The notes under the pieces: generated by a model | The model's database searches: none | Seen by the model: the letters and a program-made list of their open reading frames with translations, nothing else | Told to the model about the DNA's origin: nothing | Shown here: positions 1 through 64,000 of the stretch, piece by piece | Layout: each line of letters begins with the position of its first letter | How positions within the stretch are numbered: position 1 is the stretch's first letter | DNA from: a virus | Lineage: Duplodnaviria > Heunggongvirae > Uroviricota > Caudoviricetes | Virus record (IMG/VR): IMGVR_UViG_2571042390_000001 | Direction: 5' to 3' (one strand) | Length of the DNA: 64,000 bases | Position numbers and translations under genes: made by a program

Positions 1-670
1 CACTAACAGCACGTCTGAAGTGCTGGCCGCTACACCGAAAGCTGTCAAGGCTGCATATGACCTGGCTAACGGAAAACAACCGGCAGATGCCACGCTCACT
101 GCTCTGGCAGGACTTGCCACTGCAGCAGATCGGTTGCCTTATTTTACCGGAGCAGACCGCGCAGCGCTGGCAACCCTTACAGCTATTGGTCGCGCTATTA
201 TCGCTAAGGGCAGTATAAAAGATGTCCTCAATTACCTTGGTTTGGGGGAAGGCTCGGCGCTGCCCGTTGGTGTACCTGTTCCGTGGCCCACTGCCACACC
301 GCCAGCAGGCTGGTTAAAGTGCGACGGGCGCACCTTTACAAAAGAACAATATCCTGTTCTGGCCAGAGTCTACCCGACCCTCCGTCTTCCCGATTTACGC
401 GGTGAGTTTATCCGTGGATGGGACGACGGGCGAAAAGTGGATACAGGGCGCGATCTGCTTTCACGGCAGGATGGTACAAGTTTTTCTCATTACGCAGGTA
501 ATTTTGACATTGGGTCTGGTCATGCAATCAATAACTATGACCAAATCGTTGACAACCACCCTGGATTCTCCCGTTTTTCATTTGCAGGTCCTTCGCGAGG
601 CGATGGGGTTAATTTTGTGACCATTCGTCCCCGTAACATTGCGTTTAATTACATCGTAAGGGCGGCATAG
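1..670 (+). CDS. Tail-fibre protein, C-terminal part (cassette A); reading frame enters from upstream of the window
   Basis: Frame is open from position 2 to stop at 670. Contains the block PVGVPVPWPTATPPAGWLKCDG...RGEFIRGWDDGRKVDTGR shared with two other cassettes and the C-terminal motif RPRNIAFNYIVRAA. Confidence 0.7.
   Translation, partial: TNSTSEVLAATPKAVKAAYDLANGKQPADATLTALAGLATAADRLPYFTGADRAALATLTAIGRAIIAKGSIKDVLNYLGLGEGSALPVGVPVPWPTATPPAGWLKCDGRTFTKEQYPVLARVYPTLRLPDLRGEFIRGWDDGRKVDTGRDLLSRQDGTSFSHYAGNFDIGSGHAINNYDQIVDNHPGFSRFSFAGPSRGDGVNFVTIRPRNIAFNYIVRAA
227..252. other. Candidate Cin/Gin-type crossover site 1 (cix-like), inside the tail-fibre reading frame
   Basis: Reverse complement reads TTCCCCCAAACCAAGGTAATTGA, resembling the AAACC-NN-GGTTT core of Hin/Gin/Cin sites; sits at the start of the conserved cassette block. 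Confidence 0.4.
237..440 (+). repeat. Conserved cassette 5' block, copy 1 of 3 (about 200 bp)
   Basis: Near-identical DNA to 675-880 and, inverted, 2085-2290; a roughly 90-nt core (aaagaacaatatcctgttctggccagagtctacccgaccctccgtcttcccgattt...) is almost invariant. Confidence 0.8.
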
Positions 671-689
671 AAACGTTGGTTTGGGGGAA
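664..689. other. Candidate cix-like crossover site 2
   Basis: Core aaacgttggttt; reverse complement TTCCCCCAAACCAACGTTTCTATGCC; same orientation as site 1. Confidence 0.4.
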
Positions 690-880
690 GGCTCTGCATT
701 GCCTGTTGGTGTACCGGTTCCATGGCCCACCGCCACACCGCCAGCAGGCTGGTTACAGTGCAACGGAGCTACGTTCACCAAAGAACAATATCCTGTTCTG
801 GCCAGAGTCTACCCGACCCTCCGTCTTCCCGATTTGCGCGGTGAGTTTATCCGTGGATGGGACGGTGGTCGCAAGGTTGA
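675..880 (+). repeat. Conserved cassette 5' block, copy 2 of 3
   Basis: Direct repeat of 237-440. Confidence 0.8.
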
Positions 881-1142
881 TACCGGGCGTGCGCTACTTT
901 CATTTCAGGAAGGGACTATCGTATCCGGTTTTGATGATAATGATACCGGAGATATCAGTTCGCTCGGCTCTACACAATACGGATTTGGTGACGCTTTAAC
1001 CTCTAATCAACTGGGGGTCTTAAATGGCAAAAAGTGGATATTTGATGCATCCTCTAAAGGTGCACGAAGATATGACTGGTGGGCTTATGTATCAGCTCGC
1101 CCCCGCAATATCGCATTTAACTATATCGTGAGGGCGGCGTGA
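681..1142 (+). CDS. Promoterless alternative tail-fibre C-terminal cassette B
   Basis: Begins in frame inside crossover site 2 (GEGSALPVGVPVPWPTATPPAGWLQCNG...) and ends with RPRNIAFNYIVRAA; no own start context. Confidence 0.55.
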   Translation: MGEGSALPVGVPVPWPTATPPAGWLQCNGATFTKEQYPVLARVYPTLRLPDLRGEFIRGWDGGRKVDTGRALLSFQEGTIVSGFDDNDTGDISSLGSTQYGFGDALTSNQLGVLNGKKWIFDASSKGARRYDWWAYVSARPRNIAFNYIVRAA

Positions 1143-1148
1143 TACCGT

Positions 1149-1763
1149 TCAACTGGCAAGTGCCAGTGGTGCTTCCGGCCAGCTGATTTCAGGTGCCGTG
1201 CTGATATCCAGTGCGTTCAGCTCGTCGATATAATCCAGCACGGCGTTCAGTTTTGCCGTTTCTTCTGGTGTCAGACTGCGACCAGCACGCAGTTTGAGGT
1301 TGATAAGATCGACGGACGCCATCGCCTGTTTCACCCGTTGCTGGCGTTGCTGTCTGGCAACCTCCAGTTCTGCGGTTCGCTGCCGTTCAGTATCGGTTAC
1401 CCACGCCTCACCGTTCCAGGTATCCCATGGCGTGGCTGGCTGTTTTGTGGTGGTGTCCGCCGGGTAATCACCCGGTTGGGTAATCAGAACGGGGTTACCG
1501 TTCTCCGTGCTGTATACCGTCTCGCCGCGGTGATCAGGCACATGCTCCCACCCGTTCAGCGTGGCAGTCCGGCAAACCACGTAACCCGAAATTGCCTCCG
1601 GCGGTGCATCGGCGCACGAATGTGCCGGAGTACCCACCCCAAGGGCGAGATACTCCACAGAGGATGAGGTGTATTCCCGGGTTTCCTCGTCATAGTGATA
1701 TACAGTGATATCGCCCGCTACAGTGGCGATACCGTTTTCATCCAGAACTGCAGTGTTACTCAT
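1149..1763 (-). CDS. Tail fibre assembly protein (Tfa / Mu gpU-like)
   Basis: 204 aa; typical Tfa architecture with variable N-terminus and conserved C-terminal region (LNAVLDYIDELNALDISTAPEISWPE); immediately downstream of inverted cassette C. Confidence 0.8.
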   Translation of the reverse strand: MSNTAVLDENGIATVAGDITVYHYDEETREYTSSSVEYLALGVGTPAHSCADAPPEAISGYVVCRTATLNGWEHVPDHRGETVYSTENGNPVLITQPGDYPADTTTKQPATPWDTWNGEAWVTDTERQRTAELEVARQQRQQRVKQAMASVDLINLKLRAGRSLTPEETAKLNAVLDYIDELNALDISTAPEISWPEAPLALAS

Positions 1764-2245
1764 TAAACTGCCCTCACAATGTAATTAAGTGCAATGCTAC
1801 GGGGTCTGACAGTGATACCCTTCGCATACCCGCTTCTGATAGAGGTCAGAATAGTAGCCTGCATACCATTGTCTGACATTACTATGACAGGATCGCTGAA
1901 TGTTGTCCCGTCCGGCATTTTAAAGCTGCCCTCACGAAGGTCTGTAATGGAATCTTCATTGTTGAATCCCATGCCGACTATCCCCGAGGTTCCCGTAGTG
2001 TCCTGGTTATAATAATCCAGCATTGCTGTTCTTAACAGCGTTGCCCCTTGTGCGGACAGCAACTTACGTCCTGTATCAACTTTGCGCCCGTCATCCCATC
2101 CACGGATAAACTCACCGCGTAAATCGGGAAGACGGAGGGTCGGGTAGGCTCTGGCCAGAACAGGATATTGTTCTTTTGTAAAGGCGCGCCCGTCGCACTT
2201 TAACCAGCCTGCTGGCGGTGTGGCGGTGGGCCACGGAACAGGCAC
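1763..2245 (-). CDS. Alternative tail-fibre C-terminal cassette C (inverted orientation)
   Basis: Starts with the same conserved block (PVPWPTATPPAGWLKCDGRAFTKEQYPVLARAYPTLRLPDLRGEFIRGWDDGRKVDTGR) and ends RPRSIALNYIVRAV; conserved coding continues upstream through site 3. Confidence 0.6.
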   Translation of the reverse strand: MPVPWPTATPPAGWLKCDGRAFTKEQYPVLARAYPTLRLPDLRGEFIRGWDDGRKVDTGRKLLSAQGATLLRTAMLDYYNQDTTGTSGIVGMGFNNEDSITDLREGSFKMPDGTTFSDPVIVMSDNGMQATILTSIRSGYAKGITVRPRSIALNYIVRAV

Positions 2246-2290
2246 ACCAACGGGTAGCGCCGAGCCTTCTCCTAAACCAACGTTTATCTC
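2085..2290 (-). repeat. Conserved cassette 5' block, copy 3 of 3 (inverted)
   Basis: Reverse-complement copy of 237-440 and 675-880. Confidence 0.8.
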
Positions 2291-2293
2291 TCA
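2268..2293. other. Candidate cix-like crossover site 3 (inverted relative to sites 1 and 2)
   Basis: Plus strand TTCTCCTAAACCAACGTTTATCTCTC; 54 bp upstream of the invertase start codon. Confidence 0.45.
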
Positions 2294-2346
2294 AATCCTC
2301 CCCACATTATCTCAGTACTTTAACCACTCAAAAGGGAGTATTTTTA

Positions 2347-2919
2347 ATGCTGATTGGCTACATACGTGTGTCAACAAATGACCAAAACACAGATTTGCAA
2401 CGCAATGCATTAATGTGCGCAGGATGTGAACAGATTTTTGAGGACAAAATGAGCGGAACCAAGTCGGAACGACCAGGCCTGAAACGCGCTTTAAAGTGCC
2501 TTAAAAGAGGGGATACATTGGTGGTCTGGAAGCTGGATCGGTTGGGTAGAAGAATGAAACACCTCATTGCTCTCACAGAAGAGTTACGCGCAAAAGGTGT
2601 CAATTTTCGCAGTCTGACGGATTCAATCGATACCAGCACTCCGATGGGAAGGTTCTTTTTTCATATGATGGGTGCACTGGCAGAAATGGAGCGTGAACTG
2701 ATAGTTGAGCGCACGCTGGCAGGACTGGCTGCTGCGCGAGCACAAGGAAGAGTTGGAGGACGTCGCCCGAAACTGACGAAGGAGCAGCATGAGCAGATCG
2801 CAAGATTGCTCCAGAAAGGGTATGACAGAAAGCGGCTGGCAATTATCTATGATATTGGACTGTCAACGATCTACCGCTATCACCCTGTTGGGACTGTCAT
2901 AACGCAACCTGAAATGTAA
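2347..2919 (+). CDS. cin: Serine DNA invertase (Cin/Gin/Hin/Pin family)
   Basis: 190 aa starting MLIGYIRVSTNDQNTDLQRNAL with catalytic serine context and C-terminal HTH (GYDRKRLAIIYDIGLSTIYRY); RBS aagggag upstream of ATG 2347. Confidence 0.9.
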   Translation: MLIGYIRVSTNDQNTDLQRNALMCAGCEQIFEDKMSGTKSERPGLKRALKCLKRGDTLVVWKLDRLGRRMKHLIALTEELRAKGVNFRSLTDSIDTSTPMGRFFFHMMGALAEMERELIVERTLAGLAAARAQGRVGGRRPKLTKEQHEQIARLLQKGYDRKRLAIIYDIGLSTIYRYHPVGTVITQPEM

Positions 2920-3135
2920 TTCTTTTTCAAATAATGAAACGCCGCGTGGATGCCATTTATCGCACAAGATAGAGTGCATTTATCGCGCGGCGCATCATCA
3001 TTTGTTGATATGCGAATGTATCCAATAAGCATATGTCTCCCTTGTATGCTAAGGATACGATCCTAGAAGATGTCCTGTAAGGAAATAACAAACTGACTAA
3101 GTTAGTGGCGCATTAGATGTTATTTCTGGAGGGGT

Positions 3136-3462
3136 ATGTTTGCAGATTATGAAAATCTGGCTGTAGTAGTCATAACATCCCTACTAAGTGGAACCGGCGT
3201 ATTCCTTCTCGGAGTTAGAGACGGGCGCATTTCTGCGTCCCTGCTCAATCTTGCGAGTGAATTGTTTACTGCGGTAACAGCCGGGCTTGCGGGGTATGGG
3301 GTGGCGGTTAGCCAAGAATGGCCTGAAGGTATCATTTTCTGCGTTGTTCTGATTGCCAGTAACAACGGTAGTGAAATTTTACAGGGCTTGAAGTCCAGAG
3401 CTAGTTACGTCTTGAATCTCTTAAGCGTAATAGCGAATGGGGGAAAAGGTGGAGAGAAATAA
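3136..3462 (+). CDS. Holin-like membrane protein (LydA-like by size and position)
   Basis: 108 aa with three hydrophobic segments; first gene of a plus-strand operon after the invertase. Confidence 0.45.
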   Translation: MFADYENLAVVVITSLLSGTGVFLLGVRDGRISASLLNLASELFTAVTAGLAGYGVAVSQEWPEGIIFCVVLIASNNGSEILQGLKSRASYVLNLLSVIANGGKGGEK

Positions 3463-3908
3463 TGGGTAACTTTGGAAATTATTTCATTTTTATCATGGCA
3501 TTTGTTGCCATCATTGACCGTTTCATTTTTCGTCGCAAGAGTGTTGAGATTTTGAGTATTGGTGACGCTGTAGTGAAAGAATCCGCTATAGCATTTCCTG
3601 TTTCGCTACGTGTTAAGCGAAGCTGGGTCAGCAATGCTCAAATCGAATATTGGTTGCAAGACCTGAAAAATCCATCTGTGGTTATTTCAGGGAAAACGCG
3701 ACCAGTTGACGCCTCAAAACGCGGTGAGAGAGAAGAGTATTTGCTCATCGATACGAAATATCTTGAGCCAACGAAGTGGGATCTGAAAGTCACATTGACT
3801 AACGGTAACTGCCGACTGAATCCGCTTTATCGCATTTTCCCTATCAATGACTGCATAGAGCGCCAGTTTACGATCGAAAAGCGTAAAGGAGACTGGGATG
3901 TCAAATAA
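3462..3908 (+). CDS. Membrane-anchored protein (LydB/antiholin-like by position)
   Basis: 148 aa, N-terminal transmembrane segment; start overlaps upstream stop. Confidence 0.3.
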   Translation: MGNFGNYFIFIMAFVAIIDRFIFRRKSVEILSIGDAVVKESAIAFPVSLRVKRSWVSNAQIEYWLQDLKNPSVVISGKTRPVDASKRGEREEYLLIDTKYLEPTKWDLKVTLTNGNCRLNPLYRIFPINDCIERQFTIEKRKGDWDVK

Positions 3909-4518
3909 GAATAATTATGTTCTTCTTAATTATGATGAGTTAAACGAAAAGGGGCTGGCAAAACTCGTCAAAGAAATCAGCAAAGGTGGTTACAAGATAG
4001 CGAGGGTGATCCCTGCAAGTAATGGCAGGAAGAAAGATGGGATCATGACGCGCACGTTTACCCTTATTGGTATTGATGAACAGACAATGGAAGTTCAGGT
4101 TAACGATACCGGTGATATATCTGGGATCAAACTGAATGGTAAAACAGTACCGTTCAAGCCAGTAAAAACAATGTCGGCTTTGGGGCAATCTCTTGCGGCT
4201 TTATTTAATCGCGGAGCAACTTCTTTCCAGAAGTCATTAGCTCGAAAACTTGCTCGTGCAGCAAAAAATATTGATGACGGAAATAAGAAGCGGCAGGGAG
4301 TTAAATCTAACGCTCAGAAATTAGCTGAAGCGAAAGAATCACGTGATGCACTCCGTGAAGATATCGCTAATGCTAACGACAAACTGTCTAAACTCCAGAG
4401 CAAGTCAGACAAAGTAATGCAAGATACGGGTAACGTTAAAGCTGCCTTGTCTCAGGAAGTAGCTAAGACACGTGCTCTTAAAGAAGAAATCGCGCGCCTG
4501 GAGGATGAGCATGATTAA
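3898..4518 (+). CDS. Hypothetical coiled-coil protein (Hdf-like position in a dar-type operon)
   Basis: 206 aa, charged C-terminal half with heptad-like repeats. Confidence 0.5.
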   Translation: MSNKNNYVLLNYDELNEKGLAKLVKEISKGGYKIARVIPASNGRKKDGIMTRTFTLIGIDEQTMEVQVNDTGDISGIKLNGKTVPFKPVKTMSALGQSLAALFNRGATSFQKSLARKLARAAKNIDDGNKKRQGVKSNAQKLAEAKESRDALREDIANANDKLSKLQSKSDKVMQDTGNVKAALSQEVAKTRALKEEIARLEDEHD

Positions 4519-6436
4519 CAATCCTTTACGAATTAATATTCAGTCTACTTTTGCTGATACGATCCCCGGCTATGTGCCAAGTCGCTGGTCTTCAGAAGAA
4601 TTAAGCGAAGATGACCTGATTTTTGAGGCGGCGACCTTAGAAGATATTGAGCTTGCCTATATGGGCAATGAAATTCTGGTTGTGTCTGACGAAGCTATGT
4701 TTGAGTCCATAACTACAACCAGAATTCGGTTAGCTCAAACAATGCGAGCTTTCGTCCGTGCGCTGAATCGTGGCCTGAATGGTACGAATATTATGGCAGG
4801 GACTGATGAAGCCGGGACCGATGAAAATGGACGTAATTGTATTGGTGGTGCGATTATCGGTCGTGTACGTCGGGTAGCTAATATCCCTGTTTTGACCGCG
4901 CAGATACCGCTTACTGACGGGCAGAGTACAAGCATAATTTTCCACTCTCCAACAGCTGACGGGGCAAAAATAAAGAGTAACGACGAGCTTGTTGCATTTC
5001 AGTTTTTACTTAATAAGCGTAACGTAACTCACGTTGTCGCCCCGATTGGTGGGAGAGATGTTTCTTTAAGCCAGGTATGCCAGGCGCTATCTAATTTGAT
5101 TGAGCGTAACAGCGAAAAATTTAAGAAAGCAAAAGAGCGCCAGGACAAAATGAAGGCAGATATTGAGAGTTATCTCAATGAAGCAGATAAACTGGCAGAA
5201 GAACGGTCAATAATGATTGATCAGGTGGACGTTGCGCAACGTGGGCTGACTGAAAAGCGTGCTGCTCTTACGGAGATGCAAAAAAAACTTGATGCCCAGA
5301 AAGCCATCAACGAGGAATTACAAGAAAAACGCGATAAATTGTTGTCTGCTAAAGGTGAAAAAACGAAGGAACGAGCGTTTAGTGACCAGCTGCGACATGT
5401 AAAACATAATCTTGCCATTGACGGAAAAACAGTGCTGGATAATGGCGCTGAAGTTAATTATATCACGTCCGGCAGTGACAATTTCGTTACGATAGTAGCA
5501 CCTGAAGGTAAATTCAGTATTGATGCCAGTGCTGTCAAAGGAGGCAGTTTGGCAGATGCTGCAACCAAATTACTTAAAGCCTACCGAGAGCATAACGCAG
5601 ATAAATATAAAGTTGATGTGTTACCAGGCCAGCAGGAAGACCCCGAACCACCACAGACAGACCCCGAGACGAACCCAGTATCACAACCAGAGAGCCAGGA
5701 TGTAGGTAAATACCACTATGCACTTCAATCTCGCCCGGCTGGTGTTGGTGCTGTGCCGGATGGAAATAAAGCCGTGCTTGATCGTCCTGACCAGGCTGAT
5801 CAGTATTACGAATATGCTCGTCACGGTATCATTACGTATGACCGTAAACTGACAGATGAAGAAGTCAGCCAGTACGAGTTGCTCTATCTTCCTGATGAAG
5901 ATGAGCTGAAAGATTTTGCAGGCCAATTGGTTGTGTCCAGCATGTCGAAACATATTGATGGCTATGTAGACCTGTTTGGCAGTGACCTGAAAACATTCAA
6001 GGCGCAAGTGAAAATTCTTTTCCGCAAAGCGTTTCCAAACGTGGCGTATCCACTTGGTGATGGGGAGAACCTTTTCATTATGGACGTGTATAACGCCCTT
6101 CAAAATCATTCAAGCGAAGTAAAAACAGAGCATGTGGTTGAGCCGGAATCACAACCACAACCAGCACCAGAACAGGAGCCGGAGCCAGAAGAAGCTGGTG
6201 AATCAGCAAGTGAAGCTGATCAGGAGGCAGATAAAGCACTGGAGTACCTGAAATCCGTGCCGGAGCAGTTTACATCCCGCGATCTGACGGTCATCAGTGC
6301 TGAACTTGATCATGTGCAGGAAGCAGCAAACGCTCTAATCAGCGCAGGTCGATACGACGAGAACGAAGCCACTGTTGGTGCAGCAGTTGACTACCTGATC
6401 AACATTCTGGCTGAAATTCAGCAGGGAGGTGCTTAA
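4511..6436 (+). CDS. Large virion-type protein, DarA-like by size and operon position
   Basis: About 642 aa; GGAGG RBS 7 nt upstream of ATG 4511; coiled-coil core and Pro/Glu-rich linkers (EDPEPPQTDPETNPVSQPESQ, EPESQPQPAPEQEPEPEE). Confidence 0.5.
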   Translation: MINNPLRINIQSTFADTIPGYVPSRWSSEELSEDDLIFEAATLEDIELAYMGNEILVVSDEAMFESITTTRIRLAQTMRAFVRALNRGLNGTNIMAGTDEAGTDENGRNCIGGAIIGRVRRVANIPVLTAQIPLTDGQSTSIIFHSPTADGAKIKSNDELVAFQFLLNKRNVTHVVAPIGGRDVSLSQVCQALSNLIERNSEKFKKAKERQDKMKADIESYLNEADKLAEERSIMIDQVDVAQRGLTEKRAALTEMQKKLDAQKAINEELQEKRDKLLSAKGEKTKERAFSDQLRHVKHNLAIDGKTVLDNGAEVNYITSGSDNFVTIVAPEGKFSIDASAVKGGSLADAATKLLKAYREHNADKYKVDVLPGQQEDPEPPQTDPETNPVSQPESQDVGKYHYALQSRPAGVGAVPDGNKAVLDRPDQADQYYEYARHGIITYDRKLTDEEVSQYELLYLPDEDELKDFAGQLVVSSMSKHIDGYVDLFGSDLKTFKAQVKILFRKAFPNVAYPLGDGENLFIMDVYNALQNHSSEVKTEHVVEPESQPQPAPEQEPEPEEAGESASEADQEADKALEYLKSVPEQFTSRDLTVISAELDHVQEAANALISAGRYDENEATVGAAVDYLINILAEIQQGGA

Positions 6437-6804
6437 TGACCATCTCTGTTTTAGACCGCCTGAAATTAGGTAAAGAGCTATCAGATCTAATGCAGGCGCA
6501 GAAAACGGCGCCAGTATTGCAACGCGTCACCATTGGTAAGCAGATTGTTGATGTGATGCTGAAATTGGGCTTGGGGACTGCCGCGCAACCGGCAGCGGAA
6601 CCGCAACAACAGACTGATCCTGTTGTAGATGAAGTTCCTAAGATAGTGACTGACTTCCTGGGCGGTGTGTTCACAAAGTCCACACAAATGGAATTTATTG
6701 ATGCGCTGCGTGGGATCTCAAACTATGTTGGCGAGTTCCTTACGTTGGAACAGGCAAAAGAGCAGACCATAAGCTGGGTGAAAGCCAACGGTTATGCAGG
6801 GTAA
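6436..6804 (+). CDS. Hypothetical protein (DdrA-like position)
   Basis: 122 aa; ATGA start/stop overlap with upstream gene. Confidence 0.5.
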   Translation: MTISVLDRLKLGKELSDLMQAQKTAPVLQRVTIGKQIVDVMLKLGLGTAAQPAAEPQQQTDPVVDEVPKIVTDFLGGVFTKSTQMEFIDALRGISNYVGEFLTLEQAKEQTISWVKANGYAG

Positions 6805-6807
6805 TCA

Positions 6808-6833
6808 AAGGGGCTGAAATGCCCCTTTCACTT
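6808..6833 (+). terminator. Intrinsic terminator or attenuator hairpin inside the operon
   Basis: aaggggc-tgaaat-gcccctt followed by T-rich tract. Confidence 0.45.
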
Positions 6834-6897
6834 TCCTGTAAGTCCATAAATCACACACTTTTTACACTTCCTGCTTTCTATGTAAGGGGAGTGTATT

Positions 6898-9800
6898 TTG
6901 AACAAGTCAGTTACTTCCGCGCTATCCGAAGCAGCAGACATTAACAGTGTTATTGCGCTGGTTTCTTCATTAGAGAGGCGAGAAACACGCCAGGGGCGCA
7001 GTAGTTACGTAGTCACCAGTAAAGGGGCAGAGGTAAAGACGGCTTTTAAGGTCGTTGATGCCAGCAGTCTGATCATTTCGAACAACCTTGACGGTACGAT
7101 TAATCCGGCCTTCCCGGAAGAACTCCAGCCACGTGACCGTACACGGCTATCAAGCAAACTCCAGGTTAACCGTATTGCCTCCAATTTACGCCCGGCACAA
7201 TTAACGGATTCCGGCATGAGCAGCCACGGAGCGCCGATAGTTGGTCCGGACAACGTTGTTGAATCCGGCAACGGAAGGAGCATGGGTATCTGGCGTGCCT
7301 ATGAGCAAGGGCAGGCGGATGAATATCGCCAGTACCTGATCGATCATGCAAAAGAGTTTGGTCTGAATCCTGACGACATTTCACAAATGTCTATGCCCGT
7401 ATTGGTGCGAGAAAGACTCACAGATGTAGACCGCGCACAATTTGCCCGCGATTCAAACATCAGCGATCTGCAAGAGATGGCTGCAAGTGAAAAAGCGTAT
7501 GCGGATGCGCAATTTCTCACTGAGAGCGTCATGGCGCTATTTAATCCTTCAGATGATGGAAATCTACTGGCGCGGTCCAATGATGCGTTTATTCGTGCGT
7601 TTTTGCGCGAAATAGGTGATACGGCGACGGCAGGTTTGCTTACTGCCGATGGGCGTCCAACGAAACAACTTATCGACCGCATCCAGAATGCAATTTTTGC
7701 CAAAGCGTACAAGGATGAAAGGCTTGTTCGGCTGGTGGCGGAAGAGCCAGATCCGGAAATGCGTAACATTCTTACCGCATTAAATACGGCAGCCAGCGAT
7801 TTTGCGCAAATGCAGTCGCTTTCAGGTGATGTTCACCATGACACGGTAACCGGACTGGTAGACGGTATAGAGCAATTGAATGGTCTGGATAAACAGGCTA
7901 TTGCCGCGCTACAGGAAGCAATTAACCTTGTTCGTGAAGCAAAAGATAACGGTCAGGCAGTAGAAGAGGTGATCGCACAGCGTGGATTGTTTGGAGATAG
8001 CACTCCGGAAGCAGAAGCGCTTGCTCTGTTTATTGTTGCCAACAACCGAAGCGCTAAGCGAATGGGGGCAGCTTTCAAGAAACTGGCGCAAAAAATTAAC
8101 GATGAACTTATTCACCAGCAACAAGCGTTAGGCGATATGTTCGGCGGCGGAGATGTCGATCTGCGTAGCATTTTATCTGCCGTTTCTGATGAAATTGAGG
8201 CTGAGTATGGCGAAGGTAAAGGGCTTAATTTCGCCATGTTTGAATCGGTTTCAGGAGAGGTCGAACCATACATTTCAAAGCTAATTGCTGATGCGACCAG
8301 CGTGGAGGACTTGATCCGAATCGTGAAGGTGTCAGAAAAAATTAAGGAGTCCGCAAAAAAAATAAAGCGCAATGTATTTTTGGAACTTGGTTTTTATATT
8401 CGCAATGTCACCGTTAATGAGATTAAGGAGTGGGCTAAACGTTATGGATACAGCGACGCTGTGTTAACAACGATGTTATTGTCTTATCAACGCAGCAATT
8501 TTTATGCTAACGCACTGCGTGACGCGATTGAAAAAGGAGATGAAGCTCCTTCGCTCGCAGATGAAAGAAATATTGATTGTGATATTGAAACGTTTTGCAA
8601 CATATCAGAAGAAGGCGTGCCCGCTGAACAATTTATACGTGTTTTACATAATGCAGCAAAACATATTCCTGATGACTTTAGTATTGATGAATTGCGCAAT
8701 GGTTGTCTTGTTTGGTTAGGTAACTATTTAAAATCTCCAGCGTCTATTGCAGAGAAAACAGCTTTAAGATTTAGAAAGGAAATGAATAAAGCTGGAAGCG
8801 CAGAAGAGATGGTGTGCATAATCCAAAATACTTTGAAGTTATTCAAAAAGAGCTTGCATAATATCGACGATATTATGGCGGCTGGTAGGAAAATAACAGC
8901 CAGTGTCGGAGTTAGCTCTGAACTAACGGCAGAGGAGATCGCTGATGCGTATATTGAGACACTTGTCAGGCTTAAGGAGATAGTGGAATTAGCAGAGCAT
9001 TCCTCATATTACGGAATCAAGGAGCGTGTTGACTTTACTATAGAACAAATCAATAAAGTTAGGTCAAATAAGGAAAAACTCACTGACTACCTTGCTGAGG
9101 TTTTGCACCAGAATGATCATGGGATTGGATATGATCTGAAAAAAATGCTTGTTTTTAATCTGGACATACCGGAAGACTTGCAAGCAGAACTATATGAAAT
9201 AGCTTCATTAACACGTGGACAAAAAGCCTATCCTAATGCGCTTGAAAATGTAGTACATAAAAAAGTCAGAGCCGCATTTGACATGATTCTTGAATCGTCA
9301 AATGTGTCACATGACCAGTCTAAGGAATGGAGTCGTGGGATTGCTATTTCTGATGAAGCAGAGCAGTTAAGTGGTCACGATAATGAAACTTTCTCCCGTA
9401 AAGCATACAGTATTCGCGAGACGATTGAAAAAGCCTATATTATTTCAGGAGGGACTTTATCTACATTAAAAAATATTAACCACAAGAACAATGTTCGTGC
9501 TTTTGCAAGTCGAAATGGGAATATAACAATTGATGCTAATAGTGATCACGAGCGTGTATTATGGCATGAAATAGGTCACCATATAGAACATTCAAATCCC
9601 CATCTATTGGAGAGGGCCAAAGCCTTCATTAAATCAAAAACTAACGGTAAAGTTTCTTATCATAATATTGGTAGCCGTGGCAGTGCTGAGTATTTGGTGC
9701 GAACCGACCTAAGTCATGGATATATGTCTAAAATTTATATGGAAAATACGGTAAGTTCTGTCAGCGGCAGATTTATATCAAAGCCACCTGCATTAAGCAA

Positions 9801-9939
9801 TTGCAGGGCGACTGAGATTTTTTCTATGGCCTTGCAGATGTATGCCGATCCGGAGCAGGCGACTAACTCTGTATTAAACAATGACGGCGTGCTGGAATTT
9901 TTCTTGGGATGTATGAAGGAGTTGCAAAATGAAGTATAG
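6898..9939 (+). CDS. Large protein with C-terminal HExxH zinc-metallopeptidase-like motif (DdrB-like position)
   Basis: 1013 aa; TTG start after RBS aagggga; motif ERVLWHEIGHHIEHSN near the C-terminus. Confidence 0.6.
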   Translation: MNKSVTSALSEAADINSVIALVSSLERRETRQGRSSYVVTSKGAEVKTAFKVVDASSLIISNNLDGTINPAFPEELQPRDRTRLSSKLQVNRIASNLRPAQLTDSGMSSHGAPIVGPDNVVESGNGRSMGIWRAYEQGQADEYRQYLIDHAKEFGLNPDDISQMSMPVLVRERLTDVDRAQFARDSNISDLQEMAASEKAYADAQFLTESVMALFNPSDDGNLLARSNDAFIRAFLREIGDTATAGLLTADGRPTKQLIDRIQNAIFAKAYKDERLVRLVAEEPDPEMRNILTALNTAASDFAQMQSLSGDVHHDTVTGLVDGIEQLNGLDKQAIAALQEAINLVREAKDNGQAVEEVIAQRGLFGDSTPEAEALALFIVANNRSAKRMGAAFKKLAQKINDELIHQQQALGDMFGGGDVDLRSILSAVSDEIEAEYGEGKGLNFAMFESVSGEVEPYISKLIADATSVEDLIRIVKVSEKIKESAKKIKRNVFLELGFYIRNVTVNEIKEWAKRYGYSDAVLTTMLLSYQRSNFYANALRDAIEKGDEAPSLADERNIDCDIETFCNISEEGVPAEQFIRVLHNAAKHIPDDFSIDELRNGCLVWLGNYLKSPASIAEKTALRFRKEMNKAGSAEEMVCIIQNTLKLFKKSLHNIDDIMAAGRKITASVGVSSELTAEEIADAYIETLVRLKEIVELAEHSSYYGIKERVDFTIEQINKVRSNKEKLTDYLAEVLHQNDHGIGYDLKKMLVFNLDIPEDLQAELYEIASLTRGQKAYPNALENVVHKKVRAAFDMILESSNVSHDQSKEWSRGIAISDEAEQLSGHDNETFSRKAYSIRETIEKAYIISGGTLSTLKNINHKNNVRAFASRNGNITIDANSDHERVLWHEIGHHIEHSNPHLLERAKAFIKSKTNGKVSYHNIGSRGSAEYLVRTDLSHGYMSKIYMENTVSSVSGRFISKPPALSNCRATEIFSMALQMYADPEQATNSVLNNDGVLEFFLGCMKELQNEV

Positions 9940-10222
9940 CATTGTGAGTCCCGCTGGGATTAGAGGGATTGTTGAATGCTCTGATGACGGCACATTGCGT
10001 ATATTTGAAGGCGATATTTCGGAAGAAAATATTGCGCAAGATTTACGCTTTATCAACACAAATTCCGCAATGGGGATCGTGAATACCATTCATGCCGATG
10101 GGGTGTTTGTTCTGCGGAGCCTGGAAACTGTTGGCTGGGAGGTTGAGTGGCCAGAGGTGGAAGGAGATCCTGACGACGAAGACGATACTGGCGAATCATA
10201 TCAAGACATTGATGTGAATTGA
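9929..10222 (+). CDS. Hypothetical acidic protein
   Basis: 97 aa, start overlaps upstream stop; acidic C-terminus (EGDPDDEDDTGESYQDIDVN). Confidence 0.45.
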   Translation: MKYSIVSPAGIRGIVECSDDGTLRIFEGDISEENIAQDLRFINTNSAMGIVNTIHADGVFVLRSLETVGWEVEWPEVEGDPDDEDDTGESYQDIDVN

Positions 10223-10235
10223 TATGATTGATAAT

Positions 10236-10258
10236 CCCGCCGTCAGGCGGGTTTTTTT
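10236..10258. terminator. Bidirectional intrinsic terminator
   Basis: cccgcc-gtca-ggcggg followed by TTTTTTT; lies between convergent genes. Confidence 0.65.
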
Positions 10259-10520
10259 AGCGTGGTGTAAGAATAAATTCAGGATGCTCTCCAGCAAGCA
10301 ATAACAGGTACTCAAATTCACCAGCCATAAGGCGTCTCGGTTTATTTCTATCTTCTTTGAATTGCCAAGCCCGGAGTTGATACCCCATTTTGTGGGCTAA
10401 CTCCGTTTGCGTTAGCCCCATTCGCTGGCGGATTTCAATTATAGTTTCCGGGGTGTTTGGTGGGAGTTGTTTCACAATATGCCCTTTGCCAATGCTGTGA
10501 TTCGCAACGAAGTATATCAT
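10257..10520 (-). CDS. XRE-type HTH DNA-binding protein
   Basis: 87 aa; HTH segment RMGLTQTELAHKMGYQLRAWQFKE; 12 bp downstream of partner gene. Confidence 0.6.
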   Translation of the reverse strand: MIYFVANHSIGKGHIVKQLPPNTPETIIEIRQRMGLTQTELAHKMGYQLRAWQFKEDRNKPRRLMAGEFEYLLLLAGEHPEFILTPR

Positions 10521-10532
10521 CGTTGAATCGAT

Positions 10533-10835
10533 TCACAGAGCTGCGCCGAATAGACCGCAGCATGGCATCCCTTCATCACAGTACCTGGCCCATTCTTTTT
10601 GGCATTCTTCTGTTTGCGCGTATTGGCTTAACGCGTCATCCAGCATATCCCAGGCCTTATAGGAATCCTCTGCAACGCTAAACAAAGTCCTGCCTTCCCG
10701 GCTTAGAATTTGCAGATTGTAAATGTTTTCATTGCTCAGACATGCGCGGCTGATATGCATGTAAACCGACCATGCAGGAACTCGATTTTTGATAGCAAGT
10801 TGGTGTAATTTGGAATTAATTAAAGAGCTTTTCAT
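10533..10835 (-). CDS. Hypothetical small protein, partner of the HTH gene
   Basis: About 100 aa from ATG 10835 with RBS GGAGAA; Cys-rich C-terminus (CDEGMPCCGLFG). Confidence 0.5.
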   Translation of the reverse strand: MKSSLINSKLHQLAIKNRVPAWSVYMHISRACLSNENIYNLQILSREGRTLFSVAEDSYKAWDMLDDALSQYAQTEECQKEWARYCDEGMPCCGLFGAAL

Positions 10836-11018
10836 GGGATTTCTCCGCAGCAAAGTGGTCAACTTTTTCAATCTTAATGCGCACAATGTGCATATTCAAG
10901 TTTTATTCTTCACTTTGTTACGAGAGGGGCCAGCCAATATTTCTAGTTGAAAAGATCCATCATCAAAAATCACATACTGATTATGCTGCCGCAAACTGAA
11001 AACATTTCGCGGTGACTC

Positions 11019-12701
11019 ATGGCAACGAAAGACAAAAACAAAGGCTTTCTGTCGGCATTGAAGAAAGCCTTCAACAGTGGCGATGTCACGCCTGCCGATC
11101 CGGTCGTTTTTACGAGCGGTCATAGTGTCGTTGCGCGTTCTGGTCTGTCCGCTTTACGTCCGGGGATACTGGGTGGCAATAGCGATGGCATGACAAGCGC
11201 GGCAGATACAGTATCAATTTCGGCAGAACTGCCCGGCGACCGCCTGCAAAAGTACAACATCCTGGAAACGATGGCTAAAAGCCCGACTATCTCGACGGCT
11301 TTAAATATTCACATTGCACATGCGCTTGCGCCTTCAAAAAAAACCGGACAAGCATTCATCCTTTCGCCAAAGGATGGTTCCGATGCCGAGGCAGTAAGTA
11401 GATGTGAAGAGTTAACCGCTGATTTGGGGACGATGATTAATGACGGACTTCCTTCATGGGCCATGATTATGGCGATCTTTGGGGTGTCTTATGTCCGACC
11501 TTATGCTGAACAGGGCAGGGGGATAACAGGCATTGAGTCCAGTTATTACACTCTGCCACACTTCGTCCAGGAGTTTTATCGTGGTAGCCAGCTGGTAGGT
11601 TTCAGTGGTGATTACATTCTGGATACGCATAGTTTGCGCAGAGTAATAACCGAACCGTGGAATCTGGTTTCCATGAAAAATCCCTATTGGACGCCACAGC
11701 ATAAAGTTATTCCGGTTAGCTACGGCACAAAAGGGTACTCACTGTTAAGTGATCAGGCTGATAAGCCGTTAATGGAGACGCAGAATTACGGAACTTCATT
11801 CCTGGAATACAGCTATGAACCTTACCTTAATTTATGTGCTTCGCTCGCCGCGCTGAAATCAACGCGAAATAATGCAGCCAAAATTGACCGCCTGATTGCT
11901 CTTACGACGAACACACTGGACCCGGTTAATGCGGCGAACTATACGCGTGGCGTCAGCCAGGCATTGAAGCGTCATAGTGACCTGGTGGCGCAAAGGTCGA
12001 TTAATGCCAACGCTATTCCGACTGTGCTTAACCATCTGATACCTGTTATGGGAGACGGGAAGAACGGCATCACCATTGATACGCAATCCATACCCGCAGA
12101 TATCAGTGGTATCGAAGACGTTATGTTTCACCTCCGGCAGCTTGCTGCAAGCCTCGGCATTGACGCAACAATGCTTGGCTGGGCTGATCAGATGAGCGGA
12201 GGGCTTGGAGAAGGCGGCTGGCAGCAAACTGCTATCCAGGCTGCATTGCGTGCGAACTGGATCAGACAGGCCGCCCAGCGAACTATTTATCGGCTTCTGG
12301 ACATTCACCTCGCTTATAAATACGGCAAGGTTTACACCGAAACAAACCGCCCTTATGACGTGCAATTCAACTCAATGAACACAGCTATCCAGGAAGAGGA
12401 AAACCGAGAACTGGATGCACGCGCCAACTTTGTTGCTGTCATCTCCCAAATTATGGACCAGATCCAGAACAACCCGAAACTGGCTGGTAGCGACGCGTTT
12501 ATGCGTTATCTGTTCACTGAGCAGTTGCACATCGACGATGACACTCTCAACACCATGATCAAAGAGTTTAAGGCGAATGAATCAGAGCAAAACAACGAGC
12601 ATGGTATGTACGAATCCGCGCCGTTGTCGTCCGGTGACGATCCGGAAAACTGGACGCCAGAACAGTTAATAAACTTTGCAAAATTTGTGATGAGCAATTA
12701 A
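11019..12701 (+). CDS. Hypothetical head-morphogenesis protein, possibly portal
   Basis: 560 aa; size, acidic C-terminus and position directly before a putative head-processing gene; no diagnostic motif verified. Confidence 0.4.
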   Translation: MATKDKNKGFLSALKKAFNSGDVTPADPVVFTSGHSVVARSGLSALRPGILGGNSDGMTSAADTVSISAELPGDRLQKYNILETMAKSPTISTALNIHIAHALAPSKKTGQAFILSPKDGSDAEAVSRCEELTADLGTMINDGLPSWAMIMAIFGVSYVRPYAEQGRGITGIESSYYTLPHFVQEFYRGSQLVGFSGDYILDTHSLRRVITEPWNLVSMKNPYWTPQHKVIPVSYGTKGYSLLSDQADKPLMETQNYGTSFLEYSYEPYLNLCASLAALKSTRNNAAKIDRLIALTTNTLDPVNAANYTRGVSQALKRHSDLVAQRSINANAIPTVLNHLIPVMGDGKNGITIDTQSIPADISGIEDVMFHLRQLAASLGIDATMLGWADQMSGGLGEGGWQQTAIQAALRANWIRQAAQRTIYRLLDIHLAYKYGKVYTETNRPYDVQFNSMNTAIQEEENRELDARANFVAVISQIMDQIQNNPKLAGSDAFMRYLFTEQLHIDDDTLNTMIKEFKANESEQNNEHGMYESAPLSSGDDPENWTPEQLINFAKFVMSN

Positions 12702-12714
12702 CCGGAGGGAAATA

Positions 12715-13713
12715 ATGCAATCACTGAATACTGTTACGGATCGCTTCTCCCTGGTAGAGAAAATCCGCAAACACACACCGCAGAACAACCGAAATTACGT
12801 CATTCAGTCGGTACGAGACACATTCAACTCGCCAGAAACAAAAGAGCGTATCGCGCTGGGTGAGATGTATGGTTATTACGGTCATGGTCGCCGGGCGATG
12901 CACTATAACAAAACGAAAAGCCTGAACTTGCCGGAAGTCTCTGTTGTGATGGTAGATGGGAAGCCTGTTGTATTGGAGAACGTGCCGTCAAACAGGACTA
13001 TCGACATTTCGATTGACGACAACGGCATTGTTACTCATACGCAGGAAATACTGGATACAGACACCGGGCGTATTGTTCAGGGCATGATTAATTCTGGTGC
13101 TGGTGGTTGGTCGTGGGCTACATCTGGTCCAGATTCATCGGTATCCCTGGTAAAGTCTTTCCACGGCTTTGATTACGTAACTGTGCCTAACTATATCAGC
13201 CTCGACAAGAAAAGCCTGATGCTTGAATCAGCAGAAGAGCGCGATGCGGCTATTCATGCAGCACTTATCGAACAAGGTTTTACCGATAACGCTGCTACGG
13301 ATCTGGTTCACCACTTTTCAGCAATGAAAAATCAGCAAGCCATGCTCGAATCTGCACATCGTGAAGCCCTGGAATCAGAATTGATGCTCCTTGAAGTGGA
13401 AAACATACAGCTTCGAGATAAGCTGCGCGCTCAAACAGCGATGATGGAAAGCCAGGGGGAAAATGCAAAGCAATACCGCCGGATTTTGCGTGAAGCTATC
13501 CAGGAAATGCCTGTTTTTATCAGCGCAGAACAGCGCCGGGCGCTCTGCCGTATGCAGTCTGAAGATGATGCCCGCATAGTGGCTGCGATGCTTGAATCTC
13601 TTGGGGCAAATGCTACTTATGGCTTACCGGTATCAGGCAAGAAAGAACCAGAGTTATCACCGAAGGAGAACAAAAACACTACCCCGTTACTCTTCGTTTC
13701 CAGAAGGGGGTAA
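12715..13713 (+). CDS. Hypothetical protein, possibly prohead protease or scaffold
   Basis: 332 aa; coiled-coil C-terminal half; tightly follows the 560-aa gene. Confidence 0.4.
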   Translation: MQSLNTVTDRFSLVEKIRKHTPQNNRNYVIQSVRDTFNSPETKERIALGEMYGYYGHGRRAMHYNKTKSLNLPEVSVVMVDGKPVVLENVPSNRTIDISIDDNGIVTHTQEILDTDTGRIVQGMINSGAGGWSWATSGPDSSVSLVKSFHGFDYVTVPNYISLDKKSLMLESAEERDAAIHAALIEQGFTDNAATDLVHHFSAMKNQQAMLESAHREALESELMLLEVENIQLRDKLRAQTAMMESQGENAKQYRRILREAIQEMPVFISAEQRRALCRMQSEDDARIVAAMLESLGANATYGLPVSGKKEPELSPKENKNTTPLLFVSRRG

Positions 13714-13727
13714 TCGCCTTGTTAAGT

Positions 13728-13745
13728 TAAATTTCTAACATAGTG
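13728..13745. promoter_or_regulatory. Copy of dispersed operator-like motif (TTTCTAACA core)
   Basis: aaatttctaacatagtg; member of a family of at least 14 intergenic sites. Confidence 0.5.
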
Positions 13746-13827
13746 TATTTATATACACTGTTGATCCTGGTGGATGGGATCGAGTAGGATCGCGGTCACT
13801 GCTCCGGTAGCGACTGCCAAAAAAGCA

Positions 13828-13851
13828 AAAGCCGCTTCTCAGCGGCTTTTT
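13828..13851 (+). terminator. Intrinsic terminator
   Basis: agccgct-tctc-agcggct followed by TTTTT. Confidence 0.65.
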
Positions 13852-13913
13852 GGGTGTATAAATCCACTGCCATAGATTTATACGGTAGATAGATTTTTTC
13901 ACGGAACTATCTG

Positions 13914-14876
13914 GTGAGTATTTTAAATTCAGTTTCAGTAACTTTCAACACTTCTGAGTATAAAAACAACACTGAATACCACAAAAAAATCAAAGGTCAT
14001 CAGTTGAGTTTTTTTGCTCGTCATAGCGGTCTTCTTTCCCCTTCACATAGCGCCATTATTGCCGAGTTCGCCAACCTGGCAGGGTCTACCGATGAATACA
14101 TGATCCGTCGCTCATATGCTGATATGTCCGAGATTACAGGACGCAGTATTTCTACTGTGCGCCGGGCATTTGCTGAAGCGACGAAGTGCGGAATGCTTGT
14201 TAAGCAACATCAGGTAGCGAATAACAATGCCCAGGTGTGTAACGTATATCGGTTTACGACACAATTTCTCCACTTCATTCATGTAGCAATGGAGATAGGG
14301 GGTAAGCAGGGCATCAAATTTGCCAACGCCACAAAACTGGTTAAGCAGTTGATTTCAAAGGTTCGTTATTTTTTTGAAACTGGGAACCCCCTGTTCAAAT
14401 TGAACAAGTCCCCCCATGTTCAAAATGAACAGCCAATAGAAAATAAGAGTCACTCTATAGCCAAAAGAAGAGAAAGATCATGCGCGGTTCAGCCAAAGGC
14501 TTCACCTGCAGATAGTTCTCAAACGGATAACGGGGTACTGGATAAAAAACCAGTAATCAGGGAAGAACATACCAACCACTGCCTGGCGGCGGCAAAAGCG
14601 AGAGCTGCAAAGCGTCGTTCAGACGAGGGGCACGCAAAACGGCAGGCTCTGTATCGTACCGCTGAAAATCTGGCAAAAAAATTTGCATGGATACGTAGTG
14701 CCGCTACCGCAGTGAATAAGCCTAAACAATCCAGTGCCCTAGATTTCTCAATGGATTATTCTGGCTCCCAGGGGTGTGCAACCATTGGTGAAGCCTTTGA
14801 CCTGATGAAACAGCGTGGCTATCGGTCTGAATTTGACCGTGAGGATTGGTCAATCCCTGCGGGATTTAGGGGATGA
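13914..14876 (+). CDS. Hypothetical protein with HTH-like segment; start uncertain
   Basis: 320 aa from GTG 13914; segment ITGRSISTVRRAFAEATKCGML resembles a DNA-binding helix-turn-helix. Confidence 0.45.
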   Translation: MSILNSVSVTFNTSEYKNNTEYHKKIKGHQLSFFARHSGLLSPSHSAIIAEFANLAGSTDEYMIRRSYADMSEITGRSISTVRRAFAEATKCGMLVKQHQVANNNAQVCNVYRFTTQFLHFIHVAMEIGGKQGIKFANATKLVKQLISKVRYFFETGNPLFKLNKSPHVQNEQPIENKSHSIAKRRERSCAVQPKASPADSSQTDNGVLDKKPVIREEHTNHCLAAAKARAAKRRSDEGHAKRQALYRTAENLAKKFAWIRSAATAVNKPKQSSALDFSMDYSGSQGCATIGEAFDLMKQRGYRSEFDREDWSIPAGFRG

Positions 14877-14928
14877 CCTGTGTGTCTACAAAACATCCCA
14901 ATGATCGGAAAATGCTCGGCCGATTATT

Positions 14929-14963
14929 TATGTTAGAAAATTAATTTGCTGTTTCTAAAACGG
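14929..14963. promoter_or_regulatory. Pair of divergent operator-like motifs upstream of the first icd/ant module
   Basis: atgttagaaaattaatttgctgtttctaaaacgg: one TGTTAGAAA and one TTTCTAAAA copy 11 bp apart. Confidence 0.5.
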
Positions 14964-15289
14964 AATGTATGATCTGCATCATCGACTGAAGTCATCCATT
15001 GCTGAAATTTTTAGTTGATCTTCCATGTTTTCAGGCTTATATTCATGCCGTCGTAGCAAATTCTGCGACCGGGTTTGACAGCCTGAATGTTAGTGCGGAC
15101 AACCGCAGATTTCCGATATTGCGGTATTTTTGTGTCCGTAAACCGCGTTACGCCCGAATTATGGTGGGGCGTGATGGGGAGGCTTCGGCCTGCTGGTTTC
15201 ACTAACGCCAGTCTGTCAACCCTGTCACGTCCTGCCACCTGTTTGACAGCGGGTGGCAGGTTGTTAAACCTGTTAGTGAGGCCGTAACT

Positions 15290-15514
15290 ATGGTTAATGC
15301 CAATCCTTGCTCACGTCCAGAATTCATCTGGCGTTTCCACTCCCTGCAAAAACGCTGCGATCACTTCGCAATTGCCGCAACCGAAAAAGAAGCCCGTTCT
15401 CTGATCCCTGATCAGCATGGTGTTCTTACTGGTCGTTTCTCTACTTCCCCACAACCAAACACTAATCCCTGGTATCGCAATATTACCAATCCCGGCATTG
15501 CGGAGGCTCACTGA
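15290..15514 (+). CDS. icd: Icd-like small protein (copy 1)
   Basis: 74 aa; shares FIWRF, AATE and EARS segments with the 71-aa ORF at 55564-55779; directly precedes an antirepressor-like gene. Confidence 0.5.
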   Translation: MVNANPCSRPEFIWRFHSLQKRCDHFAIAATEKEARSLIPDQHGVLTGRFSTSPQPNTNPWYRNITNPGIAEAH

Positions 15515-16221
15515 TGGGTATCTGCATTCTCGAAAAACTATCAATGACCAGCATTGAGATTGCGGAGCTGGTGGGAAGCCAACACTCTGACGTTAAACGT
15601 AGTATTGAGCGTATGGTTGCTCGAAGCATTATCCGAAAACCGCCAATGGCTGTTTTCGAAAAAATCAATAACTTAGGATTGCGTCGTGGCGTTGAGGCTT
15701 ACGTCTTCGAAGGCGAGCAAGGCAAACGAGACAGCATCATTGTCGTCGCGCAGCTCTCTCCCGAATTCACCGCCCGGCTGGTGGACCGCTGGCGCGAACT
15801 GGAAGAACAAGTACGCCAGCCGTTGACCGAAATAGAGATGATCGCTGCAATGGCTGCGAATGCAGTTCAGCAGCAAAAGCTGATTCATGCTGTTGAGTCA
15901 AAGGTTAGCCAGGTCGCTGAAACCGTCGAGCAAATAAAGAAAGGCAATATTCCGGAAGGCTACATTGGCTACCGCCAGTTGGCGGCGAAATGCGGCCTGA
16001 CTGAAGCCAAATGCCGAAACCTTGTCAACGCTTACCGGATTCCCACCGATACACATGAGTTTTTGACTCCAGAGGGGGTATTGTCGCGTCGTTCCATCGT
16101 GGCCTTATCTCCCTTCATGAATGCTTTTAACCGGATGATGTCGGAGGCTGAACACCGAGGAAAACGCTGGTATCACCCCAAAATGGGGCAATTCCAGGTG
16201 ATCGGTTGGGGAGGTGAGTGA
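15514..16221 (+). CDS. ant: Antirepressor-like protein (copy 1)
   Basis: 235 aa; N-terminus MTSIEIAELVGSQHSDVKRSIERMVA; C-terminal segment EGYIGYRQLAAKCGLTEAKCRNLVNAYRIPTDTHEFLTPEG nearly identical to 55779-56720. Confidence 0.7.
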   Translation: MGICILEKLSMTSIEIAELVGSQHSDVKRSIERMVARSIIRKPPMAVFEKINNLGLRRGVEAYVFEGEQGKRDSIIVVAQLSPEFTARLVDRWRELEEQVRQPLTEIEMIAAMAANAVQQQKLIHAVESKVSQVAETVEQIKKGNIPEGYIGYRQLAAKCGLTEAKCRNLVNAYRIPTDTHEFLTPEGVLSRRSIVALSPFMNAFNRMMSEAEHRGKRWYHPKMGQFQVIGWGGE

Positions 16222-16418
16222 TGGACATCATGCAGGCGGTAAAAAAAATCAGGGAAGGACAGGCTGAAGTGTGCCGCCGTAAAGCATGGAGTGTTGGTGT
16301 ATGGGCCTGGCCTGATAATTACTCTACTACCGGATGGTTTTGTATTAATGGACTCCAGATCCGGGAAGTTGATTTATCGACGGCTGATATAGTCGGTAAT
16401 GATTGGATCGTGACTTGA
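16221..16418 (+). CDS. Small DUF2829-like protein, split from the antirepressor by a TGATG junction
   Basis: About 65 aa; motifs CRRKAW and DIVGNDWIV match the C-terminal extension that is fused in frame in the second ant copy. Confidence 0.5.
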   Translation: MDIMQAVKKIREGQAEVCRRKAWSVGVWAWPDNYSTTGWFCINGLQIREVDLSTADIVGNDWIVT

Positions 16419-16426
16419 AGCGTGAT

Positions 16427-16452
16427 GCCCCGGCCTGGCCGGGGCTTTTTTC
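16427..16452. terminator. Bidirectional intrinsic terminator
   Basis: gccccgg-cctgg-ccggggc followed by TTTTTT. Confidence 0.7.
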
Positions 16453-16936
16453 ATGCCTCATTAGTTGAGGTTGCTGCGTCTCCGACTGGTAACAGGGCGG
16501 TATTGCGTGGTTCGCCAGCAGGCCAGCGATAGCCAGACACTCTTGATGTTGGGAATGCGCGAATATTAACCGCATCCCCCTGGTTCCCACCCAGGACAAG
16601 CAGATCGCCATTGGCGCGGCGTCCGACAACGAAGCCTACGTGCCCACCGCCTACGCGGGTAAATACAACGATACATCCGTATGCCGGTGTATCTAATTTC
16701 TCGCCCCAATCCAGATAGGATTTTGCCGACTCAAATCTTGTTGAGCGAATGCCTACACGTTCCAGCATTGCACCGACAAATGCTGCGCACCACGGCGTTT
16801 CATCGTCTTTAATTCCGCCGCGCTTGATGTCGCGCCAGAACTGAACGATTTCAGGGTTGTGTTTAGCGCCTTTTATTTCAGTCAAGCCAATGTGCTTACG
16901 GGCTTCAATTAGCCAGCGAGGTTCAATGTTTGCCAT
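16451..16936 (-). CDS. Putative papain-like (CHAP / NlpC-P60-like) peptidase
   Basis: 161 aa; candidate catalytic Cys in TPWCAAFVGAM and His in GGGHVGFVVG. Confidence 0.45.
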   Translation of the reverse strand: MANIEPRWLIEARKHIGLTEIKGAKHNPEIVQFWRDIKRGGIKDDETPWCAAFVGAMLERVGIRSTRFESAKSYLDWGEKLDTPAYGCIVVFTRVGGGHVGFVVGRRANGDLLVLGGNQGDAVNIRAFPTSRVSGYRWPAGEPRNTALLPVGDAATSTNEA

Positions 16937-17087
16937 ATTTTTCTCCCGGTCATGGGTTAATAAGTAGGCAAACTATGGGGAGTATGTGATTTTGACGGTA
17001 GTATCGTCCCCCTGAAAATAACATTCTCCATACCCTCTCAACCGTACCGCATAGCGGAATTTTTTACGGTTTAGAGGGGGAAATCCT

Positions 17088-20000
17088 TTGGACAAACTAC
17101 TTCATTCAATCAGTGAAGCCTCCAGCTTAGGCGAACTGATTGAAATTGTTAGTCGGTTGCATAAATTACGTGCTGTTGCGACCTTTGGCGTCAGGAAAGC
17201 CGATGGCGTCAGTATTCAGAAAACACGCCGGGCAGCAAACAATGCCGCAGTAAATCTTCTTAATTCCCTTCCGCCCGGCTTCGATGGGGCGAAATTAACT
17301 GACGAACAACGTCAGATTCTTGCTGGGTATACCGGTGAAGGCGGCCTGACAGATGGTGAGGGCAGCCAATACGAATACTACACGCCACAGTTTATGGCTG
17401 AAGGTATATGGGAGCTGTTTGCTGACTACGGTATTGATGGCGGTCACGTACTGGAACCATCAGCTGGCACGGGTATTTTCCAGGAGACAAAACGGCAGGG
17501 AATGATAATGACCAGCGCCGAGCTGTCTCCGATCTCCGGTCGAATCAACCAGCTGTTGCACCCGGAAGACGATGTGAACATTGGGGCGTTTGAGGCTCTG
17601 GCGGCGAAAGACGCAATGTATGACCACGCTGTTGGTAACGTACCGTTTGGCGAAGGCCGTTCCGGCGTTGCAGGGCTTGATCCGGCATATGCAAACGAGA
17701 AGAACGTTGGCAATTACTTTGTGCTGCGCACGATCGACAAGGTTAAACCTGGTGGGCTTATCGTATTGGTGGTGCCGAATGGCATGACTGATGGTACGAA
17801 ATACAAAAAATTGCGCGATAAAGTCAGCCGTAAAGCGGAATTTTTGGGCGCGCATCGTATGCCTTCCGGTACGTTCAGTGAATCAGGTACAGATACCGTG
17901 GTGGACGTATGGGTATTGCGTAAACACCCGGAAGCCTTCCTGGAGATGATCCCCGATACGGATGATTCGACGCTCAAATCGGCAAACGTCCTTTGGGTTA
18001 CCTTCCTCAAAGGGAAATGGTTTACAACCGAAGGGAAGCGATTTGTTTACGGCGACATGGAACGTACCAGCTTCCGCAATACCCTAGTGGTGAAAAAAGA
18101 CGGTCGTGTATCCAATGAGTCGATGAAAACCGCGCTATCTCGTCGCTTTGATAGTCGCATCAATTGGGATTTGCTCGGCGTAACTACTCAGGCATGGCAG
18201 GGCGCGAAAGTGGGCGATAAACGCCTTGTAGGCGGTATCTGGCATGAGTTTGATGGTCTGAAATGGGTTCAGGACACGACAACCAAATCCTCCGCGCTTG
18301 ATGTAAGTCGATATGGTGTTTCGACGTTTGGCGATCTGCAGATCGCGTTCCAGTCAACAAACGGGATTCTGGCTTTGTCATGGGACCAGATATCGGCGAT
18401 CGCGTCCGACTATCCATCGGTTGTCAGTGATGAAGTGGCAGCAATGATTCGCTTTGCTGGCAAGCAGCGAGAAAAAGACAGGGAGCGCGTTATGCGCGGT
18501 GCACTGATAGGTCAGTTGATCAACAAGGCACTTGATTTGCGTAACCTGGGGGTGAACGTTGATGACAAACTGGCAGATGCATCCCGCTTGGCGGCAGCAG
18601 AAGTTGCGAAGTATGGACCACCGCACGCGATTAAGCTGAATGGGCTTGCTGAAGCTGGCGCTAAAAACTGGATGACGTTCACTGGCAATGTGAAACAGGA
18701 TGGTTCCACTTCTGACCTTCTGGCAGGGCGACTTGATGTAACGGATGGTGCTGCCGGTATTGACTTTACGCGTCCTGAACAAGTGATAGCACATCTTTTT
18801 AGTGATGTAGCCCTTAATCCTATAACGCTGGGCGACTTTCGTGAGGCGTTTGCTGGTGAACTGCCAGAGGACGACGACGCGGTCCTTGAATACCTGGCGA
18901 AATTTGATGATATCGCTATTGATGGGTATGGCTGTCTGCTGCCGATGGACCGCGCCACCAGCGGCGATGTTGCAACCAAAACAGCACTGCTGGTGGGCTG
19001 GCGTGATGCGTCAACAGGTGAGCAGAAAGCGAACTTTGAGCGTCAGTTGGCGAAAATCGAAGAGAAACGCATTTTCACGCCACTAAATAAAGTCACCGTT
19101 AATCTGAATGCCCGCTGGCTGGATCGCCGCTTGATAAAAGAGTTCCTGGCAGAGCAGGGCTATGACGAGTTTAAGTACACTGAACCTGATCTGAAGGTCG
19201 TCGATGGCATTCTGGTATCTCCGGACGATTACGAAGGTAAGGACGGGGTATTTACCGGCTATCAGCTACGAACCGTAAACGGCAAAAACGGGAATGAGTT
19301 CAAGAAGGCCAACAATAAAGACGGCTTCCTGAACCAGTTAGAAAACTACCTGAACGGTGTTAAACCGCGTGGGCAGAACGCTAACGAGTACCTGGATAAA
19401 ATTGCTCAACTGGAAGTTAGCTTTAACGACTGGTTACGCACCCACCCGCAGGCGGATCAGATAGCCCGTGACTATAACGACGCATTCAATGGTTTCATTC
19501 CGTTCACACATTCTGACGCACCGCTTGGCCTGGAAGGGATTAGTGGAAAGCGCATTCCTCTGACTTATCAGAATGAAGAAGTTCGGCGCTTGTCAGAAGA
19601 TGGGCGTGGCATCATGGGATTTGGTACCGGGCTGGGTAAAACCACGACCGCGCTTGCGCTTGAGGCGTATAACTTCGAAACAGGTCGCACTAAACGCACG
19701 TGTATTGTTGTTCCGAAGGCGGTTTATCAGAACTGGTATCACGAGGCACAGAGTTTCTACAGTGCTGATGCCTTCGCCAATATGATGTTTATCGGTTTGG
19801 ATGAAGTTCGTGATGACAGCGGAAATATTCTGACCGCGCCGGTGCTTGATGAAAATGGCGAACCACGCCTCGACAGTAACGGGCAGCCTCTTACCAGAAA
19901 TGTTGTGAAAGAGTCCTCCAGCGCCGTTATCGTTCAGCGTATGAACATGATCCCGTCGTCAAATTGGCGAACGGTCATCATGACAAAAGAACAATTCGCG

Positions 20001-23000
20001 TCTATCCCGCTACGAGAAAAAACCATCGAGGAGAACTCACAGCAAGCTGTCTTTAATGCTGTGGAAATGGGGCGTCTTGACCTGGCGTCCGGTAAACACC
20101 GTGATGCGCAGAAGAAGAACAAGATTAAGGATCAGGCCGCGAATACCGGTACAACGAAGAAGCAGAATATCCCTTACTTTGAGGATATGAACTTCGATAG
20201 CGTGATTGCCGACGAGGGGCATAACTACCGCAACTCCTTTAATGCCGGGCGTGAAGCGGGACAACTGGCATATTTGCCTAACCCGGCAGTATCCAAGATG
20301 GCCCGCGACATGGCTGTAAAAGCTGCGTACATGATGAAACGCAACAACGGGCGTGGTGTAGTCATGCTGACGGCAACACCGCTGGTGAACAGTCCGATTG
20401 ATGCCTTCAACATGCTGTCTACTGTCATTCCGCAGGAAGAGTGGATGCGTATGGGCATCATTACGCCTGATGATTTCGTTCGTGTGTTTGGCAAAACAGC
20501 CACAGTTCAGGTCCAGAAAATTTCCGGGGAAGTGGAAGAGAAGCAGGGGCTGGTGGGCTTCCAGAACCTTGACGGCCTGCGTGGTATTTTCCATCGTTGG
20601 ACCACTCTGAAGACTGCTGCAGATGTCGGAGCGACGGTTAAAATTCCCGACATCATCGAGAACACCTTGCAGATCCCGATGACAGGGGAGCAGGAGACTG
20701 CTTATGAAGAGCTTCGTAAGCGTGCTCAGGAGTTAAGTCGCAATGATGAGCTGACAGTCGATGAAAACGGGCATATCACTAACGACAAACCGGATGATTT
20801 CATCTTCTCCATCATCCGTGACATGGATAAGGTTGCTATAGACCCGGATCTGTATGCCAGTGCGATTACATTCCAGTTCCCCGTTGAGCTTGCAGACCAG
20901 GTAAAAGCTATTGCTGATGCCTTGCCAAAAGTAGCTGGCGGTAAAGTGGCAGATGATGTTGATGAGGCCGAGGAAGACGGCGCTGGCGGGCTGGTCAGTA
21001 CGCGTACCAGCAAGGTAGTGAAGACCGCTTTTAGTGAACATCCGACGCATGTTGAAATACGTGCCAGCATTGAACTGGAAGCTGAAATACTGAAGGCCAT
21101 TGCGGCTGCCGGCATTGATATGCAGCAGGTGTCGCACCCCATCCCGCCGAAGTATGCCGCGCTGATCGAAAATCTTCGTGAAGGTCTGAAGAACGGTAAG
21201 CAGATCGTCTTTATTGATGAAAAAGCCCAGCACCAGAAGCTGCGCCGTATTATCGCCAGTGCACTGCAAATGCCGGAGCAGGAGATTGGCATTATCAATG
21301 CGACGACAGTTAGCCAGGCTGGTGGCATCAAGCTGAAGAAGGTGAATAAGCCGACCGAACCTACTCCAAACAAAAACGGTGAATACAAAGAAGGGGCATG
21401 GGAAACCTACTACAGCAAACTTGCCCAATATGAGGATTATCTCTCCGCTAAAAATGATGCTGGCCTTGAGGGCATGGAAGGTATTGCCGCCGACTATAAC
21501 GAAGGTCGCACGCGCATCATAATCTGTAACAAGAAGGCTGAAGTAGGTATTAACCTGCACATCGGGACAACCGATATCCACCACCTGACACTACCCTGGA
21601 CACCAGCCAGTATCGACCAACGAAATGGGCGCGGTGCGCGCGTAGGTTCACCGCAAGAAAAGGTCAATGTTCACTACTATTGTGGCAAAGGCACATTCGA
21701 CGACTTCCGTCTGGATACGCTGAAACGTAAGAAAGACTGGATCAAGATGGTGATGACATCCGACATGTCAGAGATCGCCAATGGTGATGCGGATGATGCT
21801 GATGAACGCGCCATTATGCTGGCGGCAAACCCGGAAGAACGCCGCGCAATCATGGCTCGCCAGGCGCAAGAGCGTGAAGAACGTCTGAAACTGAAAGCAC
21901 AGCGCGAGGCCAACAATGCTCTCGATATCTACCTGAAAGCGGCAAACGCCGCCGGAAAAGATATCGGCATGATGGAGACAGAACTGAAAAGCGCGATGGA
22001 ACAGATAGAGTATTACCAGCGCAATCTTGACGACCTGATAAAAGCGGGTACGAACAGGAATGGGCAAAAATACGCGCTTGAGCAGTTGAGTAGCTACAGA
22101 AAACGTGCGCGGGTGCTGCGGTTTGCGATCACCAGGGCAAAAGACGCGGATACCATAATGAAACGCTCTCGTGGTGATGTGGAGCGCGCTATTAAGTCTG
22201 GTGTGCTGGATATCAGTATCGATGTTATTCAGAACCCACAGGAATATATGCGCACTGACAAGAATATCCTGTTGCATAAAGGTAGTTATTACCGTGCAGT
22301 CATTGATGATCGCGAAACAACAGCGATTGTCCGGGTGGAAAAAATTGACGGTGAAAAAGCACAATACCTCTGCCGTATCGCCTGGCTGGATAGAGCAAGT
22401 CGTTACGCTCGAGCACCGGGGTCAATCGTTACATTGCCGTTTGACTCTGTGATTGAAGCGGTAACTTTTGAAGAGGGGGTAGCTGAATCGCGCGCAACGG
22501 CTGCGCGTGGTGTTCAGTGCCACCAGCTATCAACAATACTTACTCGCGATCAGTTCTATGATGCTATTCGCAATGGGGTAATGAATGTTATTGCTGGTAA
22601 ACCTGGTAATGCATGGGGCGGTGGGTCAGCTATTAAATACTGGGCATATCGCACAGATGATGGTCAGATCGCGCTGTCATCGGCCTATGATGGCGTGATA
22701 GGCCAAAAAATCGGGCGAGCATCGGATATAGCACCTGAGCGATGGATATATCCTGATGGCAACGACGAGGCGCTGAAGCGTGAAGTGGCAAAAATACAAG
22801 CCAGTGATAACCCGCTGAATATCGTGGACGGCGAGGGATTCCTCCAGGCATTGTATGGGTATGATTACACCCAGGGAATGCAGGCATGGGGCGCACAGGC
22901 AACGATGGATGATGTTGCCCATGAGTTCGAAAACTGGATGGCTGGGCGTGGTCTGTCAGGTCGTTCGCTTAATAAAGTCACTTCTGAAGATATTCTTAGC

Positions 23001-23924
23001 TTGTTCCGCAAACCGTCCGGAGAAGGTCTGGAATCATTCTGGAGGACCGTGCTGGCATACCGTTTATTCCAGGGCAGGATGAAAGCCTTTAGCAATATCG
23101 ATGATATTGAACGGATGTTTAATCAGGTCAAGATCGCGAAAATTAAGGCGAAGATCGAAAAAACACGTTCTGCGCTGGTGGCCTGGCGCGATGCATTGTT
23201 TGAGCAATATAAATCACTCAGTGATGCAGATGGATGGGCGGCATTGGAACAGCTGGCGAATAATGGGGTAGATGGAGCGAAACTCGCCATTGTTCAGGCT
23301 GATAACCCCCTGGAATCACCGGCAGCACAGTGGATTAAGGTGGGGGCTGTCATCAATGCATTTGATGAAAAACACATTAGTAAGGACGATTTTGCTGATG
23401 CTGTTTCTGTTAATCGCCTGGTAGAAATGGCTACCCGCCGCGCCCGTGAGTTGAAAGACGGCGACTATGTGAATGAGTTGCCGGATACGCTCAAATCGGC
23501 AACGTGGCAGGACTATGTATCGCTGAAAAACGGCGGGGCCACTGAATCAGAGATCGCGGAAAGGCTTGAGCAGGCTGAAAGCAAAAGAGAAGAGCAGGCG
23601 GCAGTGGCTGAAGCCAGAGCTGATGAAGCGGCGAATGATGACTATATCATTGTGGTTAATGATAAGCCGATTCGCGCTAAGGCGCGTGTTCGCGGGCGCT
23701 GGTGGAGCGTCAGCGAGGACGTTGGCGCGGTTTATCTCATTGCCGACCAACCAGGTTCCTCGACAATACGGAACGCCAAAGACGCGATTAAGAAGATTGG
23801 CGGACGTTTCTGGAATTTTGAAGCAAACCCGGTTGCTGATGTGAACTTTGACCGTCCTGCATGGATGGTATCTACGCGTTACTCGGTAGATGAACTGCGT
23901 AAAATAATCGCCGATGCGGCCTAA
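17088..23924 (+). CDS. darB: Giant DarB-like protein: N6-adenine methyltransferase domain plus SF2 helicase domain
   Basis: 2278 aa; MTase motif I VLEPSAGTGIF and motif IV NVPFGE; helicase Walker A GFGTGLGKTTTA, DEGH box VIADEGHNYRN, later QRNGRGARVG; TTG start after RBS. Confidence 0.8.
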   Translation: MDKLLHSISEASSLGELIEIVSRLHKLRAVATFGVRKADGVSIQKTRRAANNAAVNLLNSLPPGFDGAKLTDEQRQILAGYTGEGGLTDGEGSQYEYYTPQFMAEGIWELFADYGIDGGHVLEPSAGTGIFQETKRQGMIMTSAELSPISGRINQLLHPEDDVNIGAFEALAAKDAMYDHAVGNVPFGEGRSGVAGLDPAYANEKNVGNYFVLRTIDKVKPGGLIVLVVPNGMTDGTKYKKLRDKVSRKAEFLGAHRMPSGTFSESGTDTVVDVWVLRKHPEAFLEMIPDTDDSTLKSANVLWVTFLKGKWFTTEGKRFVYGDMERTSFRNTLVVKKDGRVSNESMKTALSRRFDSRINWDLLGVTTQAWQGAKVGDKRLVGGIWHEFDGLKWVQDTTTKSSALDVSRYGVSTFGDLQIAFQSTNGILALSWDQISAIASDYPSVVSDEVAAMIRFAGKQREKDRERVMRGALIGQLINKALDLRNLGVNVDDKLADASRLAAAEVAKYGPPHAIKLNGLAEAGAKNWMTFTGNVKQDGSTSDLLAGRLDVTDGAAGIDFTRPEQVIAHLFSDVALNPITLGDFREAFAGELPEDDDAVLEYLAKFDDIAIDGYGCLLPMDRATSGDVATKTALLVGWRDASTGEQKANFERQLAKIEEKRIFTPLNKVTVNLNARWLDRRLIKEFLAEQGYDEFKYTEPDLKVVDGILVSPDDYEGKDGVFTGYQLRTVNGKNGNEFKKANNKDGFLNQLENYLNGVKPRGQNANEYLDKIAQLEVSFNDWLRTHPQADQIARDYNDAFNGFIPFTHSDAPLGLEGISGKRIPLTYQNEEVRRLSEDGRGIMGFGTGLGKTTTALALEAYNFETGRTKRTCIVVPKAVYQNWYHEAQSFYSADAFANMMFIGLDEVRDDSGNILTAPVLDENGEPRLDSNGQPLTRNVVKESSSAVIVQRMNMIPSSNWRTVIMTKEQFASIPLREKTIEENSQQAVFNAVEMGRLDLASGKHRDAQKKNKIKDQAANTGTTKKQNIPYFEDMNFDSVIADEGHNYRNSFNAGREAGQLAYLPNPAVSKMARDMAVKAAYMMKRNNGRGVVMLTATPLVNSPIDAFNMLSTVIPQEEWMRMGIITPDDFVRVFGKTATVQVQKISGEVEEKQGLVGFQNLDGLRGIFHRWTTLKTAADVGATVKIPDIIENTLQIPMTGEQETAYEELRKRAQELSRNDELTVDENGHITNDKPDDFIFSIIRDMDKVAIDPDLYASAITFQFPVELADQVKAIADALPKVAGGKVADDVDEAEEDGAGGLVSTRTSKVVKTAFSEHPTHVEIRASIELEAEILKAIAAAGIDMQQVSHPIPPKYAALIENLREGLKNGKQIVFIDEKAQHQKLRRIIASALQMPEQEIGIINATTVSQAGGIKLKKVNKPTEPTPNKNGEYKEGAWETYYSKLAQYEDYLSAKNDAGLEGMEGIAADYNEGRTRIIICNKKAEVGINLHIGTTDIHHLTLPWTPASIDQRNGRGARVGSPQEKVNVHYYCGKGTFDDFRLDTLKRKKDWIKMVMTSDMSEIANGDADDADERAIMLAANPEERRAIMARQAQEREERLKLKAQREANNALDIYLKAANAAGKDIGMMETELKSAMEQIEYYQRNLDDLIKAGTNRNGQKYALEQLSSYRKRARVLRFAITRAKDADTIMKRSRGDVERAIKSGVLDISIDVIQNPQEYMRTDKNILLHKGSYYRAVIDDRETTAIVRVEKIDGEKAQYLCRIAWLDRASRYARAPGSIVTLPFDSVIEAVTFEEGVAESRATAARGVQCHQLSTILTRDQFYDAIRNGVMNVIAGKPGNAWGGGSAIKYWAYRTDDGQIALSSAYDGVIGQKIGRASDIAPERWIYPDGNDEALKREVAKIQASDNPLNIVDGEGFLQALYGYDYTQGMQAWGAQATMDDVAHEFENWMAGRGLSGRSLNKVTSEDILSLFRKPSGEGLESFWRTVLAYRLFQGRMKAFSNIDDIERMFNQVKIAKIKAKIEKTRSALVAWRDALFEQYKSLSDADGWAALEQLANNGVDGAKLAIVQADNPLESPAAQWIKVGAVINAFDEKHISKDDFADAVSVNRLVEMATRRARELKDGDYVNELPDTLKSATWQDYVSLKNGGATESEIAERLEQAESKREEQAAVAEARADEAANDDYIIVVNDKPIRAKARVRGRWWSVSEDVGAVYLIADQPGSSTIRNAKDAIKKIGGRFWNFEANPVADVNFDRPAWMVSTRYSVDELRKIIADAA

Positions 23925-23960
23925 CAGATAAGGAGCGGCCCCAACTGGGGCCGAATTTGA

Positions 23961-24395
23961 ATGACGACATTAATTGACACTGTAAAACCGACGGAATCCT
24001 ACCTTGAGGACATTTTGCCGCAGGCGCTCAATGGCAGGAGTGAAGAGGCGTTTCTGGATGCATATCTGAATGGCATGGTGGAAAGGCTGAAACGAGATCC
24101 ACAGCTTTATCACCTTTATGGGCCGTGGTGGCCTGCGCTTAAAACGTTATTGCTGGAGCGCGGCGACATATCATTTGGACAAGTTGTAGATAGTGATGTG
24201 GCAGAGATCTACAAAATGAGTCGCCCGGCGCTTACGGTTTTGGCTGGGCATCTGTATTCGAGCGATCGCCTGGAAAATGACGCGGTATACAATCCTGTTC
24301 ATGCTCTGGAAGTCGCACCTTATGCCGATGATACAGAGCCATACGTGTACACAAGTTACGACGAGTCTATAGAGAAATATCGAATTATGGGGTAG
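23961..24395 (+). CDS. Hypothetical protein
   Basis: 144 aa, follows darB-like gene with RBS aaggag. Confidence 0.5.
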   Translation: MTTLIDTVKPTESYLEDILPQALNGRSEEAFLDAYLNGMVERLKRDPQLYHLYGPWWPALKTLLLERGDISFGQVVDSDVAEIYKMSRPALTVLAGHLYSSDRLENDAVYNPVHALEVAPYADDTEPYVYTSYDESIEKYRIMG

Positions 24396-24397
24396 CC

Positions 24398-24658
24398 ATG
24401 CGAAAGAATCGTAGGTTTACGGTCGAAGACCTAAAGGAATATTCCATATCGAAGGGGTATATCCTTGAGTTCCACCGATACAAGAAGGTTTTTACGCTGC
24501 GAAAAGCAGAAAACCCTGCGAACTGGAGCTGGATATACTTTCCTCACACCGATGATAAGTTGGTAGAACTTGTTGATGATTTAACCTATGAAGGTTGGTT
24601 GATCGCAATCGACAAGACAATCAAAGAATTATCCGAACAGGATAAAATAACCCTTTAA
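24398..24658 (+). CDS. Hypothetical protein
   Basis: 86 aa, 2 bp after upstream stop. Confidence 0.5.
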   Translation: MRKNRRFTVEDLKEYSISKGYILEFHRYKKVFTLRKAENPANWSWIYFPHTDDKLVELVDDLTYEGWLIAIDKTIKELSEQDKITL

Positions 24659-24794
24659 AAATAACAGGTTGGGTAAATGCCATGCGATTTACCCTCCTTG
24701 TTGATTAAGGTCACTCTTTACTCTAAAAGCAAATCCGACCTGTTGCATATAGACCATCCTTGAGTAGTATCTCTCTTGTTTTACAAATCTAACG

Positions 24795-25289
24795 TTGTTG
24801 TTATTATTTCGCATATTTACTATCAATGGGTGTGTTAGAAAAATAGCGCGAAAGAGAAGGCGTCGCAGTGAATATTCTGAAACATCCCCACATGCCGCAG
24901 CTCTTAGAGAACTGGAGAAAAACCCAGATCTAATCAAAAGGAACCATGAGCATTACGAGCAGGTTCGCGTCCTGGACTGGATGTATCGCAATATGCGTTA
25001 TGTGTATGAGCATACTCACGCCACTCCAAACGGTGGCCTGCGAGGCATAAGGACGGCAATAAAAATGGTGGCAGAGGGCCAAAAGAAGGGATATCCCGAT
25101 CTTTCTATAGACCTTGCTTGTGGGGGATACCACGGAATGCGCATTGAGATGAAACATGGGAGAAATCGCCTGACTCCCGAACAACTCGTCTGGATGACTC
25201 GCCTCACAGAAGCCGGTTACTACTGCTTTGAGGCGCGCAGTGCCGCTGAAGCCATAAAAGCTATCACGGAGTATGTTTGTCTTGATTAA
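24795..25289 (+). CDS. VRR-NUC domain nuclease-like protein; start codon uncertain
   Basis: Segments EHYEQVRVLDWM, KGYPDLSIDLACGGYHGMRIEMKHG and LTPEQLVWMTRL fit the PD-(D/E)xK VRR-NUC pattern; the operator motif lies inside the annotated 5' end. Confidence 0.55.
   Translation: MLLLFRIFTINGCVRKIARKRRRRSEYSETSPHAAALRELEKNPDLIKRNHEHYEQVRVLDWMYRNMRYVYEHTHATPNGGLRGIRTAIKMVAEGQKKGYPDLSIDLACGGYHGMRIEMKHGRNRLTPEQLVWMTRLTEAGYYCFEARSAAEAIKAITEYVCLD
24831..24846. promoter_or_regulatory. Operator-like motif
   Basis: tgtgttagaaaaatag in an AT-rich stretch upstream of the VRR-NUC domain. Confidence 0.45.
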
Positions 25290-25303
25290 ACGGAGAAATC
25301 GTT

Positions 25304-25504
25304 TTGCGGTTACTTAACGTGGCAGAACTTATCCCTGCAGGAACTAATGCTATCGCTCGTCGTCGCTCATGGCAGCAGGCTCTATGTATTGAGATCTCGA
25401 AACGTATCAATGGAAGTTTTGAAGCTCGCAATATTGTTACTGGCGATAAGGTTCACATAACCCCGGAAAGTGCAAGCGCTGATGATTGGGAGTTTGTACA
25501 TTGA
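25304..25504 (+). CDS. Small DUF2829-like protein
   Basis: 66 aa; AIARRRSW and DDWEFV motifs; TTG start after RBS ggaga. Confidence 0.45.
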   Translation: MRLLNVAELIPAGTNAIARRRSWQQALCIEISKRINGSFEARNIVTGDKVHITPESASADDWEFVH

Positions 25505-25800
25505 GCAAAAAATATTATGTGAGTCTGGCGTTCGCTGACGATGCGGGGAGGACGCGGAGTATCACGTTGAGCACACCGGTTAAGGCTGTGACAGCGCCGT
25601 TAATCCGTGAAGCTCTCAGAGAGCTGGAATTGGGGGAAAACTCGGCACTGTTGTCGGTTAGTTGGTTCGGGAAAATGTCAGAGAAACAATACGTGGATGG
25701 AGTTACCCCAATAACAGTAATGAGGCTACTTTCATTGCTGCAATGGGCCATCGTACCTGTATTTATCGCGTATCTTATTTATCAGGCTGCAACACAGTAA
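25501..25800 (+). CDS. Small protein with C-terminal transmembrane helix
   Basis: About 99 aa from TTG overlapping upstream stop; C-terminus VMRLLSLLQWAIVPVFIAYLIY. Confidence 0.4.
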   Translation: MSKKYYVSLAFADDAGRTRSITLSTPVKAVTAPLIREALRELELGENSALLSVSWFGKMSEKQYVDGVTPITVMRLLSLLQWAIVPVFIAYLIYQAATQ

Positions 25801-25807
25801 TTGCATA

Positions 25808-25835
25808 AAAACCCGCCAATTAGCGGGTTTTTTGT
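25808..25835 (+). terminator. Intrinsic terminator
   Basis: acccgc-caatta-gcgggt followed by TTTTTT. Confidence 0.7.
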
Positions 25836-25872
25836 TTATTGCATCTTTCGATACTGTCATCAAACTAATAAA

Positions 25873-25890
25873 ATATGTTAGAAAAATAAT
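25873..25890. promoter_or_regulatory. Operator-like motif
   Basis: atatgttagaaaaataat, 25 bp upstream of the 402-aa gene. Confidence 0.5.
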
Positions 25891-25913
25891 TTAACAAAGT
25901 AACGGGAATAGCA

Positions 25914-27122
25914 ATGAGTCAACACACTGATACTTCTAATCTGGAAATTATCTCGACAGCAATTGAAACGCTGCGCACACAAATCGCTCTTATACAGAAA
26001 CGGAATCCGGGTGATGACCTGTCAAAGCGACTGCACGAGAGTGTCATTGCCACTACAGATAACCTGGTGGCGGAAATCAACAAGCTGCTTGATGATGGGG
26101 CAGTTGATTACAATAAGCTGGTGGATCAGTTTGAGGAATACCAACAAGCAGTTAATGATGGCTTGATCCGTTTTTCACAAGTCACAGGCGTATCAGCGAC
26201 AGTTGAAAGCCTGGGTGATGCAGTTAATCAATTTGCCGCGAATATGCGTAATGAGATCGGCAATCTGGAAGCGCGTCTTGAACAGGCAAATACACTGCGT
26301 AAATCTGCCGAAGCCGATTTGAACCGTTACAAAAAAGACTATCCGCCAAGCCTGACAAAGCGGCTGGATGTTGCGGAGAAGGATAACCGCACGCTGAAAA
26401 GAGAGCGCCGGGAACTAAAAGAGCGTTTAACCAAGCTCAATCAGCAATGCATTGATTATCAAGGCGAAGGCGTCACACTGCGTAAAAAGTTGGCTACAGC
26501 GCAGAGCATTATCGAAACATTAAAGCGAGAGTGCTCACAGCTTGGTCACGATCTGAACCGTGCTTGTGGCATGGGACAAAGACCAGAGACATTTCCACTT
26601 ATGTATGATGGAAGGGATGCCATTGCCTACATCCATGAGTATCCGCACGGCCTGGTTGCGGAAACTGGGCAGCGTGGCGAAGCACTGCTGACGGCTAATT
26701 ACCATCAACAAATCAGAACCAATCGCCTGTTAACGATGGATGTGATCCCATCGGTATGGGGAACGCCGCTTTACTATCGCCTGCCGGGCTTCGAAAAGGA
26801 CTGGAATACCGACATAGACGAATGTCTCGCAGATAAAATTATGGCGTATCTGGAGACGGATTTTCCGCGCTTATATCGCCGGATTATGGACTCTAAGGAT
26901 GCGCCAATCGATGAATTAAAAATGCGTCCGGAGACGCTGGAGGCAATCAAGCAGACGGAGTTTGATACTGTATTCAGTGTGGCCTGCATTCCAAGCTGTT
27001 TCCATGAAAGCATCCCGTTCATGCAAGGAGATCGTCGTCAGGAAATCATTGACGCTTGCCGGGTATGGGCGAACGAATGGGATAAGAAGAATGGGGGTGT
27101 AGAAGATCTTTATGGGAAATAA
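25914..27122 (+). CDS. Hypothetical protein, N-terminal coiled coil and C-terminal globular domain
   Basis: 402 aa; flanked by operator-like motifs on both sides. Confidence 0.6.
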   Translation: MSQHTDTSNLEIISTAIETLRTQIALIQKRNPGDDLSKRLHESVIATTDNLVAEINKLLDDGAVDYNKLVDQFEEYQQAVNDGLIRFSQVTGVSATVESLGDAVNQFAANMRNEIGNLEARLEQANTLRKSAEADLNRYKKDYPPSLTKRLDVAEKDNRTLKRERRELKERLTKLNQQCIDYQGEGVTLRKKLATAQSIIETLKRECSQLGHDLNRACGMGQRPETFPLMYDGRDAIAYIHEYPHGLVAETGQRGEALLTANYHQQIRTNRLLTMDVIPSVWGTPLYYRLPGFEKDWNTDIDECLADKIMAYLETDFPRLYRRIMDSKDAPIDELKMRPETLEAIKQTEFDTVFSVACIPSCFHESIPFMQGDRRQEIIDACRVWANEWDKKNGGVEDLYGK

Positions 27123-27140
27123 TGTGTTAGAAATCTAAAA
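27122..27140. promoter_or_regulatory. Operator-like motif
   Basis: atgtgttagaaatctaaaa, overlapping the stop codon of the 402-aa gene. Confidence 0.45.
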
Positions 27141-27276
27141 TCACAATTCGAATGTATTGATTGTGAAGATAACTTAACATAGAATTTTCCTTGCTGGTGG
27201 GCGGTACCCACGTTTCGCTTGCTGGGCTTGATAGTCACTTATTGGTTATTGTTCGCCCACCAGCATTTAACAAATT

Positions 27277-27296
27277 AAAGTGTTAGAAATGTATAG
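27277..27296. promoter_or_regulatory. Operator-like motif
   Basis: aaagtgttagaaatgtatag. Confidence 0.45.
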
Positions 27297-27872
27297 TAAT
27301 GCAAGAGCACGCTTTGGCACCGTGCAGGCCAAAGTTCAGCAGGTTTAGTGCGGAAAGTGGTTTCAGAGAGAGCACTTTGCGGAGTAAACGACAATACATG
27401 TTGAGCCACGGAAGGTCTTTTTAAGGTGTTCATTGATGATGGTCCGGCAGAGAGTAACGGTACATGCTGCATCTAATCATCAATGCACATCTTCAACATT
27501 AAGGAGGCATAGGGATTTTTGTGGCGGTTACCTTTTGCCCTGAGTCTCCTTAATGTTGCGGTAATGCACCTATGCGGATGTGGCCTTGCATTGTGTCTTG
27601 AAAGAATGGGGTAAGGCCGGGGATATCCCCAGGGGGAGGCACCCCCGCTGCAACGAACAGCCACAGACGGCAGTCGAGTGATGGAAACGTGTAAAGACTT
27701 TAAACCTCGTTACGGCTGGCGTGGCAAACGCGACAACCGAGACAGAGCGGTGACGGGCGGAGAGAGTGCCGCATCAAGAAAGAAGCCGACTTGTGATCCC
27801 TTTCAGCGGGCATTTGAAAGTGAATCCAGCTCAGGCAGTCGGCTTCTTTCTTGTGTGAGATGTAGCGTATTT

Positions 27873-27896
27873 GCCCATCTTCGGGTGGGCTTTTTT
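27873..27896 (+). terminator. Intrinsic terminator inside the ORF-poor region
   Basis: gcccatc-ttcg-ggtgggc followed by TTTTTT; preceded by a 16-bp-stem hairpin at 27767-27846. Confidence 0.55.
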
Positions 27897-28357
27897 AGGG
27901 TTTTCGTCATGGTTAGCGACTTTGCGGCGGTTTAGAAACTGACCATTAAAGTAAATGCAAACGATGATCTGATGATGGTAGCGGCCTAAGAAGCCAGACG
28001 CCACGGGGTATGAGTCGTCCCCCGTCAAAAAAATCGACCGCAGAGTGTCCCCGTCTGTGTATTAGGGAACGGGGAGGCATAACAGGCAAGGGCGCTGGTG
28101 TGATTAACCAGATGAATGAGAAGGGTCAGGTCTTTCTGGTCAGCGCCCTTACCTGTTGCGTCCTTCCCGCGTAACAGCCATTGCTTAATGGCATCCTGGG
28201 AGAACTTCTTGTAACGGGTATATCCCGTCATGCTGAAGGCGCTAATCACGCTGGAAGCCAGGGTTGTGCATCCCCTGTTACCGAATTGCAGCCAGGGCGC
28301 GGTGCGCCGAAAAGCATACGGAGGTGGAAGCCCTCGCCGGAGACGTACCCGGCAAGT

Positions 28358-28432
28358 GATGGTGTAGCTCAGCGGTAGAGCAGTTGGCTGTTAACCAACT
28401 GGTCGGTGGTTCGAATCCACCCACCATCGCCA
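28358..28432 (+). tRNA. tRNA-Asn (anticodon GTT)
   Basis: 75 nt with CCA; acceptor gatggtg/caccatc, T-arm ggtgg-ttcgaat-ccacc, anticodon loop ctGTTaa. Confidence 0.85.
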
Positions 28433-28437
28433 ATTTA

Positions 28438-28524
28438 GGGGAGTTAGTCCGTAGGGGTAGCGGGGTAGACTGTAAATCTACTGTCATTGCGACTCGGGTG
28501 GTTCGACTCCATCACTCCCCACCA
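28438..28524 (+). tRNA. tRNA-Tyr (anticodon GTA), type II with long variable arm
   Basis: 87 nt with CCA; acceptor ggggagt/actcccc, anticodon arm gtaga-ctGTAaa-tctac, variable arm gtcattgcgac, T-loop ttcgact. Confidence 0.7.
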
Positions 28525-28528
28525 AATT

Positions 28529-28604
28529 GCCGGTTTAGCTCAGTTGGTAGAGCAGTCGCTTTGTAAGCGAATGGTCAGCGGTTCGATCCCGTTAACCGGC
28601 ACCA
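28529..28604 (+). tRNA. tRNA-Thr (anticodon TGT)
   Basis: 76 nt with CCA; acceptor gccggtt/aaccggc, anticodon loop ttTGTaa, T-loop ttcgatc. Confidence 0.85.
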
Positions 28605-29058
28605 ACACAACAGGTAAGAGCATTTGTAGAGTTCGACTCTCTACCGTGGGCTTTTTCCCGCGATGCGAGCCATAAATGCTCTTACCGTTGTGATGAAGTG
28701 CAGCTCTTTGAAGCAACCAGAAGATAAGCATCTGGCTTCACAACATAAACCGCAGGAACGACCAATAAACGGTAGTCCGTATGGAGAACACCCCGTTGAG
28801 GAAGAGGTCTGGCCGGAACCGTAACCGGCACTACAACGTTGAGAACACTGGCGTAACGGGGTCATATCCCAATCTACGAATAAATGTTGCGTTGCAGCGT
28901 GACAACCAGTGTTCTCAACATTGTGGTGAATGCGCAGGCTGATGCGCGAAAGACATTGCAGCTATTGCGGAAAAGAGCTGTTCGGCGGGGCAATTAAACG
29001 CCCGTGAGAGTCTGAAATAACCGCAAGCCGGAGATCAGCACCGGTCGCCACAATAACG

Positions 29059-29145
29059 GGAGAGTAGGGAGCATGGTGCTCAAGCGGTCTTGAAAACCGT
29101 CCCATTGCGCAAGCGATGATGGTTCGATTCCATTACTCTCCGCCA
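29059..29145 (+). tRNA. tRNA-Ser (anticodon TGA), type II
   Basis: 87 nt with CCA; acceptor ggagagt/actctcc, anticodon arm gcggt-ctTGAaa-accgt, T-loop ttcgatt. Confidence 0.7.
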
Positions 29146-29436
29146 GTGCAACATTAAGGGTATTTGGCTAATTAAGCGAATGCCGGAAGCAGAACCGGAT
29201 CACCAAATGCGTACAGGCGTCATCGCCGCCCAGTCAGCCAAATGCTCTTACCATTGCGGTGAATGCGGCTAAGCGCACGCGGAACAGTTAAAACAGTAAA
29301 GGTGGTCTTTTTACTGGCGTAACGAGAATCCATAAGTGATCCGGCGTTAATTGTTAACTGGTTAACGTCACCGGGAGGCGCCCGGCACCGCAACCTAACA
29401 GCAATGGCGTTTTGTCTTAAAAGGTGGCTGCAAGTG

Positions 29437-29565
29437 ATGGATTTTTGGGCGTTTGCCGATAAAAACCCGGAGTGGACATTATTGTTTCTGCTGGTGGTTG
29501 CATACGGGGTAGAGCAAGCGGCAAAAGCCTTACGCGGTTCTGGCAAAAAGCGTAAGCGTAATTAA
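29437..29565 (+). CDS. Possible small membrane peptide (42 aa)
   Basis: RBS aaggtgg then ATG; MDFWAFADKNPEWTLLFLLVVAYGVEQAAKALRGSGKKRKRN; hydrophobic core with basic tail; sits between tRNA genes. Confidence 0.25.
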   Translation: MDFWAFADKNPEWTLLFLLVVAYGVEQAAKALRGSGKKRKRN

Positions 29566-29574
29566 CAGTAATCT

Positions 29575-29650
29575 GGCCCTTTAGCTCAGTGGTTAGAGCG
29601 GGCGACTCATAATCGCACGGTCACCGGTTCAAGTCCGGTAGGGGCCACCA
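29575..29650 (+). tRNA. tRNA with CAT anticodon (Met or lysidine-modified Ile)
   Basis: 76 nt with CCA; acceptor ggccctt/aggggcc, anticodon loop ctCATaa, T-arm accgg-ttcaagt-ccggt. Confidence 0.85.
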
Positions 29651-30102
29651 CATTTGGTTGTAACACGGCGTATGGCACATGCGTCGTTAGCGGTCTGGTG
29701 TAGCTGTTAGGTACCTTTTACTAACACTGCATGGGCACACCAGGTAGCCGGAATGTGCAAGCCCCGTTCATAGCGTCGGACTGCGGATTCACCATCCTGG
29801 CGATTCGGTGTGACAGCCGGAAGAGCACGGCGCACAACAGGAAAAGGCGTTTAATTAGCGTGAGCGCCGTTTCCGTTGTGGTAATTGCGGCTATGCGCTC
29901 GTGACGAAGCCATTTTCATTCACTACGTTCTGATAAGTGACGTCGCCAGGAGTGGCTAACCTGGCAGGTGGAGGCACCACCGCCACAACTCCTTTCAATT
30001 CATCATATAGCCGCTCAGGCTGTACCCCTTAATTAATACGAAGTTACGACATCACTACCGGTACTTCCGGGGGATAGTCGCGCGTGTAAAAAAGGAAACG
30101 TT

Positions 30103-30678
30103 ATGTTAATGGCGAACGATAACGCATATACAGAAGAAGATCTCATTTTGAGTGACTTCATAGGGAAGCGTGAACGCTGGACCCAAAAGCGAGAGGAAAT
30201 TTACGCCTCATTAGTTCGCAAAGGCGTCAATATCGAAACCGCACAGAGCGGCGATATGACAGTGGTAAGCGTTGGATTGCACGGTGTAAGCGTGTCAGCA
30301 ATCAATCATGAGCCATACGTTGCGTTATCCGAGTCAATGGTAAGGTTAGTTAAGTTCCTGAAATACACAGAAGCGAATAATGTAATCATTGGCAAAAAGA
30401 ATATCCCTTTTTCCTCGGCTTTTTACTGGATGATGAAAGGGCTTGATGCCCGGCGGACATCATGGCCCAAAGGGAGCTATATATCGATGTTCCGTGGCAG
30501 TATTGGCAGCAAAGAAAAGCTCTTCGAATTCTTGCCGGAAGAGGCATTCGATATTGTGGAAGGGTGCGATGTGATGGTGATGCCTCGCCTGGTAATGATG
30601 AATGGGGATTTACAGGCGCAGACAGACTGGTTTGCAACTGGTGTGGATATTATCGCGACTGACTGGGAGGCTTTCTGA
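30103..30678 (+). CDS. Hypothetical protein with C-terminal DUF2829-like domain
   Basis: 191 aa; C-terminal part FSSAFYWMMKGLDARRTSWPKG ... QTDWFATGVDIIATDWEAF. Confidence 0.55.
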   Translation: MLMANDNAYTEEDLILSDFIGKRERWTQKREEIYASLVRKGVNIETAQSGDMTVVSVGLHGVSVSAINHEPYVALSESMVRLVKFLKYTEANNVIIGKKNIPFSSAFYWMMKGLDARRTSWPKGSYISMFRGSIGSKEKLFEFLPEEAFDIVEGCDVMVMPRLVMMNGDLQAQTDWFATGVDIIATDWEAF

Positions 30679-31070
30679 TGTACGGGACTACCAAATTAAG
30701 CACTCAACAGGCCACCAATATGGAGTGGTCTATCGCTAACTGTAAGATCGAGTCATGCAATGCCACGCGTACTGATGTGGGCCATAAAAGCACTATAACA
30801 GGCTATCTAGTAATGACCACCAGGGGGATAAGGGTTAGATTTCGCTGGAAAGCAGAGCAAGTAACCCCATTCAGAGAGCCATCAATGCCGCTGCAGGTTG
30901 AGCAGGATTATCTATGTTTACCAGAAATAGATGGAGGAATGCTGGTGGAGTCTGATGGTAGTAAGGCTGATTTTGAAGCCAATTTGAAGCTGGCACAGGC
31001 CGTAATCAATAGTTATCGCGGACAGTGGATCGCAAAAGTGAAACATGTTGTTCGTTTGTCTCGCTGGTAG
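30678..31070 (+). CDS. Hypothetical protein
   Basis: 130 aa; ATGA overlap with upstream gene. Confidence 0.5.
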   Translation: MYGTTKLSTQQATNMEWSIANCKIESCNATRTDVGHKSTITGYLVMTTRGIRVRFRWKAEQVTPFREPSMPLQVEQDYLCLPEIDGGMLVESDGSKADFEANLKLAQAVINSYRGQWIAKVKHVVRLSRW

Positions 31071-31087
31071 CATTAGATATTTAGTAT

Positions 31088-31104
31088 TAATTTTCTAATA
31101 CATT
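31088..31104. promoter_or_regulatory. Operator-like motif (variant TTTCTAATA)
   Basis: aattttctaatacattc, upstream of the gene preceding pacA. Confidence 0.4.
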
Positions 31105-31178
31105 CATCTTTTTACCAGTCTATACAGTTTTAACATTCTCATTATCATCCCCTCGGTCATTTCCTGCCCGGGGGATTA

Positions 31179-31571
31179 ATGGAACAAATCAGCAGCGCAG
31201 AAATTGCGGATATCATGATCAGGGCTGACTGCTATCTGACAGTCACTGAAATTACCACTCTCGCCAAAGAAAAATACCCTCATCTCCATGTTTCACGAGT
31301 AAGTGTAACTAACATCATTCGTCATTTTGTTCGTTCAAGCAGGGCAATCTGTGAGCTTGATGATCGTGTTTACCCACGAAAATACTGGTTGCATGGCCTG
31401 AACGGATATCAGTTCAAGGTGCGTGGGCGAACCCCTGAATATGGCAGTTTACTGGTTAAAAACTGTAGCAGGAAATCAGTCGAACAGGCGCGAAAAGAGC
31501 AACGAGAGCTGGTGGACATGGCGAATAAGCTGTGGAATGCCGCCGTTAAAAAGCGTGGTGTTGCTTTATGA
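31179..31571 (+). CDS. Hypothetical protein in the position P1 uses for the late-promoter activator Lpa
   Basis: 130 aa; operator-like motif upstream; immediately precedes pacA; homology not verified. Confidence 0.4.
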   Translation: MEQISSAEIADIMIRADCYLTVTEITTLAKEKYPHLHVSRVSVTNIIRHFVRSSRAICELDDRVYPRKYWLHGLNGYQFKVRGRTPEYGSLLVKNCSRKSVEQARKEQRELVDMANKLWNAAVKKRGVAL

Positions 31572-32932
31572 GTCTGGTTAATTGGGAGGAGCACCGCGCC
31601 CGCTTTATAGCGTTGCGTGAAGAAAAAGGGATCACTGTAAAGGAATACTGTGAGGAGCATGGCCTTAGCTTCAATACAGCCAGAAAGCATCTCAATATGA
31701 AAAAAAATGAGGTGCGGTCGCAGGTAAAGACAACAAAAAAAAGCACCAAATCACCTGAAAAAAAACGGGCGGGAAGAGCAACAAAAAAGCTGGAAGAGGG
31801 TGCAGAAAAAACAAAATTTACAGAAATTGACAATTCGCAGGGCGCAGGTTCTTTCCGAAGTATGCCGAGAAAGAAAACTTCGGATCATGAAAATAATTCA
31901 AATAATAACAATGAGATAAAAGAATCTGTCAGGAGATCATTGCGCGAAAAAATGGCGAAAATGATCCCCGAAGAAGATAAAAACGCCCCAAAAATTGAGG
32001 GATCTTCTGCAATGATCCCTGACGGTGCTGTGCAGCGTGCCACATTGCCAACTACGAATGTGGCTCGCGATATGATGAAGAACGGCGCAGAAGAACACCT
32101 GCGGTTAGCAATTCAAATGGCGCAAGAGCGCGCACTTCAGTATCAAAGCATTGTTGATCAGGAGGCCGAACGTCTACAGGCGGAAATAGACGCCTTGGGC
32201 GATAAAGAGCCAGAAGGAATGCACCCTGGGCAGCGCCTTCTCGGTCTAATCAGTGACGCGGCCTACTACATGAATGATTTTATCAGTAGGTTGGCAGCTA
32301 TATATCAGTCCGAACAAAAGCTGCGACAGGGGGATGAAAAGCTTCGTCAGAGCGCTCGCCAGCAAGCATTCAAAGAGGCTGAGGCCAGAGAAAAACTCGA
32401 ATTAGCACGCCTACAGGCCGAACAGCGTGGCAAAGAGATTGAATATCGCATTGGCGCTGACGCACGCGCAGCCAGAGTTATCGCCGCCGCTATACGTATG
32501 CGTGAGCGCGAGGAACTGGATGATATCGGTGTTGCTGAATACATCGAGCGCCAGGGTGTCAGCGTCCCGGCTATCCTCGCGGCGCGCGCGGCGAAAGCTA
32601 TCACTCTTCTCGAACCACCTGTTTCTGACGTCAATGATGTTGATGATGAACAGCTGGACAAAGAGGCAAGGGAGTTTGCAACGCTTCAGGCTAACCATCC
32701 GCAATGGCTGGCAGAGCGCCGGGCGGATGTGGCAACCATTGTTGAAGAATTGGGGTGCGGAGATTACGACCGCAATGGCGAGCGTAAAGCTGGAGAATTC
32801 GAGGCCAACGACGAAGAGCTGGATATTGACCCTTCGGCAACGGCTGAAATTTACGGTGATTATGATGCATCTGATGCAGGGTATGACGCCGGAGATGATG
32901 ATATCGCGATAGAACCGCCGGAGGATGATTAA
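31568..32932 (+). CDS. pacA: Terminase small subunit, PacA-like
   Basis: 454 aa; N-terminus MSLVNWEEHRARFIALREEKGITVKEYCEEHGLSFNTARKHL resembles my recollection of P1 PacA; acidic C-terminus; overlaps the large subunit gene. Confidence 0.65.
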   Translation: MSLVNWEEHRARFIALREEKGITVKEYCEEHGLSFNTARKHLNMKKNEVRSQVKTTKKSTKSPEKKRAGRATKKLEEGAEKTKFTEIDNSQGAGSFRSMPRKKTSDHENNSNNNNEIKESVRRSLREKMAKMIPEEDKNAPKIEGSSAMIPDGAVQRATLPTTNVARDMMKNGAEEHLRLAIQMAQERALQYQSIVDQEAERLQAEIDALGDKEPEGMHPGQRLLGLISDAAYYMNDFISRLAAIYQSEQKLRQGDEKLRQSARQQAFKEAEAREKLELARLQAEQRGKEIEYRIGADARAARVIAAAIRMREREELDDIGVAEYIERQGVSVPAILAARAAKAITLLEPPVSDVNDVDDEQLDKEAREFATLQANHPQWLAERRADVATIVEELGCGDYDRNGERKAGEFEANDEELDIDPSATAEIYGDYDASDAGYDAGDDDIAIEPPEDD

Positions 32933-34440
32933 TGGCTGGCGGGCGCAAGATTAAATGCGTCACCAGCGATCCACGCTGGCGCGATATGGTAATCAAATAC
33001 CGCTACAACTTTACCCAGGCTGTAGTCGATATTTTTGGGATGTTCCCCTCCCACCAGCAGCAGCAGATCATTCAGTCAGTGCAGGAAACGGGGAGTAGGA
33101 CGACCGTCACGTCCGGACACGGAACGGGGAAGTCGTCCCTTACCGCGATGTTGCTGTTGATTTTTATGATCCTGTTCCCCGATGCCCGTGTCATCATTGT
33201 TGCTAACAAGATAGGCCAGGTAAAAACAGGCGTATTCAAATACGTTAAACAGTATTGGGCGAATGCAGTTAAGCGTCATGGGTGGTTGCAGACCTATTTT
33301 GTCCTCTCTGACACCATGTTTTATGAGCGCTCCCGTAAGGGGATTTGGGAAGTTCTCTGCAAAGGTTATCGACTCGGCAACGAAGAAGCGCTGGCGGGGG
33401 AACACGCGGCACATTTGCTTCTAATTCTGGATGAAGCATCTGGTATATCTGATAAGGCGATCGGCGTAATGACCGGTGCTCTTACTGAAGAAGATAACCG
33501 GATGTTGATGCTATCCCAGCCAACAAGGCCAAGTGGTTATTTCTACGATTCGCACCATTCTCGAGCAAAAACCCCAGACAACCCGAAAGGGATCTGGACA
33601 GCAATTGTTCTTAACTCGGAAGAATCACCGTTCGTCACACCACAATTCATCAAGGAGAAGCTTCTGGAATATGGTGGGCGCGATTCTATTGAGTACATGG
33701 TCAAGGTGCTTGGTCAGTTCCCACGAGAAATTAACGGCTATTTGCTTGGTCGTGATGAATGCGATCGCTCTGCTCGCCGCAAGGTGTTGTTGGAGAAAAA
33801 CTGGGGATGGGTGGCAACGGCTGACGTTGGTAATGGGCGAGATAAGTCGGTCCTCAACATCTGCAAGGTATCAGGTCACAGGGATAAGCGGCGCGTTGTT
33901 AACTTTAAGGTAATGGAGATGCCTGGCACTATGGACCCATTGGCCTTTGCTGACTTCATATATAACGAATGTACGCCGGAAAAATACCCGAATATAACAA
34001 TCGCGGTTGATGCTGATGGTTTTGGTTCTGATACGTGTGCGCAGTTGGTGCGTCGTGGTGCGAACCCGGTACGTATTCGGTGGGGAAAACCCATGTTTGC
34101 GAACAAAGACAGGGAGCGATTTGTTAATCAGCGTGCCTACGCAAATATTATGGCGCGAGATGCCATAAAGTCAGGGCGTATGCGGATAGACAGTGACCCT
34201 AAAACGGCAGAGCAAGCGTCAAAAATCCCCTTTTTACTGAATGAAGAAGGGAAAATGGCGATGATGCGCAAAGAGCACATGCGGCAAAAGCTAAACATCA
34301 AATCGCCTGACCGATGGGATACCTACTGCTTCACTATGCTGGTGGACTATGTGCCTGCTAATGAAGATATTGGTGCCGAAATGGCAACTTTCCGAGATCA
34401 GGTTCTGGCGGATATCGAAATGCCGGATCTGGATATATAA
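32932..34440 (+). CDS. pacB: Terminase large subunit, PacB-like
   Basis: 502 aa; Walker A TSGHGTGKSS, Walker B LLLILDEASG, C-terminal nuclease-type region with conserved acidic residues. Confidence 0.8.
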   Translation: MAGGRKIKCVTSDPRWRDMVIKYRYNFTQAVVDIFGMFPSHQQQQIIQSVQETGSRTTVTSGHGTGKSSLTAMLLLIFMILFPDARVIIVANKIGQVKTGVFKYVKQYWANAVKRHGWLQTYFVLSDTMFYERSRKGIWEVLCKGYRLGNEEALAGEHAAHLLLILDEASGISDKAIGVMTGALTEEDNRMLMLSQPTRPSGYFYDSHHSRAKTPDNPKGIWTAIVLNSEESPFVTPQFIKEKLLEYGGRDSIEYMVKVLGQFPREINGYLLGRDECDRSARRKVLLEKNWGWVATADVGNGRDKSVLNICKVSGHRDKRRVVNFKVMEMPGTMDPLAFADFIYNECTPEKYPNITIAVDADGFGSDTCAQLVRRGANPVRIRWGKPMFANKDRERFVNQRAYANIMARDAIKSGRMRIDSDPKTAEQASKIPFLLNEEGKMAMMRKEHMRQKLNIKSPDRWDTYCFTMLVDYVPANEDIGAEMATFRDQVLADIEMPDLDI

Positions 34441-34442
34441 AG

Positions 34443-34457
34443 CCCCGCGATGCGGGG
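34443..34457. terminator. Weak hairpin between convergent genes
   Basis: ccccgc-gat-gcgggg; flanking T-tract only on the minus-strand side. Confidence 0.35.
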
Positions 34458-34467
34458 CCGGTTGTGA

Positions 34468-35505
34468 TTACCAGAGCTTCGCGGCGTACTGCGTTTGGGG
34501 GAATGTGTATCCGTAACGTTCTTCGATTGCTTTGCCGTATTTTTTACGAGCTTCATTCAGTTTTATGCCGGTCAGGTCGTCTCCAGAGGCCATCATTACG
34601 TCTAACAATTCCAGATCCATTTTATCCAGCCTTGCCATTGCTTCACGTGATGTACGTATCTTACGCTCAATGATATGGCGAATAGCCGGATCGGCATCCT
34701 CCAGCATCTTAGCGGATTTCTGCTTAAGGCTTTCATTGCGAATATCGATGTTCCTTAAGATGTACGACTTCGCAACGTAGCTTGGCTGGTGTTTTTCCAG
34801 GTCACGAACACGATATAAGTTAAAATCGCCGAGAAGGCTGCAAGGTACCGATTCGACGCCAGAATAAATTGTAATGCTCCGGCGCTCACCAACATTATTG
34901 ACAACGGGGATCGTTGTCTTCGGTAGTCTTGCGAAAACCAATGCGCCATGTGCGCCAACTCTAAAGCGAGAAAGGGCATTGCTGCCTTCGATGTTTGTTG
35001 TCAGCACAACATCTGTATATGCCTCTTTACGCGCCCGGTAGATCTCGCCTTCAGGCTCAGCTTCAAAGAAGCGCTGTTCTTCTTCAAGAGCACCTACGAT
35101 TTGAGAAAAAACCCTATTTTTCAGGCTTTTCTTTATGATTTTGTCGTATTTTTTGAGCAATTGTTCACGTGTAAATGTACGTGTTGTTGTAGCGCTTTGC
35201 ACAACAACATGCGTGCTTTGATTGGTGTCCTCAATGATGAATGGGATCGGAGAATATACAGACTCAACAATGTTCGACGCTTTGCCGTCGGCATCGCGGC
35301 ACATGTCAACGAAGGCTTTCCATTCAGCAAGACATTTTTCAGCTTCTTCTAATATGTTTTGGTCATGCGTTAATGCAACATGGCGGAATTCCTCGCCAGC
35401 ATAACTGGTATCATGGAAAACAGAGTTTGCGACCACCAGCTCTTTCCACCGTTCAGCGGTTTGCAGGAACCGTTTGTACTCTTTCTCGATCGACTTCTTA
35501 CTCAT
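34468..35505 (-). CDS. Putative immunity repressor (C1-like by position and operator overlap); function unverified
   Basis: 345 aa; lies between pacB and the lox-type site as c1 does in P1; an operator-like motif sits 17 bp upstream of its start. Confidence 0.35.
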   Translation of the reverse strand: MSKKSIEKEYKRFLQTAERWKELVVANSVFHDTSYAGEEFRHVALTHDQNILEEAEKCLAEWKAFVDMCRDADGKASNIVESVYSPIPFIIEDTNQSTHVVVQSATTTRTFTREQLLKKYDKIIKKSLKNRVFSQIVGALEEEQRFFEAEPEGEIYRARKEAYTDVVLTTNIEGSNALSRFRVGAHGALVFARLPKTTIPVVNNVGERRSITIYSGVESVPCSLLGDFNLYRVRDLEKHQPSYVAKSYILRNIDIRNESLKQKSAKMLEDADPAIRHIIERKIRTSREAMARLDKMDLELLDVMMASGDDLTGIKLNEARKKYGKAIEERYGYTFPQTQYAAKLW

Positions 35506-35520
35506 TATTCCTACTCGATT

Positions 35521-35538
35521 TAGTTTTCTAACATAAAA
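35521..35538. promoter_or_regulatory. Operator-like motif at the promoter of the putative repressor gene
   Basis: agttttctaacataaaat. Confidence 0.5.
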
Positions 35539-35715
35539 TTACTATGACAAATTTATGTCGAATAACAGAGTGAGTAAAGGATCGAACTGTGATTTTTTGT
35601 CATCAAATTTAGAAAACCAACTGTATAAACCACGCTTCGCAAATTAAAGACCATGAAGGCAACGTGTTACTGGTCAGAATCAATCTGTGATGGATTAAAA
35701 AAAATCGCCATTTTA

Positions 35716-35747
35716 TAACTTTAAATAATTGGCATTATTTAAAGTTA
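35716..35747. other. rox recombination site (Dre target): 14-bp inverted repeats around a 4-bp spacer
   Basis: TAACTTTAAATAAT-TGGC-ATTATTTAAAGTTA; reverse complement matches the rox sequence as I recall it (TAACTTTAAATAATGCCAATTATTTAAAGTTA); 150 bp upstream of the recombinase gene. Confidence 0.85.
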
Positions 35748-35899
35748 GGCTATAATTATGGGTAGATGATCAGTATTGACATCACTGAAAATACGCGCCT
35801 CGAATCAAAGGCTTGAATCTTGAAAATTAACTTATAGCTACCCTGTCATTTTTATATTTTTCGCGTAGCGTTATCTGTATATAGAGGTTAAATAGTTTC

Positions 35900-36928
35900 A
35901 TGAGTGAATTAATTATCTCTGGCAGCTCCGGTGGTTTTCTGCGCAACATTGGCAAAGAGTACCAGGAGGCCGCAGAAAACTTTATGCGGTTCATGAATGA
36001 CCAGGGGGCTTATGCGCCGAATACTCTGCGCGACCTCCGGTTGGTGTTTCATTCATGGGCGCGCTGGTGTCACGCTCGCCAGCTTGCCTGGTTTCCGATC
36101 TCACCAGAAATGGCCCGCGAGTATTTTCTTCAGCTGCATGATGCCGATCTGGCTTCGACCACCATTGATAAGCACTACGCCATGCTGAATATGCTGCTTT
36201 CGCATTGTGGCCTTCCGCCACTTTCGGATGATAAAAGTGTTTCTCTGGCTATGCGGCGCATCCGGCGCGAAGCGGCAACTGAAAAAGGCGAACGAACAGG
36301 CCAGGCTATACCGCTTCGGTGGGACGATCTGAAACTGCTCGACGTCCTGTTGTCCAGGTCAGAACGGCTGGTGGACCTGCGCAACCGGGCTTTTCTCTTT
36401 GTTGCATACAATACGCTGATGCGTATGTCGGAAATCTCGCGTATTCGTGTAGGAGATCTGGACCAAACAGGTGACACTGTCACGCTACATATTTCACACA
36501 CGAAGACAATAACGACCGCCGCCGGGCTTGATAAGGTGCTTTCCCGTCGCACTACCGCTGTGCTGAATGACTGGCTGGATGTTTCCGGGCTTCGCGAACA
36601 TCCTGACGCAGTGCTGCTCCCGCCGATACACCGTAGCAATAAGGCCAGGATCACGACAACGCCCCTTACTGCACCTGCAATGGAGAAAATATTCAGCGAC
36701 GCCTGGGTGTTGCTGAATAAAAGAGATGCTACGCCAAACAAAGGAAGATACCGGACGTGGACCGGGCATAGTGCACGCGTCGGGGCCGCTATTGATATGG
36801 CTGAAAAGCAGGTGTCTATGGTGGAGATCATGCAGGAAGGAACCTGGAAGAAACCGGAAACACTTATGCGGTATCTTCGCCGTGGCGGCGTGTCTGTGGG
36901 GGCTAATAGCCGCCTGATGGATTTGTAA
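35900..36928 (+). CDS. dre: Cre-family tyrosine recombinase (Dre-like)
   Basis: 342 aa; Cre catalytic residues conserved (ISRIRVGDL, HTKTITTAAG, GHSARVGAA, GTWKKPETLMRYL); N-terminus MSELIISGSSGGFLRNIGKEYQ matches my recollection of Dre. Confidence 0.9.
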   Translation: MSELIISGSSGGFLRNIGKEYQEAAENFMRFMNDQGAYAPNTLRDLRLVFHSWARWCHARQLAWFPISPEMAREYFLQLHDADLASTTIDKHYAMLNMLLSHCGLPPLSDDKSVSLAMRRIRREAATEKGERTGQAIPLRWDDLKLLDVLLSRSERLVDLRNRAFLFVAYNTLMRMSEISRIRVGDLDQTGDTVTLHISHTKTITTAAGLDKVLSRRTTAVLNDWLDVSGLREHPDAVLLPPIHRSNKARITTTPLTAPAMEKIFSDAWVLLNKRDATPNKGRYRTWTGHSARVGAAIDMAEKQVSMVEIMQEGTWKKPETLMRYLRRGGVSVGANSRLMDL

Positions 36929-36930
36929 AT

Positions 36931-36948
36931 TAAATTTCTAACACATCT
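36931..36948. promoter_or_regulatory. Operator-like motif
   Basis: taaatttctaacacatct, just after the dre stop. Confidence 0.45.
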
Positions 36949-37001
36949 TTTTAGATTAACGCCTTTGCTGTAAAGTACCCTCGCCTATTTAGGAGGGTGC
37001 T

Positions 37002-37346
37002 TTGCAGAGCCAAATCACGGAATCAAGACGCTTCAAGGTGGATGGTTACACCGTAACCTTCGCCGCTGGTGTTAAGAACAGTCATGCTGTTGTTGTGTTC
37101 GGCATCATGACCGGGCTTGAGGCCGTCCCTGTGTTTACCCTCGAAAAAAACTGGCGAAATCTGGAGGAAGCAGAAAGCTACGTCCGGAAAGTAACCATCA
37201 TTGCCGCCGAAAAACTCCTGGCCCACTATCAGGAAAATTATCGCACTATGGTCGAGAAGATTAATCTCGCTTTCACTCGCCCCACTACCGGCTTTATTGC
37301 ACCGAATACTAATGCAGGTCGATATCCGGCAAGGGGGCGTCGGTGA
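37002..37346 (+). CDS. Hypothetical protein
   Basis: 114 aa; TTG start 5 nt after strong RBS aggaggg. Confidence 0.5.
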   Translation: MQSQITESRRFKVDGYTVTFAAGVKNSHAVVVFGIMTGLEAVPVFTLEKNWRNLEEAESYVRKVTIIAAEKLLAHYQENYRTMVEKINLAFTRPTTGFIAPNTNAGRYPARGRR

Positions 37347-37819
37347 AAACTTATTACCCATCTCTGAATTGTTACCCGTCTTCCTATCCAGAATTATCCG
37401 GGAAGCTGTTAGCTCTATTAGCTAAAGCACCTACGGAATGGTTTAAGCCAGTCGTTATCAATCCACACTTCCTGGATTACGGATCTGTTCGCACTCGTAA
37501 CGAACTCAAAAACCTACTGGCGCATGGATTCATTCGACACCGTTCCGGTAAAGGCTATCAGTTAGCGATTGCGCCAGAAGAGGCCGTGCGGCTATTCGCA
37601 TATCGTGACAGCCAGACAAAAGCTCGGGTAATAGCTCAAATACTTCATAACGGCAGCACCTATGCCCGCCAGTTTGGCGGCGACACGTCGCAGTTCTTGC
37701 GGGCGGTGCGATCGCTGGAGGAGCAAGGAATTATTGAAAGTTCCTGTCTTCCTGTTCCTACCGTTCCACATATCAAACGTCGGGTTTACACCTTCACGCA
37801 GAGAGCTAAAAAACAATGA
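37343..37819 (+). CDS. Hypothetical protein
   Basis: 158 aa; overlapping start/stop with neighbours. Confidence 0.5.
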   Translation: MKTYYPSLNCYPSSYPELSGKLLALLAKAPTEWFKPVVINPHFLDYGSVRTRNELKNLLAHGFIRHRSGKGYQLAIAPEEAVRLFAYRDSQTKARVIAQILHNGSTYARQFGGDTSQFLRAVRSLEEQGIIESSCLPVPTVPHIKRRVYTFTQRAKKQ

Positions 37820-38310
37820 TTTACGTAAAAGTGAAACGCCTACATCCGGCAGCAAAACTTCCAGCTTATGCCACCTCCGGATCGGCGGCGATGGATTTTG
37901 AGGCTGTTGAAATAAAACCATGCGTCGATAGCAATGGTGCAATTTCCTCAAGCTGGTGGGTGTATACCGGACTGGCTATGGAGATCCCGCCCGGCTGGTG
38001 TCTGAAACTCTATCCGCGATCCGGATTGGGCTGCAAAAAACATACTCGCCTGGCTAACTGCGTAGGAATTATCGACTCCGATTATCGCGGCGAAATCATG
38101 GCAAAACTGATTACTGATCCCGGCGGGGAAGGCGTTTGTCTCAAGCCTGGAATGGCGGTCATGCAAGGCATTTTTGAGCGTGTTGAACCGGTATCGCTGG
38201 TAGAAGTTGATGAACTCGATGAAACAGAGCGAGGTGCTGGTGGCTTTGGTAGCACATCGGAAGACCGCATTGAAATCAAGCGTACACCGCTTCAGTACGA
38301 AAAGTTTTAA
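37816..38310 (+). CDS. dut: dUTPase
   Basis: dUTPase motifs YPRSGLG, GIIDSDYRGEI and RGAGGFGSTS. Confidence 0.85.
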   Translation: MIYVKVKRLHPAAKLPAYATSGSAAMDFEAVEIKPCVDSNGAISSSWWVYTGLAMEIPPGWCLKLYPRSGLGCKKHTRLANCVGIIDSDYRGEIMAKLITDPGGEGVCLKPGMAVMQGIFERVEPVSLVEVDELDETERGAGGFGSTSEDRIEIKRTPLQYEKF

Positions 38311-38324
38311 GTAGAGGAAAGATT

Positions 38325-38987
38325 ATGGCCAGCACTTTTCAGGTGTTCCCCAAATACAAAAGCCACAGCATCATTCGGGCATCGAAAATCAAAGATATTG
38401 TTATTGTCGGCGAAGCTTATGCGCCCATTTTTGGCAGTATCGAAGTCGTTGAGCCAAAAGGAATGACGCTTCGTGTTGATGGTGTGTTCTTGGAAAAATT
38501 CCGACCGCAAATAGGAGGATATCTCGTCACTGCTGAAAATGGCTATCTGGTCTATGTGCCAGAGAAAGCATTTGAAAAATGCTATAGCCGGGTTAACGAC
38601 GCCTCCGAAAATGGGGTATCGCTCAGCATTGAAGGTCACAATGGGGTGACATTCATTACAGCCAGGGACGTAACTATTTCTGCTGGCGGTATCGCTACTC
38701 TACAAGAAGAAATCGACCTTGAAGCAGCCGACTTTTCTGACGCGCTGATGTGGCTGAAGGATGGCAAGAAAGTTGCCCGACGTGGGTGGAACGGCGAAAA
38801 CCAATTCTGCTGGCTGGTTCCCGAAGGACAGTACCCGGCACGAATGGAAGCCATTAAGGGATATTTCCCCGGCGATCTCGTTCCGTATGGTGCTTATTTC
38901 GCCTTAAAAAATGCACAAGGTGTAGTTGTTCCGTGGGTTCCTTCTGTAGGCGACTTACTGGCATGTGACTGGTTTGTGGTGGAGTGA
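38325..38987 (+). CDS. Two-domain protein with C-terminal DUF2829-like domain
   Basis: 220 aa; C-terminal FSDALMWLKDGKKVARRGWNG ... VPWVPSVGDLLACDWFVVE. Confidence 0.6.
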   Translation: MASTFQVFPKYKSHSIIRASKIKDIVIVGEAYAPIFGSIEVVEPKGMTLRVDGVFLEKFRPQIGGYLVTAENGYLVYVPEKAFEKCYSRVNDASENGVSLSIEGHNGVTFITARDVTISAGGIATLQEEIDLEAADFSDALMWLKDGKKVARRGWNGENQFCWLVPEGQYPARMEAIKGYFPGDLVPYGAYFALKNAQGVVVPWVPSVGDLLACDWFVVE

Positions 38988-38993
38988 TTTAAC

Positions 38994-39761
38994 GTGGAAA
39001 ATACTAAAGCAATTCAATACCGCTTGCGTAATGGCCTGCTGGTGGCTGTTAACGCCGACATGTCACTGCCGTTTGACACGATTGAACGCACTATCATGAC
39101 GTATCTCGGCTTTAATGAAGAACTGAATGAAGAGCATGGCGTAGCTATATGGAACGATGCAGATAACGGCGCTCGTCGTCATATTACAGCCAGAGGAAAA
39201 GACTACTCTCTGGAAGAACTGTTTACCCTTGCACAGTCTTTCGAATGTGTAGCATTGGACCTGTTTAATGATCATGCTATAGCGCAACGACTTATCCGCG
39301 AGCTTGGGCTGTCCGTTACCCCAATCATCTTTAGAAATGGCAGCCTGACTGGCACATGGCGCGTAGAACGCATCTCAAACTACCTTCCATATAACCGACT
39401 GTTAAATGGAGTAATCTCCGGCGTTAATCAGCCCGTAGCGTGTGAAAATGTAAACCTGGTTGTCGCTGTTTTGGCAACCGCATGTCGTGTTATCGGTTTG
39501 GCTAAACAGGCATTTATTCATTTCCCAAATGGTGCAGAAGGTAGCGCAGAGATTATCGCGTGTGATTTCGAATTTACCTGGATGCTACGAGAATATCTGG
39601 ACCAAACAGTGTTCCGCGCCGAAGAACTGGATATGTATATCACGTCAACGATTCCTGATGATGTGCGTGCTGAAGCAATCGCTACAGCAAGGGCCAAATG
39701 CCGTGCGGCGATTGCAGAGCAGGCCAAAGAAGAAGTTAAGGAAGTGGCAGATGGCGACTAA
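38994..39761 (+). CDS. Hypothetical protein
   Basis: 255 aa from GTG; stop overlaps the next start. Confidence 0.45.
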   Translation: MENTKAIQYRLRNGLLVAVNADMSLPFDTIERTIMTYLGFNEELNEEHGVAIWNDADNGARRHITARGKDYSLEELFTLAQSFECVALDLFNDHAIAQRLIRELGLSVTPIIFRNGSLTGTWRVERISNYLPYNRLLNGVISGVNQPVACENVNLVVAVLATACRVIGLAKQAFIHFPNGAEGSAEIIACDFEFTWMLREYLDQTVFRAEELDMYITSTIPDDVRAEAIATARAKCRAAIAEQAKEEVKEVADGD

Positions 39762-40845
39762 GAGCAATATTTATAAAGATCCGCGCTGGCTGTCGCTGGT
39801 GGAGAAATATAAAGACAATTGGGTTCTGGCAGCAAAAGAATTGTTTGATATTGATTTAAGCCACCAGCAACAACAAATTGTTGAAGCTATACAGCCCAAT
39901 AATGCAAAAGCTACTGTCACCACTCCGCATGGGATCGGACGACCGCAAGTGCTTGCTGTTATTAGTACCCTTTATACGATTATGTATCCTGATTCCCGGA
40001 CAGTAATTGTTTATCCAAAATCAAATGCTTGCAAAAAAGGAATTGTTGCATATGTGTGGCAATGTTGGGAGGCATTACTGAAAAAACAACCTTTTATCAT
40101 TGAGTATTTTAAGGTCGGTGATAGCGGTCTGATGTTCAATGAATTTTGGGGAATGTGCTTTTGTAACTACCGCCTTAACTATGAAGATAGCATTGCAGGT
40201 CACTACGCCGACCATCTGTTATTCATTATTGTGGATTCCGCACATATCAGCGATCGGGCATACAGTATTGTGTGGGCAAGCATGACTAGTGGTGATTCAC
40301 GCATATTGCTCACTTCAATTCCGTCACCAGAGGAAATAGGATTTTTTTATGATTCTCATCATGGGCGTGCTTTAGCTGAAGATAATCCGAGTGGTGCCTA
40401 TAAAGCCATTAAGCTGAGTGCTGAGGATTCACCATTTATTACCCAAGAATATCTTGATCATTTTGCCGAAAGGTATGGCGGGCGAAATAGTGATGACTAC
40501 CGTCGTATGATTCTTGGTGAGTTCCCTGGTATTAGGGAGGCTGTTCTTGAATCAGATATGCCGAAGACAATGCGCTTTTCGATGCCTGATGGTAGTGAAT
40601 GGACAATACCATTACGAGTGATAGCCCGGCATCATGCGCAGCACCACGCCAAAAAACATGGCGTCACGACATTAGAATGGTTGAAATCGCACACCATTCC
40701 ACTCTTCACTGCAGATCACAATGCTATCGTTGAGTGGGCAAAAACAATTCCGTGGGAGAATGTCGCTGAATACGCCCACATGCTAAAACCGCCGAAAGAC
40801 AGGCAAGAAATTAGCTGGCTGACAGCAGAAAAAATCATTGAGTGA
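39751..40845 (+). CDS. Terminase large-subunit paralogue with degenerate ATPase motifs and no nuclease region
   Basis: About 364 aa; aligns with PacB-like N-terminus (DPRW, HQQQQI) but Walker A reads PHGIGRPQ and Walker B IIVDSA; C-terminus unrelated to PacB nuclease region. Confidence 0.6.
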   Translation: MATKSNIYKDPRWLSLVEKYKDNWVLAAKELFDIDLSHQQQQIVEAIQPNNAKATVTTPHGIGRPQVLAVISTLYTIMYPDSRTVIVYPKSNACKKGIVAYVWQCWEALLKKQPFIIEYFKVGDSGLMFNEFWGMCFCNYRLNYEDSIAGHYADHLLFIIVDSAHISDRAYSIVWASMTSGDSRILLTSIPSPEEIGFFYDSHHGRALAEDNPSGAYKAIKLSAEDSPFITQEYLDHFAERYGGRNSDDYRRMILGEFPGIREAVLESDMPKTMRFSMPDGSEWTIPLRVIARHHAQHHAKKHGVTTLEWLKSHTIPLFTADHNAIVEWAKTIPWENVAEYAHMLKPPKDRQEISWLTAEKIIE

Positions 40846-40848
40846 TAG

Positions 40849-40880
40849 TAAGAAGCCCGCCTGGTTGAGCGGGCTTCTTT
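40849..40880. terminator. Bidirectional intrinsic terminator
   Basis: aagaagcccgc-ctggttga-gcgggcttctt followed by TT. Confidence 0.7.
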
Positions 40881-41261
40881 TCAAATATTGGAACCATATA
40901 GTTCACGTAGTTTTTTCGCTACTGAAGATACGGGGATTTCACCAGTTGCAGCCCCCACTGCAAGCTCCACCAGCACGGGATCATCATATACCTGTATACC
41001 GTTACGGCGTAGAAATAGCAGCGCACTGTTTAGCGCGGTACGCTTATTGGCATCATTGAATATATGCCCTCTCGCCGTAGCCACCAGGTAGGTGGCGGAG
41101 ACTTCGAAAAGGTCGGTGATCTCTTCGTAGGCAACTCTGGCCTGAACTCTCCCGATAATGGCCTCTGCCCTACCCGGATCTGACATTCCCGGCAGGCCGC
41201 CGTAGCGGCTTATATTCGCATCATGAAGCGCAATAAGTTCTTCCGGTGATATATGCCTCAT
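40881..41261 (-). CDS. doc: Doc toxin (Fic/Doc family)
   Basis: 126 aa; Fic-type motif region [11 protein letters not shown]; overlaps phd stop. Confidence 0.9.
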
Positions 41262-41482
41262 TATCGGTTAACCAGTTCCTTGTTGGTGGAGTCCAGGGTG
41301 TCAAACAGGGATGCAAATTCAGCATCCAGCGCCGCCTTTTTGTAGGCTTCGAAAGTAGCCTTGCTGACAATTACTGCTGGTTCACGGCCTCTGCGGGTGA
41401 TTTCAACCTCTTCCCCGGCTTCAACATTGTTGAGCAATTCAGAAAGGTTGCCGCGCGCGGTACGGAAGTTAATAGATTGCAT
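41261..41482 (-). CDS. phd: Phd antitoxin
   Basis: 73 aa from second Met ([16 protein letters not shown]...STNKELVNR), near-identical to P1 Phd as I recall it. Confidence 0.9.
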
Positions 41483-41554
41483 AAACACCTCGTGTACTCG
41501 TTATGTGTACACAATCATAAACCTCACAGGCATAAAGCACCAGCACTTTGCAGC

Positions 41555-41944
41555 TTAAATAACCGGACAATCATCAAACTCCCCACTTCGGGCATCATTG
41601 ATGACATGAGTGATCACACCAAAAACAGCATTACTGCCCGTGCATCCATCGTCATCTACTGGTAACGCCTCTTTCTTCCCGGTGCTTAAATCCTCCAGGT
41701 GCTGGCGCGGATACTTTCGGTATCTCTTTATGCGATATTCTCCCTCCATAGCGCACACAAGCAGCGAACCATCAACCGGAGTAAGCGAGGAATCAACCAC
41801 CAGCAAAGCACCCTGCAATATTCCCTCACGGTGATGGCTATCAGCTGCCCGCATGAAGTAGGTCGCTGAAGGATGTCTAATTATCTGCTGATCAAGAGAA
41901 ATTCGGCTTTCAACATAATCCGCCGCAGGAGAAGGGAAGCCCAT
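41555..41944 (-). CDS. humD: UmuD-like S24 peptidase (HumD)
   Basis: 129 aa; LexA/UmuD fold signature, Ser in LVVDSS and Lys in EYRIKRY. Confidence 0.8.
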   Translation of the reverse strand: MGFPSPAADYVESRISLDQQIIRHPSATYFMRAADSHHREGILQGALLVVDSSLTPVDGSLLVCAMEGEYRIKRYRKYPRQHLEDLSTGKKEALPVDDDGCTGSNAVFGVITHVINDARSGEFDDCPVI

Positions 41945-42067
41945 AGCGTTTTACCTCAATGATACTGTTTATTCATACAGTATACATTGAAAAGGCATAG
42001 TTTGTGAAAGCGGGGTTTGTAGGCGCGCCACGCTGGGGGCTAATCACATTTCTCCCCCATCTTGCCG

Positions 42068-42319
42068 TTATTTTTTTGGTGCATCCTCGTTCTGATACAC
42101 CGGATCGCTCCCTTTTGGCAACTGGAGGTTTAACTGCCGGTAGTGCCGTAGCCGTTCCATGAAATAGGCGCGCAGGTTTTCCGGTTGCTCACGGGCCACC
42201 TGCTCTGCAATCACAGGTATATTCAGCCGTTCTTTGTAAGCAACGCCGCTGGCGGCAAGGTCTACGTTCACCTTGTCTCGCTCTTCCTGGCTTTTAGCTG
42301 CTATATTTCGATCTGACAC
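42068..42319 (-). CDS. hot: Homologue of DNA polymerase III theta subunit (Hot)
   Basis: 83 aa; [36 protein letters not shown] closely matches E. coli theta (HolE) as I recall it. Confidence 0.75.
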
Positions 42320-42351
42320 AAGAAACCTCCAGGAGTTAGTGGATCAGGCAC

Positions 42352-42702
42352 ATGCACAACAACGTTCTCAATGTTAGCCGTTCAATTCAGACAATCAGAG
42401 ACTGCACCAGTGTGGTGGCATCAATCCCATTGCGAAACAGCATAGACGAACTGCAAATTCGTGTATTGAATCTGAATCAGGCTAATAAGCAATTGCGCTT
42501 TATTTTGACGCTGAAAAGTGAAACAGAGGGGATAAAGCACAGCGTAAAAGTGTTTTCTGAGGCCATTCTGCTTCATGGGACGCTCCGGCATCTGGTAAGG
42601 CCAGAACGTCAATATCCTGACGTCCTGGCGCGTGAAAAAGACCTTCTTTCCGAAGTTCAGAATAGGGTGATCGATTTCGTTAAATGCCACCCACTACAAT
42701 GA
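42352..42702 (+). CDS. Possible plus-strand hypothetical protein inside a minus-strand block
   Basis: 116 aa with protein-like composition but weak start context. Confidence 0.3.
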   Translation: MHNNVLNVSRSIQTIRDCTSVVASIPLRNSIDELQIRVLNLNQANKQLRFILTLKSETEGIKHSVKVFSEAILLHGTLRHLVRPERQYPDVLAREKDLLSEVQNRVIDFVKCHPLQ

Positions 42703-42758
42703 TTTGTAGTAACCAGGGGTACTGCGGGTAGCCAGAACTACAAGCTCACCAGTCATCA

Positions 42759-43556
42759 TTAATACCGGCATTCATAGCATGAGTATCTCCACTGTTCATG
42801 GTCAAAGCACCAGAATGCTTCCCTGGGCAGATTGTGTTTGTTCATTAGCGCCAGAACTTGCGTAGGCGTATTCGCGGGAATTTCTGGTAATAAAGCCTTC
42901 GCCATTTCATGAACCAACATGGCATCAATGACGCCTAGCGTATGGCCTGCCTTAATCTTTAATGCAGTTTCAAGATAGCTCCTTTCCAGAGTTGTGCTTA
43001 CTCTTGGCTTCGGCACCTCTTGTGGATGAGTATCCAGACGGTTGCCAGATTCATAGGCTACCCGCAGCCAGTGCATGAATGTTTCAGTAGACACACAACC
43101 GCAGTCCAAGTCGATTTTTTCGCGTTGTTGCCCCAGCCATTGCTCAAAATTTAACTTATTGGATGCTTCAAGAGCCTCTTCGTATTGTTTGCGCGAAATT
43201 ATTTCCGTGTATTCCTCGCGATCAAGGTTACTTATCGGAAGCCTGACCTCAAGGCAAAAATTGCGCCCACGCGGGCTTTTCGCTGGATCAGAGCCAAAAG
43301 CAAAGAAACCATATGATGGTTCACAGCAGTCCTCTCTAACCATGCGACAATCGAGCACATCATCAGGCCACCCTCCACGCTTTGGCAGCTCCTGCACCAA
43401 CAAGTCAATCAGCTTTATACTCTCACCGTCTTTGCAGGTTGCTAACGCTATTTGGGCAAGCTCCAATACCTCATCTGCCGTGTATCCAGCGCCGTGTCCA
43501 TACATTTCGATGCGTGCAATAATCTCTGATATGCGAAATTTAGTGATTTTAGTCAT
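42759..43556 (-). CDS. Hypothetical protein
   Basis: About 266 aa from ATG 43556 with RBS aagga; ATGA overlap with upstream gene. Confidence 0.5.
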   Translation of the reverse strand: MTKITKFRISEIIARIEMYGHGAGYTADEVLELAQIALATCKDGESIKLIDLLVQELPKRGGWPDDVLDCRMVREDCCEPSYGFFAFGSDPAKSPRGRNFCLEVRLPISNLDREEYTEIISRKQYEEALEASNKLNFEQWLGQQREKIDLDCGCVSTETFMHWLRVAYESGNRLDTHPQEVPKPRVSTTLERSYLETALKIKAGHTLGVIDAMLVHEMAKALLPEIPANTPTQVLALMNKHNLPREAFWCFDHEQWRYSCYECRY

Positions 43557-43762
43557 AGTTTTATTTCCTTGCATGGTTCGCCTTTACGGCATATAGCTGC
43601 ACGGTCATTTCTTACATTAACCACGGTCACCGTTCCGTCATCGCATTGAATAACGATGAAAGGGTGTTCATTCTCTTTTGTGCAATGTTGCTGTTCCCCT
43701 GCTATAACAGTGAGGGGAATTAATAAAATAATAATTACTGCGAATTTACTAAATGTTGCCAT
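43553..43762 (-). CDS. Small secreted Cys-containing protein
   Basis: 69 aa; signal peptide MATFSKFAVIIILLIPLTVIAG; four Cys in the mature part. Confidence 0.45.
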   Translation of the reverse strand: MATFSKFAVIIILLIPLTVIAGEQQHCTKENEHPFIVIQCDDGTVTVVNVRNDRAAICRKGEPCKEIKL

Positions 43763-43786
43763 AGCAATCTTTCTTTCTGTTTTTCA

Positions 43787-44080
43787 TTATGGTTGAATCC
43801 AGTTATCTTCAATAGCAATGCTCAATCTTTGTAACCATTCTGCTAATTTCAGCATTGCTTCTCTTTCGCTTAAACCACGAGGAAAATCATCAAGCGATAT
43901 TGTTGGCTTGAAGTTTCCCAAATTATCCATTTCAACGGTCAGATTTTGCTCCAGCACGGTATTCCTTACGCGGCTATTGTGCCGAAGCAAATATACTGAA
44001 CGTGATTTATTGGTTTTGTGGTCGAGCTGATATTCGGTAAGTATCATCTGGCTTCCGCCATGATTATTACCGCGCCACAT
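43787..44080 (-). CDS. Hypothetical protein
   Basis: 97 aa. Confidence 0.4.
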   Translation of the reverse strand: MWRGNNHGGSQMILTEYQLDHKTNKSRSVYLLRHNSRVRNTVLEQNLTVEMDNLGNFKPTISLDDFPRGLSEREAMLKLAEWLQRLSIAIEDNWIQP

Positions 44081-44103
44081 AATTACTCCGTGTTAATTGA
44101 AAT

Positions 44104-44406
44104 TTAGCTATTAATCTTCACTTTTATCGCGAACACCTTTACCGGTTTATCACCGAAGTGCGGATGTGTGATTGTCTTGATTTCATATCCACCATACGGA
44201 ACATCAATTCTGCGACTGGAATCGTCGCGCTTCGGATATCCCTTTGTGATAATCAGGCGGTCATACTTACGGTTAACGAGGCGCTTATTCCAGTAGTCAT
44301 TACACAGGCGATACTCTTCCGTTTTATCTCCGCGAATCATGGCATCGAAGTATTCACCTTTGACGGCAAGTTGCAGGTTAGCCATTACCTCACCTCCAGT
44401 CTCCAT
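44104..44406 (-). CDS. ASCH-like domain protein
   Basis: 100 aa; GDKTEEYR fits the ASCH GxKxxExR motif. Confidence 0.45.
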   Translation of the reverse strand: METGGEVMANLQLAVKGEYFDAMIRGDKTEEYRLCNDYWNKRLVNRKYDRLIITKGYPKRDDSSRRIDVPYGGYEIKTITHPHFGDKPVKVFAIKVKINS

Positions 44407-44645
44407 ACCGCCTGACCAATCCGGCTGGCATGGGTATCTTTGGATACTGTTCCGTCTTTAGCCAGCTCCATAAGAATTTTGCGCAAATCTGCCGAGCGCC
44501 ATTCTTCATCAGGAAATTCCTTCTCCATTGCCAACCGCAGATTCCAGGTTGCTATCGTGAATGGATATTCACCGCCGAGAGCTTTCTCTTGTAGGGCAGC
44601 ACGGGAACGCATCACCTGCAAAACCTTCTCTTTTACATCCATCAT
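44385..44645 (-). CDS. Hypothetical protein
   Basis: 86 aa; overlaps neighbours by a few bases. Confidence 0.4.
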   Translation of the reverse strand: MMDVKEKVLQVMRSRAALQEKALGGEYPFTIATWNLRLAMEKEFPDEEWRSADLRKILMELAKDGTVSKDTHASRIGQAVWRLEVR

Positions 44646-45331
44646 TACGCCTCCTTCGGCGGTTCTGGTAGCGGCATCCAGTGGGTTACTTCTTTGAGAT
44701 GCAGGTCTTCGCCATCACCGTCATCCCAAGTGGGATTGCCATCATTAAACCAGTCGCCATATACGCCGACCTGAGTGTTGGGGATGCTTGGTGGGTAGTT
44801 GTTTTTAAAGTCAGCTGCTAACACATAGTATTGTCGCTCTCCCATTTCTGGCATTCGATCACTACAGCTTATCCAACCATCCGGAGTTACCGGAGAGTTG
44901 GTTGACGTTTCCGCAATTTCCCGAAAATTATTGGTTGACGAATTCGCGTTTTTCCGAAAGTTTCCGGCATGAAGCATAGCCGCGCGGCAGGCATTCCACC
45001 CCTTCACATAACCGAACGCCATCAACTGATCACTCATGGCGGGCAGCATTGTGTGGGTCGTACTGATTTCTTCCGGCACTACCGGCGCTGGCGGGGCGAT
45101 GCGTCCAAGCAACTTATTTACCTCTTTCGCCATCGCGTCATATTTATCTAAATGGCGATTAGCTTCTAAGCAGACTCGGCGCATCTGATCTGAGTTAACT
45201 CGTTTAACTGGATCTGCTTCCAGCGATGCCAGCGCAATCCGTGCCAGTTCCATTTGTTCACCACGGGTAAGCCCGTTTTCAAGCGGATTTTTAATGAACA
45301 ATTCAATACGTTCTTTGGTAATAGTGGTCAT
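44645..45331 (-). CDS. Member of a paralogous family (MTTIT...RIALASLEA N-terminus)
   Basis: 228 aa; N-terminus homologous to 46101-46550. Confidence 0.55.
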   Translation of the reverse strand: MTTITKERIELFIKNPLENGLTRGEQMELARIALASLEADPVKRVNSDQMRRVCLEANRHLDKYDAMAKEVNKLLGRIAPPAPVVPEEISTTHTMLPAMSDQLMAFGYVKGWNACRAAMLHAGNFRKNANSSTNNFREIAETSTNSPVTPDGWISCSDRMPEMGERQYYVLAADFKNNYPPSIPNTQVGVYGDWFNDGNPTWDDGDGEDLHLKEVTHWMPLPEPPKEA

Positions 45332-45341
45332 GTGTTACTCC

Positions 45342-45605
45342 TTAACCCGCAGTGCTTTCAACTGATGAGGGGAACAAAATCTTTTCATCAAACCCTGCAT
45401 TCATATCATGAACAGCAACACACCAATCCATCGACGAACGATTATCAAGAGTCTCCATGATTTCATCCATGCGGCGCAGGTCATACAGGTAAATGCTTTT
45501 ATCGCCAATGGTGTAAAAACCAATTTTTTTCGGTGATGGACAGCGATCAAGAACGTCCTGTAATTCGCTCAACCATGCTTGTTCTTTTTTTGTCAAAGTT
45601 GCCAT
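45342..45605 (-). CDS. Hypothetical protein
   Basis: 87 aa. Confidence 0.45.
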   Translation of the reverse strand: MATLTKKEQAWLSELQDVLDRCPSPKKIGFYTIGDKSIYLYDLRRMDEIMETLDNRSSMDWCVAVHDMNAGFDEKILFPSSVESTAG

Positions 45606-45606
45606 A

Positions 45607-46098
45607 TCACTCTCCTTTGATGCGAATGCCAGTGGTACTCATTCTCCTGATTTCCCAGAGCACACGAGGAACACCACCGTTTCCGACCGGATCGCGTTTA
45701 CTCCGCAGGGCGACGCTTGATTCCGCCCAGCTTTTTCTTGGAGGAAGCTCTTTCACACGAACAAAACCAGCTGCGCGGAGAGATGCTCCTGATTCATCTG
45801 CCTGGGTGTACGTAATACAACGTTGATAACCCATAGCCTTTGCTGCCCGCCAGACAGCACCATAAAGCGCGCTGTTAGCGTTGCGTTCTCCTGTGGTACA
45901 TGTGCGATTTACTTCAAGCGTTAATCCATCGTCCAAATGTCGTGCAACAGGTCTACCGGCTGTCGCCACACCTATCAATTCTCCGGCATCATTTCTCAGA
46001 CCAATGCTGAATTTATGCCCCACTGGTGGTTTATTGTGTCGGTGATGTCTGGATATAAACGCCTTCGCAACACGAAGAGTAACCGGTGAAATTTGCAT
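45607..46098 (-). CDS. Hypothetical protein, possibly acetyltransferase-like fold
   Basis: About 164 aa from ATG 46098 preceded by AAAGGAGAG; fold assignment not verified. Confidence 0.45.
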   Translation of the reverse strand: MQISPVTLRVAKAFISRHHRHNKPPVGHKFSIGLRNDAGELIGVATAGRPVARHLDDGLTLEVNRTCTTGERNANSALYGAVWRAAKAMGYQRCITYTQADESGASLRAAGFVRVKELPPRKSWAESSVALRSKRDPVGNGGVPRVLWEIRRMSTTGIRIKGE

Positions 46099-46100
46099 TC

Positions 46101-46550
46101 TCACTCTCCTTTGATGCCAATGTTTACAGACTGGCAAGCCTCTTTGAGCACCCAGTCAACAGCGTCTTTCCATGCTCCGGTTTCGACTGGCGGATTCTCA
46201 CGCTTAACTTGTTCATAGAAACGCACGGCTTTAACCAGTCCTTCTGATGTCACCGGGACTGGCGGGGCAGTGAATAAGGCCTGAATCTCATAGCTCGGCC
46301 TGTCGTTGCAATCCTCTTTTGTCGGTACATATTTCCAGTCACCAACCCACGGCTCCCCCTGAGAGTCCGTAACGCCTTTTTTCACGTAGCGATATCGCCA
46401 CGCGACTGGCTCTGCTTCCAACGATGCCAGTGCGATACGAAACACATTGGCAAGCAGACTGCTTGAAGATTGGTTATCGTGCGCCGGGTCGCTCAGGAAA
46501 CCAGTGATGAATGATTTAATTTCCGCGTTTTCTCTGGTAATAGTGGTCAT
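46101..46550 (-). CDS. Paralogue of 44645-45331
   Basis: 149 aa; MTTITRENAEIK...RIALASLEAEPV. Confidence 0.55.
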   Translation of the reverse strand: MTTITRENAEIKSFITGFLSDPAHDNQSSSSLLANVFRIALASLEAEPVAWRYRYVKKGVTDSQGEPWVGDWKYVPTKEDCNDRPSYEIQALFTAPPVPVTSEGLVKAVRFYEQVKRENPPVETGAWKDAVDWVLKEACQSVNIGIKGE

Positions 46551-46756
46551 TTATTAATCCTCAAAACTTTATGCCCGGGCGCAAAAGCACGTGTTTTGTC
46601 TTTGCTTATTCGCCAGCCATCCTTGCGCGCCTCTTTTGCACAGCCAGCCCATGACGTACCGATATACTCACCGAAGTCTGGCGTTTGATATTTACCATTT
46701 GTACACTGGCGACAATCACAGTAGAGATGCATGGTGTAACTTGCAGCGATAGCCAC
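46547..46756 (-). CDS. Small Cys-rich protein, possible zinc ribbon
   Basis: About 70 aa from GTG after RBS aaggag; CDCRQC ... GC pattern. Confidence 0.35.
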   Translation of the reverse strand: MAIAASYTMHLYCDCRQCTNGKYQTPDFGEYIGTSWAGCAKEARKDGWRISKDKTRAFAPGHKVLRINK

Positions 46757-46757
46757 A

Positions 46758-46946
46758 TCACTCTCCTTTAGTACGCAAGTGGTTTTTCCAGCGGTTTTGC
46801 GCCGCACTGGGCTTTTTGCAACAACTGTTACCCATCACCCCGCAACACCCCGCCAACCTCACTCGTCTGTTACTAATCCTCAACCAGCGCCAGATCCCAA
46901 CACCGTTTCTGCGAGCTAACAGAATTTTTGCTTTACGGTTTTTCAT
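46758..46946 (-). CDS. Possible small basic Cys-rich protein
   Basis: 62 aa; CCGVMGNSCC; weak RBS. Confidence 0.25.
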   Translation of the reverse strand: MKNRKAKILLARRNGVGIWRWLRISNRRVRLAGCCGVMGNSCCKKPSAAQNRWKNHLRTKGE

Positions 46947-46950
46947 CGCT

Positions 46951-47616
46951 TTACTCTTCTTCCTCACGCCCAAGATATGAAAGAGATGTGACTGCTGTTG
47001 CATGGAAACCACAAACCTTGCTAAGTGCGCTTTTAAACTCTTCAAGGTCGGATTGCGATTTGATTCTGAAAGGTGACTGCGCAATCCCGGACATGGTAAT
47101 GCCACTAACATTGCTCACTGCGTTGTAGTGATATACGTGCCTATTAGCTGATTGAGTCACGCGTTCCTGTTGGCTGTTTATATTGGCATCCTGCCCTGTG
47201 GTGGTCTTCTCCAACTCTTCGATACGTTCAGCCATCGCAGCACACTCTTCAAAGTTGCTTGATGCTTTTCTCTCCCATTCGGCGCATTGTTTTCCAAGCT
47301 CTGCAATCAGCTTGTCTTTGCCTTCAAGCTCAACACGCAGCTTCCCTACCGTTAGCGCAATATCCTCGTTCTCCTGGTCGCGAGATTTGATGTATTGCTG
47401 GTTTCTTTCCAGTTCATCCAGTAATGCCAAAGCAACCTTTGGATTAAAGGCAGCAATAAATTCAGCGTTGTTTTTCAGAACGTGTTGCGCAATGGCCTGA
47501 CCACTTAGTCGGACCTTATAACCACGTGCGCCACGGTGTGGTTTATATGAGTCCCAGTCTCCCCACGTTGCTTTCTCTGCCGCCTCACGCAGTGCCTGGT
47601 AATTAATTTTGCTCAC
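46951..47616 (-). CDS. Ead/Ea22-like family protein (paralogue set)
   Basis: 221 aa; N-terminus MSKINYQALREAAEKAT and AAFNPKVALALL shared with 48552-49274. Confidence 0.55.
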   Translation of the reverse strand: MSKINYQALREAAEKATWGDWDSYKPHRGARGYKVRLSGQAIAQHVLKNNAEFIAAFNPKVALALLDELERNQQYIKSRDQENEDIALTVGKLRVELEGKDKLIAELGKQCAEWERKASSNFEECAAMAERIEELEKTTTGQDANINSQQERVTQSANRHVYHYNAVSNVSGITMSGIAQSPFRIKSQSDLEEFKSALSKVCGFHATAVTSLSYLGREEEE

Positions 47617-48148
47617 TGACTGCCTCCTTCTTAATCAGTTTACACAGGTGCTCCACAGCCACAGAGAGTGCATCCACCGCTCGTTTATCCAGACGCGGGG
47701 CCAGAGCAAGCAGTTCATTTATTGCAATCTGAATACCATGCTCCGCCGCCAGCGCCGCGCGATTGCTCTCCAGCTCTGCAATGCGCTGTTTTGCGGTATC
47801 AAGTTCAATCGATAATTTTTCCAACTGCTCTTTATGCTTCTTGTATTCCTGATATGCGTGCCAGGACTGACCTTTGCGCACACTATCAGTAATATCAGTA
47901 ATCTGTTCTGGTGTTAGAGTGGTCAGTGGCTGTGCTGGGAAAATCAGCACTTTCCCGGAATCCCAATCAAAACCAGCGTGAATTGACTGAACCTCAACTG
48001 AGGGTGTTGAACCAATGCTGCCAGGCGAATGAACAACGATCGTTACATCCATATCGCGACGATGGCTGTGGTTGTTGGACAAAATACGATTCAACAAAAT
48101 ACGATTCACCAACTCAGAAAATTTGGAGAATTTCATGCGGAGCCTCAA
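47603..48148 (-). CDS. Hypothetical coiled-coil protein
   Basis: 181 aa; contains an in-frame 15-bp tandem duplication near the 5' end. Confidence 0.45.
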   Translation of the reverse strand: MRLRMKFSKFSELVNRILLNRILSNNHSHRRDMDVTIVVHSPGSIGSTPSVEVQSIHAGFDWDSGKVLIFPAQPLTTLTPEQITDITDSVRKGQSWHAYQEYKKHKEQLEKLSIELDTAKQRIAELESNRAALAAEHGIQIAINELLALAPRLDKRAVDALSVAVEHLCKLIKKEAVSEQN

Positions 48149-48555
48149 TATGCAAAATAGACCGTTGCCACGCCGTTATAGTGATCAAACGATACGGCGT
48201 TTACTTCATAACTGGCCGGGAGCTTCGAGCCAAGAACGTATCCGGGCCACGTTTTCCATGGAATTTCTCTATTCTCACTACCCCCATATACCGTACATCC
48301 AAGTGAACCTACAGCTTCATTAGAACGCGTGCCGCACGTTATGAATCCCAGATTTTGCTTACTGCTCTTAATGGTGATTGAGTGAACGCTGGCTGATGCA
48401 TTAGCAGCACGCTGTGCCTGTTGGTTTGCGATATTCGCAGAGTTCGCAGCAGCTACAGCAGCCGTAGTCGCGGCGGTAGAGGCTACAATAGCTGCTGAAG
48501 CATGCACTTGTTGGATATTCACCAACAATGCCGCGATAAAAATCATCTTCTTCAC
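48145..48555 (-). CDS. Secreted protein
   Basis: 136 aa; signal peptide MKKMIFIAALLVNIQQVHA; Ala/Asn-rich region; two Cys. Confidence 0.5.
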   Translation of the reverse strand: MKKMIFIAALLVNIQQVHASAAIVASTAATTAAVAAANSANIANQQAQRAANASASVHSITIKSSKQNLGFITCGTRSNEAVGSLGCTVYGGSENREIPWKTWPGYVLGSKLPASYEVNAVSFDHYNGVATVYFAY

Positions 48556-49274
48556 TTGTCAGCTCCTTTGCGAATCTGTTCCGCCCATTCTTCAAGGGAT
48601 TTCTCCGCATATTCACCAGACAGGCCATCAATCGGATGCGCTTCATTAGCCAACTCTTCTTTCGCTGACAAAATCATGCGTGTAACGTCGAAAACTTCAC
48701 GCAAAGACTTATTGATAAATCCGTGATTGAACGCAGCAGCAAGACGGCTGGCGGTATAGTTAACTCCCTCGTTGCGTGCTTCCGCACGAATTTCAGCCAG
48801 AAAAGCATCGGTGGCTGGCATATTTCCTGTTGCCTTCATGGCCTCCAAAATAACCAGAACGCCATCTCGCCCAACCTCCTCAGCGATAACCTCGGTGTTG
48901 TCGCCAACAACATCGCAGAATGCCTGAACTGCCTTACGAGCCAGTTCATTCTCCGCCGCCAGCGCCGCGAGATTAGTCTCAAGCTCTGCAATTCGACACA
49001 TAGCATCAATATTTGTGTCCTCCAGGCGCTTAATTTCACCAAGAAGCTCCAGTGCAACCTTTGGGTTGAACGCGGCAACATAACGAGCGTTGTTCTCTGC
49101 ATTTTTCTGTCCATCAAAGCCGGTCCATTTGATAACGTCTTCACATCGTTCATCACCGGGCGTGTGCACCGCATAAGTACCAGTATCCGTCGAAATAAAT
49201 GCGACCCATTCGTCTGGTGTTGCCTTTTCTGCCGCCTCACGCAGTACCTGATAGTCAATTGTCATTCTCGCCAT
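48552..49274 (-). CDS. Ead/Ea22-like family protein
   Basis: 240 aa; DYQVLREAAEKAT, AAFNPKVALELL, ATDAFLAEIRAEARNEG shared with paralogues. Confidence 0.55.
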   Translation of the reverse strand: MARMTIDYQVLREAAEKATPDEWVAFISTDTGTYAVHTPGDERCEDVIKWTGFDGQKNAENNARYVAAFNPKVALELLGEIKRLEDTNIDAMCRIAELETNLAALAAENELARKAVQAFCDVVGDNTEVIAEEVGRDGVLVILEAMKATGNMPATDAFLAEIRAEARNEGVNYTASRLAAAFNHGFINKSLREVFDVTRMILSAKEELANEAHPIDGLSGEYAEKSLEEWAEQIRKGADK

Positions 49275-49906
49275 CCTTCACAGTTGTAATCACGACAGCC
49301 TTCAAAATCATATGGGCTGTACTGCCAGGTTATTTTTCCGCAATGCGGACAATTCCAACGCACCTTCCCGCTTCGCGACTTCTTTCTTCTGTTCTGCTCT
49401 TTCAACCAGTCAGGCATGACCAAACCTGCGCCCTGAACCATTGTTCTGCGGTTAAAGTTATTGATATTGAACGTCCGGCGCTTTGCTGCATCAGCAATGG
49501 AAAATGGCAACCAAACTATTCCTGGTTCGTTTTTGTTGGCGAAGCTAAAGATGGTCGCTTTACTGAAGTCATCTGTTGGCAATCCACCGTGTTGAAGCCA
49601 GTAAACATCGTTGCCGTTCCAGCTACCTTTTTTGTAGGCCACATACTCAGTGCAATCTGACTCAATCAGGCTTTCTGTAGGGATGTACTGGCAATCAACG
49701 TGCCACACAGCCATTGCATCCACACTATCGGCACAAACAGGCTGATCGATATCTCGCCCACAATTCCAGGCTTTTTGGGCTTCTTCCAGCGTGTAAATAT
49801 GAGCGCGATCGATATCAGAACTGTAACCATTGCCGTTATGGCAATGGAATGAGGCGTTATTACCCACAGTTTCACGCAAGCACATCATGTAAAAGCGGTT
49901 ATTCAC
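49262..49906 (-). CDS. Hypothetical protein with C-terminal Cys cluster
   Basis: 214 aa; CPHCGK ... C ... C near the C-terminus. Confidence 0.45.
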   Translation of the reverse strand: MNNRFYMMCLRETVGNNASFHCHNGNGYSSDIDRAHIYTLEEAQKAWNCGRDIDQPVCADSVDAMAVWHVDCQYIPTESLIESDCTEYVAYKKGSWNGNDVYWLQHGGLPTDDFSKATIFSFANKNEPGIVWLPFSIADAAKRRTFNINNFNRRTMVQGAGLVMPDWLKEQNRRKKSRSGKVRWNCPHCGKITWQYSPYDFEGCRDYNCEGWRE

Positions 49907-50192
49907 TGGTTGCCTCCGCTTCCCACGTTTTCAGACTTTCACCACAGAATGGGCAAAATGAAACTCGAATAGGCGATTTAGAAAATTCACCAGACCGCAG
50001 CATGATCAGGTCTTGTGAATGAATTAATTCATGGTTATAGATTTTGTATTTCAGCAGACCTTTCCGCGTCGTGTATTCAGCATCCTGCTCCAGAGATTGT
50101 GCCAACGCCGCGCACGGTTCTATTTTTTTGTCATTAATCAAACAAGTGGAGATTCTGCACTTTGCAGCTCCGTCACCATTACCTTGACTCAT
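49899..50192 (-). CDS. Hypothetical small Cys-containing protein
   Basis: 97 aa; CPFCGES motif. Confidence 0.4.
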   Translation of the reverse strand: MSQGNGDGAAKCRISTCLINDKKIEPCAALAQSLEQDAEYTTRKGLLKYKIYNHELIHSQDLIMLRSGEFSKSPIRVSFCPFCGESLKTWEAEATSE

Positions 50193-50205
50193 TGCATTGC
50201 TCCCA

Positions 50206-51201
50206 TCAGTTATTGAACGTGATCACTCCGCGCTCAATGGCGAAGTCGAAAAGCTGGTTAGCGGCTACGTAAAGGCGTATGCCATGTGCTTTTTCCCATG
50301 CCCGGACATCGTTTTCTGCGCTTCTGGCGCAGTCATCGCAAAGAGGAACAGTCCAGCGGTCGTGTTCGTTTAACGAGCGGGCGCGGTACATGAATGGGTG
50401 ATTAACCTTGCCGCCGCAGCCTACACACGGGCGAGACACCACAAACCGGAGATAAGCCGGGCTTTTTCCGAGTAAGGTTTTTGGACGGCGCATATATAGG
50501 AGGCCAGAATCTTCATCGACGGACAGATTGACGATCTGCTCTGCGGAAATATCCACCAGCTCGCGGGTACTATGCTCCCAAGTAATATCCGACTCTTTCA
50601 GAGTGCCGGTAGGGATTTCAGTTTTTGGCTGACAAAATGCAATGCGACCAGCTTCATCAGGCAGTTCGTCTTTAAGATTCCGGCGAATGGCCCAAAAGGT
50701 GAGTTCAACCATGCTCAGATCGCGATCTGGCGGAAGTTTTAACTCGCTGGCAGCCCAGTTCATAATCCAGTTGGCGCGATTCAGTGACAGTTGGTCTTCC
50801 AGCTTGCCGTATCCCTTCATCATGTATTCCGCATCATGCTTCCAGCACAGGCGAACGGCAGAACCGTTATAGAAATGGGTGGTTAGCTGGTGGCTGCAAT
50901 CGCGCTTATCATGCACCTGGCAATCGTGAATGTTGGTGCTAACCCAGTGAACGAGAGAATCCTCACCACCTAACGCGTTAAATACGCGCTCACTTTGAAA
51001 AAAGGGTGCCAGTGACTGGTTGGCAACCAGTGAATAATTCAGGTCAACGACACCATCAGGGGTGTTTTCAGCCTGTTCACGCGGCAATGGGGATATAAGA
51101 AAACGGCGTCCTGCGCCGATGTAATTGCTGGTGGGCTTATCTACAGGAAAGACAGCCACACCAGTTTCATTTACGACATATGGGGTGATTATTGCACTCA
51201 T
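50206..51201 (-). CDS. Hypothetical protein, DUF968-like by recollection
   Basis: 331 aa; C-terminal CVGCGG ... CDDC cluster; operator pair directly upstream. Confidence 0.45.
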   Translation of the reverse strand: MSAIITPYVVNETGVAVFPVDKPTSNYIGAGRRFLISPLPREQAENTPDGVVDLNYSLVANQSLAPFFQSERVFNALGGEDSLVHWVSTNIHDCQVHDKRDCSHQLTTHFYNGSAVRLCWKHDAEYMMKGYGKLEDQLSLNRANWIMNWAASELKLPPDRDLSMVELTFWAIRRNLKDELPDEAGRIAFCQPKTEIPTGTLKESDITWEHSTRELVDISAEQIVNLSVDEDSGLLYMRRPKTLLGKSPAYLRFVVSRPCVGCGGKVNHPFMYRARSLNEHDRWTVPLCDDCARSAENDVRAWEKAHGIRLYVAANQLFDFAIERGVITFNN

Positions 51202-51240
51202 AATGCATACCGACTCTGTTTTGTTCCGATCGGTAAAATA

Positions 51241-51275
51241 ATATGTTAGAAAACTAAAATCAATGTTCTAACGTG
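51241..51275. promoter_or_regulatory. Pair of divergent operator-like motifs
   Basis: atatgttagaaaactaaaatcaatgttctaacgtg. Confidence 0.5.
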
Positions 51276-51429
51276 ATTTTGAGTGCGTAAATGATTTGAT
51301 CAGACTTTAAGCTGCCCTCCCTTCACCTGCATTAGCGTCAGATTTCCGCTAAAAACCGCGCCCGTGTCTAGTTTCTATAGCCAGAACCATCAATACGGCT
51401 ATATAAATTCACTTCATGCAGAGCCTGGG

Positions 51430-51741
51430 TCATGCGGCAACCTTCTCACGCAGCCAGATACAAACCGGACCATCTTCAGTGTCATGAATAGAGCCAACAA
51501 ACCAGCCTTCACCCTCTGGTCGCTCCGGTTCCCAGGCGGCAATATCGGGACCAGCTGCGTCCAGATCAAAATCATCTTCATCCATACTGCGAATAGTCCA
51601 CTGAAGATTATTTTCCTTCATCCAGGCGTCAAATTCCTCAGTGGAAATATATTCACGACCTGCGCAAAACTTCTCATACTCCGGATGTGTCCAGCAGCCA
51701 TATTCATCACGTTCTACCGGCATTTCTTTAATTGTGTTCAC
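51430..51741 (-). CDS. Hypothetical acidic protein
   Basis: 103 aa. Confidence 0.45.
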   Translation of the reverse strand: MNTIKEMPVERDEYGCWTHPEYEKFCAGREYISTEEFDAWMKENNLQWTIRSMDEDDFDLDAAGPDIAAWEPERPEGEGWFVGSIHDTEDGPVCIWLREKVAA

Positions 51742-51962
51742 TCTTCATCCTCCAAATCAGCAACCGCGTCCATCACATCAGAACCGCGAATAACTTCAAA
51801 AGCGCGGCAGGCCATTTGAAATACCCGTTGCTCTTGCGGGTGCGGAGACTCCCAATATTTGAAGCCTGGGCGATGCGTGTACCCCATCATGGAATAAAAA
51901 TCGCCAGCAAGTTCAATCGCGGCATCAACAAGTTCGCGATTTGTCATCGTCTGTTCTGTCAT
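51738..51962 (-). CDS. Hypothetical acidic protein
   Basis: 74 aa; overlapping stop/start. Confidence 0.4.
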   Translation of the reverse strand: MTEQTMTNRELVDAAIELAGDFYSMMGYTHRPGFKYWESPHPQEQRVFQMACRAFEVIRGSDVMDAVADLEDEE

Positions 51963-52234
51963 TTGGTTTTCTCCTGTCTGAACATCACTATCATCAGGTC
52001 GCCTTTTGTCGCTATTCTGGCTGTTGTGCCTGGTTCAATGCGGCTAAGTTCAAATGCGTCATAGAACGCTTCTAATGCCTTCTGGCGTAGTTCCTGTTTG
52101 CGCCGTTTTTTCCACTCTTTTAGGAAAATGGAACCCAGCCATCGCCAGGTACGGGACATGATGTAAAGCCAACCAAGAAGTGCCAGACCGGTATTTAGGG
52201 CCGTATCGAGCGTTATCGTGGTGTCGATATTCAC
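51959..52234 (-). CDS. Small membrane protein
   Basis: 91 aa; hydrophobic N-terminal half. Confidence 0.4.
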   Translation of the reverse strand: MNIDTTITLDTALNTGLALLGWLYIMSRTWRWLGSIFLKEWKKRRKQELRQKALEAFYDAFELSRIEPGTTARIATKGDLMIVMFRQEKTK

Positions 52235-52479
52235 TGTGGTGGTTCCTGCTTTTCTGCCTTCAATACCATGCGAGAACCATCATCCAGCTCCCAATTAATT
52301 TCACCGCCTTCTGCCATGACCAGATGCCAGACGAGTTGAGCGGCCTCGTTGGTTACATCACGACCGCGATCATTGCCAACACGACGTTTTGTTCCATCCC
52401 CTAAGTCACGCATTTTTGCCAACACGATGGTTTTTGATAGCGGTGAAAAACCAAGCTGTAGTCGTGCGGTATTACTCAC
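52231..52479 (-). CDS. Hypothetical protein
   Basis: 82 aa. Confidence 0.4.
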   Translation of the reverse strand: MSNTARLQLGFSPLSKTIVLAKMRDLGDGTKRRVGNDRGRDVTNEAAQLVWHLVMAEGGEINWELDDGSRMVLKAEKQEPPQ

Positions 52480-52482
52480 TGT

Positions 52483-52986
52483 TTACCTTCCTTTTCTAAG
52501 CTGTTCGGCGATATCTTCGAGAACGCCATCAGAGAATGAGCGGTCAAAATCGCCTTCCCGCGCATTAGCCATAAACTCAGTAGAGGTAAGAATCATCCGG
52601 GCAATATCCGCGGCGTTCTTCGCAGTATCATCAATAAAACCAGCTTCCCAAGCAGCCAGCATCCTGTTCGCCACAAAGTAAGCGCCCTCCTTGCGTGCTT
52701 CAGTCTTCACTTCATCCAGGAAAGTGTCGGTCGCAGGAGTGGTTTTTTGTGGTGATAGGGCGAGACGAATTGTTTCGAGAGCTGGATCTATTTCCACTGT
52801 TGGCACCTTGATAAAGCCAAGCTGCACGCCATTCATAATGAACGTGCGGCGATCCTCACATATCGCATTCAGTCTCGCATTCTCCGCCGCCAGCGCAGCA
52901 CACGCTTTCTCAAGTCGGGAAATTTCCGTTACATACTCAGCGTTACGCTCTGCCAGTTGTGCTGGCGTTAAACCTTCAGACTTCAT
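52483..52986 (-). CDS. Ead/Ea22-like family protein
   Basis: 167 aa; TDTFLDEVKTEARKEGAYFVANRMLAAWEAGF shared with paralogues. Confidence 0.5.
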   Translation of the reverse strand: MKSEGLTPAQLAERNAEYVTEISRLEKACAALAAENARLNAICEDRRTFIMNGVQLGFIKVPTVEIDPALETIRLALSPQKTTPATDTFLDEVKTEARKEGAYFVANRMLAAWEAGFIDDTAKNAADIARMILTSTEFMANAREGDFDRSFSDGVLEDIAEQLRKGR

Positions 52987-53293
52987 GTACTCTCCTTTCG
53001 AAATAAACGTACTGATTAATCATGCCCAGGGGCATTTCGAGTTTTTCCGCGATCTCACGGCGGGGAACACCACACTGATGAAGCTGCCGCGCCAGTTCTA
53101 TATCGCTCTGCCGGAATTTGGCTGACGGATGAAAGTCTCCTTTCAGAATCATGCTGATCCCCAACTCCCGCGCTTTAGTCCTGACGGCATCACCGGTACG
53201 ACCGATCAGCTTCCCAATACTCTCGACCGTCATAGTTCCGGCGCACTGGCGGAGTATCATGATTTCTGCCCTTCCCCATCCCCGCCAGCTCAC
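52976..53293 (-). CDS. Small DNA-binding-like protein with two HTH-like segments
   Basis: 105 aa; SIGKLIGRTGDAVRTKAREL and GVPRREIAEKLEM. Confidence 0.4.
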   Translation of the reverse strand: MSWRGWGRAEIMILRQCAGTMTVESIGKLIGRTGDAVRTKARELGISMILKGDFHPSAKFRQSDIELARQLHQCGVPRREIAEKLEMPLGMINQYVYFERRVHEV

Positions 53294-53928
53294 GCAGAAC
53301 TCCTTCTAACCAAAAGAACGCCATCTTCAGAAACAACGTTGCAGGACTTCAGGTAATTCATTGCCTCTTTCGGTAATGGATTCTTTGGATCGGCGTTTGC
53401 CAGGGATTTCGATAACCTCATGATAAATTTGATCATTACCTTCTGGCGGAGCTTGTGCTCATGAGATAAAGACAGGTAATAGGAAATGGTATGGGCTAAA
53501 CGCTCACGAAGCTGTTCTGTGCCGTGATATACAGCAGCGATATCACGCAGTGCATTGACCAGTTCCCGGTAAATATGCGGAGCAACCTGGCATTCAATGT
53601 TGGTTGGTGACTCATAAATTACAGTCAGCCCCAGCTTTTCAGCCAGCGCGTGCTCTGCGCGAGCACCAACCGATTCTTCCCATCGATTGAGCAAGTAGAT
53701 CGCATCAGCAGAACGCACCATTGCCAGGCAAATATCCATGTATTCACTCTGACAAAGGCCACCAGGTAACATAGCTGGATTCAGAACGATATGCCCTTCA
53801 GCCATCAACTCGCTCGCTTTCGCATTAAACGCCGCACGGTTGTAATCTGGATAACCAGTCATCGGCCCCGCGATGTAAATTTTCAAAACACGTTTCACCA
53901 TCAAAATTTCCCCAGAATCGTGACGCAA
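53290..53928 (-). CDS. Protein with N-terminal nucleoside 2-deoxyribosyltransferase-like (DUF4406-like) domain
   Basis: 212 aa; LKIYIAGPMTGYPDYNRAAF and AEHALAEKLGLTV; first gene after the operator at about 54100. Confidence 0.4.
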   Translation of the reverse strand: MRHDSGEILMVKRVLKIYIAGPMTGYPDYNRAAFNAKASELMAEGHIVLNPAMLPGGLCQSEYMDICLAMVRSADAIYLLNRWEESVGARAEHALAEKLGLTVIYESPTNIECQVAPHIYRELVNALRDIAAVYHGTEQLRERLAHTISYYLSLSHEHKLRQKVMIKFIMRLSKSLANADPKNPLPKEAMNYLKSCNVVSEDGVLLVRRSSA

Positions 53929-54093
53929 AACATAAGCACTGCGAAAAGCTCAATACCAAGCTCAAGTAGCGCCAACGCCCCGAAAAACAACACATAGAAC
54001 AGGCCAATCTCATTCACAGATGGCTGGTGGATCGCACTTAAAGCTATAAGCATCATGTCCTCCAAACAGTTATCAGGAATGATATTAATGTTT

Positions 54094-54112
54094 TGTGTTA
54101 GAAAATCAATTT
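54094..54112. promoter_or_regulatory. Operator-like motif between divergent operons
   Basis: tgtgttagaaaatcaatt. Confidence 0.5.
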
Positions 54113-54173
54113 TGAATATCTAACCATTTTGATCAATCATAGAAAAATCGTTGAAAAGTAAGAGACTGCCATC

Positions 54174-54752
54174 ATGCAGAAACAGAGTTATTGGGAGAAA
54201 CAGAGACAAAAAGCCATGCAAAAATTGGCTGACCCGGCCTGGCGAGAGGAACAAAGGGCAAAGCGCCTTCAACAAGCTCAACGCCAGCAGCAGCGAGCGA
54301 GAGAAAAAGCCGCATCGCCTGAATATCGGCAAAAGAAAATTGAAAAAGCAAAGCAATATGAACAGCGGAGAAAAGATAAAGCTGTATCCGCTCCGTCCAA
54401 AAAAACACGCACGTCACGCGGCCTGAAAGGCAGATCACTCACAGCCGATGAACGCCGGATACAGACCGCTATCGGTGCTCTCCCCTGCATTGCCTGCCAT
54501 ATTCACGGGCAACATAGCCCAGTGGTATCCCTGCACCATATCTTCGGGAGAACGGCAGAGAACGCGCATAAATATGTCCTCCCTTTGTGTAAATGGCACC
54601 ACCAGTACGCAGCGCCAGCCGAGGTCAGAGAACAATATCCCTGGCTGGTCCCTGTTCATGCTGACGGAAAAATAGGCGGAAAAGCAGATTTCATGCGGCA
54701 CAATGCCGATGAAATGACGTTGTATCAGATGGCGATTGAGTTGATAAATTAG
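54174..54752 (+). CDS. ref: Ref-like HNH endonuclease (recombination enhancement function)
   Basis: 192 aa; basic N-terminal region and HNH-type core LPCIACHIHGQHSPVVSLHHIFGRTAENAHKYVLPLCKWHH. Confidence 0.75.
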   Translation: MQKQSYWEKQRQKAMQKLADPAWREEQRAKRLQQAQRQQQRAREKAASPEYRQKKIEKAKQYEQRRKDKAVSAPSKKTRTSRGLKGRSLTADERRIQTAIGALPCIACHIHGQHSPVVSLHHIFGRTAENAHKYVLPLCKWHHQYAAPAEVREQYPWLVPVHADGKIGGKADFMRHNADEMTLYQMAIELIN

Positions 54753-54767
54753 TTTTCTAACATTTTA
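54750..54767. promoter_or_regulatory. Operator-like motif upstream of the second icd/ant module
   Basis: ttagttttctaacatttt. Confidence 0.5.
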
Positions 54768-55389
54768 AGTTGAATTGAAAAACTCTCCGATGTACATTCA
54801 CTACCGATTGGCACACCGGTCAACTTTTTGAGACAAACTGTTTAGTTTTTCGTATTATTGCCTCCGCCATACCTATGGCGGTGCAATATAGGTGGCTGAA
54901 AAGCCCCCGTTGACTCACGGTGTTCCAGCCTTTATTGCGCCGCCACCAGACCGTGGAACAGTCGATGGCGGCTCCGAAAGCAAGGAGTCACAACACTATG
55001 AACAACTACAGTCTTTTCCCATCACTCGTCTTCCACCACTCACGCGATAATCTGCATTCTTTGCTCGCGCCGGGGGTGTCAAAATGACTGTTCGCTACCT
55101 CAACTTTCAAATCAAGAACATTACTGGCGGTTGCTATGACTGGTTTGTCACTCTCGGAAAAGAAGTGATCACCGGGAAGCTGGATGAAGTGAAAGCTAAA
55201 GCAATGGCCTACGCCTGCAAGCAAGTCAGGAAGAAATCCGCCAAAGCATAAAATACTGACTGTTGCGCCCTGGCATTATCGTGGGGTATATTTCTACGGC
55301 ACCTTAGAAAAACGGGTGCCGGGATTGGAACCCCGGATAATGTCAAAGGCGACACAGACGCCGAACGCGTCTTTTTTTGTGTCATGCCA

Positions 55390-55560
55390 TCGCACAGCCA
55401 TACTTAGCGTTTAGCTCAGAGATCAATGGTAGTGCTGGCTGGGCTGCCGAAAGGCAGGCCGGTTCCCTTTGACGCCGGTAGTTCCAACCCAGTCAGTGCT
55501 ACCGCCATTGAGATTGGAACCTCACGCGGTAGCTCCTTAACTTAGTCAAAGGAGGCTGCC
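55390..55560 (+). ncRNA. Candidate c4-type antisense regulatory RNA locus; boundaries not defined
   Basis: ORF-free, hairpin-rich leader between operator and icd-like gene, where P1 places c4; no sequence match verified. Confidence 0.2.
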
Positions 55561-55563
55561 AAT

Positions 55564-55779
55564 ATGGCTACTATCCCTACCCCAACTCATTCTGAATTTA
55601 TCTGGCGTTTCTATTCCTGCCAAAAACACCTGTATATCTGCGTCATGGCTGCTACCGAAGCAGAGGCGCGCTCATACCTTCCCGAAGAACCCTGCATTTT
55701 TGCTGCTCGCTTCACTCTTGATGCGATGGAGATCCTCAATTACTGGAATCTGCCGATGAACTGCGTGGAGGTGCACTGA
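55564..55779 (+). CDS. icd: Icd-like small protein (copy 2)
   Basis: 71 aa; EFIWRFYSCQKH ... AATEAEARSYLPEE; strong RBS aaggagg. Confidence 0.6.
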   Translation: MATIPTPTHSEFIWRFYSCQKHLYICVMAATEAEARSYLPEEPCIFAARFTLDAMEILNYWNLPMNCVEVH

Positions 55780-56720
55780 TGAATCTGTCCATCTCTCAAA
55801 AAGCGACAATGACCAGTATTGAGATCGCGGAACTGGTGGGAAGTCGTCACTCTGATGTTAAACGCAGCATCGAAAGACTTGTTGCTAAAGGAGTTATCCA
55901 ACATACGCCATTGGCTACAGTTGAGAATAATCAATCACTTAGCCCTAATAAATACACAAAAGCCTATTTCTTCGAAGGCGAACAAGGCAAGCGCGATAGT
56001 ATTGTCGTCGTCGCGCAGCTCTCTCCCGAATTTACCGCCCGGCTGGTGGACCGCTGGCGCGAACTGGAGAATGCCCGGGTACAGTTAAAATCAAAAGCCG
56101 AAATCCTGGCTGAAATGGCGCAAATGCATCTTGAGCATGAACGCCGGATCAACGCCGTAAATGCCCAGGTAGCCGAGGTATCGGCACAAGTGTCCAGGGT
56201 CGCTGAAACCGTTGAGCAAATCAAGAAAGGCAATATGCCGGAAGGCTACATTGGCTACCGCCAGCTGGCGGCGAAATGTGGCCTGACTGAAGCCAAATGC
56301 CGTAACCTTGTCAACGCTTACCGGATTCCCACCGATACACATGAGTTTTTGACCCCCGATGGCTTGCTTGCGCGACGCTCCATTGTGGCCCTTGCCCCCT
56401 TCCGGAAAGCCTTTAAGCAGGTGATGTCGGAGGCAGAACCACGCAATAAACGCTGGTATCATCCAAAGATGGGGATGTTTCAGGCAATCCACCATCCTGT
56501 GCCTGAAAGCCCAAAGGATAATCTGTCACTACATACCGCCAGAGAGAAGATCAGGACTGGATACGCAACAGTGTGTCGTCGTTCTTCCTGGCCTGAAGGT
56601 ATATGGGTGTGGCCCGAAGGTGGATCACGAAAGCACTGGCGCACCATCCGTGACGGGAAAATCCATGCTATTGATTTAGCTCCAGAGGATGTTATTGCTA
56701 TGGACTGGATTGTTAGTTAA
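55779..56720 (+). CDS. ant: Antirepressor-like protein fused to a C-terminal DUF2829-like domain (copy 2)
   Basis: 313 aa; N-terminus MTSIEIAELVGSRHSDVKRSIERLVA; C-terminal extension VCRRSSWPEGIWVWPEG ... DVIAMDWIVS. Confidence 0.75.
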   Translation: MNLSISQKATMTSIEIAELVGSRHSDVKRSIERLVAKGVIQHTPLATVENNQSLSPNKYTKAYFFEGEQGKRDSIVVVAQLSPEFTARLVDRWRELENARVQLKSKAEILAEMAQMHLEHERRINAVNAQVAEVSAQVSRVAETVEQIKKGNMPEGYIGYRQLAAKCGLTEAKCRNLVNAYRIPTDTHEFLTPDGLLARRSIVALAPFRKAFKQVMSEAEPRNKRWYHPKMGMFQAIHHPVPESPKDNLSLHTAREKIRTGYATVCRRSSWPEGIWVWPEGGSRKHWRTIRDGKIHAIDLAPEDVIAMDWIVS

Positions 56721-56727
56721 ATGCTGC

Positions 56728-56750
56728 ATCCCCGGCGACGCCGGGGATTT
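56728..56750 (+). terminator. Intrinsic terminator
   Basis: tccccgg-cgacg-ccgggga followed by TTT. Confidence 0.6.
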
Positions 56751-56779
56751 AACTGCCAAATAATCGGATTATCCGCACG

Positions 56780-57091
56780 ATGAAAAAAATAGATTTCACT
56801 TATTCTGCCGCCACACTTGAGCGGCGCTTCACCCTCATTAGAGAGTTGGAACTGTCAAAAGTCTGGTATCAAATCCTACTGGATGAAGAGTTTTCACTGA
56901 TGGTTATAGCAGAAAAATTGGCTATGCCTAATGACCGGCACAAGGTCATAGCCAGCCTCGATCTGGTGACAAACAGATACTGGGAAACAGAGGAACTACA
57001 TGAGGCGGGAGTAATTCGTGACCTGATGGAGAATTCCGTTCCCCGCCGCTATCGTGCAGGGAACGGCATCTCCGTGGTTAAAGGTGTTTAA
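56780..57091 (+). CDS. Hypothetical protein
   Basis: 103 aa. Confidence 0.45.
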   Translation: MKKIDFTYSAATLERRFTLIRELELSKVWYQILLDEEFSLMVIAEKLAMPNDRHKVIASLDLVTNRYWETEELHEAGVIRDLMENSVPRRYRAGNGISVVKGV

Positions 57092-57480
57092 AGCTCACCT
57101 GCGCGCTGTTTTTCAAGCACAGATTTAACATTTGGCGCTTTCCCTTTAAAAGAATGGAAAGTGCCACATTTTTCTGTTTTAACCTCGCGCAGAGCTTCGC
57201 CATCGGCGTTCTGCCATTGATGGGATAATGTCATATCACCGCGAGAAGGAACATCCAGCGAGTACAGCGTGTAAGTTCCCCCCATCTCCGCATACTCCTG
57301 GAACACATAGCTCATTACGTCAGATTCAGTTTTTCGGTGTGCGTTATCAACCTTATTCCCATTCAGAAATATGGCATCTGGATAGATTTTTATATCAAAC
57401 CTACCGCACTTAACTTGTAAATTTCCGGCGCTCGCGATCAAAGGGAAAGACGCCAGTAAAGCAATAGCCAATCTTTTCAA
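57088..57480 (-). CDS. Secreted protein
   Basis: 130 aa; signal peptide MKRLAIALLASFPLIASA. Confidence 0.55.
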   Translation of the reverse strand: MKRLAIALLASFPLIASAGNLQVKCGRFDIKIYPDAIFLNGNKVDNAHRKTESDVMSYVFQEYAEMGGTYTLYSLDVPSRGDMTLSHQWQNADGEALREVKTEKCGTFHSFKGKAPNVKSVLEKQRAGEL

Positions 57481-57500
57481 TTCTGCCTCCGCTGCGTAAC

Positions 57501-58124
57501 TTATTGCCCGTATTTTTTACACCATTGCTCTGCCATTTGTTTGGCTAAAGGCCCGGCTACTGCACTGTATTCTGCTGTTTTACTTTGCACACATGAAGCA
57601 GATGGTTTTTTATTTCGCTGCTCGGTTAGTTTGCGCTCATAAGCCATCATGCTATCGAACCCGGCAATATCACTTTGGCGAAGCATTCCCTTTTTAACCA
57701 AAAATTGCTGCCCCTCGGGCACCAGCGCAAGCATAAAAAGTGGTTGTAATAACTCACCTAATCCTTGCTGGCGATACACTTCGAATTGCTGCCATCCCTG
57801 ACTTAATCTGGAAAGAGTATCTTTGGTTGAATAACCTGTTTTTGTTATAGCTTTGTCCGTCAGATATGCTGTATATGCAAAAACGCAAAAGTCAGTTTTA
57901 CCAATAAACTGAGTTCCAACAGGCCGTAATGGAATGCCCTCTCTCTTGCAAAAGTCCATAATTGCCGCTTGTGAATGATCCCCACCAGCGTTATTCATAA
58001 CCTGCTGCCCTGCCCTGAATTGTGCAGGTAACGCAGTTGCATTGGCTGTATTAACAGATACGCATCCCAACATAGCCGCGAGCGCGGTCCCTAAAACCCT
58101 TAACTTCACTACACCGTCCTTCAT
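57501..58124 (-). CDS. Secreted protein or lipoprotein
   Basis: 207 aa; N-terminal hydrophobic segment with possible lipobox (AAMLGC). Confidence 0.5.
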   Translation of the reverse strand: MKDGVVKLRVLGTALAAMLGCVSVNTANATALPAQFRAGQQVMNNAGGDHSQAAIMDFCKREGIPLRPVGTQFIGKTDFCVFAYTAYLTDKAITKTGYSTKDTLSRLSQGWQQFEVYRQQGLGELLQPLFMLALVPEGQQFLVKKGMLRQSDIAGFDSMMAYERKLTEQRNKKPSASCVQSKTAEYSAVAGPLAKQMAEQWCKKYGQ

Positions 58125-58392
58125 GTAAACAAAATGAAGTTTTATGTTACAAAAACAATCAACTACATCAACATGATTTAGGCCAAATTTCGGTCAAAAA
58201 ATAAAATCCACAAAAAGTGGTTGACACTATTTTGGAAATCACAAACTGCACATAATCCATCGCGCTAACGGCTCCCGTTGAAGGTTCTTTTGACGATTAA
58301 CTTTCAGCCGAAGCGCGGTAGGGAGTCATAACGCCAAAGCAGGCCGCCATGTGCGGCCTTTTTTTGTATCCGTCATCCGTGGAGGAAGGACA

Positions 58393-59046
58393 ATGGAGAA
58401 GATAGCAATATTCAGCCTGACCACCAGCAAACCGCAAATGCTCACTGCAATACTGAAAGACGGTGCTCTCGTGATTAACGAAGTAAAACCCCTTCCCGCG
58501 TCAGCATTGGAACAAAAGCAAAAGATTCCTCCAGCTATAGCAGCCCTGCGGAAAAGCAAATTTAAGGTGCTGGTAGACGAAATTACGCCAACGATCTCCG
58601 CTGGCACCGGAGCAAGCCAGGTAACACTCAAGACACGTCATGCCGACGGCAGAGCTGCGATCATCGTAGGGATGGAAAGATACAGAGAGCTAAAACTCCA
58701 GAAGCTATTATCCCTGCCGCAAAACAATAAAGGTGCTTTCGAAATTCCCGACTCCATCGTTGACACCGAATACAACGGTAACGGAGAAGAAGTTTACCGG
58801 GTGAACTGGCAGGATATTAGGCCGGAACATATTTTGATGATCCTGTGTTGCTACGCGACCGTATACCACAATGTTGCCAGTGCGGATTACGTAGAGCAGA
58901 TGACCGGTACAGTCGAGAAAGAGCAAAAAACAGGCATACTCGCTTCGTTCCTGTCCATTATTGGGCATGAAAAAGTTAAAGCAGGCACCTCCCAGCCAAA
59001 GTCGCTGACTGGGAAAGAAGTTGATGAAGATACCGTGATACTTTGA
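58393..59046 (+). CDS. Hypothetical protein
   Basis: 218 aa from ATG 58393 after RBS ggaggaagg. Confidence 0.55.
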   Translation: MEKIAIFSLTTSKPQMLTAILKDGALVINEVKPLPASALEQKQKIPPAIAALRKSKFKVLVDEITPTISAGTGASQVTLKTRHADGRAAIIVGMERYRELKLQKLLSLPQNNKGAFEIPDSIVDTEYNGNGEEVYRVNWQDIRPEHILMILCCYATVYHNVASADYVEQMTGTVEKEQKTGILASFLSIIGHEKVKAGTSQPKSLTGKEVDEDTVIL

Positions 59047-59319
59047 TCACATTAGTAGCTTTGTTAACTCCCTCAATACCAGGTAGAAGAGTAACAAAAA
59101 CACTGACGTGGATACCTGCTGAGTTAAAGAAGCACTAATAAATTTATTCAATAAATCAATCAGCTTATTAAAAATATTCATCTTTTCGAATCCATTCGAT
59201 CGGTAAATAACACCCAGCTCACTATCGAGCTGGTCCACGCCTTAAGATTAATGAAAGTCACTTGTTGACAGTCAATAAATTCCAGGGTGGCGAAAAAACT
59301 CTGTCTATACGGATAGTGC

Positions 59320-59664
59320 TTGCATTTTACTCTTTCTGTGTGTAGCGTATATACACAGGTTGCACGCACGAATGGAATTATTTTGATTAAGTCATTTCGC
59401 CATAAAGGGCTTGAACGCTTTTTCAAGACAGGTTCAACCGCAGGCATTCAGGCCAAACATGCGGTTAAGCTACGCATTCAATTGACTGCGCTTAATACAG
59501 CTAAACGCCCGGACGATATGTCTGCGCCTGGATGGGAATTGCACCCTCTAAAGGGGGCGGACCTTAAAGGTCACTGGGCAATATCGGTAAACGGTAACTG
59601 GCGACTTACCTTCCGATTTGAAGGAGAAGACGCAATTCTAGTTGACTATCAGGATTATCATTGA
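59320..59664 (+). CDS. higB: HigB-type toxin (RelE/ParE superfamily); true start probably downstream of 59320
   Basis: C-terminal 92 aa [13 protein letters not shown] ... [40 protein letters not shown] matches the plasmid-maintenance-killer family. Confidence 0.7.
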
Positions 59665-59954
59665 GGAACACTATGAGTCGCATGCATAATCCCGCGCATC
59701 CAGGCGCGGTTCTTCGTGAATATTTGGGAGACATGTCAGTCACAGACGCCGCTGCGGCATTAGGCATTACTCGCACGGCGCTTTCCCGAATTCTGAATGA
59801 AAAAGCAGGTATATCTGCTGATATGGCACTTCGTCTGGAGTCCGCTCTTGGAACCAGTGCCGAAATGTGGACCGGTATGCAATCCCAGTATGAGCTTTGG
59901 GTTGCTTCGCAAACCACTCGCCCAAACATCCGTCCATTATTTTTCCACGCATAA
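59661..59954 (+). CDS. higA: HigA-type HTH antitoxin
   Basis: 97 aa; HTH region [31 protein letters not shown]; overlaps toxin stop. Confidence 0.75.
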
Positions 59955-60046
59955 TTTCACAGCGTCACCAGGCCTGGTGACGCTGCTTTCTCGCATTTCA
60001 CACCCTGCATACAGTTTCCCCCAGGTTATGACTGAGGGGCTTTGTT

Positions 60047-60376
60047 ATGGGCTATAGCAGACTCGACGATAGGTACATTGAAGACGATATTTTTCGTGCG
60101 CTGTTTCACCAGGAAATGATTAAGCGGGTATCGGAGTATCACTCTGATAATTTCCAGTACACGATAAAGATTGATGAAGTATATCGTTCAGACCTTGCAG
60201 CCTACAGGGCGTATGGCAATGCAGATTTGCGCTGGGTATTCCGGGTGCTGGTGGGCCATGAGTCAGAAATGGAAGAAATGCCCGCAGGGACCACGTTAAC
60301 TCTTCCTGATGTGGCATGGCTGAGGAACAAGATCCGTGATTACGCAAGCGCGGAACCGGAGATAGAAAATGCCTGA
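60047..60376 (+). CDS. Hypothetical protein
   Basis: 109 aa; overlaps start of next gene. Confidence 0.45.
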   Translation: MGYSRLDDRYIEDDIFRALFHQEMIKRVSEYHSDNFQYTIKIDEVYRSDLAAYRAYGNADLRWVFRVLVGHESEMEEMPAGTTLTLPDVAWLRNKIRDYASAEPEIENA

Positions 60377-61562
60377 TTTCCTGAAAAACCAGGACGGGCG
60401 CTATATCACTGACGGTCTGTCCTCTAAGGACTTCACGCGTATATTCGAGCTTATCAGGAAAGAACAAACCCGTAAGCGCCGACAAGCTCACCGGACGCTG
60501 ACGCCAGGTAGACTGAGGAACAAATCCGCCGAAGATATTCTCAAGTTAGGGAAGAAAAAAGGCGGCACGTTCTTCACGCGAGACGACCTGAAAGGTTTCG
60601 AAAAGCTACGGAGTAAAACACGCGAAAAATATGACAGCAAGACGGCTGGCATCACATACGCCCAGCTGGTGGCATCCAGCCAGGCAATCGATATTAAGCG
60701 TGCAAATAACGCCGTGGATGACGGATCTGGTATCAAAAGAGCTACCCCCGTATCTCTTCGCCACAACGTGATTAATATCCGCGTAGAAGCATCGGATATA
60801 TCCGTCCACCAGCACCATATCGTCCGGATACGCTTTGAAGAATGGGATCAGATGGTCGATGACATCGCAGAAGACGATAAATCAGCTCTCAAAATCACTA
60901 AATCACTGTGCGCCGGGCGAGTGTCTTTCGATTGTGACTGTGGTCGTCATCAATACTGGTATCGTTACATCGCTACTGCGGGTAACTTTGCCCTGGCCCC
61001 GCCAAAAGAATACGCCTATCCAAAAGTTCGTAACCCTAAGCTACAAGGCGTCGCCTGTAAACACGTGATCCACTCAATGACGCGGTTACAGTCCGCAAGT
61101 TGGCAAATGAGTATTGCTCGTGCACTACAAAAGGCTGCAACGCAAATTGCATTTGGTGACGATCGCCGCCGTACAACCAAACACTTCTCAAAAGAAGACG
61201 AGAAGGAGTTTAATCGCAATCGTAGCAGTAAAACGAACGTTGACGCTGCCAAGCGAGAATGGAGACTCTATCAGAAGCGCCAGGCCGCTTTAAGCACAAA
61301 ACTGGCAAAGGACAACGGCAAGATTGACAAGCTACGTGACCAACTGACCAAGGCCAGAAAGTTGTCAGACGCACAGAAAAAACGGGCGGCAGCAAAAGAA
61401 GCGGCGTTGCAACGTGAGAAACAGAAAAACAAGGAGCTTCAGCAACGCCTGGCCGATCAGTTCGCACTGAAGAAGCAGGCGTTTATTGATGCGCTTGTCA
61501 TGGCAGGAACGCCACAAGAACATGCTGAAAAAATGTTTATGGCGTATGTAAAAAAAGCATAA
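60369..61562 (+). CDS. Hypothetical protein with SWIM-type zinc-finger-like motif and basic coiled-coil tail
   Basis: 397 aa; CxC...CxH pattern (FDCDCGRH ... GVACKHVIH); Lys/Arg-rich C-terminal coiled coil. Confidence 0.5.
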   Translation: MPDFLKNQDGRYITDGLSSKDFTRIFELIRKEQTRKRRQAHRTLTPGRLRNKSAEDILKLGKKKGGTFFTRDDLKGFEKLRSKTREKYDSKTAGITYAQLVASSQAIDIKRANNAVDDGSGIKRATPVSLRHNVINIRVEASDISVHQHHIVRIRFEEWDQMVDDIAEDDKSALKITKSLCAGRVSFDCDCGRHQYWYRYIATAGNFALAPPKEYAYPKVRNPKLQGVACKHVIHSMTRLQSASWQMSIARALQKAATQIAFGDDRRRTTKHFSKEDEKEFNRNRSSKTNVDAAKREWRLYQKRQAALSTKLAKDNGKIDKLRDQLTKARKLSDAQKKRAAAKEAALQREKQKNKELQQRLADQFALKKQAFIDALVMAGTPQEHAEKMFMAYVKKA

Positions 61563-61573
61563 ACCACACATAT

Positions 61574-61606
61574 AGCCTGGTGGTCTATGCCAGGCTTTCA
61601 CTTTTC
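61574..61606. terminator. Hairpin between convergent genes
   Basis: agcctgg-tggtctatg-ccaggct followed by T-rich tract. Confidence 0.5.
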
Positions 61607-62389
61607 TGATAAATCAGTTTGCATTTCAGAATACAATCGAGAAATATCAGAGAACAATTCATTAAAATCAGTACTATAGAATGATGTTTTCTTTATTGCT
61701 GCAATAAAATCATATAAATCCTGCGGAGTTTCAATTTTACATTTCCTATTCTCATACAGAGTAGGCAAAATGTGAATATTTTTATATGTAAGCGTTATGG
61801 CATCATCAAACCTTTCTTTCATTTTATCATATTTTTCTTTTTCATCTTCTATTTTGTTTAAAATGTCTTCCAGTTCTTTTTTTCTTTCATCCAGCTTTTG
61901 TTGGCTATAGCTAGCCTCTATTTCACGCTCAGCTCTTTTCTTGGCTCTTTTTGCTAATTTCTCTTTCTCGTTTTCGTCTGTTTTATTGTCCAAAATTTTT
62001 ATTTTATAGTACACCTTAGTTGTAATGCAAGATACCGCAAGTGTAATTACTGGTGCCACAATCGACGCAATCACACCATAGAAAAACGGCAAGAAAAAGT
62101 GGGCAAACCAAGGAGGTAAAATCTCGCCATCAAGAAATTGTATTTTTTCACCGGTAAAAACTATTGACAGAGTATATAGAACATCTTCTTTTGATTTGAA
62201 CAAAATTAATATATCTCTCCAGTTAACAACCAGAAAAGATATAAAAATATATGCAAAAAGCTTATTAAATACTTTATCTTTTATAACATATTCCATTGTA
62301 TTCTTGACGGAATCAACAACGGACTCATTTTCTTTATCTGATTCAGATGTCTTCTTTACTGATGAATCTGTACTCATATATGCTACCAA
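61598..62389 (-). CDS. AT-rich membrane protein with C-terminal charged coiled coil
   Basis: 263 aa; hydrophobic segments (FAYIFISFLVVNW, VIASIVAPVITLAVSCI) then KEKLAKRAKKRAEREIE-type coiled coil; much lower GC than surroundings. Confidence 0.55.
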   Translation of the reverse strand: MVAYMSTDSSVKKTSESDKENESVVDSVKNTMEYVIKDKVFNKLFAYIFISFLVVNWRDILILFKSKEDVLYTLSIVFTGEKIQFLDGEILPPWFAHFFLPFFYGVIASIVAPVITLAVSCITTKVYYKIKILDNKTDENEKEKLAKRAKKRAEREIEASYSQQKLDERKKELEDILNKIEDEKEKYDKMKERFDDAITLTYKNIHILPTLYENRKCKIETPQDLYDFIAAIKKTSFYSTDFNELFSDISRLYSEMQTDLSEK

Positions 62390-62440
62390 ATTTCTAGTAT
62401 CTATTTTTTATAAAAACAGCGGTCATCCAGACCGCAAAAC

Positions 62441-62800
62441 TCAAACGCCAACCAGGCTTTCCAGTGGAATACCAAACTGGGCATGTAAACGACGAATCAT
62501 AGGTAACGTCAAATTTCGTGTCCCATTAAGCACTTCGTAAACACGGTTTGACTTACCAATTGCCGGTTCCAGATCCTTCACGGTCAGTCCTTGCAGTTCC
62601 ATACGGAATTTAATGGCCTCAATAGGTGATGGTGGCTCAATTGGGTAATGTTTTTTCTCGTACTCCTCAATGAGAAGACACATAACCTCAAAGAAATCAC
62701 CTTCCGGAGTATTCATTTCCGGTTCGTTATCGAACATCGGTTCGACCGCACGCAGTGCGGCCTCATAATCTTGTTCTGTACGGATAGGTTTAATGTTCAT
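62441..62800 (-). CDS. HigA-like HTH protein
   Basis: 119 aa; C-terminal HTH GLTVKDLEPAIGKSNRVYEVLNGTRNLTLPMIRRLHAQFGI; upstream of the membrane protein gene in the same orientation. Confidence 0.6.
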   Translation of the reverse strand: MNIKPIRTEQDYEAALRAVEPMFDNEPEMNTPEGDFFEVMCLLIEEYEKKHYPIEPPSPIEAIKFRMELQGLTVKDLEPAIGKSNRVYEVLNGTRNLTLPMIRRLHAQFGIPLESLVGV

Positions 62801-62814
62801 TAATTACAAAGGAA

Positions 62815-62841
62815 AGCCCACTTGCTAAGTGGGCTTTTTGT
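62815..62841. terminator. Hairpin separating the two minus-strand units
   Basis: agcccac-ttgctaa-gtgggct followed by TTTTT on the plus strand. Confidence 0.45.
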
Positions 62842-62856
62842 ATGTGTTTTACTATA

Positions 62857-63195
62857 TCAGGCTGCTTTTTTATTCAGGTTCCGCTGAGAAATAAATTTTT
62901 CAGCAGTATTGATACGACTTAACTCTTCCTGAACGCGCATATCATTTTCGACTTCCCACAGATCTACTGCGGTCTGAAGATTAATCCAAAAATCTACAGA
63001 AGTATCGAATGCTTTTGCCAGGCGATATGCCATATCCATCGTTAGCTTACGATTATTATTAACAAGAGCACTTACGGTGTTACGATGAACATGAAGTATT
63101 TCTGCTAACTCGTTGATCTTCAGCTCTAACGGCTCCAGGTATTCGTACAGCAGGATATCACCTACGGTCGTCGGTTTTCTGGTTGCCTGTTTCAT
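62857..63195 (-). CDS. higA: HigA-type HTH antitoxin
   Basis: 112 aa; HTH ELAEILHVHRNTVSALVNNNRKLTMDMAYRL. Confidence 0.75.
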   Translation of the reverse strand: MKQATRKPTTVGDILLYEYLEPLELKINELAEILHVHRNTVSALVNNNRKLTMDMAYRLAKAFDTSVDFWINLQTAVDLWEVENDMRVQEELSRINTAEKFISQRNLNKKAA

Positions 63196-63265
63196 TTTTT
63201 GCCCTTACTAGCGTGCGTATTAAGTGGACTCTGGTCAGAACCCGGTCCGTAACCGGGTATCTGTT

Positions 63266-63568
63266 TTAGTATTTGTGAGGGTCGAGATACAAGTCCTCGG
63301 CCTTTCCGTTAACCCACTTAAAAATTAACCTATATTGCTTATTCACCCTTACTGATGAATAGCCATTTAGCTTCCCTGACAGTTCCTCATACCGATTACC
63401 TGGTGGTGATCTTAAATCCTTACAGGTAGTTGCGGCATTGATAATGTCCAACTTCCGTGACAATGTCATATGAATATCAGGAGGTATCTTTCTATGTGGT
63501 GTTGAAAATTCAAAAAAATCATCAAGCCACGCATCCCTGAAATCCTTTATGTTAATTTTTTTGGTCAT
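63266..63568 (-). CDS. higB: HigB/RelE-type toxin
   Basis: 100 aa; sits immediately upstream of the HTH antitoxin in toxin-first order. Confidence 0.65.
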   Translation of the reverse strand: MTKKINIKDFRDAWLDDFFEFSTPHRKIPPDIHMTLSRKLDIINAATTCKDLRSPPGNRYEELSGKLNGYSSVRVNKQYRLIFKWVNGKAEDLYLDPHKY

Positions 63569-63791
63569 TAGTCATTTGATCCTCCGTGATGATTACCGAA
63601 TGCCATAACTATAGCGCACCGTTGCACTGTGCGCAAGTGCATTTTATGAATTCCCCCTCCTTCATCCAAAATCACAATCTCCCGAAAATCTTCCTTTCGA
63701 TACCTGACAGATCGACCTTTGAGGATGCTTATGGGCCGTTTTGACGAATGGTTTGCTGACGATGCAAACCTGGCAAGTAAGGAGTCAGAAC

Positions 63792-63980
63792 ATGACAGCA
63801 CGCAGAGAGAAACGCCAGCGCCGATTGAAGCGAATGCAGGAGGCGCGCCGGAACATGGCAATACCGGTTCGGATTCATTCAGCATTCTGGAAGAGCAACC
63901 CGCCGCCAAAGCTGATAGCCATGATAATTTTGCTGATAGCAACGGTGGCCTTACTCCGGATGCTGGCGAATCAGATATAG
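63792..63980 (+). CDS. Possible small tail-anchored membrane protein
   Basis: 62 aa; RBS aaggag 7 nt upstream; basic N-terminus (TARREKRQRRLKRMQEARR) and hydrophobic C-terminus (LIAMIILLIATVALL). Confidence 0.3.
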   Translation: MTARREKRQRRLKRMQEARRNMAIPVRIHSAFWKSNPPPKLIAMIILLIATVALLRMLANQI

Positions 63981-64000
63981 CCATACTTCCATCTTCCCTG

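Follow-up and report, generated by a model that had tools for sequence, protein, structure and literature searches.

The pacA-pacB locus and its GATC cluster

The window, that is, the whole 64,000-nucleotide stretch of DNA that was analysed, is a plasmid prophage with the gene order lpa-pacA-pacB-c1-rox-dre. It represents a D6-type relative of P1 and shows 98.9% identity to phage D6 across the region of the GATC cluster described here. The cluster lies inside pacA, and pacB, c1 and the rox site are all located downstream of it. The features that frame the locus are as follows.

31568..32932, + strand: pacA, 454 aa; small terminase / pac-recognition subunit (from the ORF list and the D6 annotation)
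32932..34440, + strand: pacB, 502 aa; large terminase (ATPase/nuclease), the partner of PacA; annotated as pacB in D6
35716..35747, - strand: rox site of the Dre recombinase; exact 32-bp match, annotated in AY753669

The gene had originally been called "pacA-like", and this name was borne out by three lines of evidence. One is that the D6 records AY753669 and MF356679 annotate the corresponding gene as pacA. Another is that the product matches the PHROG 1711 terminase (E = 2.8e-184), and also the small-terminase PHROGs 370 and 51. The last is its homology to P1 PacA (21% identity end to end, E = 6e-10). The protein consists of an N-terminal helix-turn-helix (approximately aa 1-50) followed by a fast-evolving basic linker, and it is the linker-coding part that holds the GATC cluster. 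The Pfam HTH_23 match to aa 7-42 is weak; the helix-turn-helix core residues W6, H9, N36, T37 and R39 are invariant in the PacA family alignment, and a PDB profile search using this alignment gave no useful match. PacB is 56% identical to P1 PacB over 488 aa, and its PHROG match is to the terminase large subunit, PHROG 2 (E = 8e-40). Intact genes for both subunits lie beside the cluster and, as judged from their homology to the P1 counterparts, PacA/PacB is a P1-type terminase. A pac annotation is absent from both D6 records, a tblastn search of the phage collection with PacA returned the D6 records alone, and a full-text literature search for a description of the D6 pac site yielded nothing relevant, an earlier discussion in print being possible.

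Six GATCs occur at 31883, 31935, 31963, 32001, 32014 and 32156, five of them within 135 bp and all six within 277 bp, exactly as listed and spaced in the original prediction. The + strand hexamers are, in this order, GGATCA, AGATCA, TGATCC, GGATCT, TGATCC and TGATCA. Thus, the P1 consensus TGATC(A/G) is matched on the + strand by the sixth site alone, and TGATC is found on either strand at five of the six sites. The cluster is the tightest group of four, five and six GATCs in the window, and likewise in the whole 91-kb D6 genome. The density of GATCs relative to the background had been put forward as one of two checks that could overturn the prediction; despite being the tightest, the cluster is not significant on density alone. 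When 229 GATCs were placed randomly in 64 kb, a five-site span of 135 bp or less arose somewhere in 23% of the trials, and the corresponding value for the D6 genome was 31%. GATC is not over-represented window-wide (229 observed vs 251 expected from shuffles), and in synonymous-codon shuffles of pacA at least five sites fell in the cluster stretch in 1.6% of the trials, a span as tight anywhere in pacA being obtained in 2%. Since the density scan was not significant in either the window or the genome, the case for a pac site is not rested on density. The random placements favour a chance cluster shaped by coding constraint, in which the GATCs would be by-products of the residues of the PacA linker and functionless as DNA. 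So does the count of AATGATCCC, which shows no over-representation in the window when up to one mismatch is allowed (20 observed vs 16.8 expected), and a possible peptide motif, Met-Ile-Pro, is encoded twice by ATG-ATC-CC. The conservation of the sites bears on this explanation.

Motif copies and their conservation

The features in and around the cluster, most of which are copies of one repeated unit, are given below in positional order; those without an assigned strand are so marked.

31630..31633, no strand: isolated GATC; GGGATCAC, within the part encoding the helix-turn-helix; unchanged in four D6-like lineages
31881..31887, - strand: partial motif copy 1; CGGATCA on the + strand, TGATCCG on the - strand; codon phase 0 for the GATC (Asp-His)
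31883..32017, no strand: candidate pac core of 135 bp, comprising five conserved GATC motif copies; nt 316-450 of pacA (codons 106-150)
31932..31941, - strand: motif copy 2; GGAGATCATT, which reads AATGATCTCC on the - strand; relatives have GGGATCATT here; codon phase 1
31939..31962, no strand: A-rich spacer of 24 bp between copies 2 and 3; holds the shared dyad centre at about 31950
31959..31968, + strand: motif copy 3; AAATGATCCC; codon phase 2 (Met-Ile-Pro)
31998..32006, - strand: motif copy 4 (degenerate in the window); GGGATCTTC; codon phase 1
32011..32019, + strand: motif copy 5; AATGATCCC; codon phase 2; 9-nt run invariant in five lineages
32156..32159, no strand: sixth GATC (TGATCA); GACC or GACA instead in the homologues L005, L007 and L008

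The repeated unit is the asymmetric motif AATGATCCC, which is present in both orientations; as an exact 9-mer it occurs in the D6 genome only at copies 3 and 5. Copies 2 and 3 form an inverted repeat, and copy 5 is a direct repeat of copy 3 at a spacing of 51 bp. Copies 2 and 3, as an inner pair, and copies 1 and 5, as an outer pair, are arranged about a common dyad centre: the four sites are centred on gene positions 317.5, 369.5, 397.5 and 448.5, and the midpoints of the two pairs come out at 383.0 and 383.5. The arrangement is thus compact and two-sided, two - strand copies being followed by two + strand copies, with a largest internal gap of 52 bp from start to start. No GATC array exists at pacA nt 130-310 in the window, so that there is no separate left arm.

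The five GATCs are found at the same gene positions (316, 368, 396, 434 and 447) in the homologues from E. marmotae, S. dysenteriae and E. fergusonii, and no indels occur between them. The four lineages show 69-75% pairwise nucleotide identity and are not independent, L007 and L008 being 88% identical. In all four lineages, GATC is kept at 5 of 5 sites in the cluster vs 2 of 26 elsewhere in lpa-pacA-pacB (Fisher p = 1.2e-4), and the third-codon positions inside the cluster GATCs are invariant at 7 of 7 vs 38 of 116 in the rest of the linker (p = 6e-4). L004 (pSa1423-90k) was left out of these tests, since 18 in-frame stops interrupt its pacA, which would fit a low-quality assembly. Only 48% of the linker columns are invariant overall, and the invariant runs centred on the GATCs are CGGATCA, GATCATT, AAATGATCCC, GATC and AATGATCCC. 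Among relatives at 93-95% identity, the motifs are free of substitutions, whereas the 200 bp around them carry up to 17.

The individual copies differ in how far this conservation extends. The CGGATCA run of copy 1 is invariant in the four lineages and missing from the Enterobacter homologue L009, whose PacA has 56% amino acid identity and which nevertheless retains the motif and the inner spacing. The GATCATT of copy 2 and the 10-nt run of copy 3, which is among the longest invariant runs of pacA, are invariant in five lineages, L009 included, and the 28-bp GATC-to-GATC spacing between these two copies is kept in all five. Copy 4 reads GGGATCATT in E. marmotae and AGAGATCAT in the Shigella and E. 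fergusonii homologues; its GATC is invariant in the four lineages although the encoded residue alternates between Gly and Arg. Because the motif is found in three codon phases and both orientations, and because the amino acids around the copies change, the constraint acts on the DNA and not on the protein. Two further strongly conserved DNA blocks, 31682-31713 and 31811-31835, lie upstream of the cluster.

Two other GATCs of pacA were considered as possible members of the element. The sixth site, which the original prediction had included in the cluster, is retained only in close relatives and L009; since L005, L007 and L008, three of the four divergent homologues, have no GATC there, it was rejected and probably lies outside the element. 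The lone GATC at 31630 is a doubtful "left arm": it lies within Gly-Ile-Thr codons, and L009 encodes the same peptide via GGCATTAC, without GATC. It is possibly an outlying motif copy and more likely kept for encoding Gly-Ile-Thr.

Comparison with P1 pac and the PacA family

In P1, pac has been mapped by experiment and is annotated (NC_005856) inside pacA at nt 195-351, with the cleavage at gene nt 276-285, midway between the two hexamer arms, in the middle of the array. The site comprises seven TGATCA/G hexamers and an IHF site, and its cleavage is gated by methylation (PMC10028697). The D6 cluster resembles this site in several respects. Both are located inside pacA, in the linker past the N-terminal helix-turn-helix, and both consist of a short motif in several copies, every one of which includes a Dam GATC, with the core ATGATC in common. 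Both are two-sided arrays with a centre between the sides. In both phages the order is pacA, pacB, c1 and a recombination site about 4 kb downstream, namely lox at 4.0 kb from the pac cleavage site in P1 (pacA-pacB-c1-lox) and rox at 3.8 kb from the cluster in D6, which gives the context for the packaging direction proposed below. Finally, each phage encodes a Dam-family methylase. That of D6, D6_63, is a D12-class N6-adenine methyltransferase (PF02086, E = 1.9e-56), whose specificity for GATC is assumed from its family membership; its gene is outside the window, by synteny just past the window end, and no ORF with a DPPY motif was found within the window.

The differences are also clear. The D6 motif, (A)ATGATCC(C), is asymmetric and occurs in both orientations, whereas the P1 motif, TGATC(A/G), is palindromic or near-palindromic; none of the five conserved D6 copies is TGATCA or TGATCG on either strand. 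The conserved copies number five in D6 vs seven in P1. In place of the 4+3 arms, the cleavage region of about 95 bp and the 161-162 bp site of P1, D6 has one 135-bp cluster with a 24-bp central spacer, and this cluster is about 100 nt deeper in the gene (nt 316-450 vs nt 195-351). Thus, the composition that had been called analogous to that of P1 holds for the GATC in every copy and for the ATGATC core, but the unit is AATGATCCC instead of TGATC(A/G); the analogy in position holds for the corresponding region inside the pacA coding sequence, but not for the bipartite layout. The PacA identity is just 21%. In P1 the IHF site is adjacent to the cleavage point; for D6 a consensus scan, which is a weak test for IHF, gave no conserved match in the cluster and no WATCAANNNNTTR with up to one mismatch inside 31883-32017. 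A perfect IHF match at 32141-32153, 120 bp downstream, is not conserved in L005, L007, L008 or L009 and was not relied on.

The P1 pac site is reportedly the work of Sternberg and Coulby in 1987-1990 and of Skorupski and colleagues in 1994, and Sternberg and Coulby are said to have found in 1987 that P1 requires both arms; the D6 cluster may therefore be part of the site only. P22 (gene 3), SPP1 (gene 1) and Sf6 are other headful phages with pac embedded in the small-terminase gene, and like the D6 candidate they have the recognition site of the small terminase inside its own gene. Their small terminases have no sequence relationship to PacA, and their pac sites are not known to be built from Dam sites or gated by methylation.

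The comparison was extended to 22 pacA loci from at least 10 genera. Their nt 130-480 hold 148 GATCs vs 30.8 expected, nearly all in TGATC context, and TGATC arrays were found in the matching part of pacA in every homologue examined, P1 included, even where the linkers are unalignable. Like the window, Citrobacter, Leclercia, Xenorhabdus, Pantoea, Serratia, Rosenbergiella, Buttiauxella and Enterobacter have their arrays within pacA nt 130-480, with 5-9 TGATCs per gene. The other PacA lineages have a bipartite arrangement, their left array lying at nt 136-255 (nt 157-181 in L009), whereas the D6 group has no left array. These left arrays often show a strict 12-bp periodicity and encode in-frame xxDH or xxDQ peptide repeats. 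The pacA genes of Enterobacter (L009) and Buttiauxella (L022) have a TGATCC-type motif like that of the window, so that they bridge this motif type and the bipartite layout, which indicates evolutionary continuity with the P1 site. We know of no earlier description of TGATC arrays in pacA of phage-plasmids other than P1.

The candidate pac site, alternative explanations and implications

From these comparisons, it is likely that the five motifs at 31883-32017 form the core that is recognised within the pac site of this D6-like phage-plasmid, pac being the site of the terminase's first cut in headful packaging. The pac-site reading of the original prediction is thus supported by the comparative conservation and the family-wide arrays, and not by the GATC density. 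The candidate is very probably a one-cluster variant of P1 pac, with TGATCC as its motif, five sites and no separate left arm.

By analogy with P1, the N-terminal helix-turn-helix of PacA would bind the (A)ATGATCC(C) repeats within its own gene, two copies facing one way (31883 and 31935) and two the opposite way (31963 and 32014) around approximately 31950, with the fifth at 32001. PacA-PacB would assemble on the array and cut nearby, and the spacer at 31939..31962 is proposed as the candidate cleavage region. Because every motif holds a Dam site, the adenine-methylation state, set by host Dam or by the phage D12-class methylase, probably gates the cutting; cleavage would in this way be confined to late infection, as it is in P1. 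Packaging would then proceed through pacB, c1 and rox, and the terminally redundant part of the first headful would include rox, which would allow Dre-mediated circularisation. We infer the binding of PacA, the position of the cut, the methylation dependence and the packaging direction from the P1 model.

Among the alternatives, two are improbable and survive about equally well. In one of them, the cluster is a decayed P1-type right arm that was kept as a PacA-binding autoregulatory site, packaging of D6 starting by another route or from an unrecognised site. The D6 group lacks the left arm that L009, its closest outgroup, and all other lineages possess; copy 4 is degenerate in the window; and the upstream blocks 31682-31713 and 31811-31835 could be additional or alternative elements. 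Nevertheless, that five sites and their spacing have been strictly conserved through so much divergence points to a demanding function; D6, whose pacA and pacB are intact, is viable as a phage; and the remaining sites make a symmetric two-arm layout of their own around 31950.

The other is a regulatory element responsive to Dam or SeqA, such as an internal promoter, an operator or a SeqA patch that times pacB, the real pac being elsewhere. Clustered GATCs are classic targets of SeqA and Dam, P1 also has promoters and origins that bear GATCs, and the second arm expected of a P1-type pac is missing in the D6 lineage. This explanation is likewise doubtful: no sigma-70-like promoter was found in or near the cluster when both strands were scanned, no Rfam match was obtained at E ≤ 1, the homologous feature of P1 is a mapped cleavage site, and no second cluster of the motif that could act as pac exists elsewhere in the D6 genome.

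Still less probable is that the conserved unit is a secondary structure, either a DNA cruciform or a hairpin of the pacA mRNA affecting translation or stability, to which the GATCs are incidental. A 161-nt segment folds far better than its shuffles (z = -4.2), RNAalifold gives 10 pairs changed on both sides, and copies 2 and 5 have ATTGC/GCAAT in the window lineage and ATTTGC/GCAAAT in others. However, in the minimum-energy folds copy 2 pairs with copy 5 for the window sequence and with copy 3 for L005 and L007; as the pairing partners differ between the lineages, there is no one structure that all of them conserve. The invariant cores coincide exactly with the GATC motifs and not with whole stems, and distant homologues have direct 12-bp arrays without hairpin potential. 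The copies are complementary because one motif is present in two orientations, to which the z-score and the compensatory pairs were attributed, and a conserved secondary structure was rejected despite them. A cruciform could instead be part of the pac mechanism.

The least credible is the chance cluster under coding constraint introduced above, given that five sites are invariant at 70-75% identity while 24 of the 26 other GATCs in lpa-pacA-pacB turn over, that the synonymous positions in them do not vary, that GATC is kept through three codon phases, both orientations and Gly/Arg swaps across copies 2 and 4, and that TGATC arrays persist in homologues whose linkers cannot be aligned.

With the pac-site reading, the general picture is unchanged: D6 is a P1 relative with a P1-like, Dam-site-based pac in pacA. 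It is conceivable, at well below even chances, that the D6 lineage rebuilt the P1-type pac as a compact, dyad-symmetric single cluster on the oriented 9-10 bp motif AAATGATCCC, having lost the 12-bp-periodic left array kept by every other PacA lineage. If so, PacA recognition and the assembly of the pacase would have a different geometry, possibly with PacA dimers bound head to head at the inverted repeats, or with a cruciform, and without an IHF-bent 160-bp loop.

The window's pacA was matched by 120 plasmid records, and E. coli, Salmonella and Shigella commonly carry D6-like phage-plasmids. Knowing the D6 pac site would help to predict which DNA these phage-plasmids transduce, and it would permit D6-based phagemids orthogonal to P1 vectors as well as pac deletions giving non-propagating helpers, which have already been achieved in P1, as has a synonymous recoding of its pac motifs (PMC10028697). 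The cluster would also be a clear example of a DNA signal that overrides protein-coding freedom within a gene. The family offers natural pac variants in motif, copy number, spacing and arm number, which can show the features of P1 pac that are essential. Across the PacA family, the pac DNA code may dictate the peptide sequence of the linker (the xxDH repeats); if this is true, the family would be a natural series for the co-evolution of a terminase and its embedded recognition site.

Gene content and GATC density

The ORFs of the window agree with the annotation of Escherichia phage D6, a P1-related plasmid prophage whose records give the order lpa, pacA, pacB, c1, rox site and dre, and the identity between D6 and window positions 31000-35000 is 98.9%. 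The following features were assigned.

31179-31571, lpa (Pfam BPP1_LPA, E=5e-57)
31568-32932, pacA, the pac-recognition (small terminase) subunit gene, matching the D6 annotation
32932-34440, pacB, the large terminase gene, matching the D6 annotation
34468-35505, minus strand, c1, matching the D6 annotation
35716-35747, rox, the recombination site of Dre, exact match

PacB is 56% identical to P1 PacB. PacA is only 21% identical to its P1 counterpart, yet the alignment runs end to end, and its profile matches are PHROG 1711 "terminase" (E=2.8e-184) and small-terminase PHROGs. In 120 plasmid records of E. coli, Salmonella, Shigella and Enterobacter the pacA gene is identical or nearly so, and a pac site annotation is absent from both D6 records checked. 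Separately, the ORF at 30103-30678 (D6 orf6), two genes upstream of lpa, carries a C-terminal domain like Tad2 (Thoeris anti-defence 2; Pfam, E=9.5e-10); its homologues are named 'MW1434 family type I TA system toxin' in RefSeq, and it may be an anti-defence gene of D6-like phage-plasmids.

The original prediction proposed six GATCs in pacA as a candidate pac site, the site at which packaging starts. Their positions (31883, 31935, 31963, 32001, 32014 and 32156) proved exact on recount, and several are indeed in the TGATC(A/C) context: the hexamers are GGATCA, AGATCA, TGATCC, GGATCT, TGATCC and TGATCA, among which the last alone fits the P1 consensus TGATC(A/G). The window contains 229 GATCs (one per 279 bp), slightly below the 251 expected from dinucleotide-preserving shuffles. 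The first five, within 135 bp, form the tightest five-GATC group of both the window and the complete 91-kb D6 genome; however, random placement yields such a cluster somewhere in 23% of cases for the window and 31% for the D6 genome, and thus the density on its own is little proof. Synonymous-codon shuffles of pacA place at least five sites in the same stretch in 1.6% of trials. By the refuting condition of the original prediction, a density no higher than background, the outcome is ambiguous.

Conservation and orientation of the repeated motif

The pacA genes compared were, in order of falling identity, those of E. coli plasmids (L034-L037, 93-95%), E. marmotae (75%), Shigella dysenteriae (75%), E. 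fergusonii (69-70%) and Enterobacter hormaechei (PacA identity 56%; blastn does not align the 5' half of the gene). Since the S. dysenteriae and E. fergusonii genes are 88% identical, the set effectively represents three independent lineages, plus that of E. hormaechei. In E. marmotae, S. dysenteriae and E. fergusonii, the five GATCs occur at precisely the gene positions they have in the window (nt 316, 368, 396, 434 and 447), with no indels between the sites. The conserved islands are CGGATCA, GATCATT, AAATGATCCC, GATC and AATGATCCC, while only 48% of the columns around the motifs are invariant in the linker (the PacA region after the helix-turn-helix). When every GATC of any of four lineages across lpa-pacA-pacB was counted, those present in all four accounted for 5/5 in the cluster and 2/26 outside it (Fisher p=1.2e-4). 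Likewise, the third-codon positions are invariant at 7/7 inside the five GATCs versus 38/116 in the remaining linker (p=6e-4), and the 93-95% relatives show up to 17 substitutions at gene nt 281-480 but none in the motifs. At the sixth GATC (32156), E. marmotae, S. dysenteriae and E. fergusonii have GACC or GACA, and this site should therefore be removed from the element.

One further gene, that of Salmonella pSa1423-90k (NZ_MK356557.1, 2501-3866), is interrupted by 18 in-frame stops, differs from related genes by many single-base indels, and is annotated as short hypothetical proteins; this damage appears to be long-read sequencing error left uncorrected, not the mark of a true pseudogene.

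The motif copies are as follows.

31881-31887, partial copy CGGATCA, read as Asp-His
31932-31941 and 31998-32006, GGGATCATT, the reverse complement of AAATGATCCC, read as (Gly/Arg)-Ser
31959-31968 and 32011-32019, plus strand, AAATGATCCC, read as Met-Ile-Pro

The repeated unit is asymmetric, and the five GATCs lie, in order, in codon phases 0, 1, 2, 1 and 2. In the GGGATCATT copies, the residue varies (Gly/Arg) while the GATC stays. Peptide conservation does not explain a single DNA word kept in two orientations and three frames; these patterns indicate that the constraint acts on the DNA and not on the protein. Together with the invariance of the five sites, they effectively exclude the explanation that the cluster is a product of chance or a by-product of coding. 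The exact 9-mer AATGATCCC is found in the D6 genome only as the two plus-strand copies of the cluster, and in the window there is one extra copy, at 57974.

Relation to P1 pac and the PacA family

In the annotation of P1 (NC_005856), the pac cleavage points are at pacA nt 276-285, with four TGATCA-type hexamers on one side (nt 195-232), three on the other (nt 325-351) and an IHF site adjoining the cut; PMC10028697 summarises this arrangement and how methylation gates it. Distant PacA homologues (20-36% amino acid identity) were taken from plasmids and genome contigs of Citrobacter, Leclercia, Xenorhabdus, Pantoea, Serratia, Rosenbergiella and Buttiauxella, and all those examined carry TGATC arrays in the equivalent part of pacA. 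Over 22 loci, 148 GATCs were observed at pacA nt 130-480 against 30.8 expected from the flanks, nearly all in the TGATC context. Every locus examined outside the D6 group has a bipartite layout, with a left array at nt 136-255 and a right array at about nt 286-470. The left arrays are often strictly 12-bp periodic (sites 154, 166, 178, 190, 202 and 214 in Pantoea), and their in-frame translation gives tetrapeptide repeats xxDH or xxDQ (SDQAGDHNHDHSSDHASDHQNDH in Pantoea, IDHSNDQHAGDH in P1).

Left arrays with in-frame repeats: pacA loci L013 (1654-1741), L019, L023, L024, L026 and P1 (L003, 2724-2762)

As read from these translations, the DNA signal dictates the protein sequence of the PacA linker in the periodic arrays. 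The E. hormaechei gene carries the D6-type motif on both sides, as a left trio (157, 169, 181) and as a right cluster (380-471), the latter aligning with the window cluster; the Buttiauxella pacA is likewise TGATCC-type. This alignment and the family-wide arrays indicate that the window cluster is homologous to the right arm of a feature that in P1 is the pac site.

The loci in which parM and pacA adjoin (Citrobacter, Leclercia, Pantoea and 'Acinetobacter'; ~1376-1441 in L010, ~1406-1442 in L011, ~1427-1439 in L013 and L015) have an additional GATC array, spaced at 12-14 bp, between the two genes and 60-125 bp ahead of the pacA start. A Dam-sensitive promoter and a partition site are both possible functions for it; no array of this type is present upstream of pacA in the window.

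The D6 group (the window, D6, E. marmotae, S. dysenteriae and E. fergusonii) differs from the other PacA loci in lacking the left array, with no GATC at pacA nt 130-310. Two defining features of P1 pac, the hexamer TGATC(A/G) and the bipartite 4+3 layout, are missing, and the candidate D6-type site would therefore be a variant of P1 pac rather than a plain member of its type. Its site centres are at gene nt 317.5 (minus), 369.5 (minus), 397.5 (plus) and 448.5 (plus), with a fifth copy at 435.5 (minus). The midpoints of the inner pair (383.5) and the outer pair (383.0) both correspond to window position ~31950, and the inner spacing of 28 bp is also kept in E. hormaechei. As P1 is also cut midway between its two arms, cleavage would most likely fall in the 24-bp A-rich spacer at 31939-31962; by itself, the agreement of the two midpoints is not strong statistically. 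A scan for the IHF consensus gave no conserved match in the candidate D6-type pac region. The perfect match WATCAANNNNTTR (TATCAAAGCATTG) at 32141-32153, which abuts the sixth GATC and is one of nine in the window, is lost in all divergent D6-like relatives, and hence is probably fortuitous.

Comparison thus supports the original pac-site reading, corrected on three points: the sites number five and not six, their motif is another one, and they form one cluster. We consider it likely that the cluster is the core of a D6-type pac site, and the homology suggests that this feature works like, and is evolutionarily continuous with, P1 pac.

Methylation and competing readings

Despite the long divergence, GATC is retained in every motif copy, as would be expected if methylation plays a part; by analogy with P1, the D6-type site may be gated by Dam. 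D6_63 of D6 is a D12-class (Dam-family) N6-adenine methyltransferase (PF02086, E=1.9e-56), and its counterpart is located, by synteny, just past the window end. The window end (~63000-64000), compared with D6 61635-63213, stops just short of D6_63 and probably includes part of its neighbour D6_64, annotated as 'putative DNA-cytosine methylase', which has no Pfam match at E≤0.001. No window ORF of at least 150 aa contains a (D/N/S)PP(Y/F/W) motif.

A methylation-sensitive promoter or SeqA patch has no positive support: no promoter-like site was found at the cluster, and this explanation leaves the homology with the mapped P1 site out of account. Secondary structure as the conserved unit was also considered. 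Since copies of the motif point both ways, the segment 31870-32030 is able to fold into long hairpins or cruciforms; its single-strand fold has z=-4.2, and some of the pairs given by RNAalifold have changed at both positions. However, the best pairings vary by lineage, as expected for one motif that is merely present in the two orientations. Even so, the pac mechanism could involve a cruciform. Copies 2 and 5 (31935 and 32014) share an extended arm, which reads ATTGC/GCAAT in the window lineage; in the 75% relatives both copies differ by one base (ATTTGC/GCAAAT). Selection for pairing, gene conversion or chance could account for this concerted difference.

The cluster might instead be only a remnant of PacA binding, with cleavage determined elsewhere; this is possible given the missing left arm and two strongly conserved DNA blocks upstream. 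The first (31682-31713) is a 32-nt run, AGAAAGCATCTCAATATGAAAAAAAATGAGGT, invariant in four D6-like lineages of only 70-75% overall identity. It is the longest invariant run of pacA, takes in an A8 tract as well as synonymous positions, codes for the last part of the helix-turn-helix (ARKHLNMKKNEV), and is more weakly conserved in E. hormaechei; a signal at the DNA or RNA level is one possibility, a role in pac another. The second (31811-31835, CAAAATTTACAGAAATTGACAAT) is kept in all D6-like lineages, the Enterobacter homologue included; the rest of the linker is variable, and the first GATC of the cluster follows 50-70 nt downstream. The block contains TTTACA and TTGACA hexamers, a promoter scan there gave no full promoter, and it could serve as an additional element of pac in place of the missing left arm.

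Full-text searches of incomplete coverage found no published account of the D6 pac region, and an earlier description is possible. A P1-like pac site in a P1 relative is expected; the one-armed variant with its oriented motif, and the family-wide series of natural pac sites, would be useful rather than surprising.

Follow-up and report, generated by a model that had tools for sequence, protein, structure and literature searches.

A Dre/rox-type recombination cassette in a mosaic D6-like plasmid-prophage

A short inverted repeat stands upstream of a gene for a Cre-like recombinase in the window (the whole 64,000-nucleotide stretch of viral DNA analysed here), raising the question of which site-specific recombination system the two form and in what kind of element they reside. 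The sequence-only reading took them for a rox site and a Dre-like recombinase, forming a system analogous to, yet distinct from, Cre/loxP of P1. The cassette consists of the following features.

35716..35747, + strand: rox, 32-bp Dre recombination site, orientation as in the D6 GenBank record
35716-35729, 35730-35733 and 35734-35747: parts of rox, namely the 14-bp left arm, the asymmetric spacer TGGC and the 14-bp right arm
35884..35887, + strand: probable Shine-Dalgarno sequence GAGG, 12 nt upstream of the dre ATG, read from the sequence
35900..36928, + strand: dre, Cre-family tyrosine recombinase of 342 aa, 340/342 identical to AAV84949.1

The site reads TAACTTTAAATAATTGGCATTATTTAAAGTTA on the + strand, and its arms, TAACTTTAAATAAT and ATTATTTAAAGTTA, are perfect 14-bp inverted repeats flanking the 4-bp TGGC. 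It is the reverse complement of TAACTTTAAATAATGCCAATTATTTAAAGTTA, the form of rox usual in engineering papers (PMC4777119), as stated in the sequence-only reading. Comparison with the 'rox' misc_recomb feature of AY753669 (phage D6 immC) showed identity over all 32 bp and both boundary bases. The native D6 rox with its boundary bases, printed in PMC3082901 as (A)TAACTTTAAATAAT TGGC ATTATTTAAAGTTA(G), corresponds to positions 35715-35748 of the window, and the published site and the one found here show no material difference. The interval first delimited for the cassette was exact, starting on the first base of rox and ending on the last base of the dre stop codon. Within the 64-kb window, rox is matched only once at up to three mismatches (0 matches in 100 shuffles), and no further rox half-site was found there at up to one mismatch.

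The dre product matches the Pfam family Phage_integrase (E=2.8e-16), with a SAM-like N-terminal domain of Pfam below threshold. A phmmer search of PDB chains aligned residues 22-341 with the chains of Cre crystal structures (E=5e-68), showing full-length homology to Cre that takes in both the N-terminal and the catalytic domains. The Cre catalytic positions 173, 176, 201, 289, 292, 315 and 324 are occupied by R175, E178, K202, H290, R293, W316 and Y325, in agreement with the numbering of the Dre catalytic residues in PMC4777119. The overall identity to P1 Cre (from NC_005856) is only 40.2% (136/338), which bears out the earlier description of a protein of 342 residues that retains the complete Cre catalytic set (7/7) yet diverges clearly from P1 Cre. 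Three Cre residues implicated in target specificity, K43, R259 and G263 (PMC4957104), are replaced by R44, P259 and K263. The protein differs from D6 Dre (AAV84949.1) by two substitutions, F240L and S342L, and the start codon agrees with that of the D6 annotation. NCBIfam holds no specific model of the Dre or Cre type, and the dre product matches just XerC/XerD in that collection, far below the cutoff. Megablast of 35500-37000 against the GenBank phages returned D6 as the sole match (96.3% identity), with the matched features annotated as 'dre: tyrosine recombinase' and 'region of crossover (rox) site for Dre recombinase'.

The best solved-structure matches of the protein are all Cre, and its gene lies beside c1 as in P1, as would be expected if the locus were P1 Cre/loxP itself or a close Cre allele. 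However, the recombinase is much closer to Dre (99.4% identity) than to Cre (40.2%), which was the comparison proposed at the outset for deciding between the two. The architecture of the site is 14-4-14, exactly as in rox, rather than the 13-8-13 of loxP, and no loxP was found at up to eight mismatches anywhere in the 64-kb window. Thus, the alignments refute an assignment to Cre, the probability of which is practically nil. The locus is very probably a natural allele of D6 Dre/rox, and the element that carries it a mosaic plasmid-prophage of Enterobacteriaceae, D6-like and of the P1 family.

The genes around the cassette are those of phage D6, as follows.

31179-31571, + strand: lpa, late activator (AY753669 annotation, constant offset)
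31568-32932, + strand: pacA, packaging (AY753669 annotation, constant offset)
32932-34440, + strand: pacB, packaging (AY753669 annotation, constant offset)
34468..35505, - strand: c1, D6-type prophage repressor of 345 aa, 345/345 identical to D6 C1 (AAV84948.1)
37002-37346, + strand: orf117 homologue (D6 annotation, ORF list, PHROG matches)
37343-37819, + strand: orf116 homologue (D6 annotation, ORF list, PHROG matches)
37816-38310, + strand: dut (D6 annotation, ORF list, PHROG matches)

The order lpa-pacA-pacB-c1-rox-dre-orf-orf-dut matches that of D6. The repressor gene is divergent from dre, with 210 bp between the c1 start codon and rox and 152 bp between rox and the dre ATG, and this c1-rox-dre layout is identical in D6 and 35 relatives. 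The proposal that the pair lies between the repressor and downstream genes, as lox-cre does in P1, agrees with the observed arrangement, in which c1 is located on one side and homologues of orf2, orf3 and dut on the other. The repressor itself is distant from P1 C1 (57/268 identical in a local alignment) and scores 25 bits against the NCBIfam model phage_rep_C1, far below the cutoff. A cluster of P1-type pac hexamers (TGATCA/G) is absent from pacA, with three hexamers in 2 kb compared with at least seven in P1. Such a cluster would have marked pac ~4 kb upstream of rox; as it is, gene order would place rox within the terminal redundancy.

Local blastn comparison with the complete D6 genome showed that 47.5 of the 64 kb are collinear at 90-98% identity and that the collinearity continues across the rox junction (coordinate 1/91159 of D6). 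In D6 numbering, the window covers ~67,000-91,159 followed by 1-31,600, and the D6 repA/stb region (45.8-59.7 kb), which belongs to the module for plasmid replication and partition (repA, stbAB/parA), lies outside it. About a dozen segments, amounting to ~16 kb, have no counterpart in D6. This partial collinearity indicates a mosaic D6-like plasmid-prophage rather than D6 itself. The collinear genome, the identical C1 and the pacA and pacB genes as in D6 support the earlier placement of the element in the D6-like branch of P1-family plasmid-prophages, refined here to a mosaic relative of D6. Plasmid prophages of this D6-like type form a recognised group (PMC6799933).

The identity to D6 is not uniform around the cassette. 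Along the pacB-c1 backbone, it amounts to 99.7% (6 mismatches, 33807-35606); it falls sharply at position 35607 to 92-97% through rox and dre, and returns to about 99% after ~37000. The diverged patch (35607-37000) is 1.4 kb long, differs from D6 by 3-7% at the DNA level and covers exactly the recombination cassette. Judged by nucleotide identity, the rox-dre cassette is a different allele in a near-identical D6-type backbone. Dre-mediated exchange at rox was considered as the source of this mosaicism and rejected, since the breakpoint at ~35607 is ~110 bp to the left of rox. The position of this breakpoint and the extension of the patch to ~37000 point to allelic replacement by ordinary homologous recombination.

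Several other parts of the window differ from D6. The segments 1-2346, 2347-2919, 8244-10966 and 42703-49902 have no counterpart there; a tail-fibre assembly gene (1149-1763, - strand) lies in a segment missing from D6, and a Cin-type serine invertase (2347-2919) has just 69% DNA identity to D6 cin. A ddrB-ParB-domain protein of 907 aa (7216-9939) is about twice the length of D6 ddrB. The small lambdoid-type genes at 42.7-49.9 kb (DUF551, Ead/Ea22-like) are closer to those of RCS47 and P1 relatives than to D6. Five tRNA genes are present (Asn, Tyr, Thr, Ser-UGA and Met; 28358-29650, + strand), compared with three in D6. The D6 tRNAs (MF356679, 7145-7850) are annotated on the + strand, whereas ARAGORN places them on the - strand, in the orientation of the genes next to them. 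Just downstream of dut, a 220-aa protein (38325-38987, + strand) has a C-terminal Tad2-like (Thoeris anti-defence 2) domain (PF11195, E=1.6e-22). Its D6 counterpart is the shorter orf114, which matches the C-terminal part, and window positions 38328-38664 are absent from D6. Further downstream, a second PacB-like paralogue of the terminase ATPase domain (39745-40845, + strand; 366 aa from the ATG at 39745) is 38% identical over 258 aa to the element's own PacB. In this paralogue the Walker A motif GHGTGKS is changed to PHGIGRP and the Walker B motif LDE to IVD, and the nuclease half is lacking. It is absent from D6, its closest phage matches are just 52% identical (MH422554, vB_EcoM-813R1), and it belongs to phrog_5902, a family of unknown function.

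The distribution of the cassette bears on whether the recombinase could be a conventional phage integrase that inserts the element at a chromosomal attachment site, the palindrome beside it being incidental. The cassette matches 143 PLSDB plasmids (117 of Escherichia, 16 of Salmonella, 9 of Shigella and 1 of Enterobacter), most of which are ~90 kb in size and non-mobilizable. The window as such has no close match in PLSDB, the best reaching ~96% identity over 86% of an 18-kb query. Among 5,426 complete E. coli genomes, the cassette is present in 123; the occurrence of Dre/rox in E. coli genomes has already been reported (PMC4957104). The 90%-identity cluster around the protein holds 845 sequences, nearly all labelled merely 'integrase'. 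Such public names ('integrase', 'tyrosine-type recombinase/integrase') and the chromosomal location of 3 of the 126 places in the complete E. coli genomes are consistent with an integrase. However, the other 123 places are on plasmids of ~90 kb, and D6 is itself a plasmid prophage. In addition, the palindrome beside the gene has the symmetry of a lox-type site and the exact sequence of the rox validated by experiment, and the protein lacks an arm-binding domain and aligns with Cre over its full length. A conventional integrase is thus very improbable, and the assignment to Dre/rox is retained.

The natural variation of the site was followed in 36 related IMG/VR loci (L007-L042), with protein identities from 100% down to 55%. 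The rox variants were read ~150-185 bp upstream of the recombinase start, at locus positions ~1317-1348. The upstream region is included in 35 of these loci, each of which has the site at 151-153 bp from the ATG. Wild-type rox is found in 20 of the 35, and the left-arm variant A9G in 11, including L036, in which the spacer is also altered. Altered spacers occur in three loci (GGGG in L027, TGGAG in L036 and TAGC in L039). The Dre-like protein of L039 is just 70% identical, and both rox arms are kept. The 26 records with 60-80% identity in the search of E. coli genomes may belong to the class of L039. A pox-like site is present in the remaining two loci (L041 and L042), the proteins of which are 55-56% identical to that of the window. 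Among 29 distinct natural sequences of the region between c1 and dre, the 32-mer with the least variation is rox, in which 5 of the 32 columns are variable (2 of 28 in the arms) compared with 255 of 362 outside, and nucleotide diversity (pi) is 0.024 in rox vs. 0.21 outside.

The region between rox and dre also contains a promoter-like sequence that overlaps the site.

35729..35756, + strand: predicted sigma-70 promoter aimed at dre, 11/12 consensus match

The predicted -35 element (TTGGCA, 35729-35734) sits on the rox spacer, the 16-bp spacing is formed by the remaining rox right arm and GGC, and the predicted -10 element (TATAAT, 35751-35756) begins 3 bp past rox. It is the sole promoter match of at least 11/12 in the 64-kb window. 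However, the chance expectation is ~1.3 (1.26) such matches per window of this size on both strands, so the count of one is not statistically unusual and the case for the promoter is made by its position and by the conservation of the -10 element. Every Dre-type relative, to as little as 70% protein identity, has an unchanged TATAAT at precisely 3 bp from rox, and the bases on either side of it vary. The Panto-like loci have no TATAAT 3 bp after the site, and the -35 element degrades in the natural spacer variants GGGG, TAGC and TGGAG. Neither D6 record annotates a promoter overlapping rox. Such a promoter is not mentioned in the secondary literature searched, and it may already be described in the primary D6 papers. 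From these sequence features, it is possible, at somewhat less than an even chance, that rox doubles as part of the dre promoter and that Dre bound to rox would shut off dre transcription. In that case, rox would carry the -35 element and the spacer of the promoter that serves dre, and Dre bound at the site would occlude this promoter. The consequence would be negative autoregulation, keeping the recombinase at a low level.

Two further blocks of the leader between rox and dre are conserved. The block AGTATTGACA (35774-35783) is kept in relatives down to 70% protein identity and also in the Panto-like loci, and the block CCTGTCATTTTTATATTTTTCGCGTAGCG (35834-35865) is kept in relatives down to 70% protein identity. 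A perfect TTGACA is present within AGTATTGACA (35776-35781). A second promoter there was considered and rejected, as inspection by eye revealed no acceptable -10 element at 16-18 bp. A LexA box (CTG-N10-CAG) was likewise not found by eye in the intergenic region, and no convincing promoter or operator assignment was found for either block.

The overlap of rox with a strong promoter-like site is one of two observations that would fit a decaying relic, in which the F240L/S342L allele is inactive and rox is kept merely as a carrier of the promoter or operator. The other is the absence of F240L from the 35 IMG/VR relatives, two of which carry S342L. However, F240L is a conservative change at a residue that is Phe in Cre as well, and the open reading frame is intact with all catalytic residues in place. 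Nucleotide comparison with D6 dre showed 31 differences in 1029 nt, 28 of which fall in codons that still specify the same amino acid, a sign of purifying selection. A protein identical to that of the window is found on 168 public contigs from E. coli and Salmonella, for example BBL99634.1 (ETEC O6:H16 strain B2C), and also from Salmonella Typhi. Moreover, the conservation of rox involves both arms and extends beyond the part under the promoter. A relic is therefore highly unlikely, and the locus is best read as an intact Dre/rox allele.

D6 Dre efficiently recombines pairs of rox sites in E. coli and mammalian cells without cross-reaction on loxP (PMC3082901, PMC4957104, PMC4777119). The D6 protein of these experiments and that of the window differ at two residues. 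By analogy with Cre, two Dre monomers would bind the two 14-bp arms of each rox, and two rox sites would synapse in a tetramer. Tyr325 would then cleave the DNA and exchange strands across the asymmetric centre via a Holliday intermediate, without accessory proteins. The biology of P1 and the shared gene order suggest two roles for the reaction. It may circularise the terminally redundant virion DNA after injection, and it may resolve dimers of the plasmid-prophage, thereby allowing partition of a low-copy plasmid.

The Dre/rox of this locus is an already known and widely used system, located where it is usually found in a phage-plasmid lineage that is itself common, and nothing in it is new in kind. 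Rox and dre serve as a landmark for a P1-family phage-plasmid of the D6 type and mark the conventional zero point of its map. The locus is also of small practical value, in that the F240L/S342L allele and the natural rox variants make up a field-tested panel for Dre/rox engineers. Its members are the arm variant A9G, the spacers GGGG, TAGC and TGGAG, and the Dre-like protein of L039, 70% identical and with the rox arms retained. Should a promoter really be embedded in rox, this would account for how the phage limits the expression of Dre, and rox sites would carry a -35-like element, calling for caution in bacterial constructs.

The closest known system is the Dre/rox of phage D6 itself (Sauer and McDermott 2004, as cited in PMC3082901; GenBank AY753669 and MF356679). 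The two share an identical rox, equal spacings on both sides of it and the neighbours c1, orf117, orf116 and dut, and they differ in the two substitutions of the recombinase, the diverged 1.4-kb patch and the mosaic nature of the surrounding element. Cre/loxP of P1 resembles the present system in protein family, fold, catalytic residues, location downstream of pacAB-c1, the presence of one inverted-repeat site directly before the recombinase gene, and the presumed roles in cyclisation and dimer resolution. The P1 order lpa-pacA-pacB-c1-(coi, imcB, imcA)-lox-(cra)-cre is paralleled here, but without coi, imcB and imcA between c1 and the site and without cra between the site and the recombinase gene. 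The layout is accordingly more compact, with the 210 and 152 bp on the two sides of rox corresponding to 701 and 418 bp in P1. The two sites differ in architecture, as noted above. The annotated P1 promoters, P4cre and P2coi, lie on either side of lox, and none is annotated as embedded in the site, whereas the best promoter match here overlaps rox. Panto/pox of Pantoea sp. aB is another Cre-family system; its site arms deviate from those of rox at a single position, and cross-reaction with Dre/rox is reported (PMC4957104). Loci L041 and L042, with the site TAACTTTATATAAT-GTCA-GTTATATAAAGTTA, appear by sequence resemblance to be of the Panto/pox type. In comparison with the window, about half of the residues of this type differ, and its spacer has another sequence and, with respect to the gene, the opposite orientation.

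What the first reader, a model, noticed from the sequence alone, without database searches (positions are those of the whole stretch)
39751..40845. Terminase large-subunit paralogue with inactivated ATPase motifs
The 364-aa product aligns with the N-terminal ATPase domain of the PacB-like terminase at 32932-34440 (shared DPRW, HQQQQI and the fold around the P-loop). Its Walker A reads PHGIGRPQ (Lys and Ser/Thr lost) and its Walker B reads IIVDSA (catalytic Glu lost). The C-terminus is unrelated to the PacB nuclease region. It sits in a cluster with dUTPase and a DUF2829 fusion, 5 kb from the real terminase genes. A catalytically dead terminase could act as a packaging regulator, a decoy against terminase-sensing defences, or interfere with competing phages.
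Basis: seen in the sequence. Interest (0 to 1): 0.6.

Follow-up and report, generated by a model that had tools for sequence, protein, structure and literature searches.

The report
Catalytically dead terminase paralogue, swappable alleles
A P1-like phage-plasmid carries, next to its isaA gene, a well-conserved copy of the ATPase half of its DNA-packaging enzyme. This copy has lost every catalytic residue and the nuclease half, and its ATPase-like domain is exchanged between otherwise near-identical plasmids, so it most likely acts by binding as a mimic, but its function is untested.

Summary
ORF 39751-40845 (364 aa) is a true paralogue of the window's PacB: 38% identity over 258 aa, E 3e-58, and the AlphaFold model matches terminase ATPase domains. 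Residues that are 90-100% conserved in 49 real PacB-type terminases are all replaced (Walker A Lys/Ser, Walker B Asp, Q93, H152, S164, T192, R193). The catalytic Glu is Asp here and Asp, Glu or Asn in the other alleles. The nuclease domain is replaced by a small domain that mostly occurs as a stand-alone ~100-aa protein.

New points:
- It is not a one-off. About 160 of ~790 matching plasmids and roughly 2-3.5% of complete E. coli genomes carry it, in at least five alleles that are 44-76% identical, all with degenerate motifs. dN/dS is 0.12-0.29.
- It always directly follows a homologue of P1 isaA, at two different genome sites. Canonical P1 has IS1+isaB in its place.
- Two plasmids with identical PacB tails differ only across the pseudo-ATPase domain (53% aa identity, against 96-98% in the flanks).
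- In the P1-type lineage it lies in the C1-operator-controlled ssb operon.

Best reading: a non-catalytic terminase mimic used in conflict with a host terminase sensor or a rival P1-like element, rather than a regulator of its own packaging. The mechanism is untested. I found no literature on it.

The parts
39751..40845 (+). Pseudo-terminase gene (364 aa plus stop), family phrog_5902
   Evidence: ORF. 38% identity to PacB, E 3e-58. phrog_5902 at E 1e-165, function unknown. AF2 and Foldseek match TerL ATPase domains.
39751..40536 (+). TerL-ATPase-like domain (aa 1-262), non-catalytic. This is the segment that is swapped between plasmids.
   Evidence: pLDDT mostly above 90. Catalytic columns lost. 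53% aa identity and dS 1.44 against L004, while the flanks are 96-98% identical.
39922..39948 (+). Degenerate Walker A (TPHGIGRPQ, aa 58-66)
   Evidence: PacB family consensus is S-G-H-G-x-G-K-S with K 98% and S 92% conserved. The paralogues have R/Q/H/E and P/K/T.
40225..40242 (+). Degenerate Walker B (IIVDSA, aa 159-164)
   Evidence: PacB family D161 is 94% and E162 100% conserved. The paralogues have V/T/A/M/I at 161 and D/E/N at 162.
40537..40842 (+). C-terminal ~100-aa domain of unknown function, replacing the TerL nuclease domain
   Evidence: No similarity to the PacB C-terminus. 225 representatives at E<=1e-3, mostly stand-alone ~100-aa proteins. It is also the C-terminus of phrog_17928/DUF1351 proteins. 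Absent from the L013 allele.
38994..39761 (+). isaA homologue (255 aa, phrog_2326). It lies directly upstream of every paralogue-bearing locus inspected (window, L001, L002, L004, L005, L013), overlapping the paralogue's start in most.
   Evidence: 48% identical to the MH422554 partner, which is 97% identical to P1 IsaA aa 57-320. phrog_2326. Contexts.
39738..39744 (+). Shine-Dalgarno (AAGGAAG) for the paralogue, inside the end of isaA
   Evidence: Read directly from the sequence.
40859..40884 (+). Terminator-like hairpin plus T-run between the paralogue and the convergent doc gene
   Evidence: An analogous stronger hairpin follows the paralogue in MH422554.
32932..34440 (+). PacB, the functional large terminase (502 aa) and the paralogue's relative
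   Evidence: The profile hits the Sf6 gp2 nuclease domain and the P74-26 ATPase domain.
31568..32932 (+). PacA (small terminase, 454 aa)
   Evidence: No similarity to the isaA homologue.
35729..38987 (+). Upstream genes on the same strand, tightly packed: promoter-like site (35729-35756), cre-like recombinase, orf114, orf158, dUTPase, Tad2-like fusion
   Evidence: The same order occurs in L002, L004 and L013.

Best explanation
The gene encodes a pseudo-terminase. It is an old duplicate of the PacB ATPase domain that has lost ATP binding and hydrolysis and the nuclease domain, but is kept by selection as a folded protein. It is an accessory gene of P1-like phage-plasmids and always sits directly after an isaA homologue. 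In the P1 lineage it is co-transcribed with ssb and isaA from a C1-repressed promoter, so it would be made early after infection or induction. I infer that it works by mimicry. It would occupy a partner that normally recognises the ATPase domain of a large terminase, without doing any packaging chemistry. The ATPase-like domain is exchanged as a cassette between plasmids that carry the same PacB tail, so the partner is more likely external than the element's own motor. The candidates are a host sensor of terminases (Avs-type) or the PacA/PacB of a competing P1-like element. What is shown: homology, fold, loss of catalytic residues, purifying selection, isaA linkage, the allele swap and the operon context. 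What is inferred: the binding-only mode of action, the external target and the timing in this particular window.
For: Homology and fold.
Loss of catalytic columns: nearly every catalytic column that is >=90% conserved in 49 real PacB-type terminases is lost, while structural G/W/F/P residues are kept.
Purifying selection: dN/dS is 0.29 at unsaturated dS 0.47 (window vs L013), and 0.27 and 0.12-0.14 against more distant alleles. Intact ORFs occur in 162 plasmids and 113-190 of 5,426 E. coli genomes.
Single origin: the paralogues are monophyletic, sister to the whole P1-like PacB clade, and equally distant (33-39%) from all PacBs.
isaA linkage at two different loci.
Domain-precise allele swap with a 100% identical PacB tail.
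Accessory and non-essential context: canonical P1 has IS1+isaB in its place, and isaA is non-essential in P1 by CRISPRi (PMC10695390).
Early operon in the P1 lineage: a C1 operator lies 20 nt upstream of ssb, no + strand promoter or terminator was found inside, and a strong terminator follows the paralogue.
Neighbourhood: a Tad2-like (anti-Thoeris family) gene in this window, and a methyltransferase in the Enterobacter version of the operon.
Most conserved region: the segment most conserved both with PacB and among alleles is aa 197-262 (47-48%), the end of the ATPase domain. This is consistent with a retained interaction surface.
Against: PADLOC gave no hit, and no anti-defence library was available. 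For Avs receptors, binding of the target normally activates them (my knowledge of Gao et al. 2022, which I could not retrieve), so a simple decoy would be harmful unless it blocks oligomerisation. A dominant-negative terminase would also have to spare its own PacB, and nothing here shows such discrimination. The allele swap could be neutral recombination between old alleles. The regulation of this window's operon is unknown, because the P1 C1 operator consensus is absent from the whole window. The C-terminal domain also occurs next to recombinase, exonuclease and SSB genes in Xanthomonas phages, which points towards DNA metabolism rather than packaging.
Confidence: 0.42

Rival explanations
1. 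It regulates or assists the element's own packaging. It would bind PacA or join the PacB ring to tune pac cleavage, headful processivity or timing.
For: It retains the N-terminal helices and the last part of the ATPase domain shared with PacB. It lies on the same replicon, 5.3 kb from pacAB.
Against: About 80% of the matching plasmids (most of them P1-like), and canonical P1, P7, D6 and SJ46, lack it. Two plasmids with an identical PacB tail carry alleles only 53% identical. There is no closer similarity to the resident PacB than to foreign PacBs. In the P1 lineage it lies in the early ssb operon, not the late pac operon.
Confidence: 0.18
2. Its function has nothing to do with terminase partners. 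The dead ATPase fold is a scaffold that works with IsaA and the C-terminal domain in early DNA metabolism (replication, recombination, SSB-linked).
Against: The L013 allele lacks the C-terminal domain entirely. IsaA occurs widely without the paralogue. The IsaA model has low confidence (pLDDT 62.8). None of this explains the cassette-like diversification of the ATPase-like domain.
Confidence: 0.2
3. It is a decaying duplicate with no function (a pseudogene in the making).
For: All catalytic motifs and the nuclease domain are lost. Some clusters are truncated, for example P0003, which lacks the N-terminus.
Against: dN/dS is 0.12-0.29 across alleles 44-76% identical, all with intact ORFs of 364-366 aa. 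The fold is predicted with high confidence. The start is coupled to isaA and a good SD is conserved. The isaA-paralogue pair has been kept together at two genome sites.
Confidence: 0.05
4. It is still an NTPase that uses non-canonical residues, for example the shifted Lys-Thr in the GIGQKT alleles and the single acidic residue at position 162.
For: Some alleles read GIGQKT or GIGHKS, with a Lys one position later, and keep Glu162.
Against: The window allele has GIGRPQ, with no Lys or Ser/Thr and a Pro in the loop. The L001 allele has neither acidic residue (I-N) and L013 has V-N. Q93, H152, S164, T192 and R193, which are 90-100% conserved in real terminases, are all replaced.
Confidence: 0.05

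Closest known systems
PacB, the large terminase subunit of P1-like phages (TerL family)
   Same: The N-terminal ~260 aa are homologous (33-39% identity to every PacB tested) and have the same ASCE ATPase fold. They share the N-terminal helices, the HQQQQ motif and the last part of the ATPase domain.
   Different: There is no Walker A Lys/Ser, no Walker B Asp, a variable residue at the catalytic Glu position, and no nuclease domain. It is not adjacent to pacA. It is accessory rather than essential.
phrog_5902 plus phrog_2326 (IsaA of phage P1)
   Same: The gene is a full-length member of phrog_5902 and its upstream neighbour is a full-length member of phrog_2326, which is the P1 IsaA family.
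   Different: Both families are labelled 'unknown function'. Canonical P1 keeps only isaA, with the slot after it taken by IS1 and isaB.
Packaging-interference proteins of phage satellites (SaPI Ppi, PICI Rpp), which bind the helper's small terminase. Cited from my own knowledge.
   Same: The proposed logic is the same: a non-enzymatic protein that titrates a component of the terminase.
   Different: No homology is known and none was tested. Those proteins are not terminase-derived, and they are carried by satellites, not by a phage-plasmid with its own terminase.
Targets and activators of terminase-sensing Avs receptors (Avs1-3; KpAvs2 and Ksap2)
   Same: Avs receptors recognise the TerL fold. 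KpAvs2 is predicted to contact the TerL ATPase domain, and its activator Ksap2 has weak structural similarity to a TerL ATPase domain (PMC11564622). The paralogue model aligns to the terminase chain of the Avs3 complex 8dgc.
   Different: Nothing shows that this protein binds, activates or inhibits any Avs. No terminase-derived Avs inhibitor is described in the papers searched.

Membership tests
Large terminase subunit (TerL/PacB), as a functional enzyme | N-terminal ASCE P-loop ATPase fold homologous to TerL | tested here: met
   BLASTP E 3e-58 to PacB. The top Foldseek hits in PDB and BFVD are all TerL.
Large terminase subunit (TerL/PacB), as a functional enzyme | Walker A with the GK[ST] lysine and hydroxyl residue | tested here: not met
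   K is 98% and S 92% conserved in 49 PacB-type terminases. The paralogues have R/Q/H/E and P/K/T.
Large terminase subunit (TerL/PacB), as a functional enzyme | Walker B hhhhD followed by the catalytic Glu | tested here: not met
   D161 (94%) is replaced by V/T/A/M/I. E162 (100%) is replaced by D in this window, E in some alleles and N in others.
Large terminase subunit (TerL/PacB), as a functional enzyme | C-terminal RNase H-like nuclease domain | tested here: not met
   The alignment to PacB stops at aa 259. The PacB-family profile hits the Sf6 gp2 nuclease domain only through columns the paralogue lacks. The C-terminal domain belongs to another family.
Large terminase subunit (TerL/PacB), as a functional enzyme | Encoded next to the small terminase gene and essential for packaging | tested here: not met
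   It follows isaA, not pacA. It is absent from P1, P7, D6 and SJ46 and from about 80% of the matching plasmids, most of which are P1-like.
phrog_5902 | Full-length match to the family profile | tested here: met
   E 1.2e-165, protein aa 4-363 against profile positions 2-358 of 359.
Known anti-phage defence systems (PADLOC-DB 2.0) | Match to any defence-protein model, for the paralogue, the IsaA homologue or the Tad2-like neighbour | tested here: not met
   0 families at E<=0.1 for all three.
Anti-defence decoy or inhibitor of terminase-sensing Avs | Binds an Avs sensor domain and lowers Avs-mediated defence | not testable with these tools
   This needs co-expression or EOP assays, or complex prediction. 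The only evidence is circumstantial context: a Tad2-like neighbour, an early operon in the P1 lineage, and allele diversity.
Packaging-interference proteins (Ppi/Rpp-like logic) | Binds a small or large terminase of another element and blocks its packaging | not testable with these tools
   No interaction data. No sequence comparison to Ppi or Rpp was run.

The most novel reading that the evidence does not exclude
An early-expressed, terminase-derived pseudoenzyme with a cassette-like, exchangeable specificity domain. Phage-plasmids would use it as a molecular mimic of the large terminase, either to blind host receptors that sense terminases (Avs1-3) before the real PacB is made, or to poison the packaging motor or small terminase of rival P1-like elements in the same cell. 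To my knowledge this would be the first anti-defence or inter-element weapon built from a dead copy of the very protein that is sensed or targeted.
Probability: 0.3. Interest if true: 0.8.

Novelty: new variant of a known kind. Interest (0 to 1): 0.55.

Why it matters
Large terminases are among the most conserved phage proteins and are direct targets of bacterial pattern-recognition immunity. A selected, catalytically dead, domain-swapping copy of the terminase ATPase in a common family of E. coli and Salmonella phage-plasmids is a ready-made probe for two questions: what recognises the terminase ATPase domain in vivo, and how mobile elements exploit mimicry of their own core proteins. P1-like phage-plasmids spread resistance genes and are used for transduction, so a factor that alters packaging or host range has practical interest. 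The work also gives a context for the unexplained P1 gene isaA. It further shows that the laboratory P1 reference has IS1 and isaB at the position where many wild relatives carry this gene.

Tried and rejected
- Megablast of the gene against the phage collection found nothing. The gene is found only through protein search or in plasmids.
- The idea that the upstream partner is a PacA (small terminase) paralogue was rejected: no similarity.
- The idea that P1 IsaB is a remnant of the paralogue was rejected: no similarity, and the P1/MH422554 homology breaks exactly at the isaA stop and the hxr stop.
- Pfam and NCBIfam give no significant family for the paralogue, only a sub-threshold DUF5076 hit (0.042) and PBSX terminase hit (0.038).
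- The C-terminal domain profile against PDB sequences gave no credible hit.
- The P1 C1 operator consensus is absent from the window, so regulation here could not be read off.
- Literature searches for a terminase decoy or a dead terminase paralogue found nothing specific. Gao et al. 2022 and Lobocka et al. 2004 are not held.
- The 461-aa ORF from TTG 39460, and the 438-aa database entry P0001, are gene-calling extensions that overlap isaA in another frame. I treated them as artefacts.

Full report
**1. The observation**

The window holds a P1/D6-like phage-plasmid. Its genes run pacA (31568-32932), pacB (32932-34440), a C1-type repressor, a cre-like recombinase, two small ORFs, dUTPase, a Tad2-like/DUF2829 fusion, a 255-aa ORF and then the gene in question (39751-40845, +). 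Convergent doc/phd and a humD-like gene follow.

The 364-aa product aligns with PacB over aa 7-259 (38% identity, E 3e-58) and not beyond. I built an AlphaFold2 model on an alignment of paralogues and 49 PacB-type terminases. It has pLDDT 82.5, mostly above 90 in the N-domain. Its best matches among solved structures and viral models are all large-terminase ATPase domains. So the homology is real and far above chance.

**2. Catalytic residues**

In the 49 real PacB-type terminases these columns are 88-100% conserved: S58, G59, K64, S65 (Walker A), N89, Q93, H152, D161, E162, S164, G176, T192 and R193. Apart from E162, discussed below, every one is replaced in the paralogues. Structural G, W, F and P residues are kept.

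The window allele reads TTPHGIGRPQ and IIVDSA. The gapless alignment shows that Val replaces the Walker B Asp and Asp replaces the catalytic Glu. Other alleles read GIGQKT/T-E, GIGHKS/M-D, GIGETS/I-N and GIGRAP/V-N. The positions vary freely, as expected if nucleotide chemistry is no longer selected.

**3. The C-terminus**

Residues 263-364 have no similarity to the PacB nuclease region, which a profile links to the Sf6 gp2 nuclease domain. They belong instead to a family with 225 representatives at E<=1e-3. Most are stand-alone ~100-aa proteins, including gene_35 of the P1-like Cronobacter phage JK004. The same domain is also the C-terminus of ~470-510-aa DUF1351 proteins that lie next to recombinase, exonuclease and SSB genes in Xanthomonas phages.

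The nearly invariant positions of this domain are hydrophobic or aromatic, so it looks like a binding module rather than an enzyme. It has no PDB sequence relative. One natural allele (L013, 266 aa) lacks it completely.

**4. Distribution and evolution**

The gene is absent from canonical P1, P7, D6 and SJ46, where only pacB matches. A full-length copy is present in 162 of 789 matching plasmids. In complete E. coli genomes, 190 of 5,426 match and 113 have a near full-length copy, almost always on ~90-kb plasmids.

At least five alleles exist, with N-domains 44-76% identical to one another. They form one clade that is sister to the whole P1-like PacB clade and 33-39% identical to any PacB. This points to a single old duplication, not repeated recent ones, and to no co-evolution with the resident PacB. 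dN/dS is 0.29 at an unsaturated dS of 0.47, and 0.12-0.27 for deeper pairs. The gene is therefore maintained by selection.

**5. The partner is isaA**

In every paralogue-bearing locus inspected (window, L001, L002, L004, L005, L013), a phrog_2326 gene directly precedes the paralogue. In the window the overlap is 11 nt, with an AAGGAAG Shine-Dalgarno. In the P1 variant MH422554 that partner is 97% identical to P1 IsaA aa 57-320. The window's partner is 48% identical to it.

The pair occupies two different sites. In the D6-like lineage it lies at the end of the operon downstream of cre. In the P1 lineage it lies between ssb and hxr. In canonical P1, homology to MH422554 ends exactly at the isaA stop codon and resumes at the hxr stop. 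The slot holds 95 bp, IS1 and the unrelated isaB. Venturini et al. list this region as variable hot spot RD-2 and describe '2 orfs including putative phosphohydrolase' there in pJIE250-3 (PMC6906374). That may be the same pair, but I did not check.

isaA homologues also occur without the paralogue in Klebsiella and Enterobacter P1-like plasmids. isaA is non-essential in P1 (PMC10695390). Its predicted structure is of low confidence and gave no usable fold assignment.

**6. A domain-precise allele swap**

The window and plasmid L004 are ~97% identical at the DNA level through isaA, and again from paralogue codon ~249 to beyond the terminator. Their PacB C-terminal 204 aa are 100% identical. Across the pseudo-ATPase domain, however, DNA identity drops to about 60%, with 53% aa identity and dS 1.44. 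Old, divergent versions of just this domain are therefore shuffled between otherwise near-identical elements.

This pattern fits a specificity determinant aimed at a variable outside target. It is hard to reconcile with a partner as constant as the element's own PacB. Neutral recombination cannot be excluded.

**7. Expression context**

In MH422554 a C1 operator lies 20 nt upstream of ssb, with one mismatch to the consensus and at the position annotated as Ossb in P1. No + strand promoter-like or terminator-like site lies between ssb and the end of the paralogue. A 10-bp-stem terminator follows it immediately. There the gene is therefore probably part of a C1-repressed early transcription unit.

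In the window, the genes from the cre-like recombinase to the paralogue are tightly packed. A strong promoter-like site lies upstream of cre and a terminator-like hairpin follows the paralogue. The repressor type differs, though, and the P1 operator consensus is absent from the whole window. Timing here is therefore unknown.

**8. Interpretation**

The firm conclusion is that this is a selected, non-catalytic, terminase-derived protein and not a packaging enzyme. For mechanism I favour mimicry directed at an external partner (0.42). The gene is accessory and sits in variable hot spots. Here it lies next to a Tad2-like gene (an anti-Thoeris family). In one lineage it is early-expressed, and its TerL-like domain is diversified and swapped.

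Two concrete versions remain open. One is inhibition or pre-emption of Avs-type receptors that sense the terminase fold. KpAvs2 is predicted to contact the TerL ATPase domain, and its activator Ksap2 weakly resembles one (PMC11564622). The other is titration or poisoning of the PacA/PacB of competing P1-like elements, by analogy with satellite proteins that bind small terminases (my own knowledge).

Each version has a weakness. Binding normally activates Avs, and a poison subunit must spare its own motor. The rivals are self-regulation of packaging (0.18), an IsaA/SSB-linked role in DNA metabolism (0.20), residual non-canonical NTPase activity (0.05) and decay (0.05).

**9. Novelty**

Databases hold the family only as 'hypothetical protein', as phrog_5902 'unknown function', or with an automatic 'terminase large subunit' label. 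I found no paper that describes it, or that describes any terminase-derived pseudoenzyme used as a decoy or inhibitor. It is best filed as a new variant of a known kind: the TerL family, non-catalytic branch with a different C-terminal domain. It would become considerably more interesting if the mimicry role is confirmed.

Noticed in passing
window 38325-38987 (+): A Tad2-like/DUF2829 domain (aa 136-219, E 1.6e-22) is fused to an extra N-terminal domain (phrog_11049/phrog_872). Tad2 is an anti-Thoeris sponge family, so this may be an anti-defence gene in the same operon.
   Followed up: partly
window 34468-35505 (-) and the whole window: The C1-type repressor is 345 aa (Pfam Phage_P7_repressor_C1 in the identical gene of L004). 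The P1 C1 operator consensus ATTGCTCTAATAAATTT has no match with <=3 mismatches anywhere in the 64 kb. This implies an immunity specificity different from P1.
   Followed up: partly
window 38900-40900 compared with L004 5110-7160: There are sharp recombination breakpoints at the isaA 3' end and at paralogue codon ~249. Only the pseudo-ATPase domain is replaced by a ~60% identical DNA segment, while the flanks are ~97% identical. The isaA 3' end also carries a 36-bp indel.
   Followed up: yes
L003 (P1 NC_005856) 3570-4532: P1 isaA is annotated as 320 aa, but all homologues start at its Met57. The annotated N-terminal 56 codons are probably not translated.
   Followed up: partly
L008/L009 4495-5004 (Enterobacter P1-like plasmids): An HNH-endonuclease-like ORF (phrog_374, E 2e-13) overlaps the start of the isaA homologue. 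An N6/N4 methyltransferase replaces dUTPase in the same operon. The operon downstream of cre is a variable cargo site.
   Followed up: no
window 40881-41488 (-), 41555-41944 (-), 42068-42319 (-): A doc/phd toxin-antitoxin pair, an S24 peptidase (humD-like) and a DNA polymerase III theta homologue (hot-like) lie convergent to the paralogue, as annotated in the near-identical plasmid NZ_CP076307.
   Followed up: no
window 31179-31571 (+): A 130-aa ORF ends 4 nt inside pacA. In P1, lpa sits upstream of pacA with a late promoter between them, so the arrangement here differs.
   Followed up: no
plasmid hits H120 and H121 (NZ_CP086387, NZ_OY754384): Short PacB-like fragments match only aa ~119-266 of the query (39-41% identity) and are annotated as hypothetical proteins. 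They may be truncated terminase remnants or another paralogue type.
   Followed up: no
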